Notes under the pieces: generated by a model
Told to the model about the DNA's origin: nothing
The model's input: only the letters and a program-made list of their open reading frames with translations
Database searches by the model: none
Made by a program: the position numbers and the translations under genes
In this document: positions 1 to 64,000 of the stretch, one piece after another
Layout of the letters: the number at the start of each line of letters is the position of its first letter
Numbering within the stretch: the first letter of the stretch is position 1
Assembly: GCA_963719555.1 (NCBI GenBank)
Contig: CAVRCL010000005.1
Coordinates: 201,606-265,605, forward strand
DNA from: Thermoanaerobaculia bacterium
Lineage (GTDB): Bacteria; Acidobacteriota; Thermoanaerobaculia; Multivoradales; JAGPDF01
Length of the DNA stretch: 64,000 nt
Reading direction: 5' to 3'

Positions 1-1323
1 GATCGCCGGTGCATGCAGACCGTCGAGGAGTCGTTCCGCGTCCTCCCGCTTTGCGGTGACGAAGCCCCCGCCGGCAAGGGCGGCGAGCCGATGTGCGATC
101 GCCTCGGGGGCGAACAGCAGCTCCTCGAGCTCGGCGCCGAGCTCCGCCAGATGCTCGCGCTGACGGCGGTCGAAGACCAGCACTTGCGGCCGCAGGGCGG
201 TCCACGGCGCCGCCACCCCGAGGACGGGATAGACCGCCGCCGCCTGCGCCAGGTAGGCGGTCTCTCCCGGCCCCATGATCTGCAGCGTCGTCCCGAGGAC
301 CGCGTCCTGGATCGCCGGCCGGGCGAGGACCCCGGGCGAGAGACGGCTCGGGTCGCTCTCGAGGAGCGCCAACAGGTCGTCGACCGGCTCGCTCTGCCCG
401 CGGGCCGGCGCTCCGCGCAGCTGGAAGCCGGCGGCGCCGCTCCACTCGATGCGCCGACGCGCGCCGTCGCGCATCAGGAAGAGCGGGCTCGCGCCGCGCT
501 GCGGTGCGACCTGGAGGTCGAAGCCCCTTGCTACGACGCGCTCCTCGGCAGCCAGGTAGGCTGCTTCGACCGCCGTCCGGTCCTCGATCAGGCGGCGCAG
601 GTGCGGTTTCTCGGCGAGCTTCAGCTCGGGCAGCATCGAGTCGAGCATCAGGGGCGAACGCGCGCCGAGCAGCGCCACCATCTGGCGCGCGAAGGCATCA
701 CCGAAGCGCGCCCCCGGCGCCCACCACTCGCTCAGGCGCACGCGCCATTCGCTGAAGCGTTCGTTCGGAAAGCTCTCGGCAAGGGCGGCGAAGAGAGTCT
801 CGATCTCCGCTCCCAGCGTCCGCGCGCCGACCGGGGCGAGAGGCGCCGTGTCGTCCCCCAGGGCGAGGCGGAGAAGCCCCGTCGGTGCGAGAAAGGTCGC
901 GCTCTCGACCTCGGCCCAGTCGTGATCCTCGGTCGCCATCCAGAAGAGGGCGACGGCCGGCCGGCCGGCCGCTTCGAGCGCCTCGGCGTAGCGCACCGCC
1001 GTCGCCGCCTTGACCAACGCCAGCAGGGGCCCGCCGAAGAGGCCGGTCTGTTGCCCGCCCACCACCACCGCCGTCGCCGGGTCGGCGAGCTTCGCCGCGA
1101 GCTCGGCGGCGCGCGGGTGGCCGTACGCCTGGTTGGCGCGCTTCAGGCCTTGCGCGATCGCGCGGCGGTCGACGGCAGGCGGCGCCATCTCCGGCAGCGT
1201 CCCCGGCGCCAGCAGGCGCAGCGGGGCGAGGAGATCCGCCTCCTTGCCGGCGAGCCAGGCCGCCGGCATCCCCTTCACCAGGCCGTTGGCGATGAGATCG
1301 ATCGGTTGAGCGTGGGCGACCAT
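1..1323 (-). CDS. BshC-like protein (putative bacillithiol-biosynthesis cysteine-adding enzyme family); 3' end lies beyond window start
   Basis: Minus-strand translation from ATG at 1323 reads MRRMVAHAQPIDLIANGL...VVVGGQQTGLFGGPLLALVKAATAVRYAEALE...VALFWMATEDHDWAEV, matching the GGQQ.GLFGGP and FW.A.EDHD motifs of the BshC/YllA family. The listed + ORF 13..1536 is the Arg-rich antisense frame. Confidence 0.55.
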   Translation of the reverse strand, partial: MVAHAQPIDLIANGLVKGMPAAWLAGKEADLLAPLRLLAPGTLPEMAPPAVDRRAIAQGLKRANQAYGHPRAAELAAKLADPATAVVVGGQQTGLFGGPLLALVKAATAVRYAEALEAAGRPAVALFWMATEDHDWAEVESATFLAPTGLLRLALGDDTAPLAPVGARTLGAEIETLFAALAESFPNERFSEWRVRLSEWWAPGARFGDAFARQMVALLGARSPLMLDSMLPELKLAEKPHLRRLIEDRTAVEAAYLAAEERVVARGFDLQVAPQRGASPLFLMRDGARRRIEWSGAAGFQLRGAPARGQSEPVDDLLALLESDPSRLSPGVLARPAIQDAVLGTTLQIMGPGETAYLAQAAAVYPVLGVAAPWTALRPQVLVFDRRQREHLAELGAELEELLFAPEAIAHRLAALAGGGFVTAKREDAERLLDGLHAPAI

Positions 1324-1370
1324 CCGCCGCATCCTAGCGGACGGGGGCGGCCGCACGCCGGTAGCCGGCC

Positions 1371-1481
1371 GGGGCTCGACGAAATCCCCTGCGCGCAGTG
1401 GCGGGGGGCCCCACCCTCAAGAGAAGAAACCCAGATGAGACCTGGGGTCCCGACCGAGCACAGGGGATTTCGTCGAGTCCC
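1371..1481. repeat. ~110-bp element with 17-bp perfect terminal inverted repeats (CTCGACGAAATCCCCTG / CAGGGGATTTCGTCGAG) and a nested imperfect inner IR; long-hairpin or MITE-like
   Basis: Read directly: 1375-1391 is the exact reverse complement of 1461-1477. The 69-bp spacer holds GGGGCCCCA / TGGGGTCCC. It sits in the divergent intergenic region ~50 bp upstream of the dusB start. Confidence 0.5.
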
Positions 1482-1532
1482 GGTCGGCGGCGAACTTGCG
1501 CCGGGAGGGGTGCGGGAGGCTGAAGCGGTAGA

Positions 1533-2531
1533 ATGAGAGGTTCGATGTTGCGCCTCGGAAACGTCCCGATCGATTCGCCCCTGATCCTCGCGCCGATGGC
1601 CGGGGTGACCGACCGCGACTTCCGGCTGATCGTGCGCCGGATCGGCGGCGTGGGATTGGTGACGATGGAGTTCATCGCCTCGCGGGCGCTGGTGCGCGGC
1701 GTCGCGCGGACGCTCGACCTGATGCACTTCCTGCCGGAAGAACGCCCGATCTCGATCCAGATCTACGGCTCGGACCCCGACACCATGGCCGAGGCGGCGC
1801 GCCTGGTCGAAGCGATGGGCGCCGACATCTGCGACATCAACATGGGTTGCCCGGCCAACAAGATCCTCAAGGGCTGCTCGGGCTGCGCTCTCATGGGCGA
1901 CCTCGAGCTCGCGGAGACGATCGTCGGGACGGTGCGCAAGGCGATCTCGATCCCGCTGACCGTCAAGTTCCGGCTCGGTCTCGACCACGAGCGCCGGAAC
2001 TTCCTCGAGCTCGGCCGGATCTGCGAGGCCTCCGGCGCCGACGGCGTGGCGCTCCACGCCCGCACCGCGCGCCAGATGTTCAGCGGCGACGCGACCGTGC
2101 AGTGGGACGAGATCGCCCGCCTCAAAGAGGTGGTCGGCATTCCGGTTTTCGGCAACGGTGACATCAAGGAGCCCGGCGACGTGCTGCGGATGATCGCCGC
2201 CACCGGCTGCGACGGGGTAATGATCGGTCGCGCGGCGACCAAGAACCCGTGGATCTTCCAGCAGGCGGCTGAGCTCCTCGCCGGCCGGGAGCCGCAGGAG
2301 GCCTCGCTCCTCGCCCGCCGCGATCTGATCCTCGAGCATTTCCGGCTGGTCGCCCTGCGCGAGCCGTCGAAGTACGCCATGCACAAGCTGCGCAAGTTCA
2401 CCGGCTGGTACACCCACGGCGTGCCGCACGGCCGCGAGCTCCGCCAGCGCATCAACGAGCTCCAGGACGTGCCGTCGTTCCTCGCCGCGGTCGAGGACTT
2501 CTTCGAAGAGATGACCGCGGCGGCGGCTTGA
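1533..2531 (+). CDS. dus: tRNA-dihydrouridine synthase
   Basis: Intact 332-aa ORF with LILAPMAGVTD, GADICDINMGCP and FGNGDI motifs of the Dus family (DusB-like). Confidence 0.9.
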   Translation: MRGSMLRLGNVPIDSPLILAPMAGVTDRDFRLIVRRIGGVGLVTMEFIASRALVRGVARTLDLMHFLPEERPISIQIYGSDPDTMAEAARLVEAMGADICDINMGCPANKILKGCSGCALMGDLELAETIVGTVRKAISIPLTVKFRLGLDHERRNFLELGRICEASGADGVALHARTARQMFSGDATVQWDEIARLKEVVGIPVFGNGDIKEPGDVLRMIAATGCDGVMIGRAATKNPWIFQQAAELLAGREPQEASLLARRDLILEHFRLVALREPSKYAMHKLRKFTGWYTHGVPHGRELRQRINELQDVPSFLAAVEDFFEEMTAAAA

Positions 2532-2570
2532 ATCAACTCGAACATCCAAGTTGCTCTGACGATTGCCGAG

Positions 2571-3011
2571 TTGCCGCAGGCCCTGGCCACCGCCGCCGAC
2601 GCCTGGGGCGCAGAGTGGAGTGGCGACAGCTCGAGGGACCGATCGAATCCAAGCGGCGGACGGCTCGTTCTGCCGGTGGTCTTCGGGCTGCGTCGCGGGG
2701 TGCTCGTCGGCCGGGTCGACTTCGAACCTGCGGGTGATGGCGCGCGCATCGCCTGGCAACTCGAGGAGAGCCACCTCGAGGTGCAGCGCGCTTCGGTCGG
2801 CGTTCTCGGTCTCGCGGTGCTGGCCCTGCTCCCGGCGCTCGCCTGGCCGTTCCAGCCCAGGCTCCTCGCCCTCCTGCCGTTCGCCGCGGTCATGGGCCTC
2901 CTCGCCTGGTGGCTGGTTCTGTCGCGCCTCGAAAACAGCGGCCCGGAGGAGTTCTTCGCCACCGTCGCCACCGCTGCCGCCGTCAGTCGCCCCACCGCAA
3001 AGCCCGACTGA
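2571..3011 (+). CDS. hypothetical small membrane protein
   Basis: 146-aa ORF with two hydrophobic helices (VGVLGLAVLALLPALAW, LLPFAAVMGLLAWWLVL), directly downstream of dus. No homology recognised. Confidence 0.3.
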   Translation: MPQALATAADAWGAEWSGDSSRDRSNPSGGRLVLPVVFGLRRGVLVGRVDFEPAGDGARIAWQLEESHLEVQRASVGVLGLAVLALLPALAWPFQPRLLALLPFAAVMGLLAWWLVLSRLENSGPEEFFATVATAAAVSRPTAKPD

Positions 3012-5656
3012 GCGGGCCTGCTTCAGGGCCGCGAGGTTCGTGCACCCGCTGCGCCGTGGCGCCCGGACCCGGCGCTGTGAGCGCTGCGCTGACGGCCTCC
3101 AAGCCGAGCGCCTTGCGGGTCGCCGCCAGCTCGTCCGGATTGTCGGGCGGGGACTTTTGCAGACCGGCAAGCGCCGCTTCGAGGAGCGGCCGCGCCTCGG
3201 CCTCGCGATGCAGCGCCAGGAGGGCGCGGCCCTGCGCGGCCTGGGCCCGCGCCAGGGTTGCCGGCGCGGGCTCCTTGGCTGACGCGAGAAGCGCGAGGGC
3301 CGCGACCGCTGCGCTCTCGGCGCCCGCCGGCTTCCCGGCAACCAGGAGGTGGTGGGCGACATCGATGCGATACCCGGCGAGCGTGCGTGGATTCCCGCGC
3401 GCTCCTTCGAGGTCCGCGGCGAGCTGCCGAAAGCTCGCCGCGGCGGCGCGGCTTCGCCGCCACGATCGAGCGCCCGGGAGCGATTGCGCAGGGCCGCAAG
3501 CGCCATCGGATGCGTCGGCCCGTCGGTTTCGACCCAGATCGCATGGGCGTGGTCGTAGGCCGCAGCCGCCGCCATAAAGGCCGCTCCGTCGACCTGAGCC
3601 GCCGCCAGGGCCGACCAGCTGTTGGCGACCATGTAGTGGCGGTCGCCCAGCTTCGCGCGCCGCAGGGCGAGGATCTCCTCGTGCTCGCGCGCGCGCTCCG
3701 CCGGATCGTCGAGCATGGAGGCGAGGTTGCTGCGCAGGCCGAGGGTCAGCAAGTGGTTCTCGCCGCGCTCGGCGCGCAGGATCGCCAGCGCCTCGTGGAA
3801 GAGAACCTTAGCCTGCTCCGCCCCCTCCACGTCGTTGCGCGCGCGGCGGAACCAGGCAAGCGCGGTGAGACTGGCGGCGATCTCGAGACGGGGCGCTTCG
3901 GGCGTCGCGCGCAGGATCGCCAGCGCGCGCTCGATCCGCCGTTCGGCCGCTTCGCCCGTGTCGAGCTGGCCGGCTGTGCCGAGGGTGCTGGCGAGGAGCA
4001 GGGGCGGCGGCGCCGGGGAACGCTCCACCCGCGCCAGGGCGTTCTCGGCCTCGGCGATCGCTCCCGCCCGATCGCCGGTGAGGTGCAGCGCGCGCGCGTA
4101 GTCGAGCTGCACCGGGATGAGCCCCAGGTCGTCCGGCGGGAGACGCGCGAGCTCGGCGTCGCGCGCCTGCTGCAGCAGTGGCAGCGCCGCGACCCAGGCG
4201 CTGCGCTCGAGCTGGATTCGACCGAGAACGTGGCGCAGCCGCGCCTGGACGTCGGGCTGATCGGCAAGCCGGTCGGCCTTCGCGCTGCCCTGGGCGATGA
4301 GCGCGGAAACGCGCACCGTGTCGAGGTCGGCACCGGCAATCGGATCGAGGCCACCGAAGAGCTCGACCATGAGGTCGACGACTGCCTGCGAGCGCCCGGC
4401 GGCGAGCGCTGCGGCCTCGCGCTCGCGCGACGCCTCGCGTGAACGCGCCACGGAGATGGCGGTCGAGAGGGCGAGGCGCGACGACCGTCGCGACGGACGC
4501 CGCGACGGCGAGCCGATGGCGCCCGACGAAGCGCCGTGCGCGGTAACCGAACGCGTCCGGGCGCGCGCGGACCGGCTCGCCGCGGAGCCAGCGTTCGACG
4601 TCGTCGGCCAGCTCCCCCGCGGAAGAGAAACGGCGCTCGGGCTCGGGGGCGAGCGCGCGCGCGATGACGGCCGAGAGATCCCGGTCGAGCCCGGTATTGG
4701 GCGGCGGGGGATGGGGGGGCTGGGGGACATGGCAGGGGCGGCGGCCGCAGCGCCGGCGCGGAGCGGTCGCCGGTCGATTCGGCCGGCAGTCGCCCGGTCA
4801 TGAGCTCGTGGAGAAGGATGCCGAGCGCCCAGACGTCGGTCGCCGTGGTCACCGGCTCGCCGCGGCGCTGTTCCGGCGCGGCGCGCTGCGGCGTCATCGG
4901 CGCGAGCTCGAGCGCACGCGTCGGTTGGGTGGCGTCGTCGCGCGGCGAGAGGAGCTTGGCGATGCCAAAGTCGAGCAGGTGCACCCGGCCGTCGGCGCTC
5001 ACCAGCACATTCGACGGCTTGAGATCGCGATGGACGACGAGATTGGCGTGCGCGAACTGCACCGCCCGGCAAAGCTCGACGAAGAGCTCCGCCCGGCGGC
5101 GCGGCGCGGCCGCGGTCTCGGCGCAAAACTGGGTGATCGGCCGGCCGTCGACATAGCGCAGCGCCAGATAGGGCCGCCCGTCGTCGGCCGTGCCGGCGTC
5201 GAGGAGAGGCACGACCGCCGGGTGCTCGAGACGGGCGAGGAGATTGCGCTCGAGCCGGAAGCGGGCGATGAGATCGGCCGAGGCGATCCCCGGCCGCAGA
5301 AGCTTGACCGCCACTTGCTGGGTGAAGGCGCCGTCGGCGCGCTCGGCGAGATAGACCTCGCCCATGCCCCCGCGGGCGAGAAAACGCACGATCTGCCACG
5401 GTCCCAGGCGGGTGCCCGCGACGACGGAGGGTGAGCTGTCGGTCATTCCCAGGCGGCTCTCGAGCTCGAGGCCGGCGGCGGTCGGCGTCGCCTCGAGCAT
5501 CGCCGCGAGCTCGGCGGCGAGTGCCGGCGCGGTGGCGCGCAGCTTCGCGACCAGCTCGCGACGCTCGGCGGGCGTCGCGTCGCGCGCCTGTTCGTGGAGC
5601 TCGGCGAGCCGGTCCCAATCGGCGGGAGCGGGGGGGCGAGGCGAGTTGTTCGTCAT
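2983..5656 (-). CDS. Ser/Thr protein kinase with transmembrane segment and C-terminal TPR repeats; interrupted by at least 3 frameshifts
   Basis: Kinase frame 5656 to ~4780 (GMGEVYLA, HRDLKPSNVL, DFGIAK, DVWALG). The next frame carries the kinase end plus TM (ADDVERWLRGEPVRARPDAFGYRARRFVGRHRLAVAASVATVV). A third frame ~4490 to ~3440 carries TPR-like repeats. A fourth frame ends ...RALRWGD* with stop at 2983-2985. The start overlaps the sigma-factor stop (ATGA). Confidence 0.8.
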
Positions 5657-6282
5657 TCGTCTGTGGACTTTCGCGCCGTTGGCGCGGCAGGCTGGACATC
5701 CTCGCCCGGCGCGGCGAGCGCGCTGCGTACCTCCTTGCGCAGCCAGGCCATGGCGGCGTCGCCGTCGCGCTGCACGGTCTTGGTCGAGACATCCAGGAGC
5801 TCGGCCGCCTCCTCGAGCGTCAGGCCACCGAAGAAGCGCAGCTCGACGACCCGCGCGGCGCGCGGCTGCACCGCTTCGAGTCGGGCGAGCGCCTCGTCGA
5901 GCGCCAGGGTCTCTTCGGCCGCCTGCGGCGAGAGAAACCCCTCGGCCGCCTCGAGCGCGACGCGCTCGGCGCCGCCGCCGCGCTTCAGCCGCTGACGCGC
6001 CCGCGCGTGATCGACCAGCACCCGCCGCATCGTCCGCGACGCGGCGGCGAAGAACTCGCCGCGGTCCTGGGCGGCGATCCGGTGCTGGTCGACCAGCCGG
6101 AGGTAGGCCTCGTGGACCAGCGCCGCGGTATCGAGGGTATGGCCGACGCGCTCGCCGCGCAGCCGCCGGCGGGCGAGCCGCCGCAGGTCGTCGTACAGCA
6201 GGGGCACGAGGCGGTCGAGCGCCTCGGGCGAGCCGTCCCGCAGCCGGCCGAGCCAGAGTGTGATCTCACCGCTCGAGTCCAT
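5653..6282 (-). CDS. RNA polymerase sigma-70 family ECF sigma factor (type associated with Ser/Thr kinases)
   Basis: Intact 209 aa: EITLWLGRLRDGSPEALDRLVPLLYDDLRRLARRRL...TLDTAALVHEAYLRL and a sigma-4 HTH (LTLEEAAELLDVSTKTVQRD). 4-nt overlap with the downstream kinase gene. Confidence 0.9.
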   Translation of the reverse strand: MDSSGEITLWLGRLRDGSPEALDRLVPLLYDDLRRLARRRLRGERVGHTLDTAALVHEAYLRLVDQHRIAAQDRGEFFAAASRTMRRVLVDHARARQRLKRGGGAERVALEAAEGFLSPQAAEETLALDEALARLEAVQPRAARVVELRFFGGLTLEEAAELLDVSTKTVQRDGDAAMAWLRKEVRSALAAPGEDVQPAAPTARKSTDE

Positions 6283-6414
6283 GTGACTGTGGAAGTTGAC
6301 GACAGATACGGGCGGATCCGCAAGCCTGGTTCACTTGCAGCCCGTCCCCGCAACGGCGGAGAGGCGTGTCCAGTTCTGTCGCCATTTGGCGCGAGAACGA
6401 CCGAAGGAGACTCA

Positions 6415-7858
6415 ATGAAAAACCGAGCATTGGGATCGCACGTGACTTTTCGCCTCGCGGCTTTCGCTCTGGCGGCGGACCGCAACGGCCGCGGCGACGA
6501 CGATGACGGTCGACTACCGACCTCGGATACCGACGCGGCGGACGGCTTCTGCTCGCTCCGCGAAGCGATCCTCGCAGCCAACTCAGACGCTGTGCGCCAG
6601 GAGTGCCCGGCGGGGGCCGGCGCCGACCGGATCGTGTTCGACCTCCGCTTGCCCGCGACCGTGACGCTCTCTGCGGATCTGCCGGCGATCACCGCGACGG
6701 TCGCGATCCGCGGGCCGGGTGCCGGTGGCTGGCGATCGACGGCCAGACGCTCTACCGGCCTGTTCGTCTTCGCCAGCGCCGACGGCGGTGACTGGTACCT
6801 GCTGGAGGACCTATCGGTCCTGCACGGCTACGCCAATACCGGACTCGGACCGGATGGGGGTGGCGCCTACGTCGGCCCGGGCGACACCGCGATCTTCTCG
6901 CGTGTCGTCGTTGCCGAGAACGTCGCCGCGAACGGCGGTGGCGGCATCGCGGTCGACGGCCTCACCGGCCTGCCCGCACAGGCGGAGATCCACGACTCCA
7001 TCCTCAGTGGAAACCTCTCCCTGGGGGCGGCCGGTGGCGGTGGTCTGCTGGTCGTAGACGACTCAGCGGTTGAAGTCATCGGGTCATCGATTATCGACAA
7101 TCGCGCCGAGGCTTCATTTGGCGCCGGCGCCGGCATGGTGATTCAGCGCAGCACTGTTGCGGTCCAGCGCTCGACCATCTCCGGCAATCGGCTCTTGGCA
7201 GCGGTGGTGGCATCTTCGTCAGTTCGAACACCGAGCACGCGGCTCTGCTCTCGCTGGTCGATTCGACGCTCTATAACAATCTTGCCGACGCCGATTTCGA
7301 TCTGGTCGGCGACGGCGGCGGGATCTTCACCACCGGTCCGGATACTCAGCTCGAGTTCGAAAACTCGATCGTCGCCGGCAACGCCGACGATGGCGCCGTC
7401 GTGAATCCTGATCTGTCCGTCAGCCCCTTCATCGTCGTGACCAGCTCCGGCTTCAATTTCATCGGCGTCAACGAGGGTGCCGCCGCCGTCTTCGCGGCCG
7501 GAAGCCCGAACGCGAACGGCGATTTCGTCGGCACGGTGCGGCGCCGATCGATCCATTGCTCGAGGCTCTGGCGCCCAACCAGGGCGCGACGCTCAGCCAC
7601 CGGCCGGTGCTCGACGCCGCGAGCCTGGTGATCGATCACGGCGCCTGCCCGGGACGCAGCGCCGACCAGCGCGGTCGCGGCGTACCGAGTACGCACCTGC
7701 GAGCCTTCGACCACCCCACGGTGCCGACGCAAGCCGCGAGCGACGGTTGCGACATCGGTGCGGTCGAGCGCGGTGCCTCCGCCGACTCGGCGGCCGAGCT
7801 CTTTCTCGACGGCTTCGAGCTCGGCCACACCCTGCGCTGGAGCGCGGAGGCGCCGTGA
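6415..7858 (+). CDS. secreted CSLREA-domain / parallel beta-helix repeat protein ending in a conserved C-terminal tail (LFLDGFELGHTLRWSAEAP); about 2 frameshifts
   Basis: GGAGA RBS then ATG at 6415. MKNRALGSHVTFRLAAFALAA signal-like N-terminus, CSLREAILAAN motif and Gly-rich beta-helix repeats. The reading frame passes through ORFs ending 7404, 7631 and 7858. Confidence 0.7.
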
Positions 7859-9461
7859 GGAGGTTGTGGCGGGCGATCCTCGCTCTCTTACGCTCGCCGC
7901 GCCCGGCAGGCGACGGGCGGAACGACCCGCGCTGGGAGCGGCGGCTGGACGAAGCGGTCGTTGCCGCACGCTGCCCGTTCTGGATACCGGCCCCCACTCC
8001 TTCTCGCCGGCTCCGGCGGCGGCGCGGCGAGCGCGACGGTCCTCACGGTCAACACGGTCGATCCGGGTCTTGCGGCGGCCGACGACGGCTGGTGCACGCT
8101 CTACGAGGCGGTCGCTTCGGCGAACACCGACACCGGCTCGGGCGCGCTGGCCGGCGAATGCGCCAGCGGCCTGGGCGACGACACGATCGCCTTCGCCGTC
8201 GCCACGCCGGCCACCTACGTCCTGAACTTCGGCCCGCTCGTGGTCACCGCGGGCCTCGTGATCGCCGGACCGGGCGCCGACCTCCTGACCCTCAACGCCC
8301 AGGGTCTCAACCGCATCTTCGTCTATTCGCCGACCGATATCCTCGCCGCCCCGACCTTCGAGGTCTCCGGACTCACCTTCACTGGCGGGTGGGCGCTCGG
8401 CGACTACAATGGCTTCGGCCCCGGGAGTGGCGGCGCCCTGCTCGCCCAGAACGGCCAGGTGTATCTTCACGACCTGGTCTTGCGCGGCAACCTCGCGCTG
8501 GATCAGGGCGCCGGGGTCTATGCCACCGCGACACTCAACGTCGAGCGCGCCACGTTCGCCGGCAACGTCAACACCGGGCCGGTGATCTTCGGCGGCGGCG
8601 GCGCCGCGATCAGCCACAACTCCGGCGGCGATCTCACCATTCGCGACAGCTCCTTCGTCGACAACAGCGCGCTCGCCAGCGATCCCGCGGGGGCACTGTT
8701 CGACCCCCACGGCGGCGCCGTGAACGCGCTCACCTTCGGAATCGTCACGATCGAGCGCTCCACCTTCGTCGGCAATCGGGCGAGCGGCGCGGGAGGGGCG
8801 ATCGGGATCGGCCTGCACCGCACCTATCCGACCGCGCTCACGACAGTGCTGCGCTTTCTCACCGTGGTCGACAACGAGGCCGACAGCGACGGCGACGGGA
8901 TCGGTGGCAATCCCGGGGTCTACACCGGCGGCAGCGGCGGCGGCATCTTCGTCGCCGATTCGCTCGGTACGACTACGATCGAGGGTTCGATCGTCGCCGG
9001 AAACCTCGACTCGGGACCCGACAAGGCGCCCGATCTCGACGGATTCGACTTCCTCTCGCTCGGCCACAACCTCGTCGGTATCCGGCGCGGCAACGCCGCA
9101 TCGACCTTCCCGGCCGGCCAGCCGAACGGAAACGACGACTGGGTCGGCACGATCGGCGCCCGCTCGCCCACGGGCTCCTGGCACTCGCCGAGAACGGCGG
9201 GCCGACCCCTCCCGTCTGCCCGATCTCGCCGCCGGCCCGAGCCTCGCCATCGATCATGGGAGCTGTCCGGGGGAGATCGCCGATCAGCGCGGCTATGCCA
9301 ATCCGGCTAGCGCGGGGCGCGCGGTCGATGAGCCGAGCGTCGTCGACGCCGACGACGGGTGCGACATCGGCGCCGTCGAGTTGGGAGCGGTCTCTCCGCA
9401 GCTCTTCAGCGACGGCTTCGAGAGCCAGGACACTTCGCTGTGGAGCGCGACGGTGCCGTAG
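7856..9461 (+). CDS. secreted CSLREA-like (GWCTLYEAVASAN) beta-helix repeat protein with the same C-terminal tail (LFSDGFESQDTSLWSATVP); N-terminus unresolved, frameshifted
   Basis: Main frame 7961..9310 (LNFGPLVVTAGLVIAGPGADLLTLNAQG..., repeated GG.G.. turns). The C-terminal frame 8904..9461 ends CDIGAVELGAVSPQLFSDGFESQDTSLWSATVP*. Paralog of the 6415..7858 gene. Confidence 0.65.
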
Positions 9462-9472
9462 CCGGGCGCGCT

Positions 9473-10985
9473 TCAGGGCACCACGGTCTTCGACCAGAAG
9501 AAGGTCGTGCCGGACTCGAAGCCGTCGGTGAAGATGAGCGCGCTCGTCAGCCGGCGGAAGGAGAAGTCCCAGTCGAGCCCGCTCCACTGCCCGGAGCCGA
9601 CGAGCACCGGCTTTCCTCCCGAGAGCGTCAGGCAGTGGAAGTCGTCGTTGCCGTCGCCGCTGCCCACCGGCGGCATGTCGAAGGTCCGCTTGCCGGTACC
9701 CAGGCCGCCGAAAGAGCTGTCGAGCCCGGATTCCGCGAGCACCCGCGCGACGCCAACGTCGATGACGTTGCCGGTGTCCCCGGTGATCGCCGCCGCCGCG
9801 ACCACGATCTTGCCATCGGACTGCACGACCATGCGGTTCATTCCGCCTCCGCCGTCGCCCCCTGAGCCGCCGATATCGAAGGCGACGTACTCGGTGAAGG
9901 CGTTGTTCAGGGTGCCGTCGGGACCGAGGCGGGTGACCACGATGTTCTCTTCGTTCAGCAGGCCGTACTCGCCCGCGACGACGATGCTCCGGTCGGGCTG
10001 GAACGCGATCGAGCGCAGATAGGCCGACGCGAAATCGGTCGATCACCAACTCTCCCGTGCCTGCCCCCGCCGAAGGTCGGGTCCAGATTCAGGGTGCTCC
10101 CCAGAATAGCGGGCGATCGCCATCGAGGCGAAGAAGTCCGGCGGACCGGTCTTTCCCCATCCGCCGAGCAGGACGTTGCCGTCCGGTTGGAACGCCATGG
10201 CGGTCGGAATCGTGGTCGCGAAGACGTAGCCGGGGAAGGTGAGGGCGCGGACGTCGTCGGGTTGCCTACCGAGTCGAGGAGCTGGAAGATCCACCAGCCG
10301 GTCCCGTCGGCGAGCAGCCGGCCCAGCAGCCAGATCCGGCCGCCGGGGTCGACGCCCACCGCGGTCACCCCGGTGTCCATCCCGAACTCGAGGTAGAAGC
10401 CGTTGATGGCAAAGACCGGATCGATCCAGCCGTCCGGGAGGATCCGGGTCACGAAGCCGATGCTCGCCCCGGTCGAAATCAGGGCCATGGAGCCGGCGAC
10501 CAGGATGCGACCCTGCGGGTCGATCGCCATGGCATGGGCCCGACCTTGCGTCGCCTGAATGCCGATGTCCGAAAGATCGATGACCAGCCGCCCGTCGCTG
10601 TCGAAGGTCGGATCGAGGAGGCCGTCCGTCTTGACTCTGGCGATCGCGATCTGGCCCTGCTCGCTGTCGTTCGTCGTCGCCGACCCGGCCAGGAGGATTT
10701 GCCGTCCGCTTGGGCGGCGCAGGTGCGGGAGAGATCCGTCGCGGCGAAGTTCAGGTCGAAGGGGATCGAACCGTAGCCGCCGAGGTCATCGAGACCGTCA
10801 ACGGCGGGCAACATCTGAGCCTGCAACCCGAGCAGGGTGGCAAGAGCCAGAGCGAGGTGCGAGCGGCGAAAGCGCGCGGCGGAAGGCTGACGGGATCGAA
10901 TCGAACATGGCGGACCTCCTTGCACCATGAACGTGCGAGGCGCCGCGAAAGGGATCAGTCGAGGCCCGGGCCGGTGAAGACGCAT
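9473..10985 (-). CDS. secreted delta-60-repeat protein with the same C-terminal tail (IFTDGFESGTTFFWSKTVVP); frameshifted
   Basis: N-terminus RRSHLALALATLLGLQA looks like a signal peptide. Repeats of the P/QDGKIVVAG, LDPTFGGGG type run through ORFs 10479..10985, 9955..10530 and 9473..9940. It is convergent with the previous gene, 11 bp apart. Confidence 0.65.
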
Positions 10986-11077
10986 CGCGGATCCGGCCGG
11001 AGTGAGCCGAATGCCCGGCCGGAAAGCACGTTATGGATGAGAGGCCAGCTCTCGGCCGCGGCGGAGGAGGAAACGAG

Positions 11078-12360
11078 ATGCATCAACTTCGACAAGTCGG
11101 CAGTTGGTGGGGACATGCGTCATCGGCGTTCGGCTTGTTCGGCCTGCTACTCCTACCGCAAGGCCGGCTTCGCCGGCACCGGCCGGTTGGTCTCCCGTGG
11201 GTGAACCGGGCGCCGCGGATCGACGGCCAGATCGCGGCCGGAGAATGGAACGCGGCGAAGCTCGTCGACCTGGGCGCCGGGGTCACACTCCTGATCGAGA
11301 ACGACGCCCGCACGCTCTACCTCGCCTTCCTCGACTCCGGCGATCCGAACTCGGATCCGGCGACTCAGTTCGTGCTGCTCTTCGACGACGAGGGGGGCAC
11401 TGCGCGCCGTCCTCGACGACAACCTCTCGAACGGCGCCCTCTGCCAGGCGACGCCGGATCTCGGCGAGGGCATCCTCGAATTCACCTGCGGACCAGAAGG
11501 TCACTTTACCAGCGAAGTACGCTCAGGCGGCTATGCCTGCCGCGACCGCTCAATGACCGGCGCGACAGCTTTCGTTCCGCCGCGCGGCCGGAGGGGGTGA
11601 CCTACGAGGCGGCGATGCCGCTCGATGGCCCGACGCCGCTGCAGGCGGGGCCGGGAGAGCGCTTTGGCGTCGCGTTTCGGGTCTATCGCGACGGGGGCGC
11701 TCGGTCGCCTGCCTACCGGATTGCGCGGCCTGAGCGGCCCGGCCGGACTACCGCAACCTCGTCCTCGCCTCGGGCGGCTGCAACACCGGCCCGCAGGACT
11801 TCGGCTCCGGCGACCCGCTCGTCGGATTGCCGCTCGACTGGACGAGCGAGAACACCGCCGGCGGCGGCCCGGGTTGGGTCCAGGCGCCACCCGCGCAGTT
11901 CGGCGATCCGGTCTTCTGTCAGGCCAACGATACCGGCGGTAGCGGCGGCGCGGCCTGCGTCTCCAACTACTTCTGCACGGCGCCGCGCACCGACTCGCTG
12001 CTGCGTATGCCGCTCGCCCTCGAGGGCGACCACCGCCGCCACCGTCTGCGGGCGCGCGCCGTCCTGCAGGTCGGGGGGCCGGCCGAGTACCTCGACTTCG
12101 GCATTCGCCGCCTCGACACGAGCGGCAACTCGCTGCTCTTCTGGCTCGACGAGAACCGCAACGAGACGGTCGAGCTGTGGATTCCGGTCGCCGGCAGCCC
12201 GCCGGTCGAATTCTGGTTCACCCACTCGACCTTCTCGGACGGCGGCGTCGAAGGCGGCTACGCCCAGATCGACGACGCCGAGCTCCCCTGCGGCCCGCGG
12301 ATCTTCGCCGACGGCTTCGAGTCGGGCCTGACAACCCACTGGAGCGCGGACGTGCCTTGA
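11078..12360 (+). CDS. secreted protein (DOMON/CBM9-like N-terminal region) with the same C-terminal tail (IFADGFESGLTTHWSADVP); frameshifted
   Basis: MHQLRQVGSWWGHASSAFGLFGLLLLP then PRIDGQIAAGEWNAAKLVDLGAGVTLLIENDARTLYLAF. Frames 11033.., 11531.. and 11827..12360 join to end ...PCGPRIFADGFESGLTTHWSADVP*. Confidence 0.55.
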
Positions 12361-12389
12361 GCGTTCAGCCGGGCGCGACTCGTTCCGCT

Positions 12390-12790
12390 CTACGGCTCGA
12401 CCTCGAATCCGAGCTGCGCCGCGACCTCGCGCTGCTTGGCGTCGAGGGAGAGGAAGGTGATCTCGGCGTCGGGACTGAGCAGAGCGCGCAGGCCGAGGTG
12501 CCAAGCGTCCGCGCCCCGCAGCTGCCCGGAGGCGAAAACGCGTCTCGATCTCCGGGCCCAGCGCGCGATCCGGGAGGATCCAGCGCAGGTGGTGAAAGAG
12601 CTCTTCGCGCTCGACCTCGAGACCCTCGCGCTGAACACAGCCGATGGAGCTCGGCTTCGAGGAGGTTGGAAGACCAGATCGAGTCGAAGCGGTCGAGCTC
12701 TGAGAGCTCGCGAACCCGGCTCGGCGAGCAGGATTGCCACGAGGCACGAGGTGTCGACGTAGGCGATGCTCAATCGCGATCGTCGAGGAA
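12390..12790 (-). CDS. vapC: VapC-type PIN-domain toxin; internally frameshifted
   Basis: IAYVDTSCLVAILLAEPGSRALRARP at the N-terminus and SPDAEITFLSLDAKQREVAAQLGFEVEP at the C-terminus. The middle is garbled; part of it is visible in another minus frame (EGLEVEREELFHHL). Confidence 0.5.
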
Positions 12791-13049
12791 TCGCTGCAGG
12801 GCGCCAGGTCGATGAGCGATCGGCTTCCAGGTGCCTCTCGCTGGCGCGACTGCAGCCGGGCGCAAGACTGGCCTTCCGCTTGAGGCGGTCGAGCCGCTCC
12901 TCGAACGTTTCCACCGATTTCTCGATCGGCCGGATCTCGGCCACCGGCTCGCCGTGAAAGGTGATCACCACCCGCCCCCCCTGCCGCACCTTGCGCAGCA
13001 GTTCGCTGAACTTCGTCTTCGCTTCATATGTTGAATAGACGGATTCCAT
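12791..13049 (-). CDS. Phd/YefM-family antitoxin
   Basis: MESVYSTYEAKTKFSELLRKVRQGGRVVITFHGEPVAEIRPIEK is a typical Phd/YefM N-terminal fold. The supplied ORF reads through into vapC without a stop, probably because an indel removed it. Confidence 0.7.
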
Positions 13050-13244
13050 GGCCGATACCTCGCGCCTCGCTCGCCAATCTATTCTGGTCAGACTAGACTG
13101 GTCAAGAACAGACCAAGCGGTCGCCAGGCCTGCGGCCTCCTGGGATCAGGGCGTCCCCGGGTCCGTTCGTGGGCGACGTTGCGGGGGAATATCCGACCGC
13201 TTCTGCTATGTTCCTTCCCCTGCAGGACGGTTCTTTCATAATTT

Positions 13245-13596
13245 GGGGGCGCACCGGGTTCGACGGGGAACAGTGCGGTTCGAGGGTTGCGCATCGGGTT
13301 TGCACCCGTAAAACGGCAAGTTATACCTGCCAACGACAACTACGCTCTCGCGGCTTAATTGACCGTGACGTTCCAGCCATGGGCCATTGTCCACGGCACG
13401 GGCTGGGGCGACGCTAAAGTGGACTGAACGCTGAGGTTGGTTCCGCTCCTCAGCGGGATCGTCAAATCGGAACTGGCGCTTGCGTAGGCGGCCTTCTGCA
13501 TTGCGCAAGGGCGATGACCATAAGTGAAGGCTATGTGCGTAGATACTTTCGGGACGCGTTTCTCGGACGTGGGTTCAATTCCCACCGCCTCCACCA
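13245..13596 (+). ncRNA. ssrA: tmRNA (SsrA), one-piece; tag peptide ANDNYALAA
   Basis: 5' GGGGGCGCACCGGGTTCGACGGG, tag ORF GCCAACGACAACTACGCTCTCGCGGCTTAA (13329-13358), tRNA-like 3' end GGACGTGGGTTCAATTCCCACCGCCTCCACCA. A CATAAT -10 box lies 7 bp upstream of +1. Confidence 0.9.
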
Positions 13597-13719
13597 TCTT
13601 TCTTCTCTGAAATCGGACGCTATCGAGTCTCTCCAGTACCTGACCAGGTCCACGATTGCTATCGTGGCCCATCTGCATCGGGCCATTGCTCTTGTCGTGT
13701 CTTTCCGAGGAGGCCTGTT

Positions 13720-15489
13720 CGTGAACGCGATCGCTGTCCATTCCCCGTGCCGTCGCGGCGCCAGCGGGCTTCGCGGGGCCGCCTCGCGGCCGCGCTGGGC
13801 GTCGCTGGCGCTCGTCGCCCTCCTCGCCGGCTGCGCCGGCTCCCCGCAGCCGGCCCAGGTCCCGCCGCTGGCCTCACCGGCTGCCTCCCCGGCCGCGACC
13901 GGCTTCACCATCCTCCAGATCAACGACACCTACAAGATCGAGGGGCTGCGCGCCGGCGCCGAAGGCGGGCTCGCCCGCGTCCGCACCCTGCGCAAGGAGC
14001 TCGAGAGCGAAGGCCGGCCGGTGCTGGTGCTGCATGCCGGCGACTTCCTCTTCCCCTCGGTGATGAGCAAGTACCTCCAGGGCGTGCCGATGGTCGATGC
14101 GCTCAACCTCCTCGACGGCAACGCGGGGTTCGACGAGCGCCTCTTCGTCACCCCCGGCAACCACGAGTTCGACAATCCGGAGCTCGCGCTGCTCTCCGAC
14201 CGCATCGCGCAGTCGAAGTTCACCTGGATCACGTCGAACGTGGCGGCTCGCGCGACGGAGCGACCCGGCCGACGCCGGCTTGCGCCCGCTCGCCGACCGC
14301 TTTCGCCAACGTCAAGGATCATGTCGTCCTGGAGCTGGGCGGCATCCGCGTCGGCATCTTCGGCCTGACGCTCTGACCGACCAGAGCCGCCCCTGGGTGG
14401 AGTACGGCTACGACCTCGCGACGCGCCGGGCGACGATCGCGCGCGTCCTCGACGACCTCGAGCGCGAGGGGGCGGAGTTCGTCGTCGGCCTCACCCATCA
14501 GGAGATCGGCGACGACGAGTGGCTGGCGCGGGAGTTCCGGCGGCCGCATCGACTGGATCGTCGGCGGCCACGAGCACGTCGCCCGTTGACGCGCAAGGTC
14601 GGCGCGACGACGATCACCAAGGCCGACGCCGACGCCAAGAGCGCCTATCGCATCGACGTCCGGCCGGCCGCGAACGCCGGCGGCGAGCCGGCCGTTCGCC
14701 GCCAGCGGCGCCCTCGTCGAGCTCGGCGAGGCGGTCGAGGTCGATCCCGACATGGTCCGCGCAGGTCGGCGACCTCGCTCGTGACGCCTGGCGCGCGCGG
14801 TCGAGGAGAAGACCGGCCGCAAGCTCCTCGACGTCGTGGCGACCACCGAGCACCTGCTCGAAGGGACCGAGCCGACGATCCGTGGCCGCGAGACGGCGCT
14901 GGGCGACCTGCTCTGCGACATCCTGCGCGAGCGCCTCGGTACCGATCTCGCGTTCGTCAACGGCGGCGCGATTCGCGTCAACGACGACGTGCCGGCGGGG
15001 GGAGATCTCCGCGTCTACGAGCTCGAGGGGATCTTCTACTACGACGACAAGCCGGTCATCTTCGAGCTCACCGGGCGCGAGATTCTGGGACTGCTGGAGA
15101 AGTCGGTCTCCCAGGCCACCCTTGGACACGGCCGCTTCCTGCAGGTCGCGGGCCTGCGCTTCCGCTACCAGGTCGCGCGCCGACGGCAACACCCGGGTCG
15201 ACGCCGCCGAGGTCTCGGTGCGCCCGGCCGGCGAGACGCAGTTCGCGCCGCTCGACCTCGACCGCCGCTACCGCGCCGCGACGCTCGACTACACCTGGCG
15301 CAACGGCTATCGCGACGGCTATCCGCTGTTCTCGGCCGGGCGACGGCGGCACGAGCCCGAACGCTCGTCGCGGAGCCCGAGATCTCCTGGCGCCAGCTCA
15401 CCGAGGAGGCGCTCGCGGCGCTCCCCGGACGGCGGATCACCACCGACCTCGACGGCCGCATCGTCGCGCATCGAAGCCCCGCGAAGTGA
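13720..15489 (+). CDS. bifunctional metallophosphatase / 5'-nucleotidase family lipoprotein; frameshifted
   Basis: GAGGAGG RBS then GTG at 13720. Lipoprotein signal ...[10 protein letters not shown]-terminal [30 protein letters not shown] (calcineurin-like). C-terminal 5'-nucleotidase domain in frame 14836..15489. Confidence 0.75.
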
Positions 15490-16567
15490 GCTCCCGGCTC
15501 AGTTGAACAGCTCGGGCGATCGCGGCGCCGAACGGCGGCTCGAGCACGCCCTCCTCGGTCACGATCGCGGTGATGAGCTCGGCCGGCGTGACGTCGAAGG
15601 CGAGGTTGAAGCCCGACGTTCCGACCGGCGCGATGCGCTGGCCGGCGAGCTCGGTGACCTCGAGGCCGGCGCGCTCCTCGATCGGAATCTCGGCCCCGGA
15701 GGCGATGCGCGGATCGAAGGTCGAGAGCGGCGCCGCGACGTAGAACGGCACTTTGTGGCGGTGGGCGAGGACGGCGACGGTGTAGGTGCCGATCTTGTTC
15801 GCCGCGTCGCCGTTCGCGGCGATCCGGTCAGCGCCGACGATCACCCGCTCGACCAGGCCGCGGCTCATCAGCGCGCCGACCATCGAGTCGGTGACCAGGC
15901 GATGGGAATGCCGAGCTGCAGCAGCTCCCACGCCGTCAGGCGCGCCCCCTGCAGCAGCGGACGCGTCTCGTCGACCCAGACCGCGGCCACCCTGCCGGCG
16001 CGGTGCGCCGCGGCGATGACGCCGACCGCGGTGCCGATGCCGCCGGTCGCCAGCGCCCCGGCGTTGCAGTGCGTCAGCACGCGGTCGCCGGCGGCGAAGA
16101 GCGCCGCGCCGTGCTCCGCCATCCGCCGGTTGCGGTCGACGTCGTCGGCGTGCAGGGCGCGCGCCCAGTCGAGAAGCTTCGCGGCCATCTCGACCAGCGG
16201 GCGCTCGCCGCCGGCGCGCAGGAGCTCGAACGCCTCCTCCCCCTGCTCGAGCGCCCAGCGCAGGTTCACCGCCGTCGGCCGGCTGTCGCCCAGGATCCGC
16301 TGCGCGTTGGCGAAACGTCGCGCCGGATCGGGCTCCGGGTCGTCGGGATCGAGGAGGGCCACCACCAGGCCGTAGGCCGCCGCGATGCCGATCGCCGGCG
16401 CGCCGCGCACGGCGAGCCGCCGGATGGCGTCGGCGATCGCCTCTCGACACTGGCGCACGAGATCCACTCCTCCTCCTGCGGCAGGAGGGTCTGGTCGAGA
16501 AGCTCGAGCGCGCCGGCGGAGAAGCGCACCGGCGAGAAGTCCCCGAAGGGCGGGAGGGCGTCCGTCA
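15437..16567 (-). CDS. mtnA: S-methyl-5-thioribose-1-phosphate isomerase (eIF-2B alpha/beta/delta family); frameshifted
   Basis: [36 protein letters not shown] at the N-terminus, [25 protein letters not shown] in the middle, and [33 protein letters not shown]...[23 protein letters not shown] at the C-terminus, spread across three minus frames. Confidence 0.75.
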
Positions 16568-16633
16568 TGCAGGCAATCTTAGACGGGTTGATAGGATCGC
16601 CGCCGCAGCGCCCACCAGAAAGGGGCTTCACCC

Positions 16634-17798
16634 GTGAAAGGCGATCCGAAGACGCGCGGCTTTTCGACCCGTGCCATCCATGCCGGGCAGCATCCGGATC
16701 CGGCGACCGGCGCGGTCACCGTGCCGATCTACGCCACCTCGACCTACCTCCACGACGAGCTCGGCAAGCACAAGGGGTTCGAGTACGCGCGGGTGCAGAA
16801 TCCGACCCGCTTCGCGCTCGAGGAGAACGTCGCGGCGCTCGAGGGCGGGCTCTCCGGACACGCCTTCGCCTCGGGGATGTCGGCGATCGCCACCCTGATG
16901 ACTCTGGTGAAGAGCGGCGAGCACGTCGTCTTCTCGCGCAACGTCTACGGCGGCACCTACCGCTTCATGACCCAGGTGCTGTCGCGCTACGGCGTGCGAG
17001 TCGAGCTGGGTCGACTCGACGAATCTGGCGGAGATTCGCGCCGCGATCCGGCCCTCGACCCGGATGATCTACGTCGAGACGCCGACCAACCCGATGATGG
17101 AGGTCACCGACATCGCCGGCGCGGCCGCGATCGCCCGCGAGCACGACCTCGTCTTCGCGGTCGACAACACCTTCATGTCGCCCTACTTCCAGCGCCCGCT
17201 CGAGTTGGGCGCCGACGTCGTCATCCACTCGACGACCAAGTTCCTGAACGGCCACAGCGACTCGATCGGCGGCACACTGGTCGCGAAGAGCCCCGAGCAC
17301 GGGGAGTGGTTCAACTTCATCTCAGAAGTCGGAGGGGGCGATCCTCTAGCCCGTTCGACTCATTCCTGGTGCTGCGCGGCATCAAGACGCTGGCGGTGCG
17401 CATGGCGCGCCACGAAACCAACGGACGGGCCCTCGCGGCCTACCTCGACGGCCATCCGAAGGTGCAGCACGTCTTCTATCCCGGCCTCGCCGAGTCACCC
17501 CGGCCACGCTCTGCAGCAGCGCCAGTCGACCGGCTTCGGCGCCCTCATCACTTTCGAGCTCGGGAGCTACGCCGCGGCGAAGAGGTTCCTCGACAAGGTC
17601 GAGGTGATGTCGCTCGCCGAGAGCCTCGGCGGCGTCGAGACCCTGACCTCGCACCCGGCCTCGATGACCCACGCCTCGGTCCCGGCAGACAAGCGCGCCG
17701 AGTTGGGCATCACCGACGGTCTGGTGCGCATCTCCGCCGGCATCGAAGACCTCGCCGACCTCCTCGCCGACACCGAACAGGCGCTGGCGGCGATTTGA
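16634..17798 (+). CDS. PLP-dependent trans-sulfuration enzyme (cystathionine gamma-synthase / beta-lyase family); one frameshift
   Basis: STRAIHAGQHPDPATGAVTVPIYATSTYLH...ASGMSAI (N-terminus, frame 16634) and VDNTFMSPYFQRPLELGADVVIHSTTKFLNGHSD...SLGGVETLTSHPASMTHASVP (frame 17064..17798). Confidence 0.8.
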
Positions 17799-17868
17799 CG
17801 GAGTGAGGGGTTGAGGGGTTGAGTCGGGTCGAGGCTGGCGGGGCAGCGCCGCCCGCAGATCCGACGCC

Positions 17869-18276
17869 TCAGTAGTTCGATTCGTCGAGCAGCTCGCGCT
17901 CCTCTTCGTCCGAGAACGGGGCGCTCTTGTCGAGCGAGGCGCCGATCCAGCCGAGGAACTTCTCTTCGCTCTTGCAGACCTTGAAGGCGAGGATCTCGGG
18001 GAGCTCGTAGCTGTGGAGCTCCTGGATCGCGGCCTGGACGGCGGCGTACTCGCTCTCCAGCGTCTTCACGATGAGCAGGAACTCGGCGTCGCGGCAGATC
18101 TTGCCCTGCCAGCGGTAGACCGAGCGCACACCGGTGACGATGTTGACGCACGACGCATGGCGCCGTGCGACCAGCTCCGAAGCGATCAGATTGGCTTGTT
18201 CTTCGGTGCCTACGGTAGTGACGACGACGAATGCTCCCACGGGGCGAAAGCTACGCCCCTTCCACCGGCAAGTCAT
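17869..18276 (-). CDS. cutA: divalent-cation tolerance protein CutA
   Basis: FVVVTTVGTEEQANLIASELVARRHASCVNI...YRWQGKI...EFLLIVKT...HSYELPEILAF. The start may instead be the GTG at 18240. Confidence 0.8.
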   Translation of the reverse strand: MTCRWKGRSFRPVGAFVVVTTVGTEEQANLIASELVARRHASCVNIVTGVRSVYRWQGKICRDAEFLLIVKTLESEYAAVQAAIQELHSYELPEILAFKVCKSEEKFLGWIGASLDKSAPFSDEEERELLDESNY

Positions 18277-18326
18277 GCCGCGACGCGGCAACCGGGTGTC
18301 GGTGCGCCGCTGTCTCGCGCCCGCGT

Positions 18327-18942
18327 TCAGTGCCAGCGCTCGTGCGCGACGTCGTAGACGAGGCAGTCGATCCTGCCGGTGCGCCCGGTGACGCGCGCCG
18401 CCGCGAGGTGGCGCATGCCGTCCGTGACGTAGACCGTGCCCGGCGTGGCCGTTCCGAGCGCACTGAAAGACGCGATGTCGGAGCGGTTGAAGCGGATCGG
18501 ATCGTCGAGACCGGTAGAGCCGGCGGCGCGGGATCTCCAGGGTCGCGCGGCGCCCGCCCGGGTGGAAAGCCGAAGCGGATCTGGCGGCCGAGGTGGGCGA
18601 GCCGCGTGCGCGGGAGTGACCTGCGGATCGTCGCCGGAGAGGATGTCGGCGGAGAGCACGCCGTCGCCATCACCGTCGCGATAGAGCGCCCAGGTCACCG
18701 TCCCGTCGGCGTCGACCCGGAACTTCAGCCCGACGTTGGCGTCGTGACGAATGGCGTAGGCGCGCGCAACGTGAAAGGTGGAGGCGACTTCGGCTGCGGC
18801 GAGCTCCACCCGGAGCCCGGCGGCGAGCGAGAGCAGCGGGGGGATGCCCCAGGGCGAGCACCAGGGAAGAGATCGCCATCGCGATCAGGAGCTCGATCAG
18901 TTGGTAGCCCCGCTCGGCCGTCCGCATCGAAGTCGCCTCCAC
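18327..18942 (-). CDS. prepilin-type N-terminal cleavage/methylation domain protein (GspH-like pseudopilin); frameshifted
   Basis: ERGYQLIELLIAMAISSLVLALG pilin-like N-terminus (frame 18670..18942) joins ELAAAEVASTFHVARAYAIRHDANVGLKFRVDADGTVTWALYRD (frame 18327..18809). Confidence 0.6.
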
Positions 18943-18954
18943 CCGTCCCCGGGA

Positions 18955-19336
18955 TCAGCTCTTCGCCGCCTGCTTGCCGGCTGTGGCGTCCGGCTGCTGG
19001 GTGCCCTTCGGAGCGCGCGGCAGCTTGACCTTCTCGGTGAGCGTCGTCGGTCCGGCGAGCGCCACGTAGGGCTTCAGCTGCTCGTAGGTCGACTCGCCGA
19101 TGCCGCGCACCAGCATCAGGTCGTCGAGCGTCTTGAACGGTCCGTTCTTCTCGCGCTGCTCGACGATGCGCGCCGCGACCGACGGGCCGATGCGCGGCAG
19201 AAGCTGGAACTCGGCGACGGTCGCCGTGTTGACGTTGACCGTCTTGCCCTCGGCGGCGAGCGCCGGCACGGCGGCGAGCAGGAGACAGAGGACGGCGGCG
19301 GCGGCGATCGATTCGCTGGTGAAGTCGCATGTACGG
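18955..19336 (-). CDS. comEA: ComEA-type helix-hairpin-helix DNA-binding protein
   Basis: KTVNVNTATVAEFQLLPRIGPSVAARIVEQREKNGPFKTLDDLMLVRGIGESTYEQLK. A signal-like AAAAVLCLLLAAVPALA segment sits upstream in an adjacent frame; ATG at ~19333 after a 1-nt frameshift. Confidence 0.75.
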
Positions 19337-19427
19337 TTTCCTTTCCTGAGACGTCGATGAGGCGTTCATGGAGTGCAGCCTGGAGACTCCTGCGGGTGCT
19401 GCGTTGACGACGTCGTGTTGCTGGATC

Positions 19428-19483
19428 GCCGTGCTTCTGCGATTGCATTGCTGTCTGCGACTGCGGTGCTATCTGCGACTGCG
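19428..19483. repeat. three imperfect tandem copies of a 17-18-bp unit (TGCTTCTGCGATTGCAT / TGCTGTCTGCGACTGCGG / TGCTATCTGCGACTGCGT)
   Basis: Read directly in the ~460-bp, lower-GC intergenic region between comEA and lepB. Confidence 0.5.
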
Positions 19484-19804
19484 TTCATGGATGGCAGAGC
19501 TGCTCGCGGGTGGGCTGTCTTTCTGGCGCCTCCTCTCTCCGGTTGGTGTTGTGTTGCGCCAGCCTCCGGTTACAAGCCCGCTGCCAGTTCGTGTGAATTT
19601 CGGTAAAACACCAGAAATACAGTGGTTACAGCGATGCGGGCGACGGGCTGTCTGGCGTGCCGTCGGCAAGCGGACAGGCGGTTTCCGGGCGCCAGGACGG
19701 TTCGAGTGCGGCCGGCGCAGCGCGGCGCCAGGCGCGACCGGCGCGGTCAAGGGAACTGGACGGCGGCGCAATCCCTTGCGGCGATCGGATAGGCTTCAGG
19801 GCCG

Positions 19805-20509
19805 ATGTCGACTGCCGACCGCTCCACGTTCCGCGAGTATCTCGAGGCCCTGCTCATCGCGGCGGTCTTCCTGCTGTTCACCAACACCTTCGTGGTCAAG
19901 ACCTTCTTCATCCCCAGCGGTTCGATGGAAGACACGCTGCTGGTCGGCGACCATCTCTTCGTCAACCGCTTCATCTTCGGCCCGACGATGGGCAAGCTCG
20001 AGCGGGCGGTCTTGCCGCTGCGTGCGCCGCGGCGCGGCGACATCGTCGTCTTCCGCTCGCCGGAACGGCCGAACATCGATCTCGTGAAGCGCCTGATCGG
20101 CCTGCCGGGCGACACCATCCAGGTCGTCAACAAGCAGCTCTTCGTCAACGGCAAGAAGGTCGAGGACGACGCCTACGTCGAGCACAAGGATCCGCGGACT
20201 TTCCTCAATCGCCCCTACATGTCGGAGCAGCAGCGCCTGCGCGACAACTTCGGACCGGTCACCGTGCCGGCCGAGAGCTACTTCTGCATGGGCGACAACC
20301 GCGACATGTCCTATGACTCCCGCTTCTGGGGAACCGTGCCCGAGCACTACATCAAGGGGCGCGCCTTCCTCATCTACTGGTCGTTCGGGGGCGGAACTTC
20401 GGACGGCACCTGGCGCGGCGCCGGCGCGAAACTGCGCGAGCTCGCCAACACCGCCCTCGGGTTCCTGACCAAGACCCGATGGACGCGCTCGCTCCACCTG
20501 CCGAGCTGA
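19805..20509 (+). CDS. lepB: signal peptidase I
   Basis: Intact 234 aa: N-terminal TM, SGSMEDTLLVGD (catalytic Ser), VKRLIGLPGD, YFCMGDNRDMSYDSRFWG, FLIYWS. Confidence 0.9.
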   Translation: MSTADRSTFREYLEALLIAAVFLLFTNTFVVKTFFIPSGSMEDTLLVGDHLFVNRFIFGPTMGKLERAVLPLRAPRRGDIVVFRSPERPNIDLVKRLIGLPGDTIQVVNKQLFVNGKKVEDDAYVEHKDPRTFLNRPYMSEQQRLRDNFGPVTVPAESYFCMGDNRDMSYDSRFWGTVPEHYIKGRAFLIYWSFGGGTSDGTWRGAGAKLRELANTALGFLTKTRWTRSLHLPS

Positions 20510-21025
20510 ACCGCGGCGCCGCCGCCCGACCCGGACCGCCGGCCGCCCACCCCGCGCGCGGCGCGAGCACGATCGCGCGCAGCGCGCTCGTGGCGCTGCT
20601 TCTCGCGCTCTTCGTGCGCGCCTTCCTGCTCGAAGTGGTGTCGATTCCGAGCGCCTCGATGATGCCGACCCTCGAGCCCGGCGACCAGGTGCTGGTGAAT
20701 CGCTTCCTCTACTCCGGACCGCGCTTCGGCCTCCTGCCGCGCCGGCCGGTGCGCCGGGGCGATGTGGTTCTCTTCCGCCCGCCGTTCGACCGCCGGCAGG
20801 AGTTCGTGAAGCGCTGCGTCGGATCGGCCGGAAGACTGGGAAGGCGGCGGCGTGCTCGCCCCGGGGGCGCTCTGGATGGAGGGCGACGCGCGAGAGAATT
20901 CGCTCGACTCCCGGCGTTTCGGGGCGGTGCCCGAGAGCGCCCTGGAGGGCCGGGTGCTGGCGGTGCTCTGGTCGCGTTCGCACGCTCCGGGCGCCGGCCG
21001 TCGCATTCTCCGGCAGGTACGCTAG
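20479..21025 (+). CDS. lepB: signal peptidase I, second paralog; C-terminal frameshift
   Basis: SASMMPTLEPGDQVLVNRF, VKRCVG in frame 20479. The C-terminal box GDARENSLDSRRFGAVPESALEGRVLAVLWS is in another frame ending at the TAG 21023-21025. Confidence 0.8.
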
Positions 21026-21058
21026 ACTGAAAGCAGGCTCAATTGCGGGAGGTTTGCG

Positions 21059-21427
21059 ATGACGAATCGACAGCGGCAGGCGGGTGACAGCAAGCTGGGA
21101 TGCATCCTCTGGAGTCTCTTGCTCATCGCCGGCGTGCTCATCGCCTGGAAGGCCGTGCCGGTCAAGATCGCGACCTCCGAGCTCTACGACTTCATGGTCG
21201 AGCAGGCGAAGTGGGCCGGCAATACGCCGGCCGAAGTGCTCCAGAAGCGCATCGTCAGCAAGGCGAACGAGCTCAACCTGCCGGTCGACCCCAAGTTCGT
21301 CTCGGCGGAGAAGACCGGCGACAAGATCCGCATGCGCGCCGTCTTCACCGTGCCGCTCGAGTTCCCGGGCTACACCTACGATTGGGACTTCGACCTGCAG
21401 GTGGAGCGCCCGATCTTCATCTGGTAG
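21059..21427 (+). CDS. hypothetical membrane-anchored protein
   Basis: Intact 122 aa with one N-terminal TM helix (CILWSLLLIAGVLIAW). No homology recognised. Confidence 0.5.
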   Translation: MTNRQRQAGDSKLGCILWSLLLIAGVLIAWKAVPVKIATSELYDFMVEQAKWAGNTPAEVLQKRIVSKANELNLPVDPKFVSAEKTGDKIRMRAVFTVPLEFPGYTYDWDFDLQVERPIFIW

Positions 21428-21458
21428 CCGCCGGGGACGGAAAGTCCGCCGCGACCTC

Positions 21459-22170
21459 ATGGCCTACACCCGATCTCTCGACGCCGTCGAGGTGCGCATC
21501 CTCGGCGCGCTGATGGAGAAGGAGCGCACGACTCCTGATCTCTATCCCCTGACGGTCAGCTCGCCTGCTCCAGGCCTGCAACCAGAAGACCAGCCGCGAT
21601 CCGGTCACCGACTACACCGAGACCGCCGTGGTCGAAGCGCTCGACCGGCTGCGCGCCGATGCGCTGGTCTTTCGCGTGCACGGCAGCCGGAGCGAGCGCT
21701 ACGAGCACTGCCTCGACCGCCGCTGGCATCTCGACACCGCCGGCTCCGCGGCGGTCATCGCGATGCTTCTGCTGCGCGGCGCGCAGACCGTCGCCGAGCT
21801 CCGGGCGCGAACCGCCCGGCTGCATCCGTTCGCCACCGCCGGCGAGGTCGAGGCGACGCTCGAGCGCCTGGCCGCAGGTCCCGACGCGCTGGCGCGCGAG
21901 CTGCCGCGTCAGCCCGGCCAACGCGAAACCCGCTGGATCCATCTCGCCGGCACCGAGGCGGTCGAGCGCGACCTCATGGCGGGCGTGCATCTTCCGCATC
22001 TTCCACATCTTCTGGGTGGCGGGGAGCGCCGGCCGGCCTCCGCGCCGCGCCGGAGCCGTCCAGCGCACGCCGCCGGCGGCCAGGTTGGCGAGCGCCTGGA
22101 GCGGCTCGAGGCGGCGGTCGCCGAGCTCGCTGCCGCGATGGCCGAGCTGCGGTCGCGGTTCGGGGAGTGA
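21459..22170 (+). CDS. YceH/DUF480 family protein; one frameshift
   Basis: MAYTRSLDAVEVRILGALMEKERTTPDLYPLT, then frame 21628.. AAVIAMLLLRGAQTVAELRARTARLHPFATAGEVEATLERLA...RETRWIHL and a C-terminal coiled coil. Colinear with E. coli YceH. Confidence 0.85.
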
Positions 22171-22188
22171 GGGCCGCGGCCTCCGGCG

Positions 22189-22935
22189 CTAGTCGCGCGC
22201 TGTCCGGGCGCTGCCGGCGAGCTCGCGCGCCAGCGCGGCGAGCGCGGCTTCCGGATCGGGAGCCTGGGTGAGCGGCCGGCCGATGACGATCAGGTCGGCG
22301 CCGGCGGCGATCGCCGCCGCCGCCGTCGCGGTCCGGCGCTGATCGTCCCCGGCACCGGAGCCATGCCCCGCCGGGCGGATTCCCGGCGCCACCAACTTGA
22401 ACGGCCGCGGTTCGGCGGCCCGCAGCGCCGCAAGCTCGAGCGGCGAGCAGACGACGCCGGCGGCGCCGGCCTCGCGCGCGAGATGCGCCCAGAGCAGGGC
22501 ACGGCGGGAGCTCCCGCCCGGCAGGTCGAGGCGCTCGAGGGTCGGCTCGTCGAGGTGGGTGAGCACGGTCACCGCGAGGAGCGCCACCCGGCCCTCCGCG
22601 GCTTCGGCTGCGGCCGCGATCATCGCCGGGCCGCCGGCGGCGTGGATCGTCAGATAGTCGACTTCGAGCTCGCGCGCCGAGCGCACCGCGCCGGCGACGG
22701 TGTTGGGGATGTCGTGCAGCTTGAGGTCGAGGAAGATCGCCCGCGCATGCCGGCGCGCGATCTCGATCGCCGGCGGGCCCCAGCGCACGAACGCTTCGAG
22801 CCCGACCTTGAGGACGCCCACCCGCGGCCCGAAGAGCGCGCACCAGCGCTCGAAGGTCTCGCGGTCGTTGGTGTCGAGCGCGACAGCGACCTGGCCCAGC
22901 CCGCTGGCTTCGACTGCTCCAATGCCCGCGCTCAT
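22189..22935 (-). CDS. pyrF: orotidine 5'-phosphate decarboxylase
   Basis: VALDTNDRETFERWCALFGPRVGVLKVGLEAF...IFLDLKLHDIPNTV...IVIGRPLTQAPDP. Start taken at M of MSAGIGAVE (22935). Confidence 0.85.
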   Translation of the reverse strand: MSAGIGAVEASGLGQVAVALDTNDRETFERWCALFGPRVGVLKVGLEAFVRWGPPAIEIARRHARAIFLDLKLHDIPNTVAGAVRSARELEVDYLTIHAAGGPAMIAAAAEAAEGRVALLAVTVLTHLDEPTLERLDLPGGSSRRALLWAHLAREAGAAGVVCSPLELAALRAAEPRPFKLVAPGIRPAGHGSGAGDDQRRTATAAAAIAAGADLIVIGRPLTQAPDPEAALAALARELAGSARTARD

Positions 22936-23896
22936 CGATTCCCTCCACGGACGCACCGCGCCGACGAGGTCGGTGACGCGTTCCACTTTCATCTCGACGA
23001 GCCGCGCCGCGAGACCGTCGACCAGACTGCTCGGCGGCGCGCGGGTTGCGGAAGAGCGCCGTTCCGACCTGGACGGCCGACGCTCCGGCGAGCAGGAACT
23101 CGATCACGTCGTCGACCGTCTCGACGCCGCCGATGCCGATCACCGGCAGGCCGACCTTCTTCGCCACGTCGTAGACGATGCGCACCGCGATCGGCTTGAT
23201 CGCCGGGCCGGAGAGCCCGCCGCGCGTCGTGTGCAGGCGCGGCCGACGCGTCCAGGGATCGATCGCCATGCCGAGCACCGTGTTGATCGCCGAGAGGATG
23301 TCGGCACCGCCGGCCTTCGCCGCTTCGCCGATCGCCACCGGCGAGGTCACGTTCGGCGACAGCTTCACCGCGATCGGTTTCGCGGTCACGTTGCGGACGC
23401 TGCGCACCAGACGCTCGAGGAGCGCAGGATCGTGGCCGAATTCGATACCGCCTTTGGTGACGTTCGGGCAGGAGACGTTGAGCTCGACCGCCGCGACGCC
23501 CGGGAAGGTTTCGACGCGCTCGGCGAGCCGGGCATAGTCGTCGAACTCGTAGCCGAAGAGGTTGACCACCACCTGCGCCGGAAAGCGTCCGAGCCCGGGA
23601 AGGACTTCGGCCAGGAACTTCTCGATGCCGATGTTCTGCAGGCCGATCGAGTTCAGCATGCCGCCGCGCGGCTCGCCGATGCGCGGTGGCGGATTGCCCT
23701 TGAGCGGCTGGAGCGAGAGTCCCTTGGTGACGATACCGCCCAGGCGGTCGAGCGCCGTCAGATGCCCGAATTCGAGACCATAGCCGAAGGTGCCGCTGGC
23801 GGTGAGAATCGGATTCGGCAGGTGGAGCGCGCCCAGCCGGACCGAAAGGTCCGGCGCGCGACGCGCGTCTTCCGGGGGGGATGCCGGTCCGCTCAC
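22936..23896 (-). CDS. pyrD: dihydroorotate dehydrogenase catalytic subunit (class 1B); C-terminal frameshift and no stop before pyrF
   Basis: GTG start overlaps the pyrK stop (GTGA). PILTASGTFGYGLEF, NSIGLQNIG, ELNVSCPN, AVKLSPNVT, IGIGGVETVDDVIEFLLAGASAVQVGTALFRNP. The tail LVDGLAARLVEMKVERVTDLVGAVRPWRE is in frame with pyrF. Confidence 0.75.
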
Positions 23897-24737
23897 CACT
23901 TCACCGCGTCGAAGGCGAACACCGGACCGTCCTTGCAGCAGAGCGCGAATCTCCCGTCGACGAGCTCGACGGCGCAGCCGAGGCAGGCCCCGAAGCCGCA
24001 GCCCATCGGCGTCTCGAGCGCGGCCTCGCCGGGCACGCCGTACTCGGCGCCGAGCTCCGCCAGGCGTTGCATCAGGCCCATCGGTCCGCAGGTGAAGATC
24101 CGGCGATATGCGCCGGCAGCGAGACCGCGCGCGAGCGGCGCCGTGATCAGGCCGCGCTCGCCCGCGCTGCCGTCTTCGGTGGTCGCGATCAGGCTGCCGC
24201 CGCTCGCCTGCGCCAGACTCTCGAACACGGCGCTGCGCACGAGATCGAGTCGGGTGCGCCCGCCATAGTAGAAGTCGAAGCGCGTGCCCGCGGCGAGGAG
24301 GCTGCCGCCCGAGGAGCAGAAGCGGCGCCGAGCCAACGCCGCCCGCGACGAGGGCCACCGGTCGGGAGTCGGCGGTATCGGTAGCATGGGCGGCATCGGC
24401 GGCGGCGGCTGGTCGGCAGCGGTCGAACCGAAAGGCTGGCCGAGCGGACCGAGCACCGCCAGGCGCTCTCCGGGGCGCTTGCCGGCGAGGGCGCGCGTGC
24501 CCGGACCGACGATCTTCACCAGCAACTCGATCCTGGCTCCGCGATCTGTTTTACTTACGTCGTGAACCGAGAAGGCGCGGCGCAGGTAGGGCTCGAGGCC
24601 GTCGGTGGTCTCGACCATGACGAACTGGCCGGGGAGAGTCTCGCGCCAGACCTCCGGACCGTCCAGAACGAGCGAAAAATAGGGCAGAGGGTGCGGGACG
24701 ACTTCGACGACTTGGCTGCTCGTATCGATGGGCTGCA
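23893..24737 (-). CDS. pyrK: dihydroorotate dehydrogenase electron-transfer subunit; frameshifted mid-gene
   Basis: MQPIDTSSQVVEVVPHPLPYFSLVLDGPEVWRETLPGQFVMVETTDG...LLVKIVGPGTRALAGKRPGERLAVLGPLG and C-terminal Fe-S cysteines (PMGCGFGACLGCAVELVDGRFALCCKDGPVF). Confidence 0.7.
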
Positions 24738-24819
24738 TTCGGGCTGTCGACTCTAGCAAACGACGACCTCGCGCCCGAACCAGCGAACGATCGCGCCGAG
24801 CCCAGAGCGAGCCCCCAAG

Positions 24820-26634
24820 AATGCACTCGACCACAGAGCCCACCCGCGAAGCGCCGCGACCGCGCTGGCGCAGCCCTTGCTGGCCGCTCCCGCCGGTTCT
24901 CGAGGCGGGCCTGGCGGCGCTCGTGCCGGCACTGCTCGCCGGTTTGCACCTCACGGGATTGCTCTACTTCCTGAATCCGCACCTCGACGCTCTCGCTCCG
25001 CGGGCTCGTCGAAGGGGCGCTGCGCCTCGGCGTTGCTGCTCGTGCCACTGTCGCTCGCCGGCCACTGGCTCGGGACGCGAATCAGGAACGTGCGCGTGCG
25101 CCGGCTGCTGCCCTGGAGTCTGACCGTGGTGCTGGGAGCTGCGGCGCTCGGCGATTGGGTCCATGCCTCGCGCTACTCGTTCTATCTTCCGCCCGGCATC
25201 AACGCCAACCTGATTCGCACCGCGTTCTGGTTGTCCTTCGCGTCGATCGTCGCCTTCTATACCGCTCTGTTGCACACCGAGCACCATCGCCGCTATGGCC
25301 GGCGAAGTCTCGTCCTGCTCGCCGTCGTGGTCGTCGGCAGCCTCTACGTCATGGTCGACCGGCGCGCGAGCCTACGCGCCGATCGTCGCCGGCCGGCCCC
25401 TTTCGCGCGGCCGCCTGCCGGCGCCGGCGCCGCACGTGCTGGTGGTCGGGATCGAAGGCGCGACGCTCGATGTGCTGCTGCCGCTGGCGCGCCAGGGGCG
25501 TCTGCCCTTTTTCGCCACCCTCTTCGACGAGGGCAGCTATGCCCGGCTCGAGAGCTTTCCGCCGGTGCGGCCGCTCGCGCTCTGGGCAAGCCTCGGCTCC
25601 GGCAAACTGCCCTTCCGCCACGCTCTCGCCGGTCCAAGCCTGCTCGATGCGCCCTGGCTCGGCGGTGCGGGCGAGCTGCGCCTGCTGCCGCTCGGTTTCT
25701 CCGCGCTCGGTCTCGACCGGCTGCTCGGTGACCATCGCCCGGTCCGGCAGGGCGACCGCAAGGTGCTCACGGTCTGGGAGATTCTCGCCCGGCTCGACCG
25801 CTCGACGGCGGTCATTGGCGCACCCGAGGCGCTGCTCAGCGCCACCGCTTCCGCAGCGCAGGCTGGCGACGCCCTGTTTCGCGGTGACGCGGCCGCCTCG
25901 CCCGCCCTCCCCGAGGCCTTCGCCGGTCGTCTCGACCTCCTGCGCGGCGCGGCGGCCAACCCGGACGGCGTGGACGGCAGCCCGGGCGCGGGTGCCCCTG
26001 CCGCGGGGGACGAGCCCCTGCGCCAGCTCGCGGCGGCGGCGCAGGCGCAGGATCGCTGGCGCGCCGCCGTCACCGCCTCGCTGCTCGGCGATTCGCAGCC
26101 GCCGGCGGCGCTCTTCCTCGATCTGCCCGGCCTGCTCGAGGTCGAGCTCCTGACCCTGGGAGGTTTTCACTCGGCCGAGATGAGCGGTTCGCGCGCCGGC
26201 GCCGACCGCCGAGCCGCCGCGGCGCTCACCGACTACATGGCTTTCCTCGACACGACGCTGGCGGAGCTCTGGGAGCGCCTCCCGGAGCCGCGCCTCCTGG
26301 CGGTGGTCTCCGCCTACGGTGTGGCGCCGCCCGCGGGATGCGCGCCGCGTGCTGGGCGAGGTCTGGCGCGCCCGCGGCCTCGGCGGGACTCTCGCCGGCG
26401 GTCCCGACGGCGTCCTGCTGCTGCGCGGCGACGGGCGTCCGTCGCGGTGAGGGGCTGGCGACGGCGCGCATCGTCGATCTCGTGCCGACGCTGCTCTACG
26501 CCGCGCGGCTGCCGATCGCGCGCGATTTCGACGGCCGCGTGCTGACCGAGGCTTTCGAGCCGGCGCTGCTGCAGCGGGTGCCGCTCACTTTCCTGCCGAC
26601 CTACGAGGATCTGCTGCTACCCGGCACGCGGTGA
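24820..26634 (+). CDS. membrane-anchored alkaline-phosphatase-superfamily protein (type I phosphodiesterase / nucleotide pyrophosphatase-like); multiple frameshifts
   Basis: N-terminal TM helices (LVPALLAGLHLTGLLYF; WLSFASIVAFYTALL). Then VLVVGIEGATLDVLLPLARQGRLPFFATLFDEGSYARLESFPPVRPLALWASLGSGKLPFRH. C-terminus RIVDLVPTLLYAARLPIARDFDGRVLTEAFEP. Confidence 0.5.
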
Positions 26635-26698
26635 GCGGAAGCCGCGGAAGCCGTGGAAGCGTGGAACCAGCGGGACCTGCGATCGGGCGATCGAGCGA

Positions 26699-27142
26699 TC
26701 AGGGTTTGGCGGGAATCCGGCCGACGACCTTCGCCGAGTGGCGCCCGCCGCCGCCGCCCCGGGCGTCGTGGCTTCGCTCGGCGTACGCTCTTCGCGCGGC
26801 GACCATCATCGAACTCTCGCCTTCGAGAACTCCGCCCTCTTCGATGATCAATGCGCGGGCGTGAACCCTGCCCTCGACCCTGCCGTGCGGGTGAATCGAC
26901 AGTCGCTGGGCGGCGAAGACCTCGCCCTTGACCAACCCCGAGACGAAGAGCCGCCCGACGCGGATCTCGCCATCGATCTCGCCCTTCTCGCCGACCACCA
27001 GGTCGCCATCGGAGATGACTTTTCCGACCACTTTGCCGTCGACGCGGAACGAGTGGTCGAACTTGAGCTCGCCTTCGAAGTGGCTGCCGACGTCGAGGAA
27101 GCCGGAGAGATCGCCGGGGGAGGACTTGCCGCGGAAGTTCAT
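26699..27142 (-). CDS. bactofilin
   Basis: Intact 147 aa. Bactofilin beta-helix core GKVVGKVISDGDLVVGEKGEIDGEIRVGRLFVSGLVKGEVFAAQRLSIHPHGRVEGRVHARALIIEEGGVLEGE. The start overlaps the parB stop. Confidence 0.85.
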   Translation of the reverse strand: MNFRGKSSPGDLSGFLDVGSHFEGELKFDHSFRVDGKVVGKVISDGDLVVGEKGEIDGEIRVGRLFVSGLVKGEVFAAQRLSIHPHGRVEGRVHARALIIEEGGVLEGESSMMVAARRAYAERSHDARGGGGGRHSAKVVGRIPAKP

Positions 27143-28016
27143 TTCCTATCTCCAGTCGGTCCGGTCGGTTCCGTGATCCGCTCGTAAAGACGGATCAGCT
27201 CTTCTTCCGAGTGAAAGTGAATCCGAATCGTACCGCCTTTGCCGCGCCGGTCGATCTCGACCCGGGTCTGGAGCTGCCGCGTCAGACGTTCTGCGGCGGC
27301 CGCGGCATGCGGCTCGGGACTCTTCCTGGCGCGCTTCCCGGGCGCTTCGCACCCGGCTTCTTGCCGCTGGCGAGCTCCTCCATGCTGCGCGCCGAGAGCC
27401 CTTCCCGCAGGGCGCGTTCCGCGAGCTCCTGCTGGCGCTCGGGATCGTTGATCGTCAGCAGCGGCCGAACCTGCCCGGCGGTCAGCCGTCCGGAGCGCAG
27501 GAAGTCCTGGATGGCCGGCGGGAGCTTCAGGAGCCGCAGGGTGTTGGTGACCGCCGGTCGCGCCTTGCCGACCCGCAGCGCAATCTCCTCCTGCGACAGG
27601 TTGAAGTTCTCCTGCAGCGTGCGGTAGGCCTCGGCCTCTTCCATCGGGTTGAGGTCGGAGCGCTGGAGGTTCTCGACCAGGGCGAGCTCGAGAAGCTCGC
27701 GGTCGTCGCGCACCTGGCGCACCACCACGGGCACCACGGCGAGGCCCGCGCGCTGCGCCGCACGCCACCGCCGCTCGCCGGCAACGATCGTATAAGTCCC
27801 TTTTCCTGTTGGACTTACGATCAATGGCTGGATCATCCCCTGGGTTCGGATCGAGGCCGCAAGCTCGTCGAGCTGGGAATCGTCGAACTCGGTCCGCGGT
27901 TGTAGGCGATTGGGATGGATCTGGGCGATGGGGAGGCTGCGCGTCGCCTCGGCAGCTTCGCTTGGCGCAATCAAGGCGGAAAGACCACGTCCGAGCCCGC
28001 GCTTCTTGTCGTTCAT
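27139..28016 (-). CDS. parB: chromosome partitioning protein ParB; one frameshift near the C-terminus
   Basis: MNDKKRGLGRGLSALI, LQPRTEFDDSQLDELAASIRTQGMIQPLIV, AGERRWRAAQRAGL, and C-terminal GKGGTIRIHFHSEEELIRLYERI in a second frame. Confidence 0.85.
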
Positions 28017-28771
28017 CTGGTTCGCCTCAAGAGCTCTCTCGCCACGGCCAGGTAGGCTTCCGCCCCCCGGCTCTTGATGTCGTAGTGCAGGATGGAAAGG
28101 CCGTGGCTGGGCGCCTCCGCGAGCCGCACGTTGCGCGGCACGACGGCCTCGAAAACCTTGGCCGGAAAATGCTCCCGCACTTCGCGTTCGACGTCGCGCG
28201 TGAGCTTCATCCGGTCGTCGTACATGGTAAGCAGGATGCCGGCGAGCGCGAGCTCTGGATTGAGCGCGCTGGTCACCCGGCGGATCGTCGACAGCAGCTC
28301 GCTCACCCCTTCGAGCGCGAAGTACTCGCACTGCAGCGGAACCAGAACCCCGGTCGCCGCCACCAGCGCCAGGATCGTCAGGTGGCCGAGCGACGGCGGA
28401 CAATCGATGAGGATGAAGTCGTAGCGCTCGGCGATCGTCGCGAGCTGGCTGCCGAGAACCTCCTCCCAGCGCTCGAGCCCGACGAACTCCACTTCGACGC
28501 CGACCAGGTCACGATCCGCCGGCAGGAGGTCGAGAAACGGGAAACCGCTCGGCACGATGGCGGCCTCGATCGGGCTCTCCCCCACCAGCACATGGTAGAG
28601 ATGCGGTGCGCGCGCGGTTTGGCCGAGCCCGCGCGTCGCGTTGCCCTGCGGGTCGCAGTCGACCAGCAGGACGCGCTTCTCGAGCGCCGCCAGACCGGCG
28701 GCGAGGCTGATCGCGGTGGTGGTCTTGCCGACTCCACCCTTCTGGTTGGCGATGGCGAGAATCGCGGTCAT
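28013..28771 (-). CDS. parA: chromosome partitioning ATPase ParA
   Basis: MTAILAIANQKGGVGKTTTAISLAAGLAALEKRVLLVDCDPQGNAT. Walker A, and overlaps the parB start. Confidence 0.9.
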   Translation of the reverse strand: MTAILAIANQKGGVGKTTTAISLAAGLAALEKRVLLVDCDPQGNATRGLGQTARAPHLYHVLVGESPIEAAIVPSGFPFLDLLPADRDLVGVEVEFVGLERWEEVLGSQLATIAERYDFILIDCPPSLGHLTILALVAATGVLVPLQCEYFALEGVSELLSTIRRVTSALNPELALAGILLTMYDDRMKLTRDVEREVREHFPAKVFEAVVPRNVRLAEAPSHGLSILHYDIKSRGAEAYLAVARELLRRTR

Positions 28772-29460
28772 TCGGTTCCCTGCAAGCCGCTCGGCAAGCG
28801 ATACTCCCGGAGGAATCGGTGACTCCCGGAGAGCGCCAAGGTCCGCCCGGCGACGAACGGCGGGGGCGGCGGCTCGGCGACCTCGCCGCTCCACAGCAGA
28901 ACCTGGGCTCCCGGCCCGAGATGCGGGAGAAGGGCCGACCAGGTTTTCGCTTCGAGGCGCAGCGCCCGAACGGTCACGACGGCGATCGGCCCTTGCAGAT
29001 CGATTCGCTCGCTCCGGTCGGGGACATCCGCGAGAGAACGCGGTGAAACTCTAGCATTCAGGCACCGGCACGACAATCGCGCCCGCCGGGCGGCGGTCGA
29101 AAGGAAAGCCCACTTGCGCTCGCGCGCTTCGACCAGGGTGACCGCGATATCCGGACGTGCGGCAGCCAGAATCCAGCCCGGGAAGCCCGCGCCCGAGCCG
29201 AGGTCGAGCAGCCGGACGCCCGGCTCCCCCGGCTTTCCGCGCACTGCGCGGCAGCCAGGCCAGCGCCGCCAGCGATTCGGCATAGTGACGCTCGAAGAGC
29301 TCGCCAACCGCCCCGGGTCCGATGAGCGCGATCGTGCCGGCCCAGCGGCGCAGCTCTTCATAATGCGCGCAGAGCTTCTGCAACAGGTCGGTCGAAAGCT
29401 CTTCCGGCCAGAACTTCCCGAGCCTGCGGGAGAACTCGGACTCGGTCAGCGCCTGGTAGC
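28768..29460 (-). CDS. rsmG: 16S rRNA (guanine527-N7)-methyltransferase RsmG (GidB); N-terminal frameshift
   Basis: LLDLGSGAGFPGWILAAARPDIAVTLVEARERKWAFL (frame 28768..29361) and LCAHYEELRRWAGTIALIGPGAVGELFERHYAESLAAL (frame 29051..29383). Confidence 0.8.
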
Positions 29461-29588
29461 TCGGTCATCTGGGCCTCGAGCGTCTCGCTGGCGGGCAGGG
29501 ACGGCGGGCAACGGCGGCGGCAGACGTTCCACGTGAAACATCTGCCGGCACCCGGCAGCCCGAAGGGGCGACACCGGCCCGGGCGGCC

Positions 29589-30459
29589 TCAGCTCGGTTT
29601 CGGCTCTGTGGCGGGAGAGACCTGGATGCGCTTTTCGGCGCCGAAGCCCTGGCTCTCCGTCGTCACCCGCGGATCGTCCACCAGCGCCAGATGGACGATT
29701 CGCCGGTCGGCCGACGAGAGCGGCTCCAGGAGAACCGCCTCCCCGCACGCCACGGCCTCTTCGGCGGCGCGCTCGGCGAGCTGCCGCAGCTCCTCCTCGC
29801 GTGCGCTGCGCAGTCCGCCGCCCTCGACCCGGCAGCGCACCATGCGGCCGGCAAGGCCCCGAATGGCCCGCGGCGCCAGATGTTCGAGGTCGTCCAGAAA
29901 CTCCTCTCCGAGGTCGCGCAACAGCGTCTTCATCCGGGCCGCTGAGCGAGATGACCAACCGATCCGGCCTGCCGTTCGACCTTGACCGCCAACTCGAGAC
30001 CGGCGAGCGCCAGAAGGCGGCCGACGGCAACCGCGGCCGCTATCTCCGACTCCTCGTCTGGCGGCAGGAACGGCTCCACGGGCAGAAGGTCCGTGCGCGC
30101 GCTGCGCAGCGGGCGGCGGCCCTGGGCGCGCCGGTGCTGGCCGGACGGGACGGACGGGCCTCTTCGGCGCGCGCCGCCGGAGCGCCCGCGGCCGGGGCCA
30201 CCGCGGTCGGCGACGCCCTCTGGGCTGGTGCCGGCGCCGGTATCGGCGCTGGCGCTGGCGAGTCCGCACTCGCGCGCTTCATGCGCTGCGGCGCCGCCGG
30301 TTCGACTTCGACGATGAAGCGCCGCACCCGGTTCACGAACCCGTGGCGCTTGTCGTAGAGCCGGTAGGCGAGCTCGTCCGGTGCCAGGCCGTGGTAGCGC
30401 GCCGCCGCCATCAGCGCCTGCGGCAGGGTGTTGCCGGCAAAGAAGCGCCGGGTCTTCAT
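29589..30459 (-). CDS. jag: Jag/KhpB RNA-binding protein (Jag_N + KH + R3H); frameshifted
   Basis: N-terminus [34 protein letters not shown] (frame 30040..30459). C-terminus [31 protein letters not shown] (frame 29589..30269). Confidence 0.7.
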
Positions 30460-32248
30460 GCAGCTCGCCTCCTTTGCGCCCGCCGCCCTTGACGACCGCG
30501 ACCTCTTTGCGGCTCATGGTCCTTGACCGAGTTGTAGAGCTTCTGCTGCGCGATCGTCAGGACGTTGTTGGTCAGCCAGTAGAGCACCAGGCCGCTGGCG
30601 AAACCGAGCGAGAAGATCGTGAAGACCACCGGCAGGAACTGCATCAGGCGCTTCTGCACCGGATCGGGCGGCGCCGGGGTCATCCGTTGCTGGACGATCT
30701 GCGACAGGCCCATGACGATCGGCAGGACGTAGTAGGGGTCCGAGGCGGTGAGGTCGTGGATCCAGACCGATCCAGGGCGAGCGCCAGAGCTCGACGGCCG
30801 ACGAGAGCAGGCTGTAGAAGGCGAAGAACACCGGCAACTGAATCAGCATCGGGAAGCAGCCGCCGGCCGGGTTGACCCCCTCCGAGCGGTAGAGCCCCAT
30901 GATCTCTTCGTTCATCTGCTTCTGGGCGTCGGAGTTGAAGCGCCCGTTCTTGTCGCGCAGCTTCCCTTTCCAGCGCTCGCGCACCGCCTGCATCTTCGGA
31001 TTGAGCTTCTGCATCTTGCGCATCGACTTGAACGCCGAGATCGAAAGCGGCAGCAGCACGATCTTGAGCGCCACGGTCAGCAGGACGATCGCCCAGCCGT
31101 AGTTCGCCACCACGTTGGCGTAGATCCACTGCAGGCTGTAGAGCAGCGGCCGGGCGAGGAAGCCGAACATGCCGAGCTGCACCGTCTTGTCGAGGCCGTA
31201 GGGCATGGCGGTGAGGTGGTCGAGCTGCTTCGAGCCCCAGTAGGAGGTGGCCTCGATGCGGCCCTCGCGGGCCTCGATCTCGAGCACGAAGTCGCGCGGC
31301 AGGTCCTTGTCGGTGGCGGCGATCTCCGCCGGCGGCGCCGGCACCGGCCGCGGTGTCGAACGTGCGCTCCTCGCCGGCCGGAACCAGCATCACCGGCCGG
31401 AAGCGCGCCTTCGCCACCGGCTGGTGCGGCACCACCGCGGTCAGGAAGTAGGTGTCTTCGAGGCCGACCCAGTTGAGGGTCTCGCCGGGAGCTCGAGAAC
31501 GGCTCCTTGGCCTTGGCGGGGTCGAGCGTCTCCACCTTGCCGGCGACACTCCACACCGCCCGGCGCAGCTCGAACCGGCTGGCGAGCTCGTCTGCCGTGC
31601 GCGCCCGCAGGCCGGGGCCGAGGAGCAGATTGAAGCTCTGCTCGGCCGGGCGCGGCGACGACGATCTCCATGCGGCCGTCGGGGCCGAGGAGGAAGCTCT
31701 TCTCCACCTCGCCCTGGCTGCCGCGATAGACGAAGTCCAGCCGCTCGCCGTCCTTCGTCGTCTCGCGCGTGGCGACGAAGAGGGCGGCGTTCGCGGCCAG
31801 CGGCTCGCCGCCCGGCCCGAGCAGCGAGAACGGCAGCGGACTCTCCTTGCGTGGCGCGACCAGTTCGAGCTCGCCGCCGCGGGGAACCCGCCGCCGACCC
31901 GACGTTCATGCCTTTGACCCGCAGCGAGACCAGACGGGCGCCGCGGTTGGTGAACTCGGCCCGCAGGGCGTCGTTCTCGAGCACTTCGCACGCTCCTCGG
32001 CGGCCGCGACCGGCGGCAGCTCGGGGGCCGCCGCCGCGACGGCGCCGGCGCTGCCGGCGCGGCTGTCGCCAGGGGCACCGCGCCGGCGGCGGACCCGCTC
32101 GCGCCGGCGCGCTGGGGTCGCTGCCGGCGCGGCGGCGACGGCCGGCCGCGGCGGCGCGGGTCGCCTCCGGCGGCGGGAAGACCATCTGCCAGAGGAACAG
32201 GACCGCCATCGACAGGACAGCGGCAATCAACAGGCGCTTGTTATCCAA
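30456..32248 (-). CDS. yidC: membrane protein insertase YidC; multiple frameshifts
   Basis: [21 protein letters not shown] (TTG start ~32248). Core region [22 protein letters not shown]...[20 protein letters not shown]...[17 protein letters not shown]-terminus [27 protein letters not shown]. Confidence 0.8.
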
Positions 32249-32249
32249 G

Positions 32250-32480
32250 GGTCTCGGGCTCCAGAAAGGAAGGGTCAGCGACGGCCCGAGGCGGGCAAGT
32301 CGATACCGCCGGCGCCGAACGGCTGGCAACGCAACAGCCGTCCGGCAGGCGCTCAAGAGCCACGCCAGAGACCCTGTTCGAGCAGGGCCAGGCGGGCATA
32401 TTCGGAACAGGTCGGCGAGAAGCGGCAGGCCGGGGGCAAGAGCGGCGAAAGCCAGCGCTTGTAGCCTAGCGAGCAGGGCG
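32250..32480 (-). CDS. yidD: putative membrane protein insertion efficiency factor YidD; frameshifted, weak
   Basis: [27 protein letters not shown], in the position between rnpA and yidC. Similarity to YidD is only pattern-level. Confidence 0.35.
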
Positions 32481-32519
32481 ATCAGCAGCCGTTTCATGGC
32501 GGGCCCCGGTCGCCCGCGC

Positions 32520-32930
32520 GGGCGCGGACGGAAGGGGGACGCCGGCGGCAGGAGGCTGGCCAGCAGGCGTTCGAGCTCGCGGCGAAAGTCGGCGAAGTCG
32601 GCGCCCGCAGCGCCGGGCTTGAAGTGGGCGATGAGGTCGCTCGCCGGCAGGCGGTCGCGCTCCGGCCAGCGGCGGTAGATCTCCCGCGCCCAGCGCTTCA
32701 AACGATGGCGTTCTACGGCGCCGCCGACCTTGCGGCTCGCGGTCTGGCCGAACGCGGGGTGCACCCTGATCGTTGTCCAGGCTGTGGAGGACGAGGAAAG
32801 AGCCGCCCTTGCGCCGGCCTTCGGCGTAACAGCGGCGGTAATCTTCGGTCTTGCGAAGGGTTTGGCTGCGCCTGAATCGCTCACTGGTGATCGGCGGGGC
32901 CGGCGGGGCCACCGGGGCCTGCGCGGTCAT
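32520..32930 (-). CDS. rnpA: ribonuclease P protein component; one frameshift
   Basis: ATG at 32930. SERFRRSQTLRKTEDYRRCYAEGRRKGGSFLVLHSLDNDQGAPRV, then in another frame RKVGGAVERHRLKRWAREIYRRWPERDRLPASDLIAHFKPGAAGADFADFRRELERLLASL. Confidence 0.7.
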
Positions 32931-33001
32931 CGGGCGACGGGCGATCGGGTGCTGCGGGTGTTTCGGGTCCTGCGGATCGCCTGCCGGCACCACGGCGGCG
33001 G

Positions 33002-33136
33002 TCAGACGGTGAGGCGTTTGCGACCCTTGCGGCGGCGGCGAGAAAGGACCTTGCGGCCATTCTTGGTGCTCATCCGCTCGCGAAAGCCGTGCGTCTTCTT
33101 GCGGCGACGATTGTTGGGTTGAAACGTGCGCTTCAC
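33002..33136 (-). CDS. rpmH: 50S ribosomal protein L34
   Basis: GTG start. [44 protein letters not shown] is a near-canonical L34. Confidence 0.9.
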
Positions 33137-33329
33137 GGGATTCCACCTTTCGTTCGAGCCTTTGCGGCCTTCAGGCCCAGCTGTCCGCATCTTCCAATAG
33201 AGCCGCACTAGGCTGCCCTACCCGATTCCGAGCCGCCTATTCTAAGCCAGGGGCGGCCCTGGGTCAAAGCACTGTATATGGGTGCAGCGGATCGCACGGA
33301 CCTTACAGATTGTGGCGCTCTGGGTGTCG

Positions 33330-33419
<90 letters not shown>

Positions 33420-33439
33420 CGGTGTTGTTCCTGATTGGA

Positions 33440-33529
<90 letters not shown>

Positions 33530-33631
33530 CGTTCACAGCCGTCTTCTCAAAGAACCCGTGGCGCGAGGCGGGAACTGCTCTCTCCCCGGCCCGTTCGCCC
33601 TACTCTTTCCGCTGCCCCTTCTGCGGCACCG

Positions 33632-34222
<591 letters not shown>

Positions 34223-34262
34223 TTACAGCGCCGCCCGTCGCCATTACGATGCAGTCGACCGC

Positions 34263-34391
34263 GAGCCGGAAGCGAAGGGTTCAGGTCCTGTGCATCGAAC
34301 GGTTCCGAACCTCGTCAGGCCCGGAAGGGAGCAGCGATAAGGTCCTCGCTTCGGGTGCCGCAGGAGTGCCGGAACCCTTCGCCTCCGGCTC
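34263..34391 (+). ncRNA. ffs: signal recognition particle RNA (small, 4.5S type)
   Basis: GTCAGGCCCGGAAGGGAGCAGC (34314-34335) matches the conserved SRP RNA domain-IV motif (E. coli GUCAGGUCCGGAAGGAAGCAGC). The 5' GAGCCGGAAGCGAAGGGTTC pairs with the 3' GAACCCTTCGCCTCCGGCTC. A TTTACA-N17-TACGAT promoter lies upstream, in the classic position before dnaX. Confidence 0.65.
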
Positions 34392-34402
34392 GACACAATT
34401 CC

Positions 34403-36100
34403 ATGGCCTACCAGGTTCTCGCCCGCAAGTGGCGCCCGCAGGACTTCGCGTCGCTGATCGGCCAACAGGCCGTCGTGACGGCGCTCTCGAATGCGCTGCG
34501 CGAGGGCCGCATCGCGCAGGCCTATCTCTTCTCCGGCATCCGCGGCGTCGGCAAGACGACCGCCGCGCGCGTCTTCGCGAAGGCGCTCAACTGCGAGCGT
34601 GGCACCGCCAACGGGCCGTGCAACGAGTGCGCGACCTGCGAGGAGATCACCAAGGGCGCCGACATGGACGTGCTCGAGATCGACGCCGCGACCTACTCGA
34701 AAGTCGAGCAGGTGCGCGAGCTCGCCGAGAGCCTGAAGTACGGGCCGGCGCGCGATCGCTACAAGGTCGTCGTGCTCGACGAAGTCCATCGTCTCTCCCG
34801 CCAGGCGTTCGACGCGCTGCTGAAGATCGTCGAAGAGCCGCCGCCGCGCCTCGTCTTCATCTTCGCCACCACCGAGATCGAAGCGGTGCCGGCGACGATC
34901 CTCTCGCGCTGCCAGGAGTTCCACTTCCGCCGGGTCTCGAATGTCGAGGCCGTCGCCCACCTGCGCCACATCTGCGTCGAGGAGAAGATCGCCGCGAGCG
35001 ATGCGGCGTTGGCGCTTCTCGCCCGCGCCGGCGAAGGAAGCGTGCGCGATTCCGTCGCCCTGCTCGATCAGTTGGCCACCTTCGGCAACGGCGTGGTCGA
35101 CGAGAACGAGGCGATCCGCCTGCTCGGCGGTATCGATCTTGCGCTGTTTCAGAAGGTCCTCCTCGCGATCCTCGCCGGCGACACGCCGGGCGTCTCGCGC
35201 CTCGCGCTCGAGGTCGAAGAGAACGGCTGGGATCCGCGCACGGTGCACGCGCACTTCCTCTCCTTCTGCCGCGACGGGCTGCACCTCGCGCTGGGAGAGA
35301 GCGGCGAAGCGTTGGCCCTCCCCGCCGAGGAGCGCAAGGCGCTGGCAGAGATCGCCAAGCGCGCCGGGTACGAGAATCTCCTGCGCCTGCTGCACCACCT
35401 CCTGGGAAGCGAGAGCGCGATCCGCCGCAGCGAGGCCGGTTCGCTGGCGCTCGAGATCGCCTGGCTGCGGGCGGCCGAGCTGCCGCGCCTGGTCGCGATC
35501 GAGCGCTATCTCGCCGGCGCAACGCCCGAAGCCGCCGCGCCTCCGCTGCCGCCGATGATACCGACGACACCGCGCTCTCCGGTGACGCCGGGGGCGGGGG
35601 CGGCAACGCCGCCGCCCGCCGCGGCTGCTGTCGCGGTGCCCGCCGGCGGCGGCGTCACCGCGTTTCTCGAGCAGCTCGTCCTGCGCCGACCGACCCTGGC
35701 CGCGCAACTCGAGAGCCTCGCCTCGCTCGCCTGGAACGACGCCGACCACACCCTGGTCGTGCGTCCCAACGACGAGCTGGCGGCGGTCTCGCTGGCGCGC
35801 GCCAACAATCGCGATCTGATGGCGAGCGCGGCCATCGCCGCTTTCGGTCCCGAGGCCACCTTCCGCTTTGCCCGCACCGAGGTCGCCGTCGCGGCGCCGG
35901 CGCCGTCGGCGCCGATGGCCCCAACGGTCGCCGAGGAGCGCCGGGCCAGAGTCGGTGAGCACCCGCGGGTGCAGGCGGTGCTCGAGATCTTCGGCGGCGC
36001 CGTCGCCCAGGTCGAATCCCCGACGGCGGCCGAACCGGTCCAGCCGCCCGACGACACGCGCGACGAAGAACCTTCCACTACCGAGGATCCTGTTCGATGA
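34403..36100 (+). CDS. dnaX: DNA polymerase III subunits gamma/tau
   Basis: [32 protein letters not shown]...[23 protein letters not shown], Zn-finger CNECATCEE, box [11 protein letters not shown]. The ORF-track start at 34184 is rejected because SRP RNA occupies that region. Confidence 0.9.
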
Positions 36101-36390
36101 ACATCCAGAAGCTGATGAAGCAGGCGCAGCAGATGCAGGAGAAGATGCAGCGTGAGCTCGCGGAGCTGGTCGTCGAGGCGACCGCCGGCGGCGGCATGGT
36201 GCGCGTCCGGATGAGCGGCCACAAACAGCTCCTCGGTGTGACGATCGACCCTGAAGTGATGGACCCGGCCGACCCGGCGATGCTGCAGGATCTCGTGCTC
36301 GCGGCGGTCAACGAGGCGACGCGCAAAGTCGACGAAGCGATGCAATCGAAGCTCGGGGCGTTCTCCGGCGGCCTGCCGGGAATGATGTAG
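36097..36390 (+). CDS. ybaB: YbaB/EbfC nucleoid-associated protein
   Basis: [23 protein letters not shown]...[24 protein letters not shown]. 4-nt overlap with dnaX. Confidence 0.9.
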
Positions 36391-36430
36391 CGGCCGCTCC
36401 GGCACGCCGCCTCGCCCGCCCACCTACGCC

Positions 36431-37024
36431 ATGCCCGATCCCCTCTCGACCCTGGTCTCGGAGCTCGCCCGCCTGCCCGGGATCGGGCCCAAGACCGCCA
36501 CGCGGCTCGCGCACCATCTGCTGCGCGTGCCGCTCGAGCAGGCGCGCCGGCTCGCCGAAGCCGTCCTCGAGGTCAAGGAGAAGCTCTTTCACTGTTCGCT
36601 CTGCAACGCCATCACCGCCGTCGATCCGTGCCGCATCTGCAGCGATCCGACGCGCGACCGGAGCTGCATCTGCGTCGTCGAGGAGCCGTTCAACATCCAG
36701 CCTCTCGAGCGCACGGGTGAGTTTCACGGCCTCTTTCACGTGCTGCTCGGCAGTCTTTCGCCGCAGCGCGGTGTCGGTCCGTCGGAGCTCCGCATCGACG
36801 GACTCCTCCGTCGGCTGGATGGGCCCCCGGCGATCGCCGAGGTGATCGTCGCGACCAATCCGAACGTCGAAGGAGAGGCCACCGCGCTCTATCTCGCGCG
36901 GCTCCTCAAGGGCCGCGTGCCGCGCGTCTCGCGACTCGCTTTCGGCATGCCGGTCGGCGGCGATATCGAGTACACCGACGAAGTCACCCTCGGCCGCTCG
37001 CTCGCCGGGCGGCGCGACATCTAG
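36431..37024 (+). CDS. recR: recombination protein RecR
   Basis: LARLPGIGPKTATRLAHHLL, C4 zinc finger CSLCNAITAVDPCRIC, Toprim region. Confidence 0.9.
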   Translation: MPDPLSTLVSELARLPGIGPKTATRLAHHLLRVPLEQARRLAEAVLEVKEKLFHCSLCNAITAVDPCRICSDPTRDRSCICVVEEPFNIQPLERTGEFHGLFHVLLGSLSPQRGVGPSELRIDGLLRRLDGPPAIAEVIVATNPNVEGEATALYLARLLKGRVPRVSRLAFGMPVGGDIEYTDEVTLGRSLAGRRDI

Positions 37025-37026
37025 AG

Positions 37027-38334
37027 ATGCCCCAGGCGCTCGCGCGCGGCGACCTCCTGCCGCAGATCCTCACCGCCCTGCCCGGCCCGGCGAGCTGCGC
37101 TCTCGCCCTCGACCTCGGGGGCCACGAGGCCCCGGGGATCAACACCCTGGGCCCGGCCGGCGAGCCCGCGGTGGTCTGGCACTCGGCGCTCGGCGCCAAT
37201 GTTCTCGATGTCGACGGCAACCGCTTCCTCGACCTTACTTCCGGTTTCGGCGCCGCCACCGTCGGCCACCGCCACCCGCGCGTCGTGGCCGCGCTCGCGC
37301 GGCAGGCGACCGAGCTCCTGCATGGCCTCGGCGACGTTGCCGCGCATCCGGCGCGGATCGCGCTCGCCTGCCGGCTGTGCGCTCTGGCGCCGGTCGACTC
37401 GCCGCGCGTCCATTTCGCGGTCTCCGGCGCCGATGCGGTCGAGATCGCCTGGAAGACCGCCCTCCTCGCGACCGGCAGGCGCCGGCTTCTCGCCTTCGAT
37501 CCCGGCTACCACGGCCTGACGTTCGGCGCCCTGGCCGCGAGCTCGCGGCGCGAGTTCCGCGCCCCCTTCGCGGCCCAGCTCTCGCCGCACGTCGCGCGCC
37601 TGCCCTTCGCCTGCGACCTCGAGCGCGTGGCGGAGCAGCTCGCCGCCGAGCCCGCCGGAGACGGCGGCGGCGGGGTCGCGGCGGTCCTCGTCGAACCGAT
37701 CGTCGGTCGCGAGGGCATCCTCGTGCCGCCCGCCGGATGGCTCGCCGGTCTCGCCCGGCTCTGCCGCGAGGCCGGCGCCGTCCTGATTCTCGACGAGATC
37801 CTCACCGGCTTCGGGCGCACCGGTCGCATGTTCGCCTGCGATCACGAAGCGGTGCGGCCCGATCTGCTGTGTTGTGGCAAGGCGCTCGGCGGCGGTCTGC
37901 CGCTCGCCGCGGTGGTCGGAAGATCCGACCTGATGAACGCCTGGCGCACCGGCGGCGAGGCGCTGCACACCGGCACCTTCGTCGCCCACCCGCTCGCCTG
38001 CGCCGCCGCGCTCGCCACTCTGGAGCTCATCGCGGACGAAGCTCTGATCGCGCGCGCCGCGGCGCTCGGCGACCGGATCGCGGCGGCGCTCGCGCCGGCG
38101 CTCCCTGCCGGCATCGTGCTGCGCGGCCGTGGCGCCCTCTGGGGTCTCGAGCTTCCGGACGCTGCCGCGGCCGCGACTCTCGTCGATCTGCTGCGGCGGC
38201 GCGGTCTGCTGCTGTTGCGCGGAGGTCCGTCGGGCCGGGTCGTCGAGCTCCTGCCACCGCTGGTCATCTCCGCCGACCAGCTCGGCTTCGCCCTCGCCGC
38301 GCTGCGCGACGCGCTCGCCAGTCTGCGCCGATGA
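37027..38334 (+). CDS. class-III pyridoxal-phosphate-dependent aminotransferase
   Basis: Intact 435 aa. DVDGNRFLDLTSGFGAATVGHRHP, ILDEILTGFGRTGRMFA, CCGKALGGGLPLAAVVG (PLP-lysine region). Confidence 0.8.
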   Translation: MPQALARGDLLPQILTALPGPASCALALDLGGHEAPGINTLGPAGEPAVVWHSALGANVLDVDGNRFLDLTSGFGAATVGHRHPRVVAALARQATELLHGLGDVAAHPARIALACRLCALAPVDSPRVHFAVSGADAVEIAWKTALLATGRRRLLAFDPGYHGLTFGALAASSRREFRAPFAAQLSPHVARLPFACDLERVAEQLAAEPAGDGGGGVAAVLVEPIVGREGILVPPAGWLAGLARLCREAGAVLILDEILTGFGRTGRMFACDHEAVRPDLLCCGKALGGGLPLAAVVGRSDLMNAWRTGGEALHTGTFVAHPLACAAALATLELIADEALIARAAALGDRIAAALAPALPAGIVLRGRGALWGLELPDAAAAATLVDLLRRRGLLLLRGGPSGRVVELLPPLVISADQLGFALAALRDALASLRR

Positions 38335-38358
38335 CAGGAACGAAATGAGGCGGCCGAA

Positions 38359-38925
38359 ATGACCCAAGCGAGCCTGAAGGTCGCCTTCATCGGCAGCCAT
38401 GGCGTCGGCAAGACGACCCTCTGCTACGGCCTCGCCGCCCGGCTCAAGCGCCGCGACGTTGCGCTCGAGATCGTGCACGAGGTCGCCCGACGCTGCCCGC
38501 TGCCGATCAACTCGGTGACCACGGCCGAGGCGCAGCGCTGGATACTCCATACCCAGATCGCCGAGGAGATCCTCGCCGCGGCGCGCTATCCCGTCGTGCT
38601 GTGCGATCGCAGCGTCCTCGACAACTACGTCTACTTTCTTCTCGCCGCCGGACCCGACCCGGCGCTCGACCGGCTGGTCTCCGATTGGCTCGGCGGCTAC
38701 GACCTGCTGATCCAGGTGCCGATTCTCGCCGCGCCGCAGGCCGACGGCATCCGCGCCGCCGACCCGACCTTTCAGCGCGCCGTCGACGAGCGCCTGCGCG
38801 ACGAAGTTGCGGCGCGCGGCATCCCGACAATGGATCTCGCCGCCGGCCGCTTCGCCGACTGGCTCGACGAGGTCGAGGCCGAGGCCCTGCGGCGGCTGCG
38901 GCCGGCCCAGCTCGAGCTGCTCTAG
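38359..38925 (+). CDS. P-loop NTPase (AAA-type ATP-binding protein), function unknown
   Basis: KVAFIGSHGVGKTTLCYGLAARL Walker A; 188 aa, intact. Confidence 0.6.
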   Translation: MTQASLKVAFIGSHGVGKTTLCYGLAARLKRRDVALEIVHEVARRCPLPINSVTTAEAQRWILHTQIAEEILAAARYPVVLCDRSVLDNYVYFLLAAGPDPALDRLVSDWLGGYDLLIQVPILAAPQADGIRAADPTFQRAVDERLRDEVAARGIPTMDLAAGRFADWLDEVEAEALRRLRPAQLELL

Positions 38926-38941
38926 GCGCGCTCGCCGACAG

Positions 38942-40399
38942 TTACGACGGCAGCCCCCAGGCAACGATGGTTCCCGACTCGAACGAGTCGGAGAAGATGT
39001 GGTTGTTGCCCAGCCGCAACGTGCCGAAATCCCAGTTGCCGGCAGCAAATTCCCCGGCTCCTGCGACGACGGGCTTGCCGCTCGTCGTGGTGACACAGGT
39101 CGGCCAGTCGTTGCCGGCGCCACTCCCTGCCGGCGGCAGATCCCAGACCGCGCGCCCGTCGCTCGCCGGACCGAAGGTCGGATCGAGCTCGCCGCTCAGC
39201 GTGAAGCGCGCGATGCCGATGTCGGCGACATTCCCCGCCAGACCGGTCGTCGCCTGGGCGGCGACGAGCACCTTGCCGTCGGTGGTGAGCGCCATGCGGT
39301 TGCCGCCGCTCGCGCCGTCGCCGCTCGCGCCGCCCTGGTCGAAACTGACGAAGGTCGTGTTGCCGTTGCCAAAGCCCCAATCGGTGCTCAGGGTGCCGTC
39401 GGCCCGAAGCTGGGTCACGAACAGATAGTTGTAACCGATGGGATCGCCGATCTCGCCGGCGAAGAGGATCCGGCCGTCGGGACGCACCGCGACGGAGCGG
39501 GCGACGGTGTTCACCCCGTAGTCGAGAAGGTATCTCCCGCCGTTGAAACCAAAGAGGGGGTCGAGCGCGACGGTCGACAGGAGCCGCGCGATGGCGGCGG
39601 AGTTGTAGATCCCGGCGGTCGGTCGCCCGACGCCGACGAGCACCACCTTGCCATCCGCTTGGAGCGCGATCGCCGTCGGTCCGCCGGTCGGCACGCCCGG
39701 AATCGTGAACGATGTCGCGCCCAGGGACGCGCCGTCGGCGGCCCGCTTCTCGATCGCCCAGACGCCGTCGCTGCCGTCCGTCTCCTGGCCCGCGAGCCAG
39801 ATCGTGCCGGCGGCGGGATCGATGGCGACCGCGGTGATCGCGCGCTGCGTGAGGACAATGTAAAGACCGAAGGTGGTGTCGTAGACGCCGCCGGCGGTGA
39901 CGCGCAGGAAGAAACCGATCCTCGAGCCGAGCTCCAGGATCGTGCCCGCCAGGATGTAGCCCGCGCCGGAGGGCTCGCGCGCCATCGCCAGGACGAGAGG
40001 ATCGGAGTAAAACGCGGGCGTGCCCGGGCTGAAAGAGAGCCGGCCGCCCGACCCGAAAAGGGGGTCGAGCAGTCCGGTCGCCGCCAGTCTCGCGACGGCG
40101 ATCTTGTGGCCCGAACCGTCCTCTTCGGTGGCTCTGCCGGCGAGCACGACGCCGCCGTCCGACTCCGCGGCGCAGGCCGACGCGAAATCGTAACCCGCGC
40201 CGCCGAGATTGAAGGCGACCGAGGACGTCCCGCCGGTGGGATCAGGGAGGCCGTCCACGGCCGAGACGGGTGCGGCAATCGCGAGCAGGAAGCCCGCGGC
40301 GGCCAAAGCCCGACGCGGCAGGCTGGTGAAACGCGACCGCGCCGGTGCGGGTGAAACTGCGGGTGCAACGTGGGTGAGATTCTTCCGACGCTCGAGCAT
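38942..40399 (-). CDS. secreted delta-60-repeat protein with the conserved C-terminal tail (IFSDSFESGTIVAWGLPS); intact
   Basis: Signal peptide RRALAAAGFLLAIAAPVSAVDG. Repeated ..DG.(I/V)(L/V)(L/V)AG and LDP(L/T)FG units. Ends NWDFGTLRLGNNHIFSDSFESGTIVAWGLPS*. Confidence 0.75.
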   Translation of the reverse strand: MLERRKNLTHVAPAVSPAPARSRFTSLPRRALAAAGFLLAIAAPVSAVDGLPDPTGGTSSVAFNLGGAGYDFASACAAESDGGVVLAGRATEEDGSGHKIAVARLAATGLLDPLFGSGGRLSFSPGTPAFYSDPLVLAMAREPSGAGYILAGTILELGSRIGFFLRVTAGGVYDTTFGLYIVLTQRAITAVAIDPAAGTIWLAGQETDGSDGVWAIEKRAADGASLGATSFTIPGVPTGGPTAIALQADGKVVLVGVGRPTAGIYNSAAIARLLSTVALDPLFGFNGGRYLLDYGVNTVARSVAVRPDGRILFAGEIGDPIGYNYLFVTQLRADGTLSTDWGFGNGNTTFVSFDQGGASGDGASGGNRMALTTDGKVLVAAQATTGLAGNVADIGIARFTLSGELDPTFGPASDGRAVWDLPPAGSGAGNDWPTCVTTTSGKPVVAGAGEFAAGNWDFGTLRLGNNHIFSDSFESGTIVAWGLPS

Positions 40400-40561
40400 G
40401 GACTGTCTCCTTGACCGGACACGCGCCCTTCTCGCCCGAAAAGGCTCAGCGGTTGGACCGCGAGGCCAACCGTTCGGGGTTGAACAGAGGGTGAAGTGTG
40501 CCGGAGGTCGAGCTTTTCCGCAAGGCTCGCGGCGGCGAGCGAAAGAAGGCCGGCCTGGCCT

Positions 40562-41359
40562 TCAGCGCTCGATCGGCGTCACCGGCCGCACCGCGCCGAG
40601 CGGCGCGTCTCCGGGATAGAGCACGCGCTCGAGGAAGAGACCCGAGGGCGGTGCCGTGGTCTCCGCCGGCTGGAACTCGGCCGGCTTCGCCGGCCCCTGG
40701 GGAGCGAGCAGTCCTTCGAGGGCCGCCAGGGTCAACGTGCCGCCGCCGACCTCCACCAGGGCGCCGACGACACGCCGCACCATCTTCCACAGGAAGTGCG
40801 ACGCCACGACACGCACCAGGATGAGCTCGCCGGCGGTTTCGACCTCGCAGCGCTCGACCACGACCACCGTCGAGGTCTGCTCGAGCGGCTTCTCGCAGAA
40901 GCGGGCGAAGTCGTGCCGCCCGGCAAGCAGCGCCGCCCCGGCGCGCATCGCGCCGACATCGAGCGGCCGCCGCACCCACCAGACGAAGCGCTTGGCGAGC
41001 GCCGTGCGGCGCCGCGAGATCTGGTAGACGTAGCTGCGCGAGGTCGCCGTGTGACGGGCGTGGAAGCGCTCGCCGGCCGGCTCCAGCGCAAGCAGGTGAA
41101 TGTCGGCCGGCAGCGCCTCGTTGACCGCGCGCAGGACCTCTTCGCGGCGCAGCTTCCCCGCGGTCTTCAAATGCGCCACCTGCGCCAGGGCATGGACGCC
41201 GGCGTCGGTTCGGCCCGAGCCGCCGAGCTCGACCTTCTCGCCGGCGACCGCCTCGATGGCCTGCCGCACCTCGCCAGCAACCGTGCGCGCGTTCTTCTGT
41301 TCCTGCCAGCCGCGGTAGCGGGTGCCTTCGTATTCGATGGTCAGGCGATAGGTGGGCAT
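40562..41359 (-). CDS. truA: tRNA pseudouridine(38-40) synthase
   Basis: MPTYRLTIEYEGTRYRGWQ...RTDAGVHALAQVAHL (catalytic Asp), RSYVYQI. Confidence 0.85.
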   Translation of the reverse strand: MPTYRLTIEYEGTRYRGWQEQKNARTVAGEVRQAIEAVAGEKVELGGSGRTDAGVHALAQVAHLKTAGKLRREEVLRAVNEALPADIHLLALEPAGERFHARHTATSRSYVYQISRRRTALAKRFVWWVRRPLDVGAMRAGAALLAGRHDFARFCEKPLEQTSTVVVVERCEVETAGELILVRVVASHFLWKMVRRVVGALVEVGGGTLTLAALEGLLAPQGPAKPAEFQPAETTAPPSGLFLERVLYPGDAPLGAVRPVTPIER

Positions 41360-41382
41360 TTGGACGCTACAATAGCGGTACT

Positions 41383-42369
41383 TTGGGACTTGCTTCGAGG
41401 CTCTCTCAGATCGCGCTCTTCGCGCACTTCCGCCCGGCGGAGCTCGAGGCGCTCGCAACCTGCGCCGTCGGGCGCGTCTATCCGGCGCAGACCGGCATCC
41501 TCAAGCAGGGCGAACCGAGCTTCGACGTCTACGTCGTCGACCGCGGGCTGGTCGACATCCAGCGCGAGACGCCCTACGGCCCGTTCACCATCGCCCAACT
41601 CGGCAGCGGCCAGATCTTCGGCGAGGCGAGCTTCGTCGATTCGAGCCCGCGCTCGGGCGACGTCGTGGCGCGCACCGAAGCCGCGGTCATCGCGCTGCTC
41701 TCGGCCCCCACCCGCGAGCTGATCCTCCACGACCAGCGCGTCGCGGTGGCGCTCTACTGGGCGTTCTGGAAGAGTCTCTCGACCAAGCTGCGCAGCACCA
41801 ACGACCAGCTCGGCCGGTTCTTCGCCCACGCCCCCCAGGGCGGCGCCGCCAAACCGCCGCTCCCCAAGCCGCCGACCGGCGAGTTCCGCCTCGACATCGC
41901 CGCCAAACGCGACCTCTTCGCCGAGCAGAAACTCTCCTCGCTGGAGATCAACTTCCTCACCTCTCTCTCGCGCGAGCGCAAGTTCAAGGCGGGACAGGTC
42001 GTCTTCCATGAGAACGATCCGGGCGACGCCATGTACGTCGTGCTCGAAGGCAGGATTCTGATCAGCAAGTTCATCCCCGGCGCCGGCGAAGAGGCGCTCG
42101 CCTTTCTCGAACGCGGCGACTACTTCGGCGAGATGGCGCTCATCGACCGCGCGCCGCGCTCGGCGCAGGCGCGGGCCCACGACGGCGGCGCCGTGGTGCT
42201 GTCGATTCCGGCCGAGGTGGTGGCGGGGATTCTCGATGTCCGCAAGATCTCCTCGCTGCCGCTGCTCAAGATTCTCTGCGGCCTGGTTGCCAAGCGCATG
42301 CGCGAAGTCGACGACAAGATCGTCGGTTGGTACATCCTCTCCGGCGGCGAGTCGAATCAGCCGGGCTGA
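41383..42369 (+). CDS. protein with two tandem cyclic-nucleotide-binding (cNMP/CAP-effector) domains
   Basis: Intact 328 aa. Two copies of the FGE(A/M) ... RSA... cNMP-binding signature (GQIFGEASFVDSSPRSGDVVA and GDYFGEMALIDRAPRSAQARA). Confidence 0.8.
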   Translation: MGLASRLSQIALFAHFRPAELEALATCAVGRVYPAQTGILKQGEPSFDVYVVDRGLVDIQRETPYGPFTIAQLGSGQIFGEASFVDSSPRSGDVVARTEAAVIALLSAPTRELILHDQRVAVALYWAFWKSLSTKLRSTNDQLGRFFAHAPQGGAAKPPLPKPPTGEFRLDIAAKRDLFAEQKLSSLEINFLTSLSRERKFKAGQVVFHENDPGDAMYVVLEGRILISKFIPGAGEEALAFLERGDYFGEMALIDRAPRSAQARAHDGGAVVLSIPAEVVAGILDVRKISSLPLLKILCGLVAKRMREVDDKIVGWYILSGGESNQPG

Positions 42370-43499
42370 AACCCGGCCCGCGAGAGGACCTTGCGCGCGA
42401 CGCCGGTGAGCGGCAGTTCGCCGACGGCGGCAATGTTCCACCAGCCGGCTTCAGAGCGATCGGCGCCATCGGCGCCCCCGGCGGCCTCGGACACGATGTC
42501 GTCGCGGGCGCGGAACGACGCCCGCCGGACCTCGATATCGAACGTGCTCGTGGTGATCGCGTGGCGCAGGCGCGCGATCGGCGCACCGAGGACCCAGGAA
42601 CCCGAATACCGGCGCGCGAGCAGCGCCTCGGGCGCCGTCTCTGCGCCGAGCTCCACCAGCGGGAACTCCCAGAGTCCGGCGAGCTGTCCCGCCGCGCCGC
42701 TGCGGCGGAAGAGGAGCAGCTGCCGGTCACGCTCGACGAAAGCCGCCAACTGCAAGACCCGCGTAACCGCCTGCCTCTTGGTGCGCGCCGGGAAGCTCTC
42801 GGCTGCGCCCAGCGCCCGGGCCTTGCAGTCGTCGCCCAGCGGGCAGGCCGGGCAGGCGGGCGCTCGGGGAGTGCAAACCGTCGCGCCGAGCTCCATCAGC
42901 GCCTGATTGCTGTCGCCTGGCCGGAGCGGGTCGAGGAGCCGGGCGGCGAGCTCCAGCAGGGCCGAACGACCCTTCCTGCTCTTCTGCCCCGCGCTCCGCG
43001 CCGCGAGCCGGCAGAGCACGCGCTCGACGTTGCCATCCAGGACCGGGACGCGCTCGGAGAAGGCGATGCTGGCAATCGCCGCCGCGGTGTAAGGACCGAC
43101 GCCGGGCAGGCGCTCGAGCTCGTGGGCGCTCGCCGGCAGCTCGCCGCCGGCGGCGACGATCGCCTTCGCCGCGGCGAGCAGTCCGCGGCAGCGCCGGTAG
43201 TAGCCGAGGCCCGACCACAGGGCGAGGACCTCCGCCTCCTCGGCAGCGGCCAGGCTGGCGACGTCGGGAAACCGCGCCAGAAAGCGCAGATAATAGGGAA
43301 TTGCCGTTTCGACCCGCGTCTGCTGGAGCATGATCTCCGAGATCCAGACGGCGTAGGGGTCAGGGGGCGCGCCGACCGACCGCCAGGGCAGAAGCCGCTG
43401 GTGGTCGTCGTACCATTGAAGAAGTGCGTGCGAATCCGGCACGGTGGGCAGTGTATCCGCCCAAGCTGGGGATGAATCCGCCAAAACGGCCGCGCCCAA
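42357..43499 (-). CDS. mutY: A/G-specific adenine DNA glycosylase
   Basis: YAVWISEIMLQQTRVETAIPYY, LPGVGPYTAAAIASIAF, Fe-S cluster CTPRAPACPACPLGDDC, NUDIX-like C-terminus. The ORF-track start at 43499 is TTG; a GTG at ~43436 (VPDSHALLQWY) is an alternative. Confidence 0.85.
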   Translation of the reverse strand: MGAAVLADSSPAWADTLPTVPDSHALLQWYDDHQRLLPWRSVGAPPDPYAVWISEIMLQQTRVETAIPYYLRFLARFPDVASLAAAEEAEVLALWSGLGYYRRCRGLLAAAKAIVAAGGELPASAHELERLPGVGPYTAAAIASIAFSERVPVLDGNVERVLCRLAARSAGQKSRKGRSALLELAARLLDPLRPGDSNQALMELGATVCTPRAPACPACPLGDDCKARALGAAESFPARTKRQAVTRVLQLAAFVERDRQLLLFRRSGAAGQLAGLWEFPLVELGAETAPEALLARRYSGSWVLGAPIARLRHAITTSTFDIEVRRASFRARDDIVSEAAGGADGADRSEAGWWNIAAVGELPLTGVARKVLSRAGFQPG

Positions 43500-43507
43500 A
43501 AAGAGAT

Positions 43508-43545
43508 CGGCCCCGGGTTGAACCGGGGCCGAAGAGAACTACCGC
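43508..43545 (-). terminator. candidate intrinsic terminator on the minus strand (GGCCCCGG-GTTGAA-CCGGGGCC then GATCTCTTTTT)
   Basis: Perfect 8-bp GC stem with a 6-nt loop; on the minus strand it is followed by a T5 run. Lies at the 3' side of a low-GC ORF-free stretch. Confidence 0.4.
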
Positions 43546-43873
43546 AGGCGGGGGGTTCCGAGTTTGGTTGGCTCTTAAGTGGCTGTACCCCTGTTAGTTA
43601 GGGGACTTTGGCTGGCCTTGAAGAGGGGTGGAGATCCAACCGGATCTCGAAACTTCTGGGTGGGATAGTGATGGGGAAGTGGAACCTCCTCGCGCACGGT
43701 GATGATTAGGCTCTAAACTGTAGAGCAAAACGGATGCCAGGGCCGCCGTATTCCTGCCGGCCGCGGTTCTGCCCCAACGGGCAGCGGCGGCCGGGCTGGC
43801 TGCGCCGGGCCCGTTGCCTGGGCCGCCGGCCACGGGAGAACGCGGTATCTTCGCGCCAGGAGATTCATCCTCG

Positions 43874-45633
43874 ATGCGAAGGCTCTTCTTCCTGCTGCTT
43901 CTCGCCACCCTCCTGGGCGTGGTCCTCGCCGGCGCCGGCTATCTCTTCCTGCGCCACGAGGCTCCCGCCTGGGGCGGCGCCAAGATTCTCACCCTCACCC
44001 TGGACGCCCCGCTCCGGGAGCACGATGTCGAGCCGACCTTGCCGTTCGTCGGCGACGAGGAGCGCATCTCGCTCTCGCTGCTCTACCGCGGCTTCCTCGC
44101 TGCGCGCACCGACCCGTCCGTGGTCGCCGTGGCGCTCTACATTCACGACGCCTCTTTCGGGCTCGCTAAGGCGCAGGAGTTGCGGCGGCAGATCGCCGAA
44201 CTGGATCGCCTAGGGAAGCCCGTGCACTGCTACCTCGAAACCGCCGGCGAGGGCGGCAACGGCACGCTCGAGTACTACGTGGCCTCGGCCTGCTCGTCGC
44301 TCGCCCTGGCGCCGGCCGGCGAGATCAACCTCCTCGGCCTCTTCGCCGACAGCCCGTTCCTGCGCGGCGGTCTCGACCAAGCTCAAGATCGATCCGAGCT
44401 TTCTGACGGCCGGAGAATTCAAGAGCGCCGCCGAGATCTTCACCGAGGCGCGGCACTCGCCGGCCGCGAAGAGCGGCGCTCGAGGCCCTGCTGGACGGTT
44501 TCTACAACCAGATCGTGGACGGCATCGCCGCCGGCCGCGAGACCGAGCCGGCGGCCGTGCGCGCCTGGGTGGACGCCGCGCCGCTCTCCGCCGCGCGCGC
44601 GCTCGAGCTGGGCCTGGTCGACGAGCTCGCCTATCCGGACGAGTTTCGCGACGGTCTCGACGAGTCCGCCGACGGCGCGCCGCGCGATGCTCCAGCGCGT
44701 CGCCTTCCTCGACTATGCCCGCGACAGCTCCTCGCGTCTGCCGGGCGGCAGGCGGGTCGCGGTCCTCTTCGCCCAGGGCGCCATCGTCCGCGGCGACAGC
44801 GGTTCGGATCCGTTCGCCAGCGAGCGCCTGCTGGGCTCCGCCGACATGGCCACGGAGCTGCGCGACCTGGCCGAAGACGACGCGGTCGTGGCGGTCGTGC
44901 TGCGCATCGACAGCCCGGGCGGCTCGGCGCTCGCCTCCGACCTGATTCTGCGCGAGGTCGAGCTGCTGGCCGCCGAGAAACCGCTCGTCGTCTCGATGTC
45001 GGACGTCGCCGCTTCCGGCGGCTATTACATCGCGGCGCGCGCCTCCCGCATCGTCGCCGAGCCGGCGACGATCACCGGCTCGATCGGCGTGGTGACCGGC
45101 AAGCTCGCCACCGGCAGGTTCCAGGAAGAGCTCCTCGGCATCACCCACGATCCCCTGCAGCGCGGCGCGAACGCCGATCTCTATTCCGAGCCTGAAGCCG
45201 TTCGACGAACGCCAGACGGCGCTTGCTGCGCCGTCGCGTCGACGAAATCTACGGCCGCTTCCTCGAGCATGTCGCCGCCGGCCGCAAGCTCGACCGCAAA
45301 GCGGTGGAGGCGGTCGCGGGGGGCCGCGTCTGGACGGGCGCCGACGCCCTCGCCGTCGGGCTCGTCGATGAGCTCGGCGGACTGGATCGTGCCATCGCGC
45401 TCGCCCGCGAGGCGGCCGAAATTCCACCGTCCGAGAGCCTTCCCTTGATCTACCTGCCGCGACCGCCGAGCTTCTGGGAGCTCTTCTCCTCGAACCGCCA
45501 GCCCGATTTCGAGGCGCTCCTCTTCGAGCTCGTCGGGGCGCGGTTCGCAGAGCGTCTCGGCGCCCGGCTCCCGCGGCCGCAGCTCGAGCTCGAGCTCGAC
45601 TCTGCGTGGCAGGCGCTCGCCGACGGCCTATGA
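43874..45633 (+). CDS. sppA: signal peptide peptidase SppA (67K type, two S49 domains); several frameshifts
   Basis: MRRLFFLLLLATLLGVVLAGAGYLF N-terminal TM. HCYLETAGEGGNGTLEYYVASACSSLALAPAGEINLLGL; second domain VVLRIDSPGGSALASDLILRE...VVSMSDVAASGGYYIAARASRIVAEPATITGSIGVV; C-terminus GGRVWTGADALAVGLVDELGGLDRAIALAREAA. Confidence 0.8.
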
Positions 45634-45752
45634 GCGGCCGGGCTTGCGCGGTCGAGGTGCGGTATAGTCGCCGCCTCGGCTTCGTCCGCTCTCAAGGCCT
45701 CGAGAAAGATTTCCGCAAACTGTGGAAAACCTGTTGATATCCAGCCCAAGCC

Positions 45753-47110
45753 GTGCATTCCGACACTAGCTACTGGTCGCGCCTGCAGGAGCGCCTGCGT
45801 GCCATCCTCGAACCCGAGGAGTTCGCCACCTGGTTCGTTCCGCTCGTGGTGCAGAGCGAGAACGAAGCCGGCCTCGTTCTCGGCGCTCCCAACGAACGCT
45901 TCGTCCACACCCTCGAGGAGAGCTACCGCGACACGCTCGATCGCGAGGCCGGGCTGCTCTTCGACGAGTTCTTCTCCGTCACGGTGATCGCGCGAGGACG
46001 CGCTCGCCGACGCGGGTTCGTCGGCGGCTCCGGGCGCGCCCGGCGGGCCGGCGGTCGCGCGATCCTCGCGGGCGCCTTCCGCTCCGACCGGCGATCGCCT
46101 GAATCCCAAGTACCTCTTCGACACCTTCGTCGTCGGCAGCTCGAACCAGTTCGCCCACGCCGCCGCGCGCGCCGTCGCCGAGAGTCCCGGCGCACAGCTA
46201 CAACCCGCTCTTCCTCTACGGCGGCGTCGGGCTCGGCAAGACCCACCTGCTGCACGCCATCGGCCACCAGATCCTCGCATCGGCGGCCTGAGCTCAAGGT
46301 GCTCTATTTCACCGCCGAGCAGTTCGTCAACCAGTTGATCAACTCGCTGCGCTTCAAGTCGATGCACTCCTTCCGCGAGCGCTACCGGTCGATCGACGTG
46401 CTGCTGGTCGACGACATCCAGTTCCTCGCCAACAAGGAGCGCACGCAGGAGGAGTTCTTCCACACCTTCAACACGCTCTACACCAGCCAGCGGCAGATCA
46501 TCCTCTCGTCCGACTCGTCGCCGCGCAACATTCCGGCGATCGAGGAGCGTCTGCGCTCGCGTTTCGAGTGGGGCCTGATCGCCGACATCCAGGCGCCGGA
46601 TCTCGAGACCAAGGTGGCCATCCTGCGGCGCAAGGCCGACCAGGATGGCGTCGTCCTGCCCGACGACGTCGCTCTGTTCATCGCCTACCAGGTGAAGTCG
46701 AACGTGCGCGAGCTCGAGGGAATGCTCAATCGCGTCGTCGCTTTCTCCTCGCTCACCGCGAAGCCGCTGTCGCTCGAGCTCGCCAAGGAGACCCTGAAGG
46801 ACATCCTCCCCGAGGAGGGCCGCCGTGCGACGGCCGCCGACATCATCAAGTTCGTCGCCCGCCACTATGGGCTGAAGGTCAGCGAGATCAAATCGAAGTC
46901 GAACTCCAAGCAGATCGCTTTTCCGCGCCAGGTGGCGATGTTCCTCTGCAAGGAGCTCACCGAGCTCTCCTACCCGGAGATCGGCCGCCAGTTCAACGAC
47001 AAGCACCATTCGACCGTCATGTACTCGGTGGACAAGATCCTCAAGCTGCGCGCGACCGACGCCGAGCTCGAGCGCACCCTCGACGGAATGACGCGCCATC
47101 TCGGCCTGAG
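45753..47110 (+). CDS. dnaA: chromosomal replication initiator protein DnaA; frameshifts in the domain II/III region and loss of the stop at the 3' end
   Basis: N-terminus [37 protein letters not shown] (Walker A), [25 protein letters not shown] (Walker B/sensor), domain [46 protein letters not shown]. The upstream TGTGGAAAA box at 45723 reads as TTTTCCACA in reverse complement. Confidence 0.85.
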
Positions 47111-47112
47111 GT

Positions 47113-47345
47113 CCGCCCGCAGAAAACGCTGTGGAAATCCAGCGGAGACTTTGTTCAAAAGCGTCCGGGTCCTTCTTTTTCCGCCGCGATTCGTCTCGCT
47201 CTCCACAGGCGGTCTTCCACAGGCCAGAGCTGCAGGATCCTTTGCCCGCAGGCTTCCGAGAGGCTTTCCGCAGATCCGCCGGCATCTATGTACGACTACG
47301 GCTATGTTATGTTTTCATCTCTTCTAGTGCCCGGAGAATCGAGCC
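47113..47345. promoter_or_regulatory. candidate oriC / dnaN promoter region: three DnaA-box-like 9-mers plus an AT-richer unwinding stretch
   Basis: TGTGGAAAT (47130-47138), TCTCCACAG (47200-47208) and TCTTCCACA (47213-47221), each two or fewer mismatches from TTATCCACA/TGTGGATAA. AT-richer ATCTATGTACGACTACGGCTATGTTATGTTTTCATCTCTTCTAG at 47284-47327. Confidence 0.45.
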
Positions 47346-48464
47346 ATGGAACTACGCCTTCGGCGTGACCTCTTCCTCGCAGAACTGAGTCCGATGCAGG
47401 GGATCGTCGAACGTCGTACGACGATCCCGGTGCTGTCGCACATTCTCCTCAAGACCTCTGCGAAGAGCCTGCAGCTCGCCGCCACCGATCTCGACGTATC
47501 GCTGACCAGCGCGGTCGCGGCGGAAGTCGAAGGCCAAGGGGCGCTCGCTGTGCAGGCGAAGAAGTTCACCGAGATCGTGCGCTCGGTGGTGGCGGACGAG
47601 GTGCGGCTCAAAGTCGAAGACGACCGCACCCTGCTCATCCAGGCGGGCAAGGCGCGCTTCCGCATGCACGGTCTGCCGGCGGCCGACTTTCCCTCGCTAC
47701 CGACGGTCGAAGGCAAGGCGAAGATCGAGTTGCCGCTCGGAACACTGCCGCCGCCTGGTGAGCAAGATCCTCTTCGCGGTGTCGGGCGAGGACTCGCGCT
47801 TTCAGCTCTCCGGCGCGCTGCTGAAGATCAAGGGGAAGACGGTCGAACTGGTGGCGACCGACGGCCATCGGCTGGCGCTCATCGAGTCGCCGCACGACTT
47901 CAAGGGCGCGGTGGAGGATTCGGTGCTGGTGCCGCGCAAGGCCCTGCAGGAGCTGATGCGCATCGAGGGCGACGGCAGCGTCGTCTTCCGGCGCGGCGAG
48001 CACCACCTCTCGTTCTCGGTCGGCGGGCGCGAGATGACCTGCCGCGTGCTCGAAGGGCAGCTTCCCGGACTACGACCGGGTGATCTCGCGCGGCAACGAC
48101 AAGAAGGCGGTTCTCGACCGCAAACCCCTCGCCGAGGCGGTGCGCCGGGTGGCGATCATGACCGGCGAGAGGAACCGCGGCGTCCGCCTGGAGTTCGCCG
48201 GCGGCGAGCTCGCGATCGCCGCCGCCAACCCCGATCTCGGCGACGCCAGCGAGAGCGCTCGGCTGCGAAGTGACCGGCGGCGACATCAAGATCGGCCTCA
48301 ACCCCGACTACCTGGGGCATTTCCTCGACGCGGTCGAGACCGACAAGGTGCTGCTCGAGCTCAAGGACGAGAACAGCCAGTGCGTCGGTTCGCCGCAGCC
48401 CGAAGAGGGCAAAGGGGTGGCGGGCGAGCGCTACCTCTGCGTCATCATGCCGATGCGCATCTGA
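47346..48464 (+). CDS. dnaN: DNA polymerase III beta sliding clamp; 3 frameshifts
   Basis: MELRLRRDLFLAELSPMQGIVERRTTIPVLSHILLKT; frame 47758.. RFQLSGALLKIKGKTVELVATDGHRLA; frame 48080.. GVRLEFAGGELAIAAANPDLGDASE; frame 48270..48464 DIKIGLNPDYLGHFLDAVETDKVLLELKDENSQCV...ERYLCVIMPMRI. Confidence 0.85.
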
Positions 48465-48537
48465 AGCCGGCGCCGGCAGCCGCAGCGCCTCCGGCACCGC
48501 TCCGACTTCGCCAACTCGCCTGCCGACACCGCCAACC

Positions 48538-49645
48538 TTGCCAGCACCCGGCGCCCTCTGCCGCCTCCGCCTGGCGCGCTTCCGGGCGCTCGCGCCGACC
48601 GACTGGCGACCGGCTGCCGGGCTGGAACCTGGTTCACGGCCCCAACGGCTCCGGCAAGAGCAGTCTTCTCGAAGCGATCTACCTCGCCGCGACCGGCAAG
48701 AGCTTCCGCACGCCCACCCTGGCCGAATGCTGCGCGCGCGGCGAGGAGAGCTTTCTCGTCCAGGCGGAGGTGGCGCGCGACGGCGTGTGGGACCTGGGGC
48801 TCGCCTACTCCCGGGAGGGTCGCCGGCTGACCCTGCAGGAGAAGCCGTCCACGGTCGCCGAGCACCTGGCGCTGCTGCCGGTCGTCGCCTGGAGCGAAGC
48901 CGAGCGCGACCTGGTCGCGGGCCCGCCGGCGGGGCGCCGGCGCTTCCTCGACCGCGCGGCGCTGCTGCCTCGAGCCGCCGCGCCTTGCCGAGCACGCGGA
49001 GCTCCACCGCGTTCTGGCGCAGAAGCGTCATCTGCTCGCGGCCCGCGGCCGGGCGCGCCGGACCTCGAGGCCTGGAACGAGCTCCTGGCGCCGCTCGTCG
49101 CCCGCCGCGCGGCGGAGCGCGCCGAGCTCGCGGCGCAGCTGGGAGCGGCGGCGCGCGAGCTCGCTCGCCCGCCAGGGGTCGTCTCTGCCGCCGCTGCGAC
49201 CTCACCTATCAACCGTCACCGTCGACGGCTCTCGCGGGCGCCGCGGCCGTCGCCCAGGCCCTCGCTCACGGCCGCGAGCGAGACGAGCGGGCGCGCGGCC
49301 AACCACTGCTCGGCCCGCAGCGCGATCGGGTCGAGATCCTGCTCGAGACGAGCGCGGCGCGCCGCTCGCCGTCGGCGGGCGAGCGCAAGGTGCTCGTGCT
49401 GTCGCTCCTCGCCGGCCTCGCCGGACTCCTCAGCGCCGCCGGCCGGGCACCGCTGGTGCTGCTCGACGACCTCGACGCCGAGCTCGACCGGGAGCGCCTC
49501 GCTCGGCCGCCGGCGCTCTCTCCGCCGCGCCGCAAATCCTCGCGACCGAGCAGCCGGCCGGAGGCCTTCGAAGGCCTTCGCCGCAAGGGGCTCGGCTGGG
49601 GGCTCGCGAAGGGCGTCTATCTCAGCCTCGGCGAAGGCCAACTAA
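48538..49645 (+). CDS. recF: DNA replication and repair protein RecF; frameshifted
   Basis: LPGWNLVHGPNGSGKSSLLEAIYLAATGKSFRT (Walker A, frame 48080..), SAGERKVLVLSLLAGLAGLL...PLVLLDDLDAELD (signature and Walker B, frame 48538..). Confidence 0.75.
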
Positions 49646-49675
49646 CTTATTTATTTTCAGCACTTTGGCGCTTGT

Positions 49676-52203
<2,528 letters not shown>

Positions 52204-52464
52204 ATGCCGGAGATCAGACGGTTTCTGGGCATTGTGATTTCGATGTACTGGGACGACCACCAGCCGCCGCACTTTCATGCGAAGTACGGAAGTTCTCGTA
52301 TTACGGTGGCGATTCAGGACGGGGTGATTGAAGGGGAGTTTCCGAAGCGGGCGCGGGGGCACGTGTTGGAGTGGCTGGAACTTCACCGGGACGAGCTCAT
52401 GGAGGATTGGAACTTGATTCGTGAGCGACAGGCGCCCAAGCCGATCGCGGGGCTCGAGCAGTGA
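52204..52464 (+). CDS. DUF4160-family protein
   Basis: Intact 86 aa. [29 protein letters not shown] is the hallmark of DUF4160. The ATG directly abuts the gyrB TAG stop. Local GC ~53-55%, against ~70% flanking. Confidence 0.8.
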
Positions 52465-52724
52465 TCGTCTGGGTGACAAAGGCGAAGCCCCTGGGGGGCT
52501 ATCGCGTCTGGCTCGAGTTCAATGACGGGCTGCGAGGCGAGATGGATCTCGAGGATCGACTCTTCGGGCCGGTGTTCGAGCCCCTCAAAGACCCCTCGTA
52601 CTTCGGGCGCCTGGAGGTCAATGAGGAACTGGACACGATCGTCTGGCCCAACGGCGCCGACTTCGCGCCCGAGTTCCTCCACCAGCGCCTGCAGCGCAGT
52701 GCCGCCGAGGTCGCGGAACCGTAG
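52461..52724 (+). CDS. DUF2442-family protein
   Basis: Intact 87 aa. [16 protein letters not shown]...[25 protein letters not shown] is typical of DUF2442. 4-nt overlap with the DUF4160 gene. Confidence 0.8.
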
Positions 52725-52817
52725 CGCTCGACGAACGGGGCGAGAAGGCTCCGAACGGAACGAACATTCACCGCGGCGTCCGTTGACGTGCGCGGGTAGG
52801 AAATCGAGGAGGACGGA

Positions 52818-55331
<2,514 letters not shown>

Positions 55332-56210
55332 CCCGCGGCTCAGCCGCCTCGGCCGGCGATGAGCGCAGGAGCGCGCCGTAGCCCTCGCGATAGGTGGGAT
55401 AGCGGAAGCGGTAGCCGGTGGCGTGCAGCAGGGCGTTCGAGCAGCGCTTGCTGGCGCGCTCGGGGCCGCCCTCGGCTGGGGCTTCCTCCAGCCGCGGCAA
55501 CGGCGCGCCGAGCTCGACGGCGAGGAAGGTCAGGACTTCGGCGAGGTCGACCGGCGCGTCGTCGACGCCGAGGTAGAGCGGCGCCGGCGCCGGCAGGCGC
55601 AGCAGGTGCGCCAGGGCGCCCGCAGCGTCGTCGCGGTGGATGCGGTTGGCGTAGCGCGGCGGGCCGGGCGGGTAGGTCGCGCGGCCGGAGCGCACCAGGT
55701 CGATCAGGCGCGTGCGCCCGGGGCCGTAGATGCCGGAGAGGCGGAGGACGATCGTTGCCGTCTCCGGGGAGGTTGCCGCGCGCACCAGCGCCTCGCCTTC
55801 GAGCAGCAACCGAGCGCGGAAGTGCGTCGCCTCTGCGGGCGAGCCCTCGTCGATCCACTCGCCGCCGTCCTGCGCGTAGACCGCGGTGCTCGAGACGAAG
55901 AAGAAGCGCCGGGGAGGGATGAGCGTCGGATCGCGGGCGCGGCGAGGAGATGGCGCACGCCGTCGACGTAGGCGCGACGGTAGGCCGCCGTCGGTCGAGT
56001 AGATCCGCCGCGGCAGCGTAGACCACTGCGTCCGACCTGCGGCAGGTCGCGCAGCGTTGCCGGGTTCGCCGAGATCGGCGGCCAGCGGCGCGGATCGGCG
56101 CGGGCAGGCGCCTCGGCCTGCCGGCGCAGGCCGTAGACCTCGTCGCCCGCCGTCGGCGAGCGCGAGCCCGAGCGCGGTGCCGAGGTCGCCGCAGCCGGCG
56201 ATGAGCACTC

Positions 56211-57737
56211 TCAACGCGTGGCCTGTTCGAGCGCCGCCATCCGGGCGATGCGCTCCTCGGCGAAGCGCGCCGCCTGCTCGCAGCAGCCGTTCATGCTGAC
56301 GCCGAAGTACGACTGGCCGGCGACGTGCAGCCCGGGCAGGTCGCGAGGCGCGCCGCGATCGTCGCCAGGCGCGCGCGCGTGGCCGACGGTGTACTGGCTG
56401 ATGCCGACCCGGTGGCGGAAGAGCCAGTGGCGCTCGGGCGCCGCTCGCCGCTCGAGCCCCATGGTCGTCGCGAGGTCGGTGCGCGCGATCGCCAGCAGCT
56501 CGTCCTCGGGCAGAGTCGACGGCCTCGGGGTCGAGGGCGCCGCCGATCATCACCCGCAGCAGGACCTTGCCCGCCGGGCGCGCGCTCGCCCGGGAAAGAC
56601 GCTCGAGTCCCACAGCGCGCCGAGGATCCGCGGCCCGGCTCTTGAGGGATCGCGCGGCACCAGGAACCCGAAGCCGTTGGGCGCCCCGGCGCCGAGCCGA
56701 GCGCCCGGGCGTGAAACGCCTGCTCGTCGTAGGCGAGCGCGAGCGACGGCGAGGGACGGCCGAAGGGATGGCGCCGAGCGGCCGCTCCGCAGCTCGTCGT
56801 CGAGCGGCGCGAGGAGCGGCGCGGCCTGCGCCGCCGGCACGGCGAGCACGACCTCGTCGGCCTCGAGCAGCTCGCCGCCGGCGAAGTCGAGCCGCCAGAG
56901 GCGTGTCGAGCCGTCGCGCCCGTCGATCGGCTGCGAGCCGCTCGAGCGCGCGCCCGCTCTCGACCGCCGGCCCGAGCGCCGCGCCGAGCGCGTCGGTGAA
57001 GGTCTGGATGCCGCCGCGGAACGAGGTCAGGCGGCCGGCCGGGCCGACCGGCCCGCCCGGGCGTTCCATCTCTGGGGCGTCCTCGCCGCGCGCGCGAAGC
57101 TTCGCGAGCTCGCGCTTCGCGCCGCGCCGCGGGCGCGCTGCTTGGCGAGCATCGCCTTCACCAGCCCGCCGTGCTCGGCCTCCATCTCGGCCATCTTCGG
57201 GAAACAGCTGGCGAGCGAGAGCTGGCGCGCGTCGCCGGCGAAGACGCCGGAGACCATCGCGCCGACCAGGACATGCGCCGCCTCGGCGCCGATCCGCCGG
57301 CGCGCGAACTCGTAGACCGTCTCGTCGCCGCCGGGGTGCTTCGCCGCGAACGGCTCGCCGAGGACCCGCAGGCGCCCGGCGAGACTCAGCACCGGACAGG
57401 TCAGAAAGCTGCCGGGCCCGCCAGGAAGGAGATGCAGGCGGCCGTTGCGGAAGAGGAAGCGGCGCGCCGCCGCGGCGTCCGACGGGCAGAGCTCGCCCGC
57501 GAGCCCGAGCCGCCGCACCAGATCGAGCGTCTCCGGGACGTTGTCGAGGAAGCCGTTCGGTCCCCACTCGACGCGGTAGCCGCCGTCGCGCTCGGTGCGC
57601 AGGTTCCCGCCGAGCCGCGGCGCGGCCTCCACCAGGCGGACCTCCAGTCCGCCGGGGACGCGCGCGGCGCGCTCGCGGAGCTCATACGCCGTGGCGAGCC
57701 CGGCGATCCCTCCGCCGACGACGACGATCCGCTTCAT
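56211..57737 (-). CDS. hemY: protoporphyrinogen oxidase (HemY type); frameshifted
   Basis: MKRIVVVGGGIAGLATAYEL (FAD Rossmann), RFLFRNGRLHLLP, and C-terminus LPGLHVAGQSYFGVSMNGCCEQAARFAEERI. Confidence 0.75.
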
Positions 57738-57779
57738 CCCGGGCTCTCCTGGCTCTCCATGCTTGTGGGCGGCGTCCGC

Positions 57780-59182
57780 TCAAACCGTGCGCGAGAAGAC
57801 CGGGCGGTTGGCTTCGCGCTTGGCTTCGAGGTAGCGGTCGAACGCCATGCAGACGTTGCGCACGAAGAGGCGGCCCGCCGGCGTCACGGTGACCGCGTCG
57901 GCGTCGACCGCGACGAAACCCTCGGCCTTGACCTCGTCGAGACGACTCGAGCGCGGTCGCGAAGTAGCCGTCGAAGTCGATGCCGAAGCGCTGCCGCCAC
58001 CTCGGCCTTCGACCACCCGGAAGTTGCACATCAGCTGGCGGATGACGTACTGCCGGATGCGGTCGTCGGCGTCGAGCCGGTAGCCGCGCTCGATCGGCAG
58101 GCGCCCCGCGTCGAGCGCCTCGTAGTAGCGCGACAGCTTCTTCTCGTTGGCGAAGAAGCCGCCCTCGACCTCGCCGATGCCGGAGACGCCGAAGGCGATC
58201 ATGGCGTTCGACGGCTTCACCGTGTAGCCCATGAAGTTGCGGTCGAGCCGGCCGGCGCGCGCCGCGCGGGCCAGCTCGTCGCCGGGGAGCGCGAAGTGGT
58301 CCATGCCGATCGGCTCGTAGCCGGCGTCGAGGAGCTTCTCGAGCGCCGCGAAGTAGAGCGCCATCTTCGCCTCGCGATGCGGGCAGGTCGGCCTCGTCGA
58401 TCTTCTTCTGGTTGGGGCGGATCCACGGCACGAAGGCGAAGGAGTAGATCGCCAGGCGGTCGGGGCGCAGCTCGGTCACCAGGTCGAGGCTCGCGCGGAA
58501 GGTCGCCTCGGTCTGCAGCGGCAGGCCGTAGACCAGATCGAGGTTGATGCCGTCGGCGAAGCCGACGCGCCGGGCGCTCTCCATCAGCGTCTGCGTCTGC
58601 TCGAAGGTCTGGCCGCGGCCGATCGCCTCCTGCACCTCGGGGGTGAAGTCCTGCACGCCGAAGCTCAGGCGGTTGAAGCCGAGGCCGGCGAGCGCCTCGA
58701 GGTGCGCCGTCGTGGTGACCCGCGGATCGACCTCGATCGCGCGCTCGGAGTCGGGCAGGAGCTCGAAGTGGCGGGTGACCAGGGCGAAGAGCTGCTCGAG
58801 CTGCGCCGGCTCGAGGTAGGTCGGCGTTCCGCCACCCCAATGCATCTGGATCAATCCGCGGCGCTCGGGCAGGCAGGCCCGCGACGAGCTCGAGCTCGCG
58901 GCCGAGGTAGTCGAGATACTGCGCCGCGACCTCGCGCTTCGGCGTCGCGATGACGTGGCAGCCGCAGTAGCTGCAGTGCTTGGCGCAGAACGGGATGTGG
59001 ACGTAGAGGCTGAGCGGCTCGCCGGCGTGCTCGCGGTTGGCCTTCGCCAGGTGCTCGCGATAGACGCTCTCGCCGACGCCGTCGTGGAACTCGACGGCGG
59101 TCGGGTACGAGGTGTAGCGCGGGCCGGGGCGGTCGAAACGCTGCACCACTTCGGGGTCTGGAATCGCGATGCGTATCGTCAT
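57780..59182 (-). CDS. hemN: oxygen-independent coproporphyrinogen-III oxidase (radical SAM); frameshifted
   Basis: MTIRIAIPDPEVVQRFDRPGPRYTSYPTAVEF...LSLYVHIPFCAKHCSYCGC (CxxxCxxC), IQMHWGGGTPTYL, and C-terminal HemN_C region ending 57780. Confidence 0.8.
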
Positions 59183-60278
59183 GGTCTCCCCCCGGAGCCA
59201 CTCAAGCTCGCACCGGTCGCGGTGCGCTCGTGCACATGGTCGACCAGCCGCGCGACCTGGTCGGGATCGGTCGCCGGCTCGATGCCGTGGCCGAGGTTGA
59301 AGATGTGCCCCGGCGCCGTGCCGGCCTCCGCGAGCACCCGGTCGGCGAGGTGGAGGAGCTCGGCTGGCGGCGCCATGAGCGCCGCCGGGTCGAGGTTTCC
59401 CTGGACGGCGATCTCGGGGCCGAGGATAGCGCGGGCGCGGGAGAGCGGCAGCCGCCAGTCGATGCCGGCGACGTCGAGCGGCAGGCCGGGGAGCTGGTCG
59501 AGGAGGGTCGCCCCCTGGTTGGGGAAGTAGATCAGCGGCAAGCCCGAGCGGCGCGAGCCCGGCGAGCACCCGGCGGACCGCCGGCAGAGCGTGGCGGGCG
59601 TAGGTGTCGGGCGCCGAGGAGCCCGGCCCACGAGTCGAAGATCATCAGCGCCTGGGCGCCGGCCGCGGCCTGGGCGGTGAGATAGGCGATGGTCTGCGTG
59701 GCGAGCTTGTCGAGCAGACGGTCGGCCGCCGCCGGCTCCGAGAAGAGGAAGCTCTTGGCGACGAAGAAGCCCTTCGAGCCATGGCCCTCGACGAGATAGC
59801 AGAAGAGGGTGAACGGCGCGCCGGCAAAGCCGATGAGCGGCGTCTCCGGCGGCAGCGCCGCGCGCAGGCCGGCGACGGCGGCGAAGACCTGGGCGGCGTT
59901 CTCCTGCGGCGGCGGGAGCACCAGGGCGTCGATCGCCGCCGGCGTGCGCAGCGGCTTGCGGAAGACCGGCGCGGGATGGAACTCGAGTCCGAGGCCGAGC
60001 CCGTCGAGCGGCGTCAGGATGTCGCTGAACAGGATCGCGGCGTCGAGGGCGAAGCGGCGCACCGGCTGCAGCGTCACCTCGACCGCGAGCTCCGGCGTCC
60101 GCACCATGGTGAGGAAGTCGTGCTTGGCGCGCAGCGCGCGGTACTCCGGCAGGTAGCGCCCGGCCTGGCGCATGATCCAGATCGGCGTGTGCGCCGCCGC
60201 CTGGCGCTTGCAGGCGGCGAGGAACGGCGGCAGCGGCGCCGGCAGATGGTCGGGCGCGAGCCTCGGCGGTCCGCTCAC
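59179..60278 (-). CDS. hemE: uroporphyrinogen decarboxylase; one frameshift
   Basis: TPIWIMRQAGRYLPEYRALRAKHDFLTMVRTPELAVEVTLQPVRRF..DAAILFSDIL; C-terminus IFNLGHGI. The stop overlaps the hemN start (ATGA). Confidence 0.8.
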
Positions 60279-60306
60279 GTGCGCTCCTCGGCGAGCCAGC
60301 TCGCAG

Positions 60307-61281
<975 letters not shown>

Positions 61282-61296
<15 letters not shown>

Positions 61297-62104
61297 CAGC
61301 TTCCTTTCGGTAAAGCGACGATGAGCGAAGAGCGCGGCTTCGACGAGGCCGTCGAGGGTCCCGGCACGGCGATGGCGTCCGGGGTGCAGCCCGCGGCGCA
61401 CGAGCGCCCGGGCGGTCGTCGGGCCGATCACCGCGGCGGCGGCGTGCGCCAGCAGGTGGGCGAAGCCCGGCTCGCCAAACGCCTCGGCGAGGCCGTCGAC
61501 CGCCGACGGTGAGGCGAAAGTGACGACGTCGACCTCGCCGCGCGCGAGGGCCGCCGAGGCAGGCGCGCGCCGTGGCGAGGCCGGCGAAGCGGGGCGGTGC
61601 GATAGGCCTCGACGCGCACGACCTCGGCGCCGAGCGCGGCGAGGCCGCGCGGCAGCGTTTCGGCGGCGCGGTTGCTGGCCGGAAAGAGAATGCGCCGGCC
61701 GGCGCGCGTCGCCGGCCTCGGCGAAGCTCGCTACCAGGGCCGCGGCGTGGAACTCGCGCGGCAGGCGGTCGACGCGCCAGCCGCGTTCCTCGGCGGCGGC
61801 GGCGGTCGCGGCGCCGACCACGGCGAGGCGCAGCGCCGGCGGCAGAGCGGCGCGGTGCTCGGCGACCGCCTCGACAGCGTGCGCGCTGGTGAGCACCAGC
61901 CAGTCGAAGCGCGCCAGCGCGGCGAGCGCGCCGTTCGAGCGCCCGCGGGTCGGCGGGCGGCCCGACCGCCACCGCCGGCCAGTGGAGAACGCGCGCGCCG
62001 GCCGCCCGGAGGAGCGCGGCGAGCGCACCGCCCGGCGGCTCGTCGCGGGTCACCACGACGGAGAGACCGGAAAGCGGAGCGGCGAGGCCGCCGTCGGGCT
62101 TCAC
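61282..62104 (-). CDS. hemD: uroporphyrinogen-III synthase; frameshifted
   Basis: GTG start overlaps the hemC stop (GTGA). LSGLSVVVTRDEPPGGALAALLRAAGARVLHWP; FDWLVLTSAHAVEAV; VDVVTFASPSAVDGLAEAFG. Confidence 0.7.
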
Positions 62105-63107
62105 GGTTGGCCGGCTCCGGGAGTCGACTGCGAAACGGCGCTGTTCATGGCTTGGCGCCTTCGGGGCGGCGAATGCTCGGCGAGGATCGCCGCGGCGCCG
62201 CCGGCGATGAGCTCCTCGGCGAGAGCGCGACCGAGCTCCTGCGGCCGGCTCGCCGGGCCGCGGCGCTCGCCGGCGACATGCCGGCGGCCGTCGACCGAGA
62301 CCACTTCGCAAGCGAGCGTGAGCTCTTCGCCGGCGAGCGTCGCGAGGGCGCCGACCGGCACCTGGCAGCCGCCCTCGAAGCGCGGCGAGCAGGGCGCGCT
62401 CGGCAGCGGTCGTGAGATGGGTCGGCGGATGGTCGAGCCGGCGCACCCAGGCGCGGGTGGCCTCGTCGTGGGCGCGAATCTCGACCGCCACCGCCCCCTG
62501 GGCGACCGCCGGCAGGAAGCGGTCGAGCGGCAGATACTCGGTGATGTGGCGCTCGAGACCGAGCCGCTTCACCCCGGCCGCGGCGAGGATGATCGCGTCG
62601 TACTTGCCCTCCTCGACCCGGCGCACCCGCGTCGGCACGTTGCCGCGCAGGTCGACGAGCTCGAGGTCGGGGCGATAGCGCGCGAGGAGCGCCCGGCGCC
62701 GCAGACTGCTGGTGCCGACGCGCCCGCCCGCCGCCAGCGCCGCGAAACCGGCGCCGGCGCTGCCACCCTTCGCCAGCCAGACGTCGCGCGGATCCTCGCG
62801 CTCGAGCACGGCAGCGAGCCCGAGCCCTCGGGGAGCTCGGTCGGCAGGTCCTTCAGGCTGTGGACCGCGAGGTCGATGTGACCCGCGGCGAGCGCCTCCT
62901 CGATCTCCTTGGTGAAGAACGCCTTGCCGGGAACCTCGGAAAGCGGGCGATCGAGGACGTGGTCGCCTTCGGTGCGAATCTCCATGATCTGGATCTGCAG
63001 ATTGCCGTTGGCGCCGTCGAGGCGCGCGAGCAGCGCGGCGACATGATGCGCCTGCCAGAGCGCCAACTCGGAGCCGCGGGTGCCGATGCGGAGCGTTCGG
63101 TTCACGA
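62101..63107 (-). CDS. hemC: hydroxymethylbilane synthase (porphobilinogen deaminase); frameshifted
   Basis: [22 protein letters not shown]..., [46 protein letters not shown], and C-terminus [21 protein letters not shown]. Confidence 0.8.
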
Positions 63108-63822
63108 CGATTCCCCCTGGACGGTGAAGCGGTAGCCGACACCGCGCACGGTGTGGAAGTGCTGCGGCTGCTGCGGGTCGCGCTCGAAGCGCTTGCGCAG
63201 CCGGACGATGAAGTTGTCGACCGTGCGGGTCGACGGAAAGAGCTCGTAGCCCCACGCCTTGTCGAGCAGCTCCTCGCGCGAGACGACTTCGCCGACGCGC
63301 TCGGCGAGCACCTTGAGGATGACCGCCTCCTTCTGCGTCAGCGGCTGCGAGGGTGCCGTCCCAGGAGCGCCCCTGCAGGCTCCCGAAATCGAACTCGTTG
63401 CCGCCGAAGCGCAGCACCGGCGCGGCGTTGGCGGTGGCGCGCTCGTACCAGCTCCAGCGCCGCAGAATGGTCTTCACGCGCGCCAGCAGCTCCTGCAGGT
63501 GGAACGGCTTCGGCAGGTAGTCGTCGCCGCCCGCCTCGAGCCCCTGCACGCGGTCGTCGACGCTCGACTTGGCGGTGAGGAAGAGCACCGGCGTCTGCAC
63601 GCCTTCGGCGCGCGCCGTCTCGCAGATCGTGAAGCCGTCGAGCCCCGGGAGCATGACGTCGAGGAGGATGAGATCCTGCCCGCCGCGGCGGATCATCTCG
63701 AGCGCCGCGCGTCCCTCGCCGACGATCGCGACGCGGTAGCCCTCGGCTTCGAGATTCTCGGCGATGCCCTGGGCGAGATGCTCTTCGTCCTCGACCACCA
63801 GAATGGAGCGCGGCTCGGTCAT
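63102..63822 (-). CDS. two-component response regulator, OmpR/PhoB family; one frameshift
   Basis: [31 protein letters not shown]...[14 protein letters not shown]...[26 protein letters not shown] (receiver domain); winged-helix C-terminus [34 protein letters not shown]...VRGVGYRF. Confidence 0.8.
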
Positions 63823-64000
63823 GAGGCCTCCTCGCCGTCATCGGCATGGCATCCGGGGTAGCCGCCGGCCAGGCGACGGTGAACGTCGCGCCGCGACCGG
63901 GGCCGGGCGAGAGCGCGGTCACCCAGCCGCGCTCGAGCTCGACGAAGCGGCGCACGACGTAGAGGCCGAGGCCGGTGCCTTTGCTGGTGCGGCGCAGCTC
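63819..64000 (-). CDS. sensor histidine kinase, C-terminal HATPase fragment; 5' part lies beyond window end
   Basis: [45 protein letters not shown] (G2 box of HATPase_c). Directly upstream of, and overlapping, the response regulator (ATGA). Confidence 0.5.

Follow-up and report, generated by a model that had tools for sequence, protein, structure and literature searches.

A covarying 125-nt hairpin between bshC and dus is one copy of a sparse, possibly REP-like family in Thermoanaerobaculia-type Acidobacteria

Long-hairpin MITEs (Correia/CREE, ERIC, RUP-type) are imperfect palindromes of 100–150 bp that lie between genes, and a GTAG foot is a hallmark of the REPs of E. coli. REPs are repetitive extragenic palindromes that are mobilised by RAYT transposases (PMC3116915). 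REPINs form hairpins of about 100 nt in single-stranded DNA or mRNA, in which compensatory changes are common, and they are further characterized by an inverted arrangement of units, an asymmetric tail and clustered units that carry their flanks along (PMC3116915). Using a combination of folding, comparative alignment and covariance-model searches on a stretch of Thermoanaerobaculia DNA of 64,000 nt (hereafter the window), we find a hairpin upstream of dus that belongs to a hitherto undescribed family of ~125-base hairpins in Thermoanaerobaculia-type Acidobacteria, the group to which Dus homology and source names assign the organism.

In the window this hairpin spans 125 nt (1364–1488), so that the structure reported by the first-pass annotation stands while its extent of ~110 bp proves too small. 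The 17-bp perfect inverted repeat seen there upstream of dus is indeed exact, 1375–1391 (CTCGACGAAATCCCCTG) being the reverse complement of 1461–1477, and it sits at the center of an outer stem of 28 bp, in which 1364–1391 pairs with 1461–1488 and two of the pairs are G-U (1368-1484 and 1374-1478). Inward of this stem, pairing continues through two 2-bp helices into a 9-bp helix, GGGGCCCCA/TGGGGTCCC (1405–1413/1443–1451), and ends in a 29-nt apical region (1414–1442), which confirms the nested inner repeat and the purine-rich loop of the earlier description. The apical region, purine-rich in the window copy, varies in length and sequence among subclades and parts the two halves of a conserved inner core. 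The 5′ half of this core (CGCGCAGTGGCGGGGGGCCCCACCC, 1392–1416), near-invariant in all eight copies of the family including those at a second locus, comprises two short helices and two internal loops and supplies the 5′ strand to the 9-bp helix; its 3′ half (TGGGGTCCCGACCGAGCACAG, 1443–1463) contributes to a wobble pair, G1408-T1448, that is present in every copy. On the same plus strand the hairpin is preceded by a foot motif, GGTAG (1360–1364), whose last G pairs with C1488, and followed by a 3′ tail, CGGCGAACTTGCGCC (1488–1502), a small palindrome that is conserved over 13–15 nt and travels with the hairpin. Each unit comprises five parts: a GT(R)AG-type foot, a 28-bp outer stem that serves for pairing only, an invariant imperfect core, an apical loop free to vary, and a short tail on the 3′ side. 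A small ORF or leader peptide starting from the ATG at 1434 was considered and rejected, because neither the ATG nor the frame is kept in the other copies.

Folding, which the first-pass annotation had proposed as a check, yields a strong hairpin: as RNA, the plus strand reaches a minimum free energy of −83.6 kcal/mol (z = −7.5), equaled by none of 200 shuffled sequences, and DNA parameters give the same picture (−47 kcal/mol, z = −6.7). The minus strand as RNA has a similar energy but carries mismatches at the sites of the plus-strand G-U pairs. No perfect inverted repeat in the 64-kb window is longer than the 17-bp stem. A stem of at least 17 bp arose in 1 of 30 simulated windows, which makes the 17-mer by itself borderline; it is through its extended stem, its nested helix and its conservation among relatives that the hairpin goes well beyond chance.

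The hairpin lies between a bshC gene on the minus strand (BshC, PF10079, E 8e-53; ATG at 1323) and a dus gene on the plus strand (Dus, PF01207, E 2e-84; ATG at 1545). Across relatives, the sole invariant blocks of the spacer are CATCCTAGCGG and GCGGTAGAAT..GGTTCGATG. On the bshC strand, CATCCTAGCGG reads TAGGAT, a −10-like box (1331–1336, minus strand) that ends 7 nt before the bshC ATG (1323–1321) and is invariant in alignment A1 and in L137; the second block contains TAGAAT, a −10-like box (1529–1534, plus strand) 10 nt before the dus ATG that is invariant in alignment A1 and reads TAAAAT in L137. Both boxes are outside the element, and within L137 1465–1503 the bshC/dus spacer, 33 nt long, is just the two −10 boxes back to back. 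This arrangement suggests two divergent promoters from which bshC and dus mRNAs would be leaderless or near-leaderless, with start sites predicted from the boxes. The two ends of the hairpin are at roughly −42 as counted from bshC and about −54 as counted from dus; with both −10 boxes between it and the ATGs, it would then lie upstream of both core promoters and outside the dus 5′ UTR. A structured 5′-UTR RNA, one of the options of the first-pass annotation, is thus not supported, since the boxes keep their 7–10 nt from both starts even with a 33-nt spacer, and since the element occurs in either orientation and also in a 3′-3′ spacer. A dus riboswitch or leader was likewise rejected, given the predicted start sites, as TAGAAT is downstream of the hairpin and the element faces bshC in L132, L044, L127 and L129, and an intrinsic terminator was rejected as the stem is followed by no T-run on the folded strand and the element stands between two gene starts. 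On the far side of dus, the window has a hypothetical ORF of ~146 aa with no Pfam match (2571–3011); each close relative has, at the same position after dus, an ORF of 148–163 aa with no recorded Pfam hit, which in several of them starts within an overlap with the dus stop.

Seven further copies of the element were found: five at the same bshC/dus spacer in related genomes (L044, which is MAG_190 (JBPOHI01), L132, L127, L129 and L135), obtained by sequence scans and one protein look-up, and two at a second locus, L142. Together with the window copy they form the eight-copy set used throughout, and a comparison of the dus upstream region among relatives, as the first-pass annotation had advised, thereby recovers the hairpin with covariation in five related loci. 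The foot motif is GGTAG in three copies (window, L135 and L142 copy 2), GTGAG in four (L132, L044, L127 and L129) and neither in L142 copy 1. The tail keeps its position and orientation relative to the hairpin in L132 and L044 (CGGCGAGCTCGCG), L127, L129 and L142 copy 2 (CGGCGCGCTCGCGCC); comparison of the tail with the reverse complement of the L132 flank gives p = 0.048.

The element is absent from L001-4, L005, L006/7 and L137. Its distribution is patchy even at short distance: the closest Dus relatives lack the hairpin, the Dus of L001-4 having 94.7% amino-acid identity, and in the dus tree carriers fall into three subclades with non-carriers interleaved. The spacer measures 221 nt in the window, 95–104 nt in L001-4, 94 nt in L005 and 54 nt in L006/7. 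A single metagenome, JGI 3300012533, contains both a carrier contig (L132) and a non-carrier one (L002). Non-carriers retain footprints that comprise the foot or tail with the first bases of an arm (GGTAGCCGGCTCG in L005, CGCAAGCCCGCCGGCTCGAAG in L001), L129 has one full copy and a collapsed second one, and L044 and L132 each have an additional partial arm. Three further features of these spacers deserve mention in their own right. The entire 220-nt bshC-dus spacer is 98–99% identical between L132 and L044, whose flanking coding DNA is 85–95% identical, which could come from constraint or from recent recombination. On their tail side, L129 (~90–125) and L127 have a second, smaller stem-loop placed between the hairpin and the −10 box of bshC, GCGCTCTCG...CGAGAGCGC in the former and GGCGGACTCG...CGAGCGCCGCC in the latter, that differs in sequence and keeps its pairing. 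Lastly, the metagenomic contigs L127, L129, L135 and L141 stop 20–250 nt from the bshC/dus spacer, consistent with assembly breaks caused by the palindrome or with strain-level variants in presence, absence or orientation.

Among the six bshC/dus copies, 99.2% of cells are paired and six pairs show compensatory double changes; none of 500 shuffles reaches the pairing or the covariation score of this alignment, and sliding the partner columns abolishes the pairing. The eight-copy alignment was fitted to the covariance model and is drawn from mutually related sequences; in it, pairing holds at 98.5% of pair positions and covariation is seen in 17 of 41 pairs, a level that none of 500 shuffles attains. 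RNAalifold recovers the same fold independently. All but one of the 17 covarying pairs belong to the outer helix, and the inner core is near-invariant across the eight copies, one G-U pair included. Between subclades, identity amounts to 93–100% in the inner core, 67–84% in the outer stem and 36–56% in the apical loop, and the third-codon positions of dus are 66–83% identical in the same comparisons. On the plus strand of the window, wobble pairs occupy six alignment positions against one C-A, and the eight-copy alignment holds 22 wobble cells against five unpaired ones. As wobble pairs are thus found almost only on the plus strand, one strand folds, as RNA or as single-stranded DNA.

Orientation differs among lineages. 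The hairpin points toward dus in the window and in L135, and toward bshC in L132, L044, L127 and L129. Window positions 1363–1500 are 96% identical to the flipped L132 copy, including a 13-nt tail beyond the stem and the arm polymorphisms, and the flanks of the two copies align in neither orientation. Since the tail and the arm polymorphisms move with the element and the flanks cannot be aligned, we reject both arm-to-arm flipping in situ and inversion of the whole spacer. Intermediate states are preserved in two spurious ORFs from a protein database, known from translation only. In P0122 a complete dus-pointing unit comes first, and after it a 23-nt arm stub set in a flank of the L044 type; in P0121 a window-type foot with a 21-nt arm stub precedes a complete unit that points toward bshC. 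These states are most simply explained by a spacer that has held inverted pairs of units, of which different lineages deleted one or the other.

Such a pair is found intact at L142, a locus reached through a six-frame-translation query of the protein database. Here two full units lie tail to tail in a 3′-3′ spacer between the genes of a TonB-dependent receptor and a class II aminoacyl-tRNA synthetase. The covariance model gives them 101 and 92 bits; their core is identical and their stems have diverged yet remain paired, copy 2 has GGTAG and the tail, and the copies are old, not products of recent transposition. Both L142-type hairpins recur in P0124, a related spurious ORF known from translation only, apparently at the orthologous place in another genome. 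With two or more loci and few copies, the family is dispersed but sparse. Elsewhere on the L142 contig there is a textbook REPIN that belongs to another family, GGGCGACGCATGCGTCGCCC+CTAC ... GTAG+GGGCGACCATGCGTCGCCC (L142 1594–1613 and 1700–1838), with inverted partners, a third REP close by at 1594 and no copy in the window, from which it follows that REP-type systems exist in the genome behind that contig.

The first-pass annotation had expected a mobile family to show additional copies in the genome. Seven exist elsewhere, with diverged outer stems, and none in the 64-kb window, where the covariance model with filters off returns no second copy, the 17-mer of the outer stem has no further occurrence with up to three mismatches allowed, and no 12–16-mers are over-represented. 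Model searches of the flanking DNA of related loci gave no further copies. The model also has no match in ~0.7 Mb of mostly unrelated genomes and related loci (L138-141), and so gives no false positives there. DNA scans with outer-stem sequence found only the bshC/dus copies; they used the variable part of the element, so that only close copies were findable. A second six-frame-translation protein search, with a concatenated query of 1003 aa, returned nothing and was probably swamped by low-complexity candidates. The Rfam scan that had also been proposed gave no family at the gathering threshold: the window, the element region and AT-rich look-alikes have no match in Rfam 15, the only one at E ≤ 10 being a chance hit to mir-1296 (14.8 bits against a threshold of 100). 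Plasmid and phage BLAST and a viral contig scan gave no match, and a literature search for a 12-mer gave unrelated primers only. Exact-protein look-ups with the Dus of the window matched no record. No transposase was seen at the loci covered, and the Pfam-annotated genes of the relatives' loci (flanks ≤21 kb) and of L142 include no Y1 transposase. As for a target-site duplication, no consistent direct repeat was seen, the candidate 9-mers lying at different offsets in the window and in L132.

The AT-rich look-alikes were picked up by a 12+12 stem pattern on contigs whose JGI names are our sole ground for assigning them to termite-gut metagenomes. We rejected these hairpins (L128/L134 and L130/131/133) as relatives: their interiors are dissimilar in either orientation, and the 12-bp match does not extend and has a different position in the stem, so that it reflects chance by search design and not homology across phyla. 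They form a separate family of G+C-rich hairpins of 100–125 nt at two loci (L131 7053–7175, L133 and L130; L134 2252–2519 and L128), which resemble each other between the loci (p = 0.003) and show compensatory stem changes. L134 also has two extra tandem copies of the 5′ flank and 5′ arm with a period of ~68 nt.

The window has other structured features as well. The SRP RNA (called at 34279–34378) lies inside a longer hairpin (34261–34393), where a 24-nt inverted repeat of 92% complementarity (34262–34285/34369–34392) lengthens the helix by ~17 nt per side past the Rfam boundaries; this outer helix could be an extended or precursor stem. A tmRNA gene (13245–13596) scores 157.9 bits, and two adjacent 87-nt tRNA genes on the minus strand (33334–33420 and 33444–33530) are long for tRNAs, at least one having a long variable-arm insertion. 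A 20-nt inverted repeat of 95% complementarity with a 92-nt spacer (9403–9422/9515–9534) is placed at the 3′ ends of two convergent ORFs, its right arm being inside the ORF at 9473–9940.

A hairpin family with this structure, strand bias and conservation pattern, present at two or more loci, arranged in inverted pairs and patchily distributed with remnants, leads us to favor, with moderate confidence, a low-copy dispersed extragenic palindrome of the REP/REPIN/BIME-like kind, ~125–130 nt in length and acting as a single-stranded hairpin. Of the MITE- or REP-like mobile repeat put forward by the first-pass annotation, the REP-like half survives in the form of a low-copy family defined by its core, whereas a classical high-copy MITE does not. 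We suggest that the plus strand of the window would fold as a hairpin, putatively in single-stranded DNA, and that a protein acting in trans would recognize its invariant core and foot motif; the most plausible candidate is a transposase-like enzyme of the REP-associated (HUH/Y1) kind that acts on single-stranded DNA. Units would be copied locally and into other spacers, often ending as inverted pairs, if the family is or was actively mobile. As long palindromes are unstable, copies would repeatedly be truncated or deleted. Such a mechanism would explain why close relatives have no element or only footprints, why most relatives carry it in the orientation opposite to that of the window copy, and why extra partial arms occur.

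A conceivable alternative, which we consider less probable, is that the element represents a new family of structured non-coding RNAs with a role in cis or in trans, the plus strand being transcribed as a hairpin RNA of ~125–140 nt. Its invariant internal loops would then, equally tentatively, form a binding or catalytic site, the outer stem would close the structure and paralogues would reside at a few loci. The pattern is a classical one for RNA, in that the outer helix covaries, the asymmetric internal loops and one G-U pair are invariant and the apical loop varies, and the bias of wobble pairs to one strand, the purine/A-rich unpaired and apical residues of the folded strand, conservation far over the synonymous-site level and a G+C content of 69% against 70% in the host all fit it, as does the finding that each L142 copy is co-directional with its upstream gene. 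In these respects the element resembles the orphan hairpin RNA motifs of comparative genomics (Rfam-style candidates), which share its covarying closing helix, invariant internal loops, variable terminal loop and narrow phylogenetic range. Yet no copy has a promoter-like −10 upstream of the foot or a U-tract terminator after it, although canonical terminators are in use on the same contigs, and no Rfam family accounts for the element at E up to 10. Moreover, an uninterrupted 28-bp RNA duplex would be a substrate of RNase III, the element is dispensable in sister lineages, and orientation flips at one locus together with truncated arms are unusual for an RNA gene and set it apart from the orphan motifs. 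More speculatively still, an invariant asymmetric core within a freely covarying 28-bp helix may mark a new class of functional single-stranded nucleic-acid motif. We would give somewhat less weight to this idea, under which the motif would be a protein-binding or catalytic RNA, or a single-stranded DNA site for an enzyme, maintained in few copies per genome in Thermoanaerobaculia and not a decaying selfish repeat.

We consider it unlikely that the element is a regulatory palindrome of double-stranded DNA, that is, a cruciform or a protein-binding spacer by which the back-to-back promoters of bshC and dus would be insulated or tuned, perhaps in the manner of an invertible switch. Its place just upstream of both core promoters, its differing orientation among lineages and the near-identity of the whole spacer between L132 and L044 (98–99%, against 85–95% in the coding flanks) would agree with such a role. 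Against it, the −10 box lies anywhere between 15 and 41 nt away from the foot, the element is found also in a 3′-3′ spacer without promoters, and a wobble bias of one strand is unexpected for duplex recognition or a cruciform and agrees poorly with the regulator binding site that the first-pass annotation had offered. Nor does the unit behave like an inverton such as fimS. Both are intergenic, with inverted repeats and both orientations occurring, but here the orientations are fixed in different lineages, and the flipped unit (1363–1500) has no inverted repeats at its limits, takes in the tail that lies beyond the repeat and has flanks that align neither way. The element bounds show no recombination-site repeats, the 21-kb annotated locus of a relative contains no recombinase or invertase gene, and the element is present also away from promoters. 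An integron attC site (RYYYAAC ... GTTRRRY) was rejected on the base of the stem, GCCGGCC...GGTCGGC. To explanations other than these and chance we likewise assign a small probability. Finally, a fortuitous palindrome without biological meaning, which the perfect 17-bp stem alone might allow at about 1 in 30 simulated windows, has a negligible chance of being right and is excluded by strong conservation with covariation, the fold (z = −7.5) and the invariant core of eight copies at two loci, where the first-pass annotation had expected such a palindrome to lack both further copies and conservation in relatives.

Should the REP-like reading be right, it would extend REP/REPIN-type elements to Thermoanaerobaculia-type Acidobacteria, and in an unusual form: a single 125-nt hairpin with a central recognition core, free ends and a very low copy number under clear purifying selection. 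The combination of a central core, free ends and low copy number bears on how such elements are recognized and maintained, and the element turns the spacer that carries it into a hotspot where DNA is deleted, duplicated and inverted. If the element acts as RNA instead, it would be a new structured family for which a covariance model is already at hand.

Compared with the known systems, the element departs from REPs first in scale, its palindrome of 125 nt contrasting with 20–40 nt and its single unit being ~4 times longer. REPs and REPINs are present in tens to hundreds of copies with over-represented oligomers, whereas the 64-kb window has one copy and no enriched 12–16-mers, no RAYT was seen in the loci examined, and copies within a genome are strongly diverged in the stem. 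In REPs and MITEs alike the ends are conserved, whereas the present element has variable ends around an invariant inner core. Accordingly, conserved terminal inverted repeats of the MITE kind are lacking, the termini being the most variable part (67–84% identity between subclades and very different in L142); nor is there a target-site duplication or a near-identical multi-copy population, and one strand is favored. The likeness to REPs, REPINs and BIMEs nevertheless covers several traits. The element is extragenic and predicted to form a hairpin of ~100–130 nt in single-stranded DNA or mRNA, compensatory changes (17 covarying pairs) preserve this hairpin, and units are found in inverted pairs (L142, L129) and in clusters with partial units. 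The element also has an asymmetric tail and a patchy presence among relatives; its 5′ foot is GTAG-like (GGTAG) in three copies, reads GTGAG in four and shows neither motif in L142 copy 1. With the long-hairpin MITEs of the Correia/CREE, ERIC and RUP type, in turn, it shares its size, its imperfect palindrome, its place between genes, its presence or absence at orthologous sites and its occurrence in either orientation.

Follow-up and report, generated by a model that had tools for sequence, protein, structure and literature searches.

We found that the ECF sigma factor and receptor kinase genes lying side by side in the window (the whole 64,000-nucleotide stretch of DNA analysed) likely constitute a functional ECF43-type signalling module, in which the kinase would activate the sigma factor, the sigma factor would read a two-part element designated motif B, and the breaks in the kinase reading frame would be assembly errors. 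In the proposed mechanism, a PknS/PknT-type receptor Hanks kinase would sense a signal outside the cytoplasm via its TPR region and activate the sigma factor encoded directly upstream (ATGA overlap). The activated sigma factor would most likely transcribe from TGTCCA-N16-GCGCGAGAA before the beta-helix and kinase genes, and the location of the kinase gene under motif B would provide positive feedback on the sensor. The sigma gene itself would be transcribed from its own conserved promoter-like element, motif A. Kinase-activated sigma factors have so far been studied in few Proteobacteria only. The genes of the module are as follows.

5653..6282, minus strand: ECF sigma factor gene, 209 aa, no frame interruption, sigma2.2 motif D51-T52-A53-A54
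2983..5656, minus strand: receptor Hanks-type Ser/Thr kinase gene, conceptual product of 890 aa after mending three 1-nt indels
5653..5656, minus strand: stop/start overlap ATGA of the sigma and kinase genes (kinase ATG 5656-5654, sigma TGA 5655-5653)
6415..7858, plus strand: BH1, first divergent gene, whose secreted product combines a CSLREA domain at the N-terminus with a right-handed beta-helix and a choice-of-anchor Q domain; two frame breaks
7961..9461, plus strand: BH2, second beta-helix gene; one frame break

The sigma gene is intact, as the initial annotation had stated: its 209 codons are uninterrupted, and the protein aligns end to end and without gaps with its orthologs (78–82% identity). 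It contains sigma2 and sigma4 domains only, followed by a C-terminal tail of ~25 residues whose coding sequence harbours one copy of motif B, and it matches PF07638 (184.5 bits) and TIGR02999 (203.9 bits, cut-off 126), both above the curated cut-offs. The EcfK ortholog of Xanthomonas hortorum (L044:4465-5004) likewise matches PF07638 and shares 37% identity with the window protein (E = 1e-20).

The partner gene had been described as a membrane Ser/Thr kinase with a C-terminal TPR array, and this description stands. Its product consists, in order, of an N-terminal helical extension, a kinase domain, one membrane helix and a TPR region of ~485 aa. The Pkinase profile match is broken by the first frame break (positions 3–199 in one frame) and extends over positions 3–253 of 263 after repair, with the catalytic motifs VAVK, HRDLKPSN, DFG and APE all kept. 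TPR_12 was matched at residues 696–744, in the C-terminal half of the repaired protein, and the kinase orthologs have the same Pfam pattern. The sole hydrophobic segment of the kinase (Kyte-Doolittle 19-residue window maximum of 2.23 at residue 382) is the predicted membrane helix:

4443..4515, minus strand: single predicted membrane helix, residues 381–404 of the repaired kinase

This topology would place the TPR region outside the cytoplasm. The best match among solved structures was PknS(1-364) (PDB 9EED; residues 11–357, E = 4e-52), and the alignment of the cytoplasmic portion to PknS is better than that to PknB. It takes in the ~80-residue N-terminal extension, with residues 11–86 paired with PknS residues 6–85 in one HMMER alignment; PknS residues 1–81 are predicted to be helical, and PknS also has a membrane helix and TPR (PMC13147305). 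The previously noted 4-nt overlap of the two genes was recovered as ATGA at 5653-5656, and an overlapping ATGA or GTGA is kept in 10 of 11 orthologous loci, a layout that may couple translation of the sigma factor and the kinase.

Translation in three frames and tblastn searches using intact orthologs placed exactly three frame changes along the kinase gene from 5656 to 2983, where at least three had been claimed.

4700..4745, minus strand: frame break 1, frame 2 to 0, in a C-rich stretch with runs C5, C7 and C5
4470..4485, minus strand: frame break 2, frame 0 to 1, within the membrane helix, surplus base in GTCGTCGCG[C]CTCGCC at ~4476
3430..3460, minus strand: frame break 3, frame 1 to 0, base lost in the GC-repeat GAAGCCGCG^CCGCCGCGG at ~3447

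The most economical repair of the first is to drop one surplus C from the C7 run at 4713-4719. The initial annotation had left open whether such breaks reflect sequencing error or decay; the break rate across the window speaks for the former, and decay found no backing in either excess breaks or relaxed selection. Judged from the sequence, the breaks in the kinase are window-wide assembly indel errors and not gene decay. Twelve other breaks occur in 13.7 kb of verified window genes (0.88 per kb, compared with 1.1 per kb in the kinase), splitting hemB, hemC, hemE, hemN, a response regulator gene and all neighbouring secreted-protein genes. Three breaks were thus seen in the kinase vs. 2.35 expected from its neighbours (Poisson P = 0.42), and the probability of finding none in the sigma gene at the window rate is 0.56. 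Given that the break density in the kinase is close to a background that also affects hem genes, technical error is indicated.

A true kinase pseudogene, leaving the sigma factor orphaned or constitutively off or on in the host, could be suspected from the sight of one gene with three frame changes beside an intact sigma gene, but we consider this highly improbable. Breaks are equally dense in the essential genes of haem synthesis and in all long genes nearby, and those in the kinase sit in homopolymer or GC-repeat contexts. Each kinase fragment retains its coding signature, and the repaired protein is 72–75% identical to intact orthologs, in a comparison for which all reference genomes come from other species and the best kinase relative is 76% identical. 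The ratio of kinase to sigma divergence is not in excess (1.23–1.45 for the window vs. 1.41–2.34 in intact ortholog pairs), every catalytic motif is intact, and the repaired frame has no in-frame stops, so that divergence, motifs and stops give no sign of relaxed selection on the repaired kinase. The 17 closest kinase relatives (61–76% identity) are each called as a single protein of 721–884 aa; at the DNA level, five of these relatives were checked, of which L001–L003 have single ORFs and L004 and L042 give single unbroken alignments. More improbable still is massive pseudogenisation of the whole genome, with frame breaks that are real everywhere. While the ~0.9 breaks per kb over all gene classes would fit such decay, no in-frame stops follow any of the breaks, third-position GC bias and ortholog similarity are kept past each of them, and we infer that a free-living organism would not survive breaks in hemB, hemC, hemE and hemN at about one per kb. 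Single-base indels, which are typical of unpolished long-read assemblies, make up nearly all of the inferred events. The kinase should therefore be annotated as an intact gene with assembly errors, and the long genes of this contig all need frameshift correction before pseudogenes are called.

The sigma and kinase genes are paired in all 11 orthologous loci with DNA, as well as on two contigs known from gene calls alone. The 132-bp region between the sigma gene and BH1 (6283-6414) separates divergent genes, as had been described for the first gene of the surface-protein family, with BH1 starting at 6415 on the plus strand. BH1 and BH2 are probably co-transcribed; in L001, the two orthologous genes share 4 nt. 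A beta-helix gene lies adjacent and divergent to the sigma-kinase pair in eight loci with DNA (the window, L001, L003, L042, L043, L045, L046 and L047), and the contig of P0026, known from gene calls alone, adds a ninth. This adjacency persists where the outer flanks differ, and in L002 the beta-helix ortholog is found 8 kb away from the sigma gene. The suggested link between the pair and the surface-protein cluster gains support from this nine-locus adjacency and from motif B, which was found in two copies in the window.

6367..6397, plus strand: motif B, beta-helix copy, TGTCCA-N16-GCGCGAGAA, candidate promoter of the secreted-protein genes
5668..5698, minus strand: motif B, kinase copy, TGTCCA-N16-GCGCGAAAG, candidate internal promoter

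A search for an ECF-type promoter upstream of the cluster had been proposed, and the beta-helix copy is a promoter-like candidate for it, with 17 nt between its end and the ATG at 6415 and the ribosome-binding sequence AAGGAG within this gap. The kinase copy lies within the last 15 sigma codons, and 11 nt separate its end from the kinase ATG. All 11 of 11 orthologous loci carry motif B at the kinase position, and in 9 of 9 loci, L002 among them, it precedes the beta-helix ortholog; L001 and L002 have exact copies at both positions. In the C-terminal tail of the sigma factor, the protein sequence varies while the bases of motif B are kept. When three loci were left out of the weight matrix, the top two matches per 18.5 kb were the two motif B positions (20–28 bits), against a background of at most 16 bits in these held-out loci, and 312 kb of other loci contained no match of 16 bits or more. 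The two halves are not repeats of each other and their spacing is always exactly 16 nt, as one would expect of a promoter and not of a binding site for a dimer. The occurrence of motif B at both positions is a new observation, and it supports possible co-regulation of the kinase and beta-helix genes. One motif common to the sensor kinase gene and the beta-helix pair would amount to a concrete regulon prediction, open to testing, in an uncultured lineage of Acidobacteriota.

The sigma factor of the pair would, in our preferred reading, recognise motif B. A different element precedes the sigma gene itself:

6294..6323, minus strand: motif A, TTGCGG-N13-TGTCGTCAACT, ending 11 nt before the sigma ATG, candidate promoter of the sigma gene

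Motif A was found in 10 of 11 loci, in one copy per locus and with 11 invariant bases; no chance occurrences are expected in the window, and it is absent elsewhere in the window and the orthologous loci. Given its distance from the sigma ATG, the transcript would be leaderless or nearly so. Autoregulation from a promoter ahead of their own gene is usual among ECF sigma factors (PMC7826278), and since motif A differs from motif B, classical autoregulation would point to motif A as the cognate promoter, leaving motif B to another regulator or sigma factor while the beta-helix and kinase genes would still be co-regulated. The 11 invariant bases of motif A fit this alternative, as does the CGTC it contains, a common ECF −10 core. 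Many ECF promoters have AAC in the −35 region, and AAC is absent from the first element of motif B. However, we regard this alternative as unlikely: a single copy of motif A per locus defines no regulon, whereas motif B occurs twice in a conserved three-gene module in which no other regulator gene is conserved, and its unlike halves at a constant 16 nt are promoter-like.

Returning to motif B as the putative target of the sigma factor, the pair most resembles ECF43 systems. The PknS-like kinase and the matches to PF07638 and TIGR02999 favour assignment to the ECF43 or PknS-PknT kind over other kinase-linked groups. In Xanthomonas citri, the ECF43 sigma factor EcfK is activated by the Hanks-type receptor kinase PknS, and a gene for such a kinase beside the sigma gene is a hallmark of ECF43 (PMC13147305). 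The window pair shares with EcfK/PknS the kinase architecture (~80-residue extension, Hanks domain, membrane helix and TPR), the sigma family PF07638 and the lack of an anti-sigma factor, and the ortholog pair of X. hortorum has the same order, sigma then kinase, with a 4-nt overlap. A neighbouring target related to the envelope or secretion is another likeness: a type VI secretion system in Xanthomonas, and the secreted beta-helix proteins proposed here. The window pair differs in its predicted targets and in the ~25-residue C-terminal tail with its motif B copy. The idea that the kinase takes the place of an anti-sigma factor is supported by the sigma family matches, the PknS-like kinase and the finding of no anti-sigma domain (Pfam) among the called module neighbours in the window and 13 related places. 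Co-encoded sigma factors and Ser/Thr kinases without an anti-sigma factor are also known from ECF59, ECF61, ECF62, ECF217 and ECF283 (PMC7826278, PMC8999054); by their description, these groups differ in being found mostly in Planctomycetes or Actinobacteria and often having a DAED-like motif. With RpoE-RseA-type pairs, the module shares a two-domain sigma2/sigma4 protein, a co-transcribed single-pass membrane sensor and an envelope-related output, but its partner is a kinase rather than an anti-sigma factor, and it would work by activation instead of sequestration and proteolysis.

[quoted passage not shown] Region 2.2 reads DTAA where DAED is expected, so that two of three acidic positions are gone and the first Asp (Asp51) is kept. 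In EcfP/PknT of Vibrio parahaemolyticus, also ECF43, the sigma factor is inactive because its region 2.2 has other residues in place of the acidic DAED patch, and the co-encoded membrane kinase restores negative charge by phosphorylation, according to summaries of that work (Iyer et al. 2020, via PMC8999054, PMC8103513). As described there, the motif of EcfP is STTA, and phosphorylation occurs on its second Thr; the window protein has Ala at that position and retains the first Asp. EcfK requires phosphorylation of either T51 or T106 for activation, and its motif QATE also retains one acidic residue (PMC13147305). Ala53 of the window protein aligns with T51, so that the phospho-acceptor Thr found in 88% of ECF43 members (typical, not universal) is absent, and Ala109 aligns with T106 (ungapped after the KRGG anchor; Pro in L001, L002 and L003), a linker position with Ser, Thr, Asp or Glu in 77% of ECF43 members. 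DTAA or DTGA is found in 22 close relatives, while 87 of 112 homologs with a readable motif have Thr at the position of T51. As far as these alignments indicate, the clade has neither of the two Thr acceptors validated in EcfK, which is a new observation. Given that both equivalents are Ala and Asp51 is kept, the published switch cannot apply unchanged.

We tentatively suggest, as a possible though doubtful reading, that the switch of this clade has been rewired, with both EcfK phospho-sites lost, Asp51 regained and a sigma-dependent promoter in the sigma 3′ end boosting the kinase only, along with secreted CSLREA/beta-helix proteins. Activation might then proceed via another site, for which the invariant Thr52 and the conserved Ser118 are candidates, or, instead of charge restoration, via docking or release by the N-terminal helical domain of the kinase. 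A natural variant without both known phospho-acceptor sites could reveal how flexible such phospho-switches are.

No family was matched by the adjacent 146-aa membrane protein, whose gene keeps company with dus rather than with the sigma gene. The host belongs to an uncultured Acidobacteriota lineage, and its closest named relative is a metagenome-assembled genome of the Thermoanaerobaculia.

The sigma gene lies at 5653-6282 on the minus strand as an ORF of 209 aa without interruption, as described in the initial annotation, and it runs into the gene of a receptor Hanks-type Ser/Thr kinase at 2983-5656 on the same strand. The kinase ATG (5656-5654) and the sigma TGA (5655-5653) have TG in common, giving ATGA and the 4-nt overlap reported earlier, and the first gene on the opposite strand begins at 6415, so that the divergent intergenic region indeed measures 132 bp. 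The earlier count of at least three frameshifts in the kinase also held: three-frame translation followed frame 2 to 0 to 1 to 0, and tblastn with intact orthologous kinases agreed, placing the switches near 4700-4745, 4476, and 3447. Taking one C out of a C7 run and one C out at 4476, and putting one base in near 3447, restored a continuous 890-aa protein with its stop at 2983-2985.

Whether these breaks reflect sequencing error or genuine decay had been left as a question. Third-position GC analysis indicated frame switching every 400-900 nt throughout the 64-kb window, and this was borne out by homology. Pfam profiles were split over two frames in delta-aminolevulinic acid dehydratase (positions 2-131 and 133-317), porphobilinogen deaminase (1-86 and 109-206), and uroporphyrinogen decarboxylase (5-216 and 236-345); the receiver and DNA-binding domains of an OmpR-type regulator were in different frames, and HemN was broken into three pieces. 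Compared with intact orthologs, BH1 and BH2 (the secreted beta-helix genes divergent from the sigma gene), a DUF5122 gene, and a fourth secreted-protein gene each extended over two or three frames. In total, 12 breaks were counted over 13.7 kb of these verified other genes (0.88 per kb), a rate from which 2.35 breaks are expected in the kinase, compared with three observed (Poisson P = 0.42), and at which a gene of 630 nt, the length of the sigma gene, has a probability of 0.56 of carrying no break. Breaks in the kinase and none in the adjacent sigma gene are therefore what uniform error predicts. As for decay, we saw no sign of it: the repaired kinase shared 72-75% identity with five intact orthologs, the ratio of its divergence to that of the sigma factor (1.23-1.45) was at or below the 1.41-2.34 found among intact-locus pairs, and its 17 closest relatives (61-76% identity) were each called as one protein, 721-884 aa long. 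An intact kinase copy from the same species, which would prove the indels base by base, was sought among the relatives without success, the best being 76% identical, and the contig carrying a 97%-identical sigma (P0001) is, at 936 nt, too short for the kinase. On these sequence comparisons, we consider the matter settled in favor of assembly error, not decay, for the three kinase breaks, and the contig as a whole resembles an unpolished long-read assembly. The region 57972-63837(-) holds a haem-biosynthesis cluster (hemN, hemE, hemB, and hemC, with a protoporphyrinogen-oxidase-like gene at 57072-57758) and the OmpR-type response regulator, and one or two frame breaks split every gene there.

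The proposed pairing of an ECF sigma factor with a Ser/Thr kinase was borne out by domain content. The sigma factor matches Pfam PF07638 at 184.5 bits and NCBIfam TIGR02999 at 203.9 bits (cut-off 126), with no solved structure related to it detectable by sequence, its neighbor is a PknS-like kinase, and no anti-sigma domain was called near the sigma-kinase genes in any examined locus. After repair, the Hanks domain of the kinase is complete (Pkinase profile positions 3-253) with catalytic motifs present, and it precedes one hydrophobic helix (residues 381-404) and a region of ∼485 residues with a TPR_12 match, in agreement with the membrane kinase with a C-terminal TPR array predicted earlier. 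The best solved relative of the kinase was PDB 9EED (E = 4e-52), with Mycobacterium tuberculosis PknB ranking behind. This structure is PknS(1-364) of Xanthomonas citri, a kinase of 833 aa with a membrane helix and TPR repeats, predicted to be helical at residues 1-81, which phosphorylates the ECF43 sigma factor EcfK (PMC13147305). The alignment spans residues 11-357 of the window kinase and, given that it begins at residue 11, takes in ∼80 residues ahead of the kinase domain. For the sigma factor, we compared a Xanthomonas hortorum locus reached through a PknS homolog, in which a 179-aa PF07638 sigma gene lies upstream of the kinase gene with a 4-nt overlap; its product has QATE, the EcfK motif, and shares 37% identity with the window sigma. 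Together, the PknS alignment and this comparison of pairs argue that the window pair is homologous to, and probably works like, the ECF43/PknS-PknT kind. In the same X. hortorum locus (L044 5001-7510; complete genome CP104902.1), gene calling divides the PknS ortholog into two abutting ORFs, one of 398 aa for the kinase and one of 437 aa for the TPR part, with a 1-nt overlap, which could represent a strain or assembly frameshift or a true split.

The module is conserved across orthologous loci, whose sigma proteins are 74-82% identical. The kinase gene always follows the sigma gene in the window and ten loci with DNA (L001-L004, L022, L042, L043, and L045-L047, with the sequences of L022 and L043 ending inside the kinase gene), as well as in two contigs known from gene calls only, and stop and start overlap as ATGA or GTGA in 10 of 11 loci. 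A CSLREA/beta-helix/choice-of-anchor Q gene is located divergently upstream in the window, L001, L003, L042, L043, L045, L046, L047, and the contig of P0026, an arrangement kept despite differing outer flanks (L043, L047, P0026). In L002, a second sigma-kinase pair and two FG-GAP genes have been inserted, shifting the beta-helix ortholog 8 kb away. Among named relatives, a Thermoanaerobaculia metagenome-assembled genome is the nearest. Sigma-protein scans of genomes and metagenomes yielded two further orthologous loci only, L004 and L022; the other matches were paralog-level relatives, 42-56% identical, with upstream regions lacking a motif common to the window clade.

On the far side of the kinase gene, a conserved membrane protein of 146 aa that matches no family is encoded convergently at 2571-3011(+), its 3′ end overlapping that of the kinase gene by 29 nt; in relatives, it is always beside dus, not beside the kinase gene. 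Window positions 1-2531 contain bshC (partial, 1-1416, minus strand) and dus (1533-2531), and in relatives (L001 15067-19729) bshC/dus are followed by PIG-L (bshB-like) and GT4 (bshA-like) genes, a bacillithiol-synthesis neighborhood.

Two conserved two-part elements with promoter-like architecture were found in the module:
6323-6294, minus strand: motif A, upstream of the sigma gene
6367-6397, plus strand: motif B, beta-helix copy, 17 nt before the beta-helix ATG with the ribosome-binding site between
5698-5668, minus strand: motif B, kinase copy, within the last 15 sigma codons and 11 nt before the kinase ATG

Motif B reads TGTCCA-N16-GCGCGAGAA, with a spacer variable in sequence and fixed in length. 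Its kinase copy was present in 11 of 11 loci and its beta-helix copy in nine of nine, the displaced L002 gene included. In three later loci outside the weight matrix, the two best matches per 18.5 kb fell exactly at the kinase and beta-helix positions (20-28 bits versus at most 16 elsewhere), and a weight-matrix scan of other loci, unrelated or distantly related and totaling 312 kb, gave no match of at least 16 bits. Given that orthologous sites share ancestry, their conservation from locus to locus does not count as independent evidence; what does is the occurrence of one specific two-part motif at two unrelated positions of the same three-gene module, with a chance of ∼2e-6, estimated from base composition, for an exact 13-base match in a 60-nt window. 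Protein constraint as the reason for the copy inside the sigma gene was rejected: the C-terminal tail of the sigma factor differs between loci in sequence and length except at the residues that motif B encodes, which persist. Scanning the whole window with the weight matrix revealed no further convincing copies and one weak candidate, and the regulon is not extendable to the rest of the “tail-family” cluster. This weak site, GGTCCA-N16-GGGCGAGAAGG at 40427-40460(-), scores 12.8 bits, which is within chance range. It precedes a DUF5122 paralog (40399-38957, minus strand), at a distance of 28 nt from the ribosome-binding site and ATG (40399), and may be an added regulon member or a chance match. 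At L002 548-9686, the beta-helix gene retains its motif B copy, and the sensor of the inserted second kinase is a PD40/Tricorn beta-propeller, not TPR.

Motif A, TTGCGG-N12/13-TGTCGTCAACT, ends 9-11 nt ahead of the sigma ATG, a distance that implies a very short leader or none, and was found once in each of 10 of the 11 loci, with 0 matches expected by chance. A coding N-terminal extension of the sigma factor was rejected as an explanation, given that the frame is not kept in L004 and is closed in the window by a stop 16 codons upstream; the reading frame across motif A varies, and motif A therefore acts at the DNA level. Neither a sigma-70 consensus nor a terminator was found by scanning 2800-6600, and reviews and the PknS paper (PMC13147305) yielded no published ECF43 promoter consensus.

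With some leaning rather than firm conviction, we favor motif B as the promoter read by the window sigma. The TPR region would then sense a signal outside the cytoplasm, as topology and PknS suggest, and the kinase would activate the sigma factor, by homology to EcfK/PknS and to EcfP/PknT of Vibrio parahaemolyticus (PMC13147305, PMC8999054). The activated sigma factor would transcribe from motif B the beta-helix genes and, via the internal promoter, extra kinase, while motif A and the overlapping stop/start would provide basal sigma-kinase expression. The main rival takes motif A, the element directly before the sigma gene, as the autoregulated ECF promoter, and has motif B, at the kinase and beta-helix genes, read by something else. 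Under either reading, a cis-element is common to the kinase gene and the secreted-protein genes, in support of the link between the pair and the surface-protein cluster suggested in the initial annotation; the candidate ECF-type promoter upstream of that cluster is motif B at 6367-6397(+). In the spacer and surroundings of this copy (6330-6366), there is a short GC-rich inverted repeat, also present in L001 (CTCGCG-N6-CGCGAG), L042, L003, and L043 (CGCGACGTCGCG), with arms that differ from locus to locus; the repeat could serve as an operator or form a hairpin in the 5′ untranslated region.

Activation by the kinase would have to differ in detail from that of known systems. ECF43 sigma factors carry a replacement for the acidic DAED patch of region 2.2 (consensus QTTA, EcfP STTA, EcfK QATE), their third-position Thr, present in 88% of members, is phosphorylated, and EcfK needs either T51 or linker T106 (PMC13147305, PMC8999054). 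In contrast, the window sigma has D51-T52-A53-A54, with Ala53 aligning to EcfK T51 and Ala109 to T106. Given Ala at both EcfK phospho-acceptor positions, the published switch cannot apply unchanged. Among 112 close homologs with a readable motif, 87 kept the third-position Thr and 22 had DTAA or DTGA, including the closest relatives of the window sigma (most of the homologs at ≥73% identity); in this DTAA/DTGA clade, Thr52 is invariant and Ser or Thr is conserved at position 118. The initial observation was confirmed and its interpretation supported; to a known kind of system, our analysis adds a specific prediction of the regulon and a naturally occurring phospho-switch variant.

Four secreted-protein genes at 6415-12360 have a common C-terminal tail, approximately DGFESGxTxxWS..P, followed by the stop: BH1 (6415-7858, plus strand), BH2 (7961-9461, plus strand), a DUF5122/delta-60-repeat protein at 10805-9473(-), and an unnamed protein at 11033-12360(+). 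The tail had no match to a named family and looks like a sorting signal. BH1 and BH2 also have CSLREA N-terminal and choice-of-anchor Q domains.

Follow-up and report, generated by a model that had tools for sequence, protein, structure and literature searches.

Five secreted proteins encoded in the 64-kb stretch of DNA analysed here (the window), and thousands more in one class of soil and sediment bacteria, the Thermoanaerobaculia, end in the same 19-residue tail. Nothing in Pfam, NCBIfam, the PDB or the literature library searched covers this tail. It behaves like a new C-terminal sorting or secretion tag without a transmembrane (TM) helix, an interpretation we hold tentatively because its function is inferred.

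To locate the tail, we scanned all six frames of the window for D[GS]FE. The motif is found at 7808 (+), 9411 (+), 12310 (+), 9526 (-) and 38989 (-), in each case 15–17 residues before a stop and with a Trp ten residues after the Asp. The five ORFs thus end in hF-x-D-[GS]-F-E-x-[GQ]-x4-W-x(3-5)-stop. The DNA pattern for F-x-D-x-F-E-x6-W matches 5 times, against 0.00 expected in 100 shuffles, and no further degenerate copies exist in the window. The five tail-coding DNAs are only 68% identical and differ at synonymous sites, indicating that conservation is at the protein level and does not reflect a DNA repeat. The observation made in the earlier note, that five signal-peptide proteins with different bodies share a C-terminal tail, is therefore confirmed. 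The genes, their tails and two neighbouring genes are as follows.

6415..7858 (+), gene 1: secreted protein with CSLREA N-terminal motif, beta-helix, choice-of-anchor Q domain and tail; broken in the window by frameshifts near 7186 and 7520.
7799..7855 (+), tail 1: LFLDGFELGHTLRWSAEAP, followed by the stop at 7856-7858 (7799-7858 with the stop).
7961..9461 (+), gene 2: paralogous CSLREA-type (CTLYEA) beta-helix/choice-of-anchor Q protein with tail; frameshift at about 9165-9210; the start is ambiguous, TTG at 7961 or GTG at 7855 in another frame.
9402..9458 (+), tail 2: LFSDGFESQDTSLWSATVP (9402-9461 with the stop).
9473..10985 (-), gene 3: delta-60-repeat (DUF5122) beta-propeller protein with tail, a paralogue of gene 5; at least two frameshifts in the window.
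9476..9535 (-), tail 3: IFTDGFESGTTFFWSKTVVP (9473-9535 with the stop); the convergent stop codons of genes 2 and 3 are 11 bp apart.
11078..12360 (+), gene 4: secreted protein of unassigned fold with a MAM-like C-terminal region and tail; frameshifts near 11400, 11500 and 11690, from a three-frame reading.
12301..12357 (+), tail 4: IFADGFESGLTTHWSADVP (12301-12360 with the stop).
38942..40399 (-), gene 5: intact 485-aa delta-60-repeat beta-propeller protein with signal peptide and tail, among housekeeping genes near dnaA and dnaN.
38945..38998 (-), tail 5: IFSDSFESGTIVAWGLPS (38942-38998 with the stop), a divergent variant with S in place of G that ends PS.
5653..6282 (-), context: ECF sigma factor (PF07638 type), divergent from gene 1.
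3100..5656 (-), context: Ser/Thr protein kinase (STK) with a TM helix and an extracytoplasmic TPR domain, downstream of the ECF sigma; frameshifted in the window.

Genes 1–4 are not single ORFs in the window, as the GC3 phase switches inside each of them; the earlier note did not recognize that the clustered genes are frameshifted. This raises the question whether the tails are really internal, with stops or frames created by sequencing errors. The window is indeed rich in indel errors: dnaN, yidC, rnpA, sppA, jag and gyrA are also split across frames relative to a close relative. Furthermore, many database ‘proteins’ carrying the tail are ORF fragments of 24–77 residues. However, gene 5 is intact, and a relative, L123, carries genes 1, 2 and 4 as intact orthologues, each with a signal peptide and the tail. 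The gene 1 orthologue (475 aa, L123 8577-10004) is placed by tblastn in three frames of the window. The gene 2 orthologue (P0242, 501 aa) lies at L123 10001-11506, and the 449-aa gene 2 fragment is 100% identical to another protein, P0241. The gene 4 orthologue (420 aa) lies at L123 4052-5314 and ends in IFSDGFESGLTTHWSAEAP. For gene 3, tblastn with the gene 5 orthologue hits 10246-9494 and 10698-10282 in two frames, and the nearest full-length relative by tail similarity is P0003 (469 aa). Gene 5 has a 90% identical orthologue, P0001, in a related sequence, L001. In Acidobacteriota, 86 of 94 occurrences, from many independent short-read and long-read assemblies, stop at the same place. The breaks are assembly indels, and an artefactual origin of the tails is refuted.

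The body labels given in the earlier note were examined with curated models. The labels check out for the CSLREA/choice-of-anchor Q/beta-helix proteins (genes 1 and 2) and for the delta-60 proteins (genes 3 and 5). Gene 1 scores 28.1 bits for TIGR04214 (CSLREA_Nterm) and 28.3 bits for NF041518 (choice_anch_Q), against a cutoff of 25 bits each, with Beta_helix below its cutoff; the gene 2 fragment scores 21.8 bits, below cutoff, but is paralogous. Gene 5 scores 102.1 bits for TIGR02608 (cutoff 76.5) and 71 bits for PF17164 (cutoff 27). Gene 3 fragments fall below the cutoffs of both models only because of frameshifts; gene 3 is 42% identical to the gene 5 orthologue. In contrast, the label ‘DOMON-like’ for gene 4 has no Pfam support: the intact L123 orthologue has no Pfam hit at E≤0.1, to a DOMON or CBM9-like model or any other. 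Its C-terminal half resembles the MAM-like domain seen before other tails.

The earlier note had named three findings that would refute a tag, and none was obtained. First, no named model covers the tail: NCBIfam 20.0 and Pfam-A give no hit on it, even at E≤1–10. Second, the tail is not internal in better assemblies, as described above. Third, it is not confined to these paralogues, as a tail profile finds 7,745 protein clusters. In Acidobacteriota MAGs, mostly Thermoanaerobaculia, 86 of 94 motif hits lie within 20 residues of the stop, with the consensus IFADGFESGDTSAWSATVP-COOH, and several copies occur per MAG. The position is strict. The distance from Asp to stop is 16 residues in 66 of 123 genome occurrences and 11–19 residues in 98, and 112 of 120 metagenome fragments end exactly there. 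Positions that the search did not constrain are also conserved (T 68%, A 68%, S 80%, terminal P 87%). A short form ending at ...hFxDGFE-COOH, absent from the earlier note, exists in Dokdonella and Rhodanobacteraceae.

The tail is modular. Seventy-two full-length carriers hit 77 Pfam families, no family occurs in more than 7 of them, and 44 of 85 pre-tail regions are singletons. The cargo set is typical of dedicated secretion or sorting systems: S8, M14, M28 and C25 peptidases, PAD_porph, BNR, FG-GAP, PKD, cadherin, beta-helix and GH114. A crude rule flags signal peptides in 53 of the 72 carriers, and most of the rest look positive by eye. The tail also occupies a slot that holds known sorting or secretion signals in homologues. 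It starts 12 residues or fewer after the end of the choice-of-anchor Q domain, where a CSLREA homologue (P0261) has a TM-type anchor, and delta-60 homologues instead end in a T9SS CTD (PF18962: P0009, P0058 and P0087) or RTX repeats (PF00353). In AlphaFold2 models the tail is disordered, with pLDDT below 50, on two unrelated and confidently modelled bodies, the beta-propeller of gene 5 and a beta-helix, suggesting that it is not part of the passenger fold.

In other phyla, 0 of 20 hits are C-terminal. There the motif is the first strand of a jelly-roll domain of 180–290 residues, a relationship that the earlier note missed. The tail profile retrieves, with high scores, the N-terminal strands of tandem jelly-roll domains spaced 190–295 residues apart, and these domains align from profile positions 1–4 of PF14099 (Polysacc_lyase) and CBM_4_9. 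The motif also occurs at the N-terminus of at least one mature protein (P0322) and as tandem double tails, and a simple ‘C-terminal address’ model does not require either of these forms. One alternative is that the tail is a docking tag, an orphan first strand or hairpin that would insert into a partner or scaffold protein whose jelly roll lacks that strand. In this view many secreted enzymes and adhesins would be assembled on a common surface structure, in the manner of dockerin-cohesin or donor-strand exchange, with no role in membrane translocation. The jelly-roll relationship, the double tails and the inability of the tail to fold alone are consistent with this idea. However, the acceptor is hypothetical, the conserved terminal V-P-COOH and the fixed distance to the stop are not needed for strand insertion, and the short form lacks the second half of the hairpin. 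We consider this alternative unlikely, though not excluded. A second alternative is that the tail is a leftover of a lost downstream jelly-roll domain, or a passenger-stabilising strand, with no dedicated recognition system. The identity of the motif with a structural strand is in line with this, as is the MAM-like jelly roll that directly precedes the tail in 8 of 85 carriers. But a neutral remnant would decay, whereas length, sequence and the terminal Pro are conserved across unrelated passengers in many genomes. In addition, AlphaFold2 does not pack the tail onto either body tested, and most pre-tail domains are not jelly rolls. This alternative appears less likely still.

No processing enzyme, receptor or secretion apparatus was identified; the only recurrent neighbours in 120 loci are Ser/Thr kinases and ECF sigma factors. 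In the window and in L123, an ECF sigma and an STK-TPR pair sits between or beside the tail genes. The L123 orthologue of the sigma factor (7816-8535) carries PF07638, and that of the kinase (5311-7659) has a TM helix, read by eye at about residues 315–337, before the TPR domain, which is therefore extracytoplasmic. The sigma factor may regulate the cluster, but the link is not established. It is conceivable that the TPR domain senses the tail in the periplasm and feeds into the sigma factor, resembling DegS-PDZ sensing of OMP C-termini to activate sigma-E, or TPR recognition of C-terminal peptides such as PTS1 by PEX5. STK-TPR genes occur in 14 of the 120 loci and ECF sigma genes in 6. However, distances are loose, from -3 bp to 4.5 kb, and only one pair directly abuts. 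The observed density of about one STK per 50–60 kb matches the window's own background, so no enrichment is shown, and gene 5 and most carriers have no such neighbour. A regulatory ligand is thus very unlikely.

Based on these observations, we tentatively suggest that the tail, consensus [ILV]-F-x-D-G-F-E-[ST]-G-[DN]-T-S-A-W-S-x-[TA]-V-P-COOH, is a lineage-specific sorting or secretion tag that marks Sec-exported proteins of Thermoanaerobaculia (Acidobacteriota). The interpretation in the earlier note, a protein-sorting or secretion tag, is partly supported: the circumstantial evidence is good, but function is inferred. In the proposed mechanism, the protein crosses the inner membrane using its N-terminal signal peptide; the signal peptides are shown by inspection. 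The tail then stays flexible and protrudes from the folded passenger, as shown in the two AlphaFold2 models. The remaining steps are inferred. A periplasmic or outer-membrane receptor would recognise the tail, probably as a short beta-hairpin together with its free C-terminus, as inferred from the strict distance to the stop and the conserved terminal Pro. The cargo would then be moved across the outer membrane or held on the cell surface, with or without removal of the tail. The tail appears to have evolved from the first beta-strand of a CBM_4_9/PF14099-type jelly-roll domain. A bolder and doubtful possibility is an undiscovered outer-membrane secretion or surface-attachment pathway specific to Thermoanaerobaculia, with a short-form cousin in Dokdonella and Rhodanobacteraceae. 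Here a 19-residue TM-less beta-hairpin with a free V-P-COOH end would be recognised, possibly by strand complementation into a receptor that lacks its first jelly-roll strand, a mechanism unlike both sortase-type systems and T9SS.

C-terminal sorting signals such as LPXTG, PEP-CTERM and the T9SS CTD have each led to the discovery of a dedicated enzyme or secretion machine. The tail marks what appears to be much of the exported repertoire (peptidases, glycosidases, adhesins) of Thermoanaerobaculia, a widespread class known mainly from MAGs, and is invisible to current annotation. A profile of the tail would label thousands of ‘hypothetical’ proteins as exported cargo, allow phylogenetic profiling for the missing machinery and yield a compact candidate export or display tag. 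The link to jelly-roll domains suggests how a sorting signal can evolve from a structural element. On a practical level, the many database ‘proteins’ of 24–77 residues that consist of little more than this tail are fragments of larger genes.

We compared the tail with known systems. The sortase-type signals (LPXTG, PEP-CTERM, GlyGly-CTERM, MYXO-CTERM and IPTL-CTERM) are likewise short signature motifs at the C-terminus of diverse secreted proteins and occupy the same choice-of-anchor slot after NF041518. They are defined by a tripartite architecture (PMC11980579), in which the motif is followed by a hydrophobic TM helix and a basic cluster. The tail, as the earlier note stated, has no TM helix, no basic cluster and no Cys. 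Models for PEP-CTERM and relatives (PF07589, TIGR02595) gave no hit on the five window proteins, on ten consensus tails or on the 72 carriers, although the PEP-CTERM model did fire on a Fimbriimonas control. The tail does not fit a T1SS/RTX signal, as signal peptides are present and no HemolysinCabind hit is found in the window proteins. Nor does it fit an OMP beta-signal, which has a C-terminal aromatic residue ending a beta-barrel: the terminal residue is Pro in 87–92% of tails, and the modelled bodies are a beta-helix and a beta-propeller. C-terminal peptide recognition by the DegS PDZ domain (OMP YxF, with sigma-E) or the PEX5 TPR domain (PTS1) shares a conserved free C-terminal peptide and, at this cluster, the presence of an adjacent ECF sigma and TPR-containing sensor kinase, with no more than a loose association and no binding or regulatory link shown. 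The first strand of CBM_4_9 (PF02018), PF14099 and LamG-type jelly rolls shares the motif hF-x-D-G-F-E-[ST]-G-x4-W. In those proteins 180–290 further residues complete the domain, and the motif is internal or N-terminal, whereas the tail has nothing after it, adds a conserved [TA]-V-P-COOH ending and falls short of a complete domain of about 130–210 residues; full domains are seen only in other phyla. Finally, the T9SS CTD (Por_Secre_tail, PF18962/TIGR04183) of Bacteroidota is a folded beta-sandwich of about 70–100 residues, whereas the conserved segment of the tail is about 19–22 residues and modelled as disordered, with no sequence similarity and no hit to either model. With neither this length nor the TM helix and basic cluster of every known sortase-type signal, the tail has no mechanistic precedent. 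T9SS is not known in Acidobacteriota. Nevertheless, both are C-terminal signals without a TM helix on Sec-exported proteins, are lineage-restricted and occur many times per genome. The passenger repertoires are very similar (C25, PAD_porph, S8 and M14 peptidases, adhesins and beta-propellers), and homologous delta-60 passengers in Bacteroidota carry PF18962 where these proteins carry the tail.

The window is 64 kb long and has a G+C content of 70%. A six-frame scan for D[GS]FE followed ten residues later by W identified five sites, each 15–17 residues before a stop codon:

7808, plus strand, at the end of gene 1
9411, plus strand, at the end of gene 2
12310, plus strand, at the end of gene 4
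9526, minus strand, at the end of gene 3
38989, minus strand, at the end of gene 5

The only other D[GSA]FE in any frame is unrelated and internal. The DNA pattern for F-x-D-x-F-E-x6-W matches exactly these five sites, compared with 0.00 matches expected in 100 dinucleotide-preserving shuffles, and a looser scan finds no further degenerate copies. The observation made in the earlier note, that five genes of the window end in one common tail, is real, far beyond chance and much broader than could be seen from the window. The tails read exactly as they were written there, and the two convergent stop codons, at 9459–9461 and 9473–9475, are indeed 11 bp apart. We asked if the similarity could stem from a DNA repeat or from gene conversion. 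This was rejected, as the five tail-coding stretches are only 68% identical and use different synonymous codons, indicating that the similarity is maintained at the protein level.

In contrast to gene 5 (38942–40399, minus strand, 485 residues), which is a continuous ORF, the four clustered genes are each broken by one to three frameshifts, as seen from jumps of the GC3 phase between frames. The genes of L001, a 90%-related contig, were mapped onto the window. The dnaN gene falls into four frame segments, yidC, rnpA, sppA and jag are also split, and gyrA appears in pieces. Essential housekeeping genes between 29500 and 55400 are thus split across reading frames relative to a 90–99% identical relative, for example:

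30510–32154, yidC
32546–32891, rnpA
43874–45630, sppA
47346–48461, dnaN
53337–55331, gyrA

Because essential genes are equally broken and orthologues of the clustered genes are intact, the pseudogene reading was rejected and the breaks are assembly errors. The window comes from an indel-rich assembly, probably a long-read assembly, and any ORF-based reading of it needs frameshift correction. P0241, the gene 2 fragment of the window, sits on an 846,739-bp NCBI/ENA contig. The genes dnaA, dnaN, a recF-like gene and gyrA (45753–49602 and 53337–55331), together with rnpA, yidD, yidC and jag at 29.6–32.9 kb, place the window in a replication-origin-type gene neighbourhood, and gene 5 sits among these housekeeping genes, between truA and an AAA_28 gene.

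A second relative, the 949-kb contig L123, carries three intact orthologues, each with a clear N-terminal signal peptide:

Gene 1 orthologue, 475 residues, ending LFVDGFELGHTLRWDAEVQ before the stop
Gene 2 orthologue (P0242), 501 residues, ending IFNDGFESQDTSQWSVTVP before the stop
Gene 4 orthologue, 420 residues, ending IFSDGFESGLTTHWSAEAP before the stop

Gene 3 is a paralogue of gene 5 (42% identity), and its nearest full-length relative by tail similarity, P0003, ends in IFADSFESGTTFFWSHAVP. The protein bodies assigned in the earlier note largely hold. Gene 1 has CSLREA_Nterm and choice-of-anchor Q matches above cutoff. Genes 1 and 2 also have Beta_helix hits, which fall below the curated cutoff in the window fragments and reach it in the intact L123 orthologues. 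Genes 3 and 5 carry delta-60/DUF5122 repeats. The label ‘DOMON-like’ for gene 4 is unconfirmed, as no Pfam hit was obtained; its C-terminal half resembles the MAM-like domain that precedes the tail in other carriers.

Gene order differs between the window and L123 (window 9473–13049 compared with L123 4052–12026). In L123, the gene 4 orthologue lies on the other side of a kinase-sigma factor pair, gene 3 is absent from the locus, and no gene maps to the antitoxin region of the window. The tail genes look like a mobile or rearranging part of the locus. Three other features lie near the cluster:

3100–6282, minus strand (L123 5311–8535), an ECF sigma factor (PF07638 type) and a Ser/Thr kinase with a TM helix and an extracytoplasmic TPR domain, divergent from the tail-gene cluster
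12390–13049, minus strand, a 219-codon ORF with a Phd/YefM-type antitoxin at residues 4–45, followed in the same ORF by sequence without an assignment
18330–21022, a GspH-like pseudopilin, a ComEA-like HHH protein and two tandem signal peptidase I (S26) genes, 6–9 kb downstream of the cluster and conserved with L123, with no evident link to the tail

The kinase-sigma factor pair, which sits beside the cluster in the window and is flanked by tail genes on both sides in L123, raises the possibility of a regulatory role for the tail. To look for co-located machinery, all ORFs in 120 tail loci were clustered all against all. Only STK-TPR genes (14 of the 120 loci) and ECF sigma genes (6 of the 120) were found as recurrent neighbours. 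Their distances are loose, ranging up to 4.5 kb, and the density matches the background of the window itself, so that no enrichment is demonstrable and the association is unproven. We consider the regulatory reading very unlikely. The rest of the window is housekeeping.

The tail is already found elsewhere among 120 homologues of gene 5. Six of these carry the long form, and about eighteen end at, or within a few residues after, hFxDGF[ED]-COOH, without the W-containing half (among them P0018, P0025, P0028, P0029, P0031, P0038, P0061, P0065, P0068, P0075, P0078, P0083 and P0086). This short form occurs on delta-60 proteins of Dokdonella fugitiva, Dokdonella sp. MW10 and a Rhodanobacteraceae MAG, indicating that a related C-terminal motif exists in culturable Gammaproteobacteria. 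A tail profile, with the tail duplicated in the query, was searched against 5.8 billion proteins and returned 1,038 hits at E<=10 among 1,596 word-sharing candidates. The top 120 (P0121–P0240) are ‘hypothetical proteins’ of 24–77 residues that consist of little more than the tail, with consensus IFADGFESGDTSAWSATVP, and 112 of them end exactly 16 residues after the Asp. The preference of HMMER for short targets probably contributes to this ranking. They look like C-terminal fragments of larger genes, cut off by frameshifts or contig ends; at least one, P0210, maps to a contig of a MAG (L099) in which other tail genes were read as full-length ORFs. An exhaustive profile search of 1.84 billion cluster representatives found 7,745 clusters at E<=0.001.

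A DNA-pattern scan of one genome per GTDB species yielded at least 120 loci, in which the location of the motif depends on taxon.

Table. Motif hits within 20 residues of the stop, by group.
Acidobacteriota-labelled MAGs (mostly Thermoanaerobaculia, including Multivoradales and Sulfomarinibacteraceae): 86 of 94
MAGs labelled ‘Deltaproteobacteria’: 6 of 6
Chloroflexota, Actinomycetota, Armatimonadota, Verrucomicrobiae and archaeal MAGs: 0 of 20

The modal distance from the Asp to the stop is 16 residues (66 of 123 occurrences). Positions not constrained by the search pattern are also conserved: I/V/L before the first Phe, D/N, T (68%), A (68%), S (80%), V (51%) and the terminal P (87%). The possibility that the tails are an assembly artefact is excluded by the intact orthologues and by the many independent assemblies.

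What is the motif in the other phyla? There it opens a domain of 180–290 residues, either right after the signal peptide or as the start of tandem repeats spaced 190–295 residues apart. These domains give weak but consistent Pfam alignments that begin at profile positions 1–4 of Polysacc_lyase (PF14099; one protein, P0280, reaches the cutoff), CBM_4_9 and Laminin_G_3. The tail is therefore the same sequence as the first beta-strand of a concanavalin-like jelly roll, detached from the rest of the domain and given a conserved [TA]-V-P-COOH ending. This relationship underlies the main rival to a sorting signal, a docking tag that completes the jelly roll of a partner by strand complementation. 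We regard this rival as unlikely, although strand complementation could also be the mode by which an export receptor recognizes the tail. Two rarer forms were also seen. Some proteins (P0279, P0285, P0292, P0303, P0311, P0319, P0320 and P0377) carry two tandem tails 21–24 residues apart at the C-terminus, and one protein, P0322, has the full consensus IFADGFESGDTSAWSATVP at the N-terminus of the mature chain, followed by a galactose-binding-like domain. A PDB search with the tail profile gave only chance WD40 matches, and the tandem jelly-roll protein P0266 had no solved relative.

To characterize the carriers, 72 full-length tail proteins were extracted from the loci. A crude rule flags a signal peptide in 53 of them, and most of the rest show one by eye. 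Together they hit 77 Pfam families, with no family in more than 7 members, including Peptidase_S8, M14, M28 and C25, PAD_porph, BNR/Sortilin, FG-GAP, Beta_helix, InhA-like MAM, PKD, cadherin-like and GH114. The 160 residues before the tail are unrelated in most cases, with 44 singletons among 85 and a largest group of 8 that is MAM-like. The tail begins within about a dozen residues of the end of the preceding domain; in genes 1 and 2, it follows the end of the ‘choice-of-anchor Q’ model at CDIGAVE. In an alignment of CSLREA homologues, the same slot holds the tail in twelve proteins, a TM-type anchor in P0261, and short tails in P0250 and P0256. Among delta-60 homologues, the equivalent position holds a T9SS CTD (PF18962) in Bacteroidota-type members and RTX repeats in others.

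AlphaFold2 models of gene 5 (mean pLDDT 84.7) and of P0242 (79.7) show confident bodies. The pLDDT is below 50 over residues 474–485 of gene 5 and residues 478–501 of P0242, that is, over most or all of the tail, and the tail is not part of either predicted fold. A neutral remnant of a lost domain, or a structural cap, fits poorly with these models and with the conservation of the tail, and we consider it improbable.

Our best-supported reading, which we put forward tentatively, is that the tail is a TM-less C-terminal sorting or secretion tag. It would be read in the periplasm or at the outer membrane, probably as a beta-hairpin together with its free C-terminus; the fixed distance to the stop and the conserved terminal Pro argue that the end of the chain is part of the signal. 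The analysis itself shows the signal peptides on the carriers (by inspection), the modularity of the tail across passengers, its flexibility in two models, its restriction to a lineage and its occupancy of the anchor slot, whereas recognition by a receptor, translocation or surface retention, and any processing of the tail are inferences. The earlier note had proposed an unrecognised sorting or secretion tag, and this interpretation is partly supported. It withstood the three conditions set against it beforehand, as the tail matches no named model, is not internal in intact orthologues and is not confined to the five paralogues, but it remains circumstantial because no machinery was found. C-terminal sorting and secretion signals are a known class, in which we place the tail; that it reports a mechanistically new pathway is possible but unlikely.

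Scans with Pfam-A and NCBIfam 20.0 of the five proteins, of ten consensus tails and of the 72 carriers gave no match on the tail, even at permissive thresholds. Full-text literature searches for the motif, and for C-terminal signals and secretion in Thermoanaerobaculia, found nothing relevant, and searches on choice-of-anchor domains and C-terminal sorting returned only papers on known signals. Compared with sortase-type tripartite signals, the tail has no TM helix and no basic cluster. Compared with the T9SS CTD, it is far too short, gives no model hit and is not folded in the models. T1SS/RTX signals are not consistent with the signal peptides of the carriers, and in place of the aromatic residue of the OMP beta-signal the tail ends in Pro. 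It nevertheless behaves like these signals in five respects: it is C-terminal (86 of 94 hits in Acidobacteriota-labelled MAGs), independent of the passenger, carried on Sec-exported cargo, restricted to a lineage, and found in the anchor slot.

Follow-up and report, generated by a model that had tools for sequence, protein, structure and literature searches.

Does the gap between dnaA and dnaN in this stretch of DNA serve as an origin of chromosome replication? The initial annotation placed a candidate oriC there. That proposal is supported by a box density above chance and by a layout that is conserved in relatives, and we consider it likely that the gap (~47110-47345) is the chromosomal replication origin, or its unwinding half, of the same kind as incC of Bacillus subtilis. 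The window, i.e., the whole 64-kb stretch that was analyzed, has a GC content of ~70% and comes from an Acidobacteriota genome that is Thermoanaerobaculia-like. Based on the in-frame C-terminal part of DnaA, the nearest relatives are Acidobacteriota MAGs, namely L001 (76% identity), L002 (Thermoanaerobaculia, 73%) and L003/L004 (65%); other classes of Acidobacteriota come next.

Gene context and the borders of the gap

According to a codon-position GC model, the reading frame changes at intervals of a few hundred bases, without a change of strand, all along the window. When the DnaA proteins of L001 and L002 are aligned to the window with tblastn, the frames run 3>1>2>3 and the alignment ends at 47102; the DnaN proteins of both relatives give the same succession of frames, that is, three +1 frameshifts in dnaN. 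The indel rate of the assembly amounts to roughly 1 per 300-400 bp. Because the essential genes gyrB and gyrA are equally broken, we interpret these frameshifts as assembly indel errors, not as pseudogenes; at this rate, however, distances and individual bases within the gap can be trusted only in part. For the gene calls, each coding segment was translated in its own frame, the pieces were joined, and the result was scanned with Pfam. The genes of the window are as follows.

27353-29934, minus strand: Jag (R3H), RsmG (GidB), ParA and ParB (Pfam on frameshift-corrected translations)
30508-32771, minus strand: RNase P protein (RnpA) and YidC (Pfam on frameshift-corrected translations)
33138-33000, minus strand: rpmH (motif search)
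yidD (motif search)
TadA and DnaX-YbaB-RecR (Pfam on frameshift-corrected translations)
Two tRNA-Ser, SRP RNA and tmRNA (ARAGORN and Rfam)
Directly upstream of dnaA: S49 peptidase, sppA (Pfam)
45753-47109, plus strand: dnaA (Pfam Bac_DnaA, Bac_DnaA_C and DnaA_N; tblastn; three-frame translation)
47333-48461, plus strand: dnaN with its ribosome-binding site (Pfam DNA_pol3_beta domains 1-3; tblastn with the DnaN of L002)
In this order: DnaA, DnaN, RecF, GyrB, a DUF4160/DUF2442 pair and GyrA (Pfam)

The order of genes in the window is parB-parA-rsmG-jag, yidC-yidD-rnpA-rpmH, other genes, and sppA-dnaA-dnaN-recF-gyrB-gyrA. The gap thus lies between dnaA and dnaN, with recF, gyrB, gyrA and the rpmH and parAB blocks around it. 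The canonical origin-region genes that had been listed initially are borne out by Pfam on the corrected translations and, for rpmH and yidD, by motif search. The two tRNA-Ser genes, tadA, the SRP RNA and dnaX-ybaB-recR are likewise present, and the distance between the rpmH and dnaA blocks, estimated initially at ~12 kb, measures ~12.6 kb from rpmH to dnaA.

The borders of the gap depend on how dnaA is read. In this gene, +1 frameshifts occur between 45980 and 46096, near 46188 and near 46282, and a fourth one is found at the stop. The expected stop codon, TGA at 47107-47109, sits in the +1 frame, and the DnaA proteins of relatives end at ~47102-47105; the uncorrected frame stays open until the TAG at 47325-47327. 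Therefore, the 240-bp dnaA-dnaN spacer described initially is real only after one frameshift, that at the dnaA stop, has been repaired, and does not exist in the sequence as written. On the other side, the ribosome-binding site of dnaN is GGAGA at 47333-47337, and its ATG is at 47346.

DnaA boxes on both sides of dnaA

The DnaA box of the phylum, as read from relatives, is TTTTCCACA. The gap contains two opposed arrays of boxes and a tandem box.

47118-47160, minus strand: box array, with spacings of 12 and 22 bp
47118, minus array: box TTTTCTGCG, 3 mismatches
47130-47138, minus strand: box ATTTCCACA (TGTGGAAAT on the plus strand), 1 mismatch
47152, minus array: box TTTTGAACA, 2 mismatches
47177-47221, plus strand: box array, with spacings of 22 and 14 bp
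47177, plus array: box TTTTCCGCC
47199-47207, plus array: box CTCTCCACA
47213-47221, plus array: box TCTTCCACA
47264-47280, plus strand: tandem box, CTTTCCGCA and AGATCCGCC, overlapping by one base

The first unit of the tandem, CTTTCCGCA at 47264-47272, has 2 mismatches to TTTTCCACA and 3 to TTATCCACA, the E. coli consensus; the second, AGATCCGCC at 47272-47280, is degenerate and borderline, with 4 mismatches to TTATCCACA and 5 to TTTTCCACA. Overall, six sites in the gap have at most 2 mismatches to TTTTCCACA. This number is the maximum among all 241-bp stretches of the 64 kb, and it is reached in none of 300 simulated sequences. All three of the DnaA-box-like 9-mers pointed out initially are present, each with two mismatches to the E. 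coli consensus, but the lineage consensus raises their number to six, and one of them, TCTCCACAG, is one base off the register of CTCTCCACA. With the E. coli consensus alone, a count of three boxes is marginal, because at least three boxes with at most 2 mismatches are found in some 241-bp stretch in 24 of 300 simulated 64-kb windows (8%). That is, the density of boxes in the gap is exceptional when scored with TTTTCCACA, and marginal when scored with the E. coli consensus.

In the window, 7 matches to TTTTCCACA with at most 1 mismatch were counted where 1.8 would be expected, 4 of them within 45721-47221. A 1-mismatch match at 46456-46464 falls in the codons of the conserved EEFFHTF motif of DnaA; because most relatives have it at the corresponding position, we attribute it to coding constraint. 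The check by box clustering that had been suggested initially shows the gap cluster to be the densest in the 64 kb. Near rpmH, near parB, and in the mutY-sppA and recF-gyrB gaps, at most one weak box each was found; that of the rpmH region has 2 mismatches and lies inside coding sequence.

The gaps of L001, L002 and L083/L084 repeat the same order of elements, namely minus array, plus array, tandem box, CTA block, T-rich tract and dnaN; L001 and L002 share this layout though their DnaA proteins are only 73-76% identical to that of the window. L083 and L084 are soil-metagenome contigs, which were found with a pattern drawn from the CTA block described below; the four other matches to this pattern (L081, L082, L085 and L086) are chance hits in unrelated DNA, i.e., 2 of the 6 are homologous origins. 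Boxes on the same strand are spaced mostly by 11 or 22-24 bp in the relatives, and the minus arrays of L002, L083 and L001 are homologous to that of the window; their spacings are 11 and 22-24 bp, plus 16 bp in L001. An RNA element in the gap was also considered and rejected: the gap is less structured than its shuffles (z = +1.71), three sequences contain no compensatory changes in the gap, and no Rfam family matches it at the gathering threshold or at E up to 1.

A second group of boxes precedes dnaA.

45709-45740: triple box ATTTCCGCA-aac-TGTGGAAAA-cc-TGTTGATAT
45709-45717, plus strand: box ATTTCCGCA
45721-45729, minus strand: box TTTTCCACA (TGTGGAAAA on the plus strand)
45732-45740, minus strand: box ATATCAACA

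The near-consensus box noticed initially in the dnaA promoter is therefore present, but at 45721-45729 rather than 45723-45731, and as one of three. The same succession, three boxes separated by 3 nt and then 2 nt, is repeated with the same orientation in L001 and L002, and similar triples are found in several other classes (L008, L023, L024 and L027). The triple box lies downstream of a -10-like element, TATAGT, and precedes the start codon of dnaA by 13-44 nt; this placement fits autorepression of dnaA. Judging from the sequence, the triple box probably serves DnaA in repressing dnaA, and it possibly constitutes the second half of a two-part origin. The distribution of boxes is indeed that of a bipartite origin, with boxes on both sides of dnaA (45709-45740, and six at 47118-47272).

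The CTA-rich block and the AT-rich tract

Between the tandem box and dnaN, the gap contains three further elements.

47281-47285, plus strand: spacer ggcat, 5 nt, from the tandem box to the first CTA
47286-47311, plus strand: CTA-rich block CTATGTACGACTACGGCTATGTTATG, DnaA-trio-like (bottom strand 3'-GAT...)
47303-47327: AT-rich, T-rich tract with 28% GC, a candidate DNA-unwinding element, which overlaps the end of the CTA block

The basal unwinding system (BUS) of B. subtilis consists of DnaA-boxes 6 and 7, DnaA-trios and an AT-rich region (PMC8287927, PMC6669920). In the published search rule, a box with at most 2 mismatches to the standard motif, or to the species-specific motif if known, is separated by a spacer of 0-16 bp from an unbroken run of three or more DnaA-trios (3'-NAN-5', which is NTN on the strand of the box); a second, tandem box with at most 4 mismatches is optional (PMC8287927). 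We implemented this rule directly and ran it on the window and on Acidobacteriota dnaA-dnaN gaps. The box is provided in the window by CTTTCCGCA, with its 2 mismatches to TTTTCCACA, which Pelliciari et al. 2021 give as the Koribacter motif (supplementary table, PMC8287927). The tandem box is borderline, and its geometry, a 17-nt tandem with a one-base overlap, recurs in L002 and L083 (TTTTCCCCGTTTCCGCA), in L006, and in L048, a member of the Bacillaceae. From the end of the first box (47272) to the first CTA (47286) the spacer is 13 nt, and 13 bp is the commonest BUS spacer between box and first trio (PMC8287927). The polarity is also that of a BUS, with a box in the TTATCCACA sense, then trios, then AT-rich DNA along one strand; the Bacillaceae L043 and L048 share it, as do all Acidobacteriota matches with at least 4 trios.

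The trios themselves depart from the rule, in that three consecutive NTN triplets were not found within 16 nt of any box in the gap. The register of the window is interrupted and reads GTA CGA CTA CGG CTA. In L002 and L083, the same register reads GTA CTA CTA CGK CTA; L002 passes the rule, and L084 carries the same triplets. Given the quality of the assembly, a base-call error could account for the interruption. Because the trio rule fails, we describe the gap of the window as BUS-like and homologous to BUS-bearing origins, rather than as a strict member of the class. Formal matches to the rule number four in the 64 kb, two upstream in the triple box and two in the coding sequence of dnaA, and none is conserved as trios.

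The same junction is widespread in the phylum. In 15 other Acidobacteriota gaps, formal modules with at least 4 trios are found, all on the dnaA-to-dnaN strand, with a succession of box, mostly 12-13 nt, and CTACT in constant orientation; modules of at least 4 trios on the opposite strand of Acidobacteriota gaps were not found. A T- or AT-rich tract follows the trios, ahead of dnaN, in many lineages of the phylum. The Bacillaceae loci L043 and L048 have the textbook form, TTATCCACATATCCACA-agac-CTACTACTATTACTACT-AT-rich, and the BUS that Pelliciari et al. published for Koribacter is this element as well.

The CTA block is the best-conserved piece of the gap, with 85% identity to L002 and 88% to L083; in the left part of the gap, identity drops to 45-47%. 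A block CTATGTACNACTACGNCTATG, with CTA repeated in steps of 3 and 6 nt, is common to the window, L002 and L083/L084; L001 matches it loosely, and L003 and L004 more loosely still. Since CTATGTACNACTACGNCTATG is shared and lacks an uninterrupted trio run, a variant recognition element may exist in this lineage. We regard it as doubtful, however, that the block is a variant single-strand recognition element that defines a distinct BUS sub-type of the Thermoanaerobaculia-like group. If it were, DnaA would use a different register, or a second factor would bind the CTATG direct repeat.

Past the CTA block, the T-rich tract occupies 47312-47327. The AT stretch of the gap had been annotated initially as the most AT-rich in the neighborhood; at 28% GC, 47303-47327 ranks second in AT content among the 25-mers of the 64 kb, behind 49642-49666 in the recF-gyrB gap (24% GC). 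The latter was rejected as an origin, as it is accompanied by one 2-mismatch box only and lies just upstream of gyrB. The tract of the dnaA-dnaN gap directly follows the last box and the CTA block, and is the predicted site of unwinding. It is short (~25-40 nt) and ends 5 nt before the ribosome-binding site of dnaN, a position that would suit promoter or leader DNA just as well.

Probable origin function, alternatives and known systems

We infer that DnaA binds in the gap, that the DNA is unwound there and that the origin fires from it, by a mechanism that can be outlined as follows. DnaA would occupy the stronger boxes, ATTTCCACA (47130) and TCTTCCACA (47213). ATP-DnaA would fill the weaker boxes, which are mostly spaced by helical repeats, in the two opposed arrays, and the plus array would run on into the tandem box (47264-47280). 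Starting from this box, the DnaA oligomer may extend onto one strand of the CTA block at 47286-47311, whose bottom strand carries trios of the 3'-GAT type. Stretching of this strand would open the adjoining T-rich tract at 47303-47327, where the helicase would be loaded. At the triple box at 45709-45740, DnaA would repress its own gene, and this element may in addition be a second half of the origin.

Might the boxes instead be transcriptional operators only, for dnaA and dnaN, with the true origin elsewhere, in or outside the window? DnaA boxes around dnaA mediate autoregulation in many bacteria, the triple box has a -10-like element on one side and the dnaA start on the other, and the AT-rich tract abuts the ribosome-binding site of dnaN. 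The GC skew is of limited help in this regard. Local skew is anticorrelated with the coding strand (r = -0.53), and the minimum of the cumulative skew lies at 54.9 kb when raw and at 52.2 kb when corrected for strand. Because skew tracks gene strand, the raw minimum mostly marks the end of the plus-strand block from dnaA to gyrA. The strand-regressed skew changes from negative to positive, which is the polarity of an origin, with a best fit at 51.5 kb (F = 7.4 at best). This best fit, 4-7 kb to the right of the gap, would suit an origin elsewhere; however, the change fits nearly equally well anywhere within 47.5-58.5 kb, and the fit at the gap is negligibly below the best. Over 64 kb, the skew is thus too coarse a guide: it agrees with an origin in the gap without singling the gap out. 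Six boxes in opposed arrays, mostly with helical-repeat spacing, together with a conserved module of box, spacer, CTA block and T-rich DNA whose orientation is fixed across the phylum, are the architecture of an origin rather than of operators, and a second cluster of boxes was not found within the 64 kb. Moreover, DoriC and the BUS work place the origin of Candidatus Koribacter versatilis Ellin345 at a position consistent with the same gap (predicted oriC, DoriC ORI20010193; BUS at 1616-1658 of the chromosome record; PMC8287927). We thus consider it unlikely that the boxes are operators only.

A related possibility concerns the CTA/T-rich block, which might mainly be the dnaN promoter or the site of another regulator, while the origin boxes may still function. 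The distance from the block to the dnaN start downstream is 35-60 nt, the block contains the direct repeat CTATGT (at 47286 and 47302) and a -10-like hexamer, TATGTT, and the window fails the rule of three trios. A scan of 45400-47500 for promoters of the sigma-70 type, on the other hand, gave no match; other Acidobacteriota and the Bacillaceae have at the homologous position a clear CTACTACTA trio run, 12-13 nt past the box; and L002 and L083 carry GTA CTA CTA in the same register. That the block is mainly a promoter or a regulator's site is therefore improbable in our assessment, although a promoter role would be compatible with function of the gap as an origin.

We also weighed whether unwinding might take place at the cluster upstream of dnaA, with the boxes in the gap as the auxiliary half of a two-part origin. 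The sole perfect box (TTTTCCACA, 45721-45729) is located upstream, and the formal BUS rule is satisfied there on the minus strand by a box, 10 nt, and ATC TTT CTC. Neither L001 nor L002 keeps this run, and we regard the match as due to chance; the region lacks CTA-type trios and an AT-rich tract past the boxes themselves, and spans only ~120 bp, bounded by sppA. A denser cluster upstream of dnaA or beside rpmH, which according to the initial annotation would have argued against the gap, was not found: the region upstream of dnaA contains three boxes, and neither a conserved AT-rich element nor conserved trios, and the rpmH region contains the single 2-mismatch box mentioned above. Unwinding upstream of dnaA is thus very unlikely. 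Lastly, the notion that a GC-rich genome yields these boxes by chance is effectively refuted: although simulation yields three E. coli-consensus boxes in the 8% of windows mentioned above, it never yields six lineage-consensus sites, and the position, orientation and spacing of the boxes are kept in relatives.

The reading that we favor, an origin or its unwinding half in the dnaA-dnaN gap, locates the likely start of replication in an uncultured, high-GC acidobacterial lineage. It can be used in orienting genomes, in checking assemblies and in deriving growth rates from metagenome coverage, and it adds lineages of Acidobacteriota to the evidence for a widespread module of box, trios and AT-rich DNA; knowledge of how bacterial origins work stays unchanged. 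A literature search for an experimentally studied acidobacterial origin found none. The comparison below is with origins known from other phyla and with a predicted one from the same phylum.

In E. coli, oriC lies between gidA and mioC and contains DnaA-oligomerization regions, a left and a right array with opposed boxes two bases apart, together with AT-rich 13-mer repeats, sites for IHF and Fis, and clusters of GATC. The gap of the window resembles it in having two opposed arrays of strong and weak boxes, spaced mostly by 11 or 22 bp. Unlike oriC of E. coli, it lies beside dnaA, and 13-mers, IHF/Fis sites and GATC clusters were not seen in it. In Mycobacterium and Streptomyces, whose genomes are also of high GC content, the origin is located in the dnaA-dnaN gap, with many degenerate boxes and a short AT-rich stretch that is the only readily melted DNA; these actinobacterial boxes resemble TTGTCCACA, and their number is higher, in gaps of greater length. 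The window shares with these high-GC Actinobacteria the position in the gap, the degenerate boxes and the short AT-rich stretch, a likeness in layout. The arrangement of two clusters around dnaA is that of B. subtilis and Helicobacter pylori.

Among the closest known counterparts is oriC of B. subtilis, in which incA/B lie upstream of dnaA and incC lies between dnaA and dnaN (PMC8287927, PMC6669920). Here too, clusters of boxes flank dnaA on both sides, and a tandem box in the TTATCCACA sense, a short GC spacer, CTA triplets on the same strand and an AT-rich tract precede dnaN; the junction is directly comparable with those of the Bacillaceae L043 and L048. The window differs from B. subtilis in its box consensus, TTTTCCACA, with TTTCCGCA-like boxes nearest the trios, in its interrupted trio run, and in its AT-rich tract, which is short, with 28-35% GC in a genome of 70% GC. 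Koribacter belongs to the same phylum and has the same box, TTTTCCACA, and its BUS comprises a tandem box, a 4-nt spacer and CTA-type trios, a type of module also found in the Terriglobales gaps L014, L017, L019 and L021. In Koribacter there are seven uninterrupted trios (CTACTGTTACTACTGTTTTTA), whereas the window and its nearest relatives carry the variant block CTATGTACNACTACGNCTATG. Taken together, these comparisons support an origin of the common dnaA-dnaN type with a Bacillus-like unwinding module, as already predicted for other Acidobacteria, and mildly unusual only in the interrupted trio block common to its lineage.

Frameshifts and the reading frame across the proposed origin gap

Frameshifts occur throughout the window, at about one per 300-500 bp, and the essential genes are all broken by them. 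In dnaA (45753-47109) and dnaN (47346-48461) every frameshift is of the +1 type (frames 3>1>2>3), and the gyrB/gyrA genes (49703-55331) are a further example of broken genes. Because every essential gene is affected, the frameshifts point to systematic single-base insertion errors of the assembly rather than to pseudogenes. The dnaA frame as written lacks a stop codon where one is conserved, and over 47100-47327 it crosses the entire gap between dnaA and dnaN, i.e., the proposed origin, to a TAG at 47325-47327. A gene caller would report a 524-residue fusion ORF (45753-47327), and the intergenic region would be masked.

Within this gap, a short inverted repeat (CGCTG...CAGCG, 47127-47144) holds the best DnaA box, TGTGGAAAT, in its loop. 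The same repeat was picked up by a terminator scan, on the minus strand.

Base composition and strand skew

At 24% GC, 49642-49666 in the 68-bp gap between recF and gyrB is the lowest-GC 25-mer anywhere in the window. Only one weak DnaA-box-like match, TTTTCAGCA, is found at this site. The coding strand is C-rich, and over the whole window GC skew and coding strand are anticorrelated (r = -0.53); therefore, raw skew curves at the scale of the window follow gene orientation, not replication direction.

Other features of the window

The initial annotation placed an SRP RNA next to dnaX-ybaB-recR, and a small SRP RNA is indeed found directly upstream of these genes. The RNA genes, and two small genes between gyrB and gyrA, are as follows:

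13245-13596, plus strand, tmRNA gene, with tag ANDNYALAA
34279-34378, plus strand, small SRP RNA, immediately 5' of dnaX-ybaB-recR
52204-52464, plus strand, DUF4160 gene
52461-52724, plus strand, DUF2442 gene, overlapping the DUF4160 gene

The last two (52204-52724) look like a two-gene cassette inserted into an otherwise canonical gyrB-gyrA pair. The roughly 470 bp at 43414-43881, which lie between mutY and the divergently oriented sppA, carry no coding signal and no DnaA boxes, and their Rfam matches are all sub-threshold (L31 leader-like and BjrC68). Also sub-threshold is a match to AsdA, an antisense RNA of the dnaA mRNA, at 46217-46288 on the minus strand, inside the dnaA coding sequence (27 bits versus a gathering score of 52); this match probably reflects conserved dnaA sequence only.

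Variation in the proposed origin region among Acidobacteriota

In four loci from Bryobacterales and other Acidobacteriota (L033, L036, L053 and L055), a near-perfect extended -10 element (TTGCTATAAT or TTGTATAAT) is located about 100-170 nt 5' of dnaN. In three of the four, this element directly precedes a DnaA or DnaA-like box and a CTATGAAT-type block. The arrangement suggests that in these lineages a promoter is embedded in the origin. The dnaA-dnaN gaps of three Blastocatellia-type loci (L006, L012 and L015) contain at least 10 TTTTCCACA-type boxes, many more than in the lineage of the window. Within the phylum, the junction of DnaA box, short spacer and DnaA-trios ahead of dnaN is constant, but the number of boxes in the gap is highly variable.

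What the first reader, a model, noticed from the sequence alone, without database searches (positions are those of the whole stretch)
52204..52724. Low-GC DUF4160/DUF2442 gene pair inserted exactly between gyrB and gyrA
gyrB and gyrA are normally adjacent or near each other. Here a two-gene cassette starts on the nucleotide after the gyrB stop (TAG-ATG). The two ORFs overlap by 4 nt and are intact, while both flanking gyrase genes carry many indels. Local GC (~53-55% by count) is far below the ~70% of the surrounding DNA, which points to horizontal acquisition. DUF4160 and DUF2442 co-occur as a conserved pair in many genomes and have been suggested, without proof, to act like a toxin-antitoxin or addiction module. 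Sitting inside the gyrB-gyrA operon, the pair would be co-transcribed with gyrase.
Basis: partly seen in the sequence, partly recalled or inferred. Interest (0 to 1): 0.7.

Follow-up and report, generated by a model that had tools for sequence, protein, structure and literature searches.

The report
Toxin-antitoxin pair inside gyrase operon
Two small intact genes between gyrB and gyrA are a member of the experimentally validated DhiT/DhiA (DUF4160/DUF2442) toxin-antitoxin family that an ancestor of one Thermoanaerobaculia (Acidobacteriota) clade captured long ago, so this is a known kind of element in an unusual but inherited position, not a fresh insertion.

Summary
The two ORFs are real. ORF1 (52204-52464) is DUF4160, ORF2 (52461-52724) is DUF2442, the gyrB stop abuts the ORF1 start (TAG|ATG), and the ORFs overlap by 4 nt.

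gyrB and gyrA are 66-67% and the window is 70.2%.

The flanking "indels" are almost all single-base insertions that also break dnaN, about one per 250 nt. They look like assembly errors. A 521-nt error-free stretch has P about 0.13, so the pair's intactness says nothing.

DUF4160/DUF2442 is the DhiTA type II toxin-antitoxin family, validated in Dickeya, a Thermus plasmid and a Bacteroides prophage.

Nine other distinct assemblies carry the pair at the gyrB/gyrA locus; their gyrB 3' ends are 68-97% identical to one another. The gyrase-linked pairs are monophyletic (bootstrap 195/200) and under purifying selection (dN/dS 0.07-0.21). The nearest outgroup genomes have gyrB directly next to gyrA. 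This points to one old capture followed by vertical inheritance.

In every locus an upstream ORF's stop touches the toxin start, which implies read-through transcription and translational coupling.

In relatives the same site also holds Mrr, an HEC-04-like ATPase, PDC-M71 and an ankyrin gene, so it is a small defence hot spot.

Interest is moderate to low.

The parts
49676..52203 (+). gyrB. The reading frame is broken by 11 single-base insertions, taken to be assembly errors. The start is approximate; the protein alignment begins at 49754.
   Evidence: Frameshift-aware alignment to the L007 GyrB protein. DNA alignments to the intact gyrB of L001 and L003 show +1-nt insertions in the window.
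52201..52206 (+). Junction TAG|ATG: the gyrB stop codon directly abuts the toxin start codon. No Shine-Dalgarno-like sequence lies upstream.
   Evidence: Sequence. The same stop/start abutment or 1-nt overlap (-1 to +3 nt) is found in L001, L003, L166, L175, L176 and L179. It is also found where the upstream ORF is a different gene (L002, L167, L173).
52204..52464 (+). DhiT-like toxin gene (DUF4160), 86 aa, with the conserved W16-D18-H19-P22-H23-F24-H25-Y28 motif intact.
   Evidence: Pfam PF13711, E 4.6e-21. NCBIfam NF048015 toxin_DhiT, 82 bits over 1-83 of 84 positions, below the equivalog cut-off of 100. All invariant columns of 55 homologues are retained. dN/dS is 0.07-0.21.
52461..52724 (+). 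Short DhiA-like antitoxin gene (DUF2442 domain only), 87 aa. Its GTG start overlaps the toxin stop by 4 nt.
52725..52817 (+). Spacer of 93 nt before gyrA, with GGAGGA before the gyrA ATG. It has no homology to the Mrr gene that occupies this position in relatives.
   Evidence: No terminator-like or promoter-like site. Fold z-score -0.63.
52818..55331 (+). gyrA. The reading frame is broken by about 10 single-base errors.
   Evidence: 95% nt identity to the gyrA of L173, with 10 one-base gaps.

Best explanation
The pair is a chromosomal DhiTA-family (DUF4160 toxin, DUF2442 antitoxin) type II toxin-antitoxin module.

Origin. It was captured once, in the gyrB-gyrA spacer near oriC (gene order dnaA-dnaN-recF-gyrB-T-A-gyrA), by an ancestor of one Thermoanaerobaculia clade. 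It has been inherited vertically since.

Expression (inferred). It has no room for its own promoter or ribosome-binding site. It is transcribed as part of the gyrB-gyrA message. Ribosomes finishing gyrB reinitiate at the abutting toxin start codon, and ribosomes finishing the toxin reinitiate at the overlapping antitoxin start codon.

Action (by homology with validated family members). The toxin arrests growth unless it is bound by the antitoxin. The module is therefore hard to lose (addiction) and may add abortive-infection-type protection. The toxin's biochemical target is unknown. A conserved His-rich WDDHxPPHFH motif suggests a metal-dependent enzyme; this is speculation.

Site. In relatives the same site has accumulated further defence genes, so the pair is the constant core of a small defence hot spot. 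In this window only the pair is present.
For: Family assignment:
- Pfam hits for both ORFs and the NCBIfam DhiT hit.
- The DUF2442 fold matches PDB 2AUW.
- Toxin-first order with DUF2442 immediately downstream is seen in 75 of 80 distant loci.

Family function shown by others:
- The toxin is toxic, its partner neutralises it, the two genes are co-transcribed, and the complex represses the operon in Dickeya (PMC8198452).
- Plasmid persistence and a lethal antitoxin deletion in Thermus (PMC12724237).
- Toxin and rescue on a Bacteroides prophage (bioRxiv 10.64898/2026.06.25.734096).
- DUF4160 is an effector domain of Menshen NsnC proteins (PMC12065111).

One old capture followed by vertical inheritance:
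- The pair is present at the gyrB/gyrA locus in L001, L002, L003-5, L166, L167, L173 and L175-179.
- It is absent from the nearest outgroups L006-L012.
- The 7 gyrase-linked pairs are monophyletic against 77 unlinked pairs: bootstrap 195/200 for toxin and antitoxin concatenated, 91/100 for the toxin, 64/100 for the antitoxin.
- Divergence of the pair tracks the adjacent gyrB 3' end (r = 0.67).
- GC3 follows each host but lags by 7-15 points.

Still functional: dN/dS is 0.07-0.21 and all invariant residues are kept.

Coupling: stop/start abutment is seen in all loci whatever the upstream ORF, and there is no promoter-like site, terminator-like site or structured spacer.

Defence hot spot:
- Mrr type IV restriction enzyme in L001, L002, L167 and L173.
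- HEC-04-like ATPase in L002 (E 2e-57).
- PDC-M71A/B in L173 (E 3e-94 and 3e-112) and a PDC-M72A-like ankyrin protein.
- These cargo genes have GC3 of 59-75%, so they look younger than the pair.
Against: - Nothing here tests toxicity, neutralisation or transcription in this organism.
- ORF1 scores below NCBI's DhiT equivalog cut-off (82 against 100 bits).
- ORF2 covers only the first third or so of the 160-position DhiA model (18 bits). It therefore lacks the part that, in long DhiA/NE0471-type proteins, is presumed to bind DNA.
- The canonical self-repressed promoter of DhiTA is not present.
- A toxin-first, translationally coupled layout gives no obvious way to make antitoxin in excess.
- One sub-lineage (L175-177) carries a frameshift in the toxin, and L002 has H23Q/F24V in the motif. 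The toxin is therefore dispensable and may be attenuated elsewhere.
- PADLOC has no model matching either ORF.
- The promoter scan uses only an E. coli-type consensus.
Confidence: 0.7

Rival explanations
1. Recent horizontal insertion of a low-GC cassette into this particular genome.
For: The pair's GC (62.2%) lies at the 2.6th percentile of the window. Its GC3 is below that of the gyrase genes. The family is found on plasmids and phages.
Against: Orthologous pairs sit at the same junction in assemblies whose gyrB 3' ends are only about 77-85% identical to the window's. The linked pairs are monophyletic. GC3 tracks each host. There are no flanking repeats and no integrase or transposase. The true GC deficit against the neighbouring gyrase genes is only 4-5 points.
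Confidence: 0.04
2. Gyrase-related function: the toxin poisons or modulates DNA gyrase (like CcdB or ParE), or the two proteins are accessory factors of gyrase. This would explain the position inside the gyrBA operon.
For: The position between gyrB and gyrA is conserved and the coupling to gyrB is tight. Several unrelated toxin-antitoxin toxins do target gyrase (general knowledge; PMC3001019).
Against: None of 80 more distant DUF4160 loci has gyrB or gyrA nearby. Within the clade, other genes (an ATPase, PDC-M71, a gyrA 5' remnant) can separate the pair from gyrB. Unrelated defence genes share the site. DhiT overexpression caused no filamentation, whereas the gyrase poison CcdB2 did in E. coli (PMC8198452, section 2.2). 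The toxin is frameshifted in L175-177 without loss of the gyrase genes.
Confidence: 0.07
3. Domesticated or inert remnant: the pair no longer acts as a toxin-antitoxin module. It persists only because deleting DNA between two essential, co-translated genes is risky, or because the ORFs serve as a translational bridge towards gyrA.
For: Toxin frameshift with the antitoxin retained in L175-177. Motif substitutions in L002. Very short ORF2-gyrA spacers in relatives: 7 nt in L176 and 25 nt in L179. No promoter of its own.
Against: Strong purifying selection on both proteins (dN/dS 0.07-0.21). All family-invariant toxin residues are kept in the window. A mere spacer would not conserve protein sequence.
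Confidence: 0.15
4. Assembly chimera: the pair was joined to the gyrase genes by mis-assembly of an error-rich long-read data set.
For: The window clearly contains many consensus errors.
Against: The same junctions are seen in independent short-read and long-read assemblies from NCBI, ENA, JGI and Logan.
Confidence: 0.01

Closest known systems
DhiTA type II toxin-antitoxin system of Dickeya dadantii 3937 (DUF4160 toxin DhiT, DUF2442 antitoxin DhiA; PMC8198452; NCBIfam NF048015 and NF048016)
   Same: Same two Pfam domains. Same toxin-first order with overlapping or abutting genes. Near full-length match of ORF1 to the DhiT model (positions 1-83 of 84, E 3e-23).
   Different: ORF1 is below the equivalog cut-off. 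ORF2 is 87 aa against a 160-position DhiA model and has only the DUF2442 domain. There is no promoter region of its own (dhiTA has a self-repressed promoter). It is embedded in the gyrBA operon and coupled to the gyrB stop codon.
Persistence-enhancing module (DUF4160 87 aa / DUF2442 92 aa) of Thermus thermophilus plasmids (PMC12724237)
   Same: Short-antitoxin form, like the pair here. About 49% identity of the toxin to ORF1 (hits H11 and H12). Toxin-first tandem ORFs.
   Different: The Thermus module is plasmid-borne and stabilises the plasmid. The pair here is chromosomal, next to oriC, between two essential genes.
NE0471 of Nitrosomonas europaea (PDB 2AUW, 'putative DNA binding protein')
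   Different: The NE0471 chain is 155 residues with an extra C-terminal domain that ORF2 lacks.
Defence islands or hot spots at conserved chromosomal sites
   Same: In relatives the gyrB-gyrA site carries variable sets of defence-type genes: an Mrr type IV restriction enzyme, an HEC-04-like ATPase, PDC-M71A/B and a PDC-M72A-like ankyrin protein.
   Different: Very small (0.5-5.5 kb). It lies inside an essential operon. No integrase or repeats were found. In this window it holds only the toxin-antitoxin pair.
Cargo between gyrB and gyrA in Caldalkalibacillus thermarum TA2.A1 (4.7 kb; PMC7561548)
   Same: Shows that the gyrB-gyrA spacer can accept inserted genes.
   Different: That cargo is transport and regulatory genes, not a toxin-antitoxin or defence module, and it is in an unrelated phylum.

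Membership tests
DhiTA (DUF4160/DUF2442) type II toxin-antitoxin family | Toxin carries the DUF4160 domain (PF13711) | tested here: met
   E 4.6e-21, 75.2 bits against a cut-off of 23, profile positions 1-65 of 65.
DhiTA (DUF4160/DUF2442) type II toxin-antitoxin family | Toxin reaches the NCBIfam equivalog score for DhiT (NF048015, 100 bits) | tested here: not met
   82.1 bits, E 3.3e-23, positions 1-83 of 84. ORF1 is a homologue, not an equivalog of the Dickeya protein.
DhiTA (DUF4160/DUF2442) type II toxin-antitoxin family | Family-invariant toxin residues are retained (W16, D18, H19, P22, H25, A26, Y28 and others; H23 and F24 are conserved in at least 90%) | tested here: met
   Alignment of 55 homologues; the window sequence has every invariant residue.
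DhiTA (DUF4160/DUF2442) type II toxin-antitoxin family | Partner carries the DUF2442 domain (PF10387) and fold | tested here: met
DhiTA (DUF4160/DUF2442) type II toxin-antitoxin family | Antitoxin reaches the NCBIfam equivalog score for DhiA (NF048016, 200 bits; 160-position model) | tested here: not met
   18 bits, covering positions 11-68 of 160. ORF2 is the short, single-domain form.
DhiTA (DUF4160/DUF2442) type II toxin-antitoxin family | Toxin gene first, antitoxin immediately downstream on the same strand | tested here: met
   4-nt overlap in the window. The same order is seen in 75 of 80 distant loci.
DhiTA (DUF4160/DUF2442) type II toxin-antitoxin family | Own promoter, repressed by the antitoxin or the toxin-antitoxin complex | tested here: not met
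   0 nt between the gyrB stop and the ORF1 start. No sigma-70-like site in 51700-53000. The scan uses a simple consensus only, so a promoter inside the gyrB coding sequence cannot be excluded.
DhiTA (DUF4160/DUF2442) type II toxin-antitoxin family | Toxin inhibits growth and the cognate antitoxin neutralises it | not testable with these tools
   Needs expression experiments. Shown only for homologues (PMC8198452, PMC12724237, bioRxiv 10.64898/2026.06.25.734096).
Recently acquired genomic islet or mobile cassette | Absent from close relatives at the same site | tested here: not met
   Present in every clade member found (L001-5, L166, L167, L173-179). Absent only from outgroups with GyrB of 69% identity or less.
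Recently acquired genomic islet or mobile cassette | Flanking direct repeats, att sites, or a mobility gene | tested here: not met
   Only chance-level repeats. No integrase or transposase ORF between gyrB and gyrA.
Recently acquired genomic islet or mobile cassette | Composition clearly different from the host | tested here: inconclusive
   GC is 62.2% against 66-67% in the flanking genes. GC3 is 75% and 86% against 89-94% for gyrase genes. GC3 rises and falls with the host across relatives.
Defence island or hot spot | Clustering with known or candidate defence genes | tested here: inconclusive
   Met in relatives: Mrr, an HEC-04-like ATPase, PDC-M71A/B and a PDC-M72A-like protein. Not met in this window, which holds the pair alone. 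Neither ORF matches any PADLOC model.

The most novel reading that the evidence does not exclude
The module works as a built-in alarm on the gyrase operon. Toxin and antitoxin synthesis depend entirely on gyrB transcription and translation. Anything that shuts down or distorts gyrBA expression would therefore stop antitoxin supply and free the toxin. Candidate triggers are phage host shut-off, phage gyrase inhibitors and abrupt supercoiling changes. This would make an essential-operon-embedded abortive-infection switch, around which further defence genes have gathered.
Probability: 0.1. Interest if true: 0.65.

Novelty: new member of a known kind. Interest (0 to 1): 0.33.

Why it matters
The pair is a clear example of a selfish or defensive toxin-antitoxin module that became a stable, vertically inherited part of an essential operon next to the replication origin. 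It appears to have lost any promoter of its own and to depend on translational coupling to gyrB. The site also shows how a spacer inside a housekeeping operon can become a landing pad for defence genes in an uncultured acidobacterial lineage. If the coupling were shown experimentally, it would be an unusual regulatory variant of type II toxin-antitoxin systems. As it stands, this is a known family in an uncommon context, and most of the features that made it look striking do not hold up: the very low GC was a miscount, the intactness amid decay comes from assembly errors, and the function is no longer unproven.

Tried and rejected
- Exact-sequence look-ups of both ORFs found nothing.
- PDB sequence and profile searches for both proteins found nothing useful.
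- I considered reading the HFH motif as an HUH-endonuclease motif. No fold support was found, so I dropped it.
- The promoter/terminator scan and the fold of the spacer found nothing.
- The repeat search found only chance matches. A 15-nt similarity between the gyrB 3' end (52091-52105) and the gyrA 5' end (52858-52872) was not pursued.
- The metagenome scan with ORF1 returned only distant homologues (62% identity or less) and no further clade members.
- The window's 93-nt spacer has no homology to the Mrr gene of relatives. I could not tell whether Mrr was lost here or never present.
- tblastn alone could not place the frameshifts, so I wrote a frameshift-aware alignment.

Full report
**1. 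What is in the sequence**

ORF1 (52204-52464, 86 aa) and ORF2 (52461-52724, 87 aa) lie on the + strand.
- Pfam assigns ORF1 to DUF4160 (E 4.6e-21) and ORF2 to DUF2442 (E 1.8e-12). Both are well above the curated cut-offs.
- The gyrB stop TAG (52201-52203) is followed immediately by the ORF1 ATG. ORF1 and ORF2 overlap by 4 nt (GTGA). gyrA begins at 52818 after a 93-nt spacer with a GGAGGA ribosome-binding site.
- Synteny with L179 shows the wider gene order is S49 peptidase-dnaA-dnaN-recF-gyrB-ORF1-ORF2-gyrA. This is the origin-proximal region.

**2. Composition**

- The pair is 62.2% GC (ORF1 59.0%, ORF2 65.2%). gyrB is 66.4%, gyrA 67.1% and the window 70.2%. The pair lies at the 2.6th percentile of 521-nt windows.
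- The clearer signal is GC3. In relatives with intact genes, gyrase GC3 is 89-94%. The pair in the window has 75% and 86%.
- Across relatives the pair's GC3 follows the host. It is 86-91% where host genes are about 96% (L179), and 73% where the host is about 80% (L175). It stays 7-15 points lower. Extra genes at the same site have 59-75%.
- I read this as an old, largely ameliorated resident, with younger cargo beside it in some strains.

**3. The 'indels'**

A frameshift-aware protein-to-DNA alignment finds 11 frameshifts in gyrB, about 10 in gyrA and 3 in dnaN.
- DNA alignments to intact orthologues show they are almost all single-base insertions in the window.
- Three essential genes are riddled with +1 insertions while orthologues 86-95% identical are intact. 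This means consensus errors, not gene decay.
- At about 24 events per 6.1 kb, the chance of none in 521 nt is about 0.13. Clean stretches of 450-770 nt occur inside gyrB and gyrA themselves.
- The intactness of the pair therefore carries no information.
- The exact TAG|ATG junction could itself be touched by an error. The closest relatives read TAG-G-GTG.

**4. Relatives**

Homologues of ORF1 and ORF2 led to contigs from NCBI, ENA, JGI and Logan:

| Locus | Source | Arrangement |
|---|---|---|
| L179 | JGI 3300009868 | dnaA-dnaN-recF-gyrB-T-A-gyrA, as in the window |
| L001 | Thermoanaerobaculia MAG GCA_039932315.1 | gyrB-T-A-Mrr-gyrA |
| L002 | Logan SRR1027651 | gyrB-(HEC-04-like ATPase)-T-A-Mrr-gyrA |
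| L003-5, L166 | ENA | gyrB-T-A (contig ends) |
| L175-178 | MAG GCA_039933785.1 and three Logan runs | gyrB-(frameshifted T)-A-gyrA |
| L173, L167 | ENA ERZ25039527 (L173); Logan SRR26787648 (L167) | L173: PDC-M71A/B-(decayed copy of the gyrA 5' end)-T-A-Mrr-ankyrin protein-gyrA; L167 (1-kb contig) shows only the gyrA 5' remnant-T-A-Mrr part |

T is the toxin gene and A the antitoxin gene.

- The nearest species representatives in the genome collection (L006-L012; GyrB 54-69% identical) have gyrB followed by gyrA after 5-260 nt, with no pair.
- None of 80 more distant DUF4160 loci has a gyrase gene nearby, and 75 of them have DUF2442 just downstream.
- In neighbour-joining trees the 7 gyrase-linked pairs form one clade against 77 unlinked pairs. 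Bootstrap support is 195/200 concatenated, 91/100 for the toxin and 64/100 for the antitoxin.
- Divergence of the pair follows that of the adjacent gyrB 3' end (r = 0.67).
- dN/dS is 0.07-0.21 for the toxin and 0.07-0.12 for the antitoxin.
- Together this supports a single old capture, vertical inheritance and continued selection on both proteins.

**5. What the family is**

- DUF4160/DUF2442 was named DhiTA in Dickeya dadantii 3937. There the toxin inhibits growth of Dickeya and E. coli, the pair is harmless, the genes are co-transcribed toxin-first, and the complex represses the promoter. Toxin overexpression caused no filamentation (PMC8198452).
- In Thermus thermophilus plasmids the pair raises plasmid persistence, and deleting the second ORF prevents transformation (PMC12724237).
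- A Bacteroides prophage DhiTA was also shown to be toxic and rescued (bioRxiv 10.64898/2026.06.25.734096).
- DUF4160 also occurs as an effector domain in Menshen NsnC proteins, with no structural homologue found (PMC12065111).
- NCBIfam now has DhiT and DhiA models. ORF1 hits DhiT over nearly its full length at 82 bits (cut-off 100). ORF2 hits only the first part of the 160-position DhiA model.
- The family is on 34 plasmid records and 5 phage records.

**6. How it probably works here**

Shown:
- In every locus the stop codon of the upstream ORF abuts or overlaps the toxin start (-1 to +3 nt). This holds whether that ORF is gyrB, an ATPase gene or a remnant of the gyrA 5' end.
- The toxin stop overlaps or lies within a few nt of the antitoxin start.
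- The ORF2-gyrA spacer is 7-93 nt.
- No promoter-like or terminator-like site and no significant structure were found.

Inferred:
- The pair is transcribed with gyrB and gyrA.
- It is translated by termination-reinitiation.
- It acts as a growth-arrest/antidote pair that resists loss. It may also contribute to phage defence, in line with the defence genes that share the site in relatives.

Unknown: the toxin's target. The conserved WDDHxPPHFH motif hints at metal binding.

**7. Rivals**

- Recent insertion is contradicted by section 4.
- A gyrase-directed function is contradicted by four observations. There is no gyrase linkage outside the clade. Other genes interrupt the gyrB-toxin adjacency in some strains. 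DhiT causes no filamentation. The toxin is frameshifted in L175-177.
- An inert remnant is contradicted by purifying selection, though the L175-177 frameshift and the L002 motif changes show the toxin can be lost.
- Mis-assembly is excluded by independent assemblies.

**8. Verdict**

This is a known toxin-antitoxin family in an unusual, clade-specific and old position inside the gyrBA operon. In relatives the site doubles as a small defence hot spot. Interest is moderate to low. The main open point worth an experiment is the apparent promoter-less, gyrB-coupled expression.

Noticed in passing
window 47346-55331 (dnaN, gyrB, gyrA): Pervasive single-base insertions break all three essential genes, about one per 250 nt. 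The window looks like an unpolished long-read consensus, so any 'pseudogene' call in this window should be distrusted.
   Followed up: yes
L175 9742-10003; L176 897-1158; L177 111-372: In one sub-lineage (MAG GCA_039933785.1 and three Logan runs) the toxin gene has one -1 frameshift exactly inside the conserved PPHFH motif. The antitoxin (96 aa) is intact and sits 7 nt before gyrA. The sequence is identical in all assemblies, so the change is probably real: toxin lost, antitoxin kept.
   Followed up: partly
L173 2687-2830; L167 1-120: A decayed duplicate of the gyrA 5' end (ribosome-binding site, ATG and about 25 codons) lies just upstream of the toxin gene. Its ORF ends at a TAG that overlaps the toxin GTG, so it takes gyrB's place as the coupled upstream ORF. 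This would fit integration of a circular islet by recombination at the gyrA 5' end. In L173 no gyrB lies within the 2.7 kb upstream, where the contig starts.
   Followed up: partly
L173 2-2568 and 4348-5517; L002 245-1780; L001 2011-2901: Cargo genes share the site in relatives. They are PDC-M71A (a kinase, E 3e-94) with PDC-M71B (E 3e-112), a PDC-M72A-like ankyrin/DnaJ-like protein, an HEC-04-like ATPase (E 2e-57) and an Mrr type IV restriction enzyme. All have lower GC3 (59-75%) than the host genes.
   Followed up: partly
L002 1805-2062: The L002 toxin has H23Q, F24V and W57R at otherwise highly conserved positions. It may be an attenuated toxin.
   Followed up: no
window 13245-13596; 33331-33530; 34279-34378: A tmRNA gene (tag ANDNYALAA), two adjacent tRNA-Ser genes (anticodons CGA and GGA) on the - strand, and the small SRP RNA. 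The lowest-GC stretches of the window lie near 13000 (by the tmRNA gene) and near 46500 (in the dnaA region).
   Followed up: no
window 52091-52105 and 52858-52872: A 15-nt near-identical stretch (AGGACGACATCGAAG and AGGTCGACATCGAAG) occurs in the gyrB 3' end and the gyrA 5' end, on either side of the pair. It may be chance, or a microhomology that could mediate deletion.
   Followed up: no
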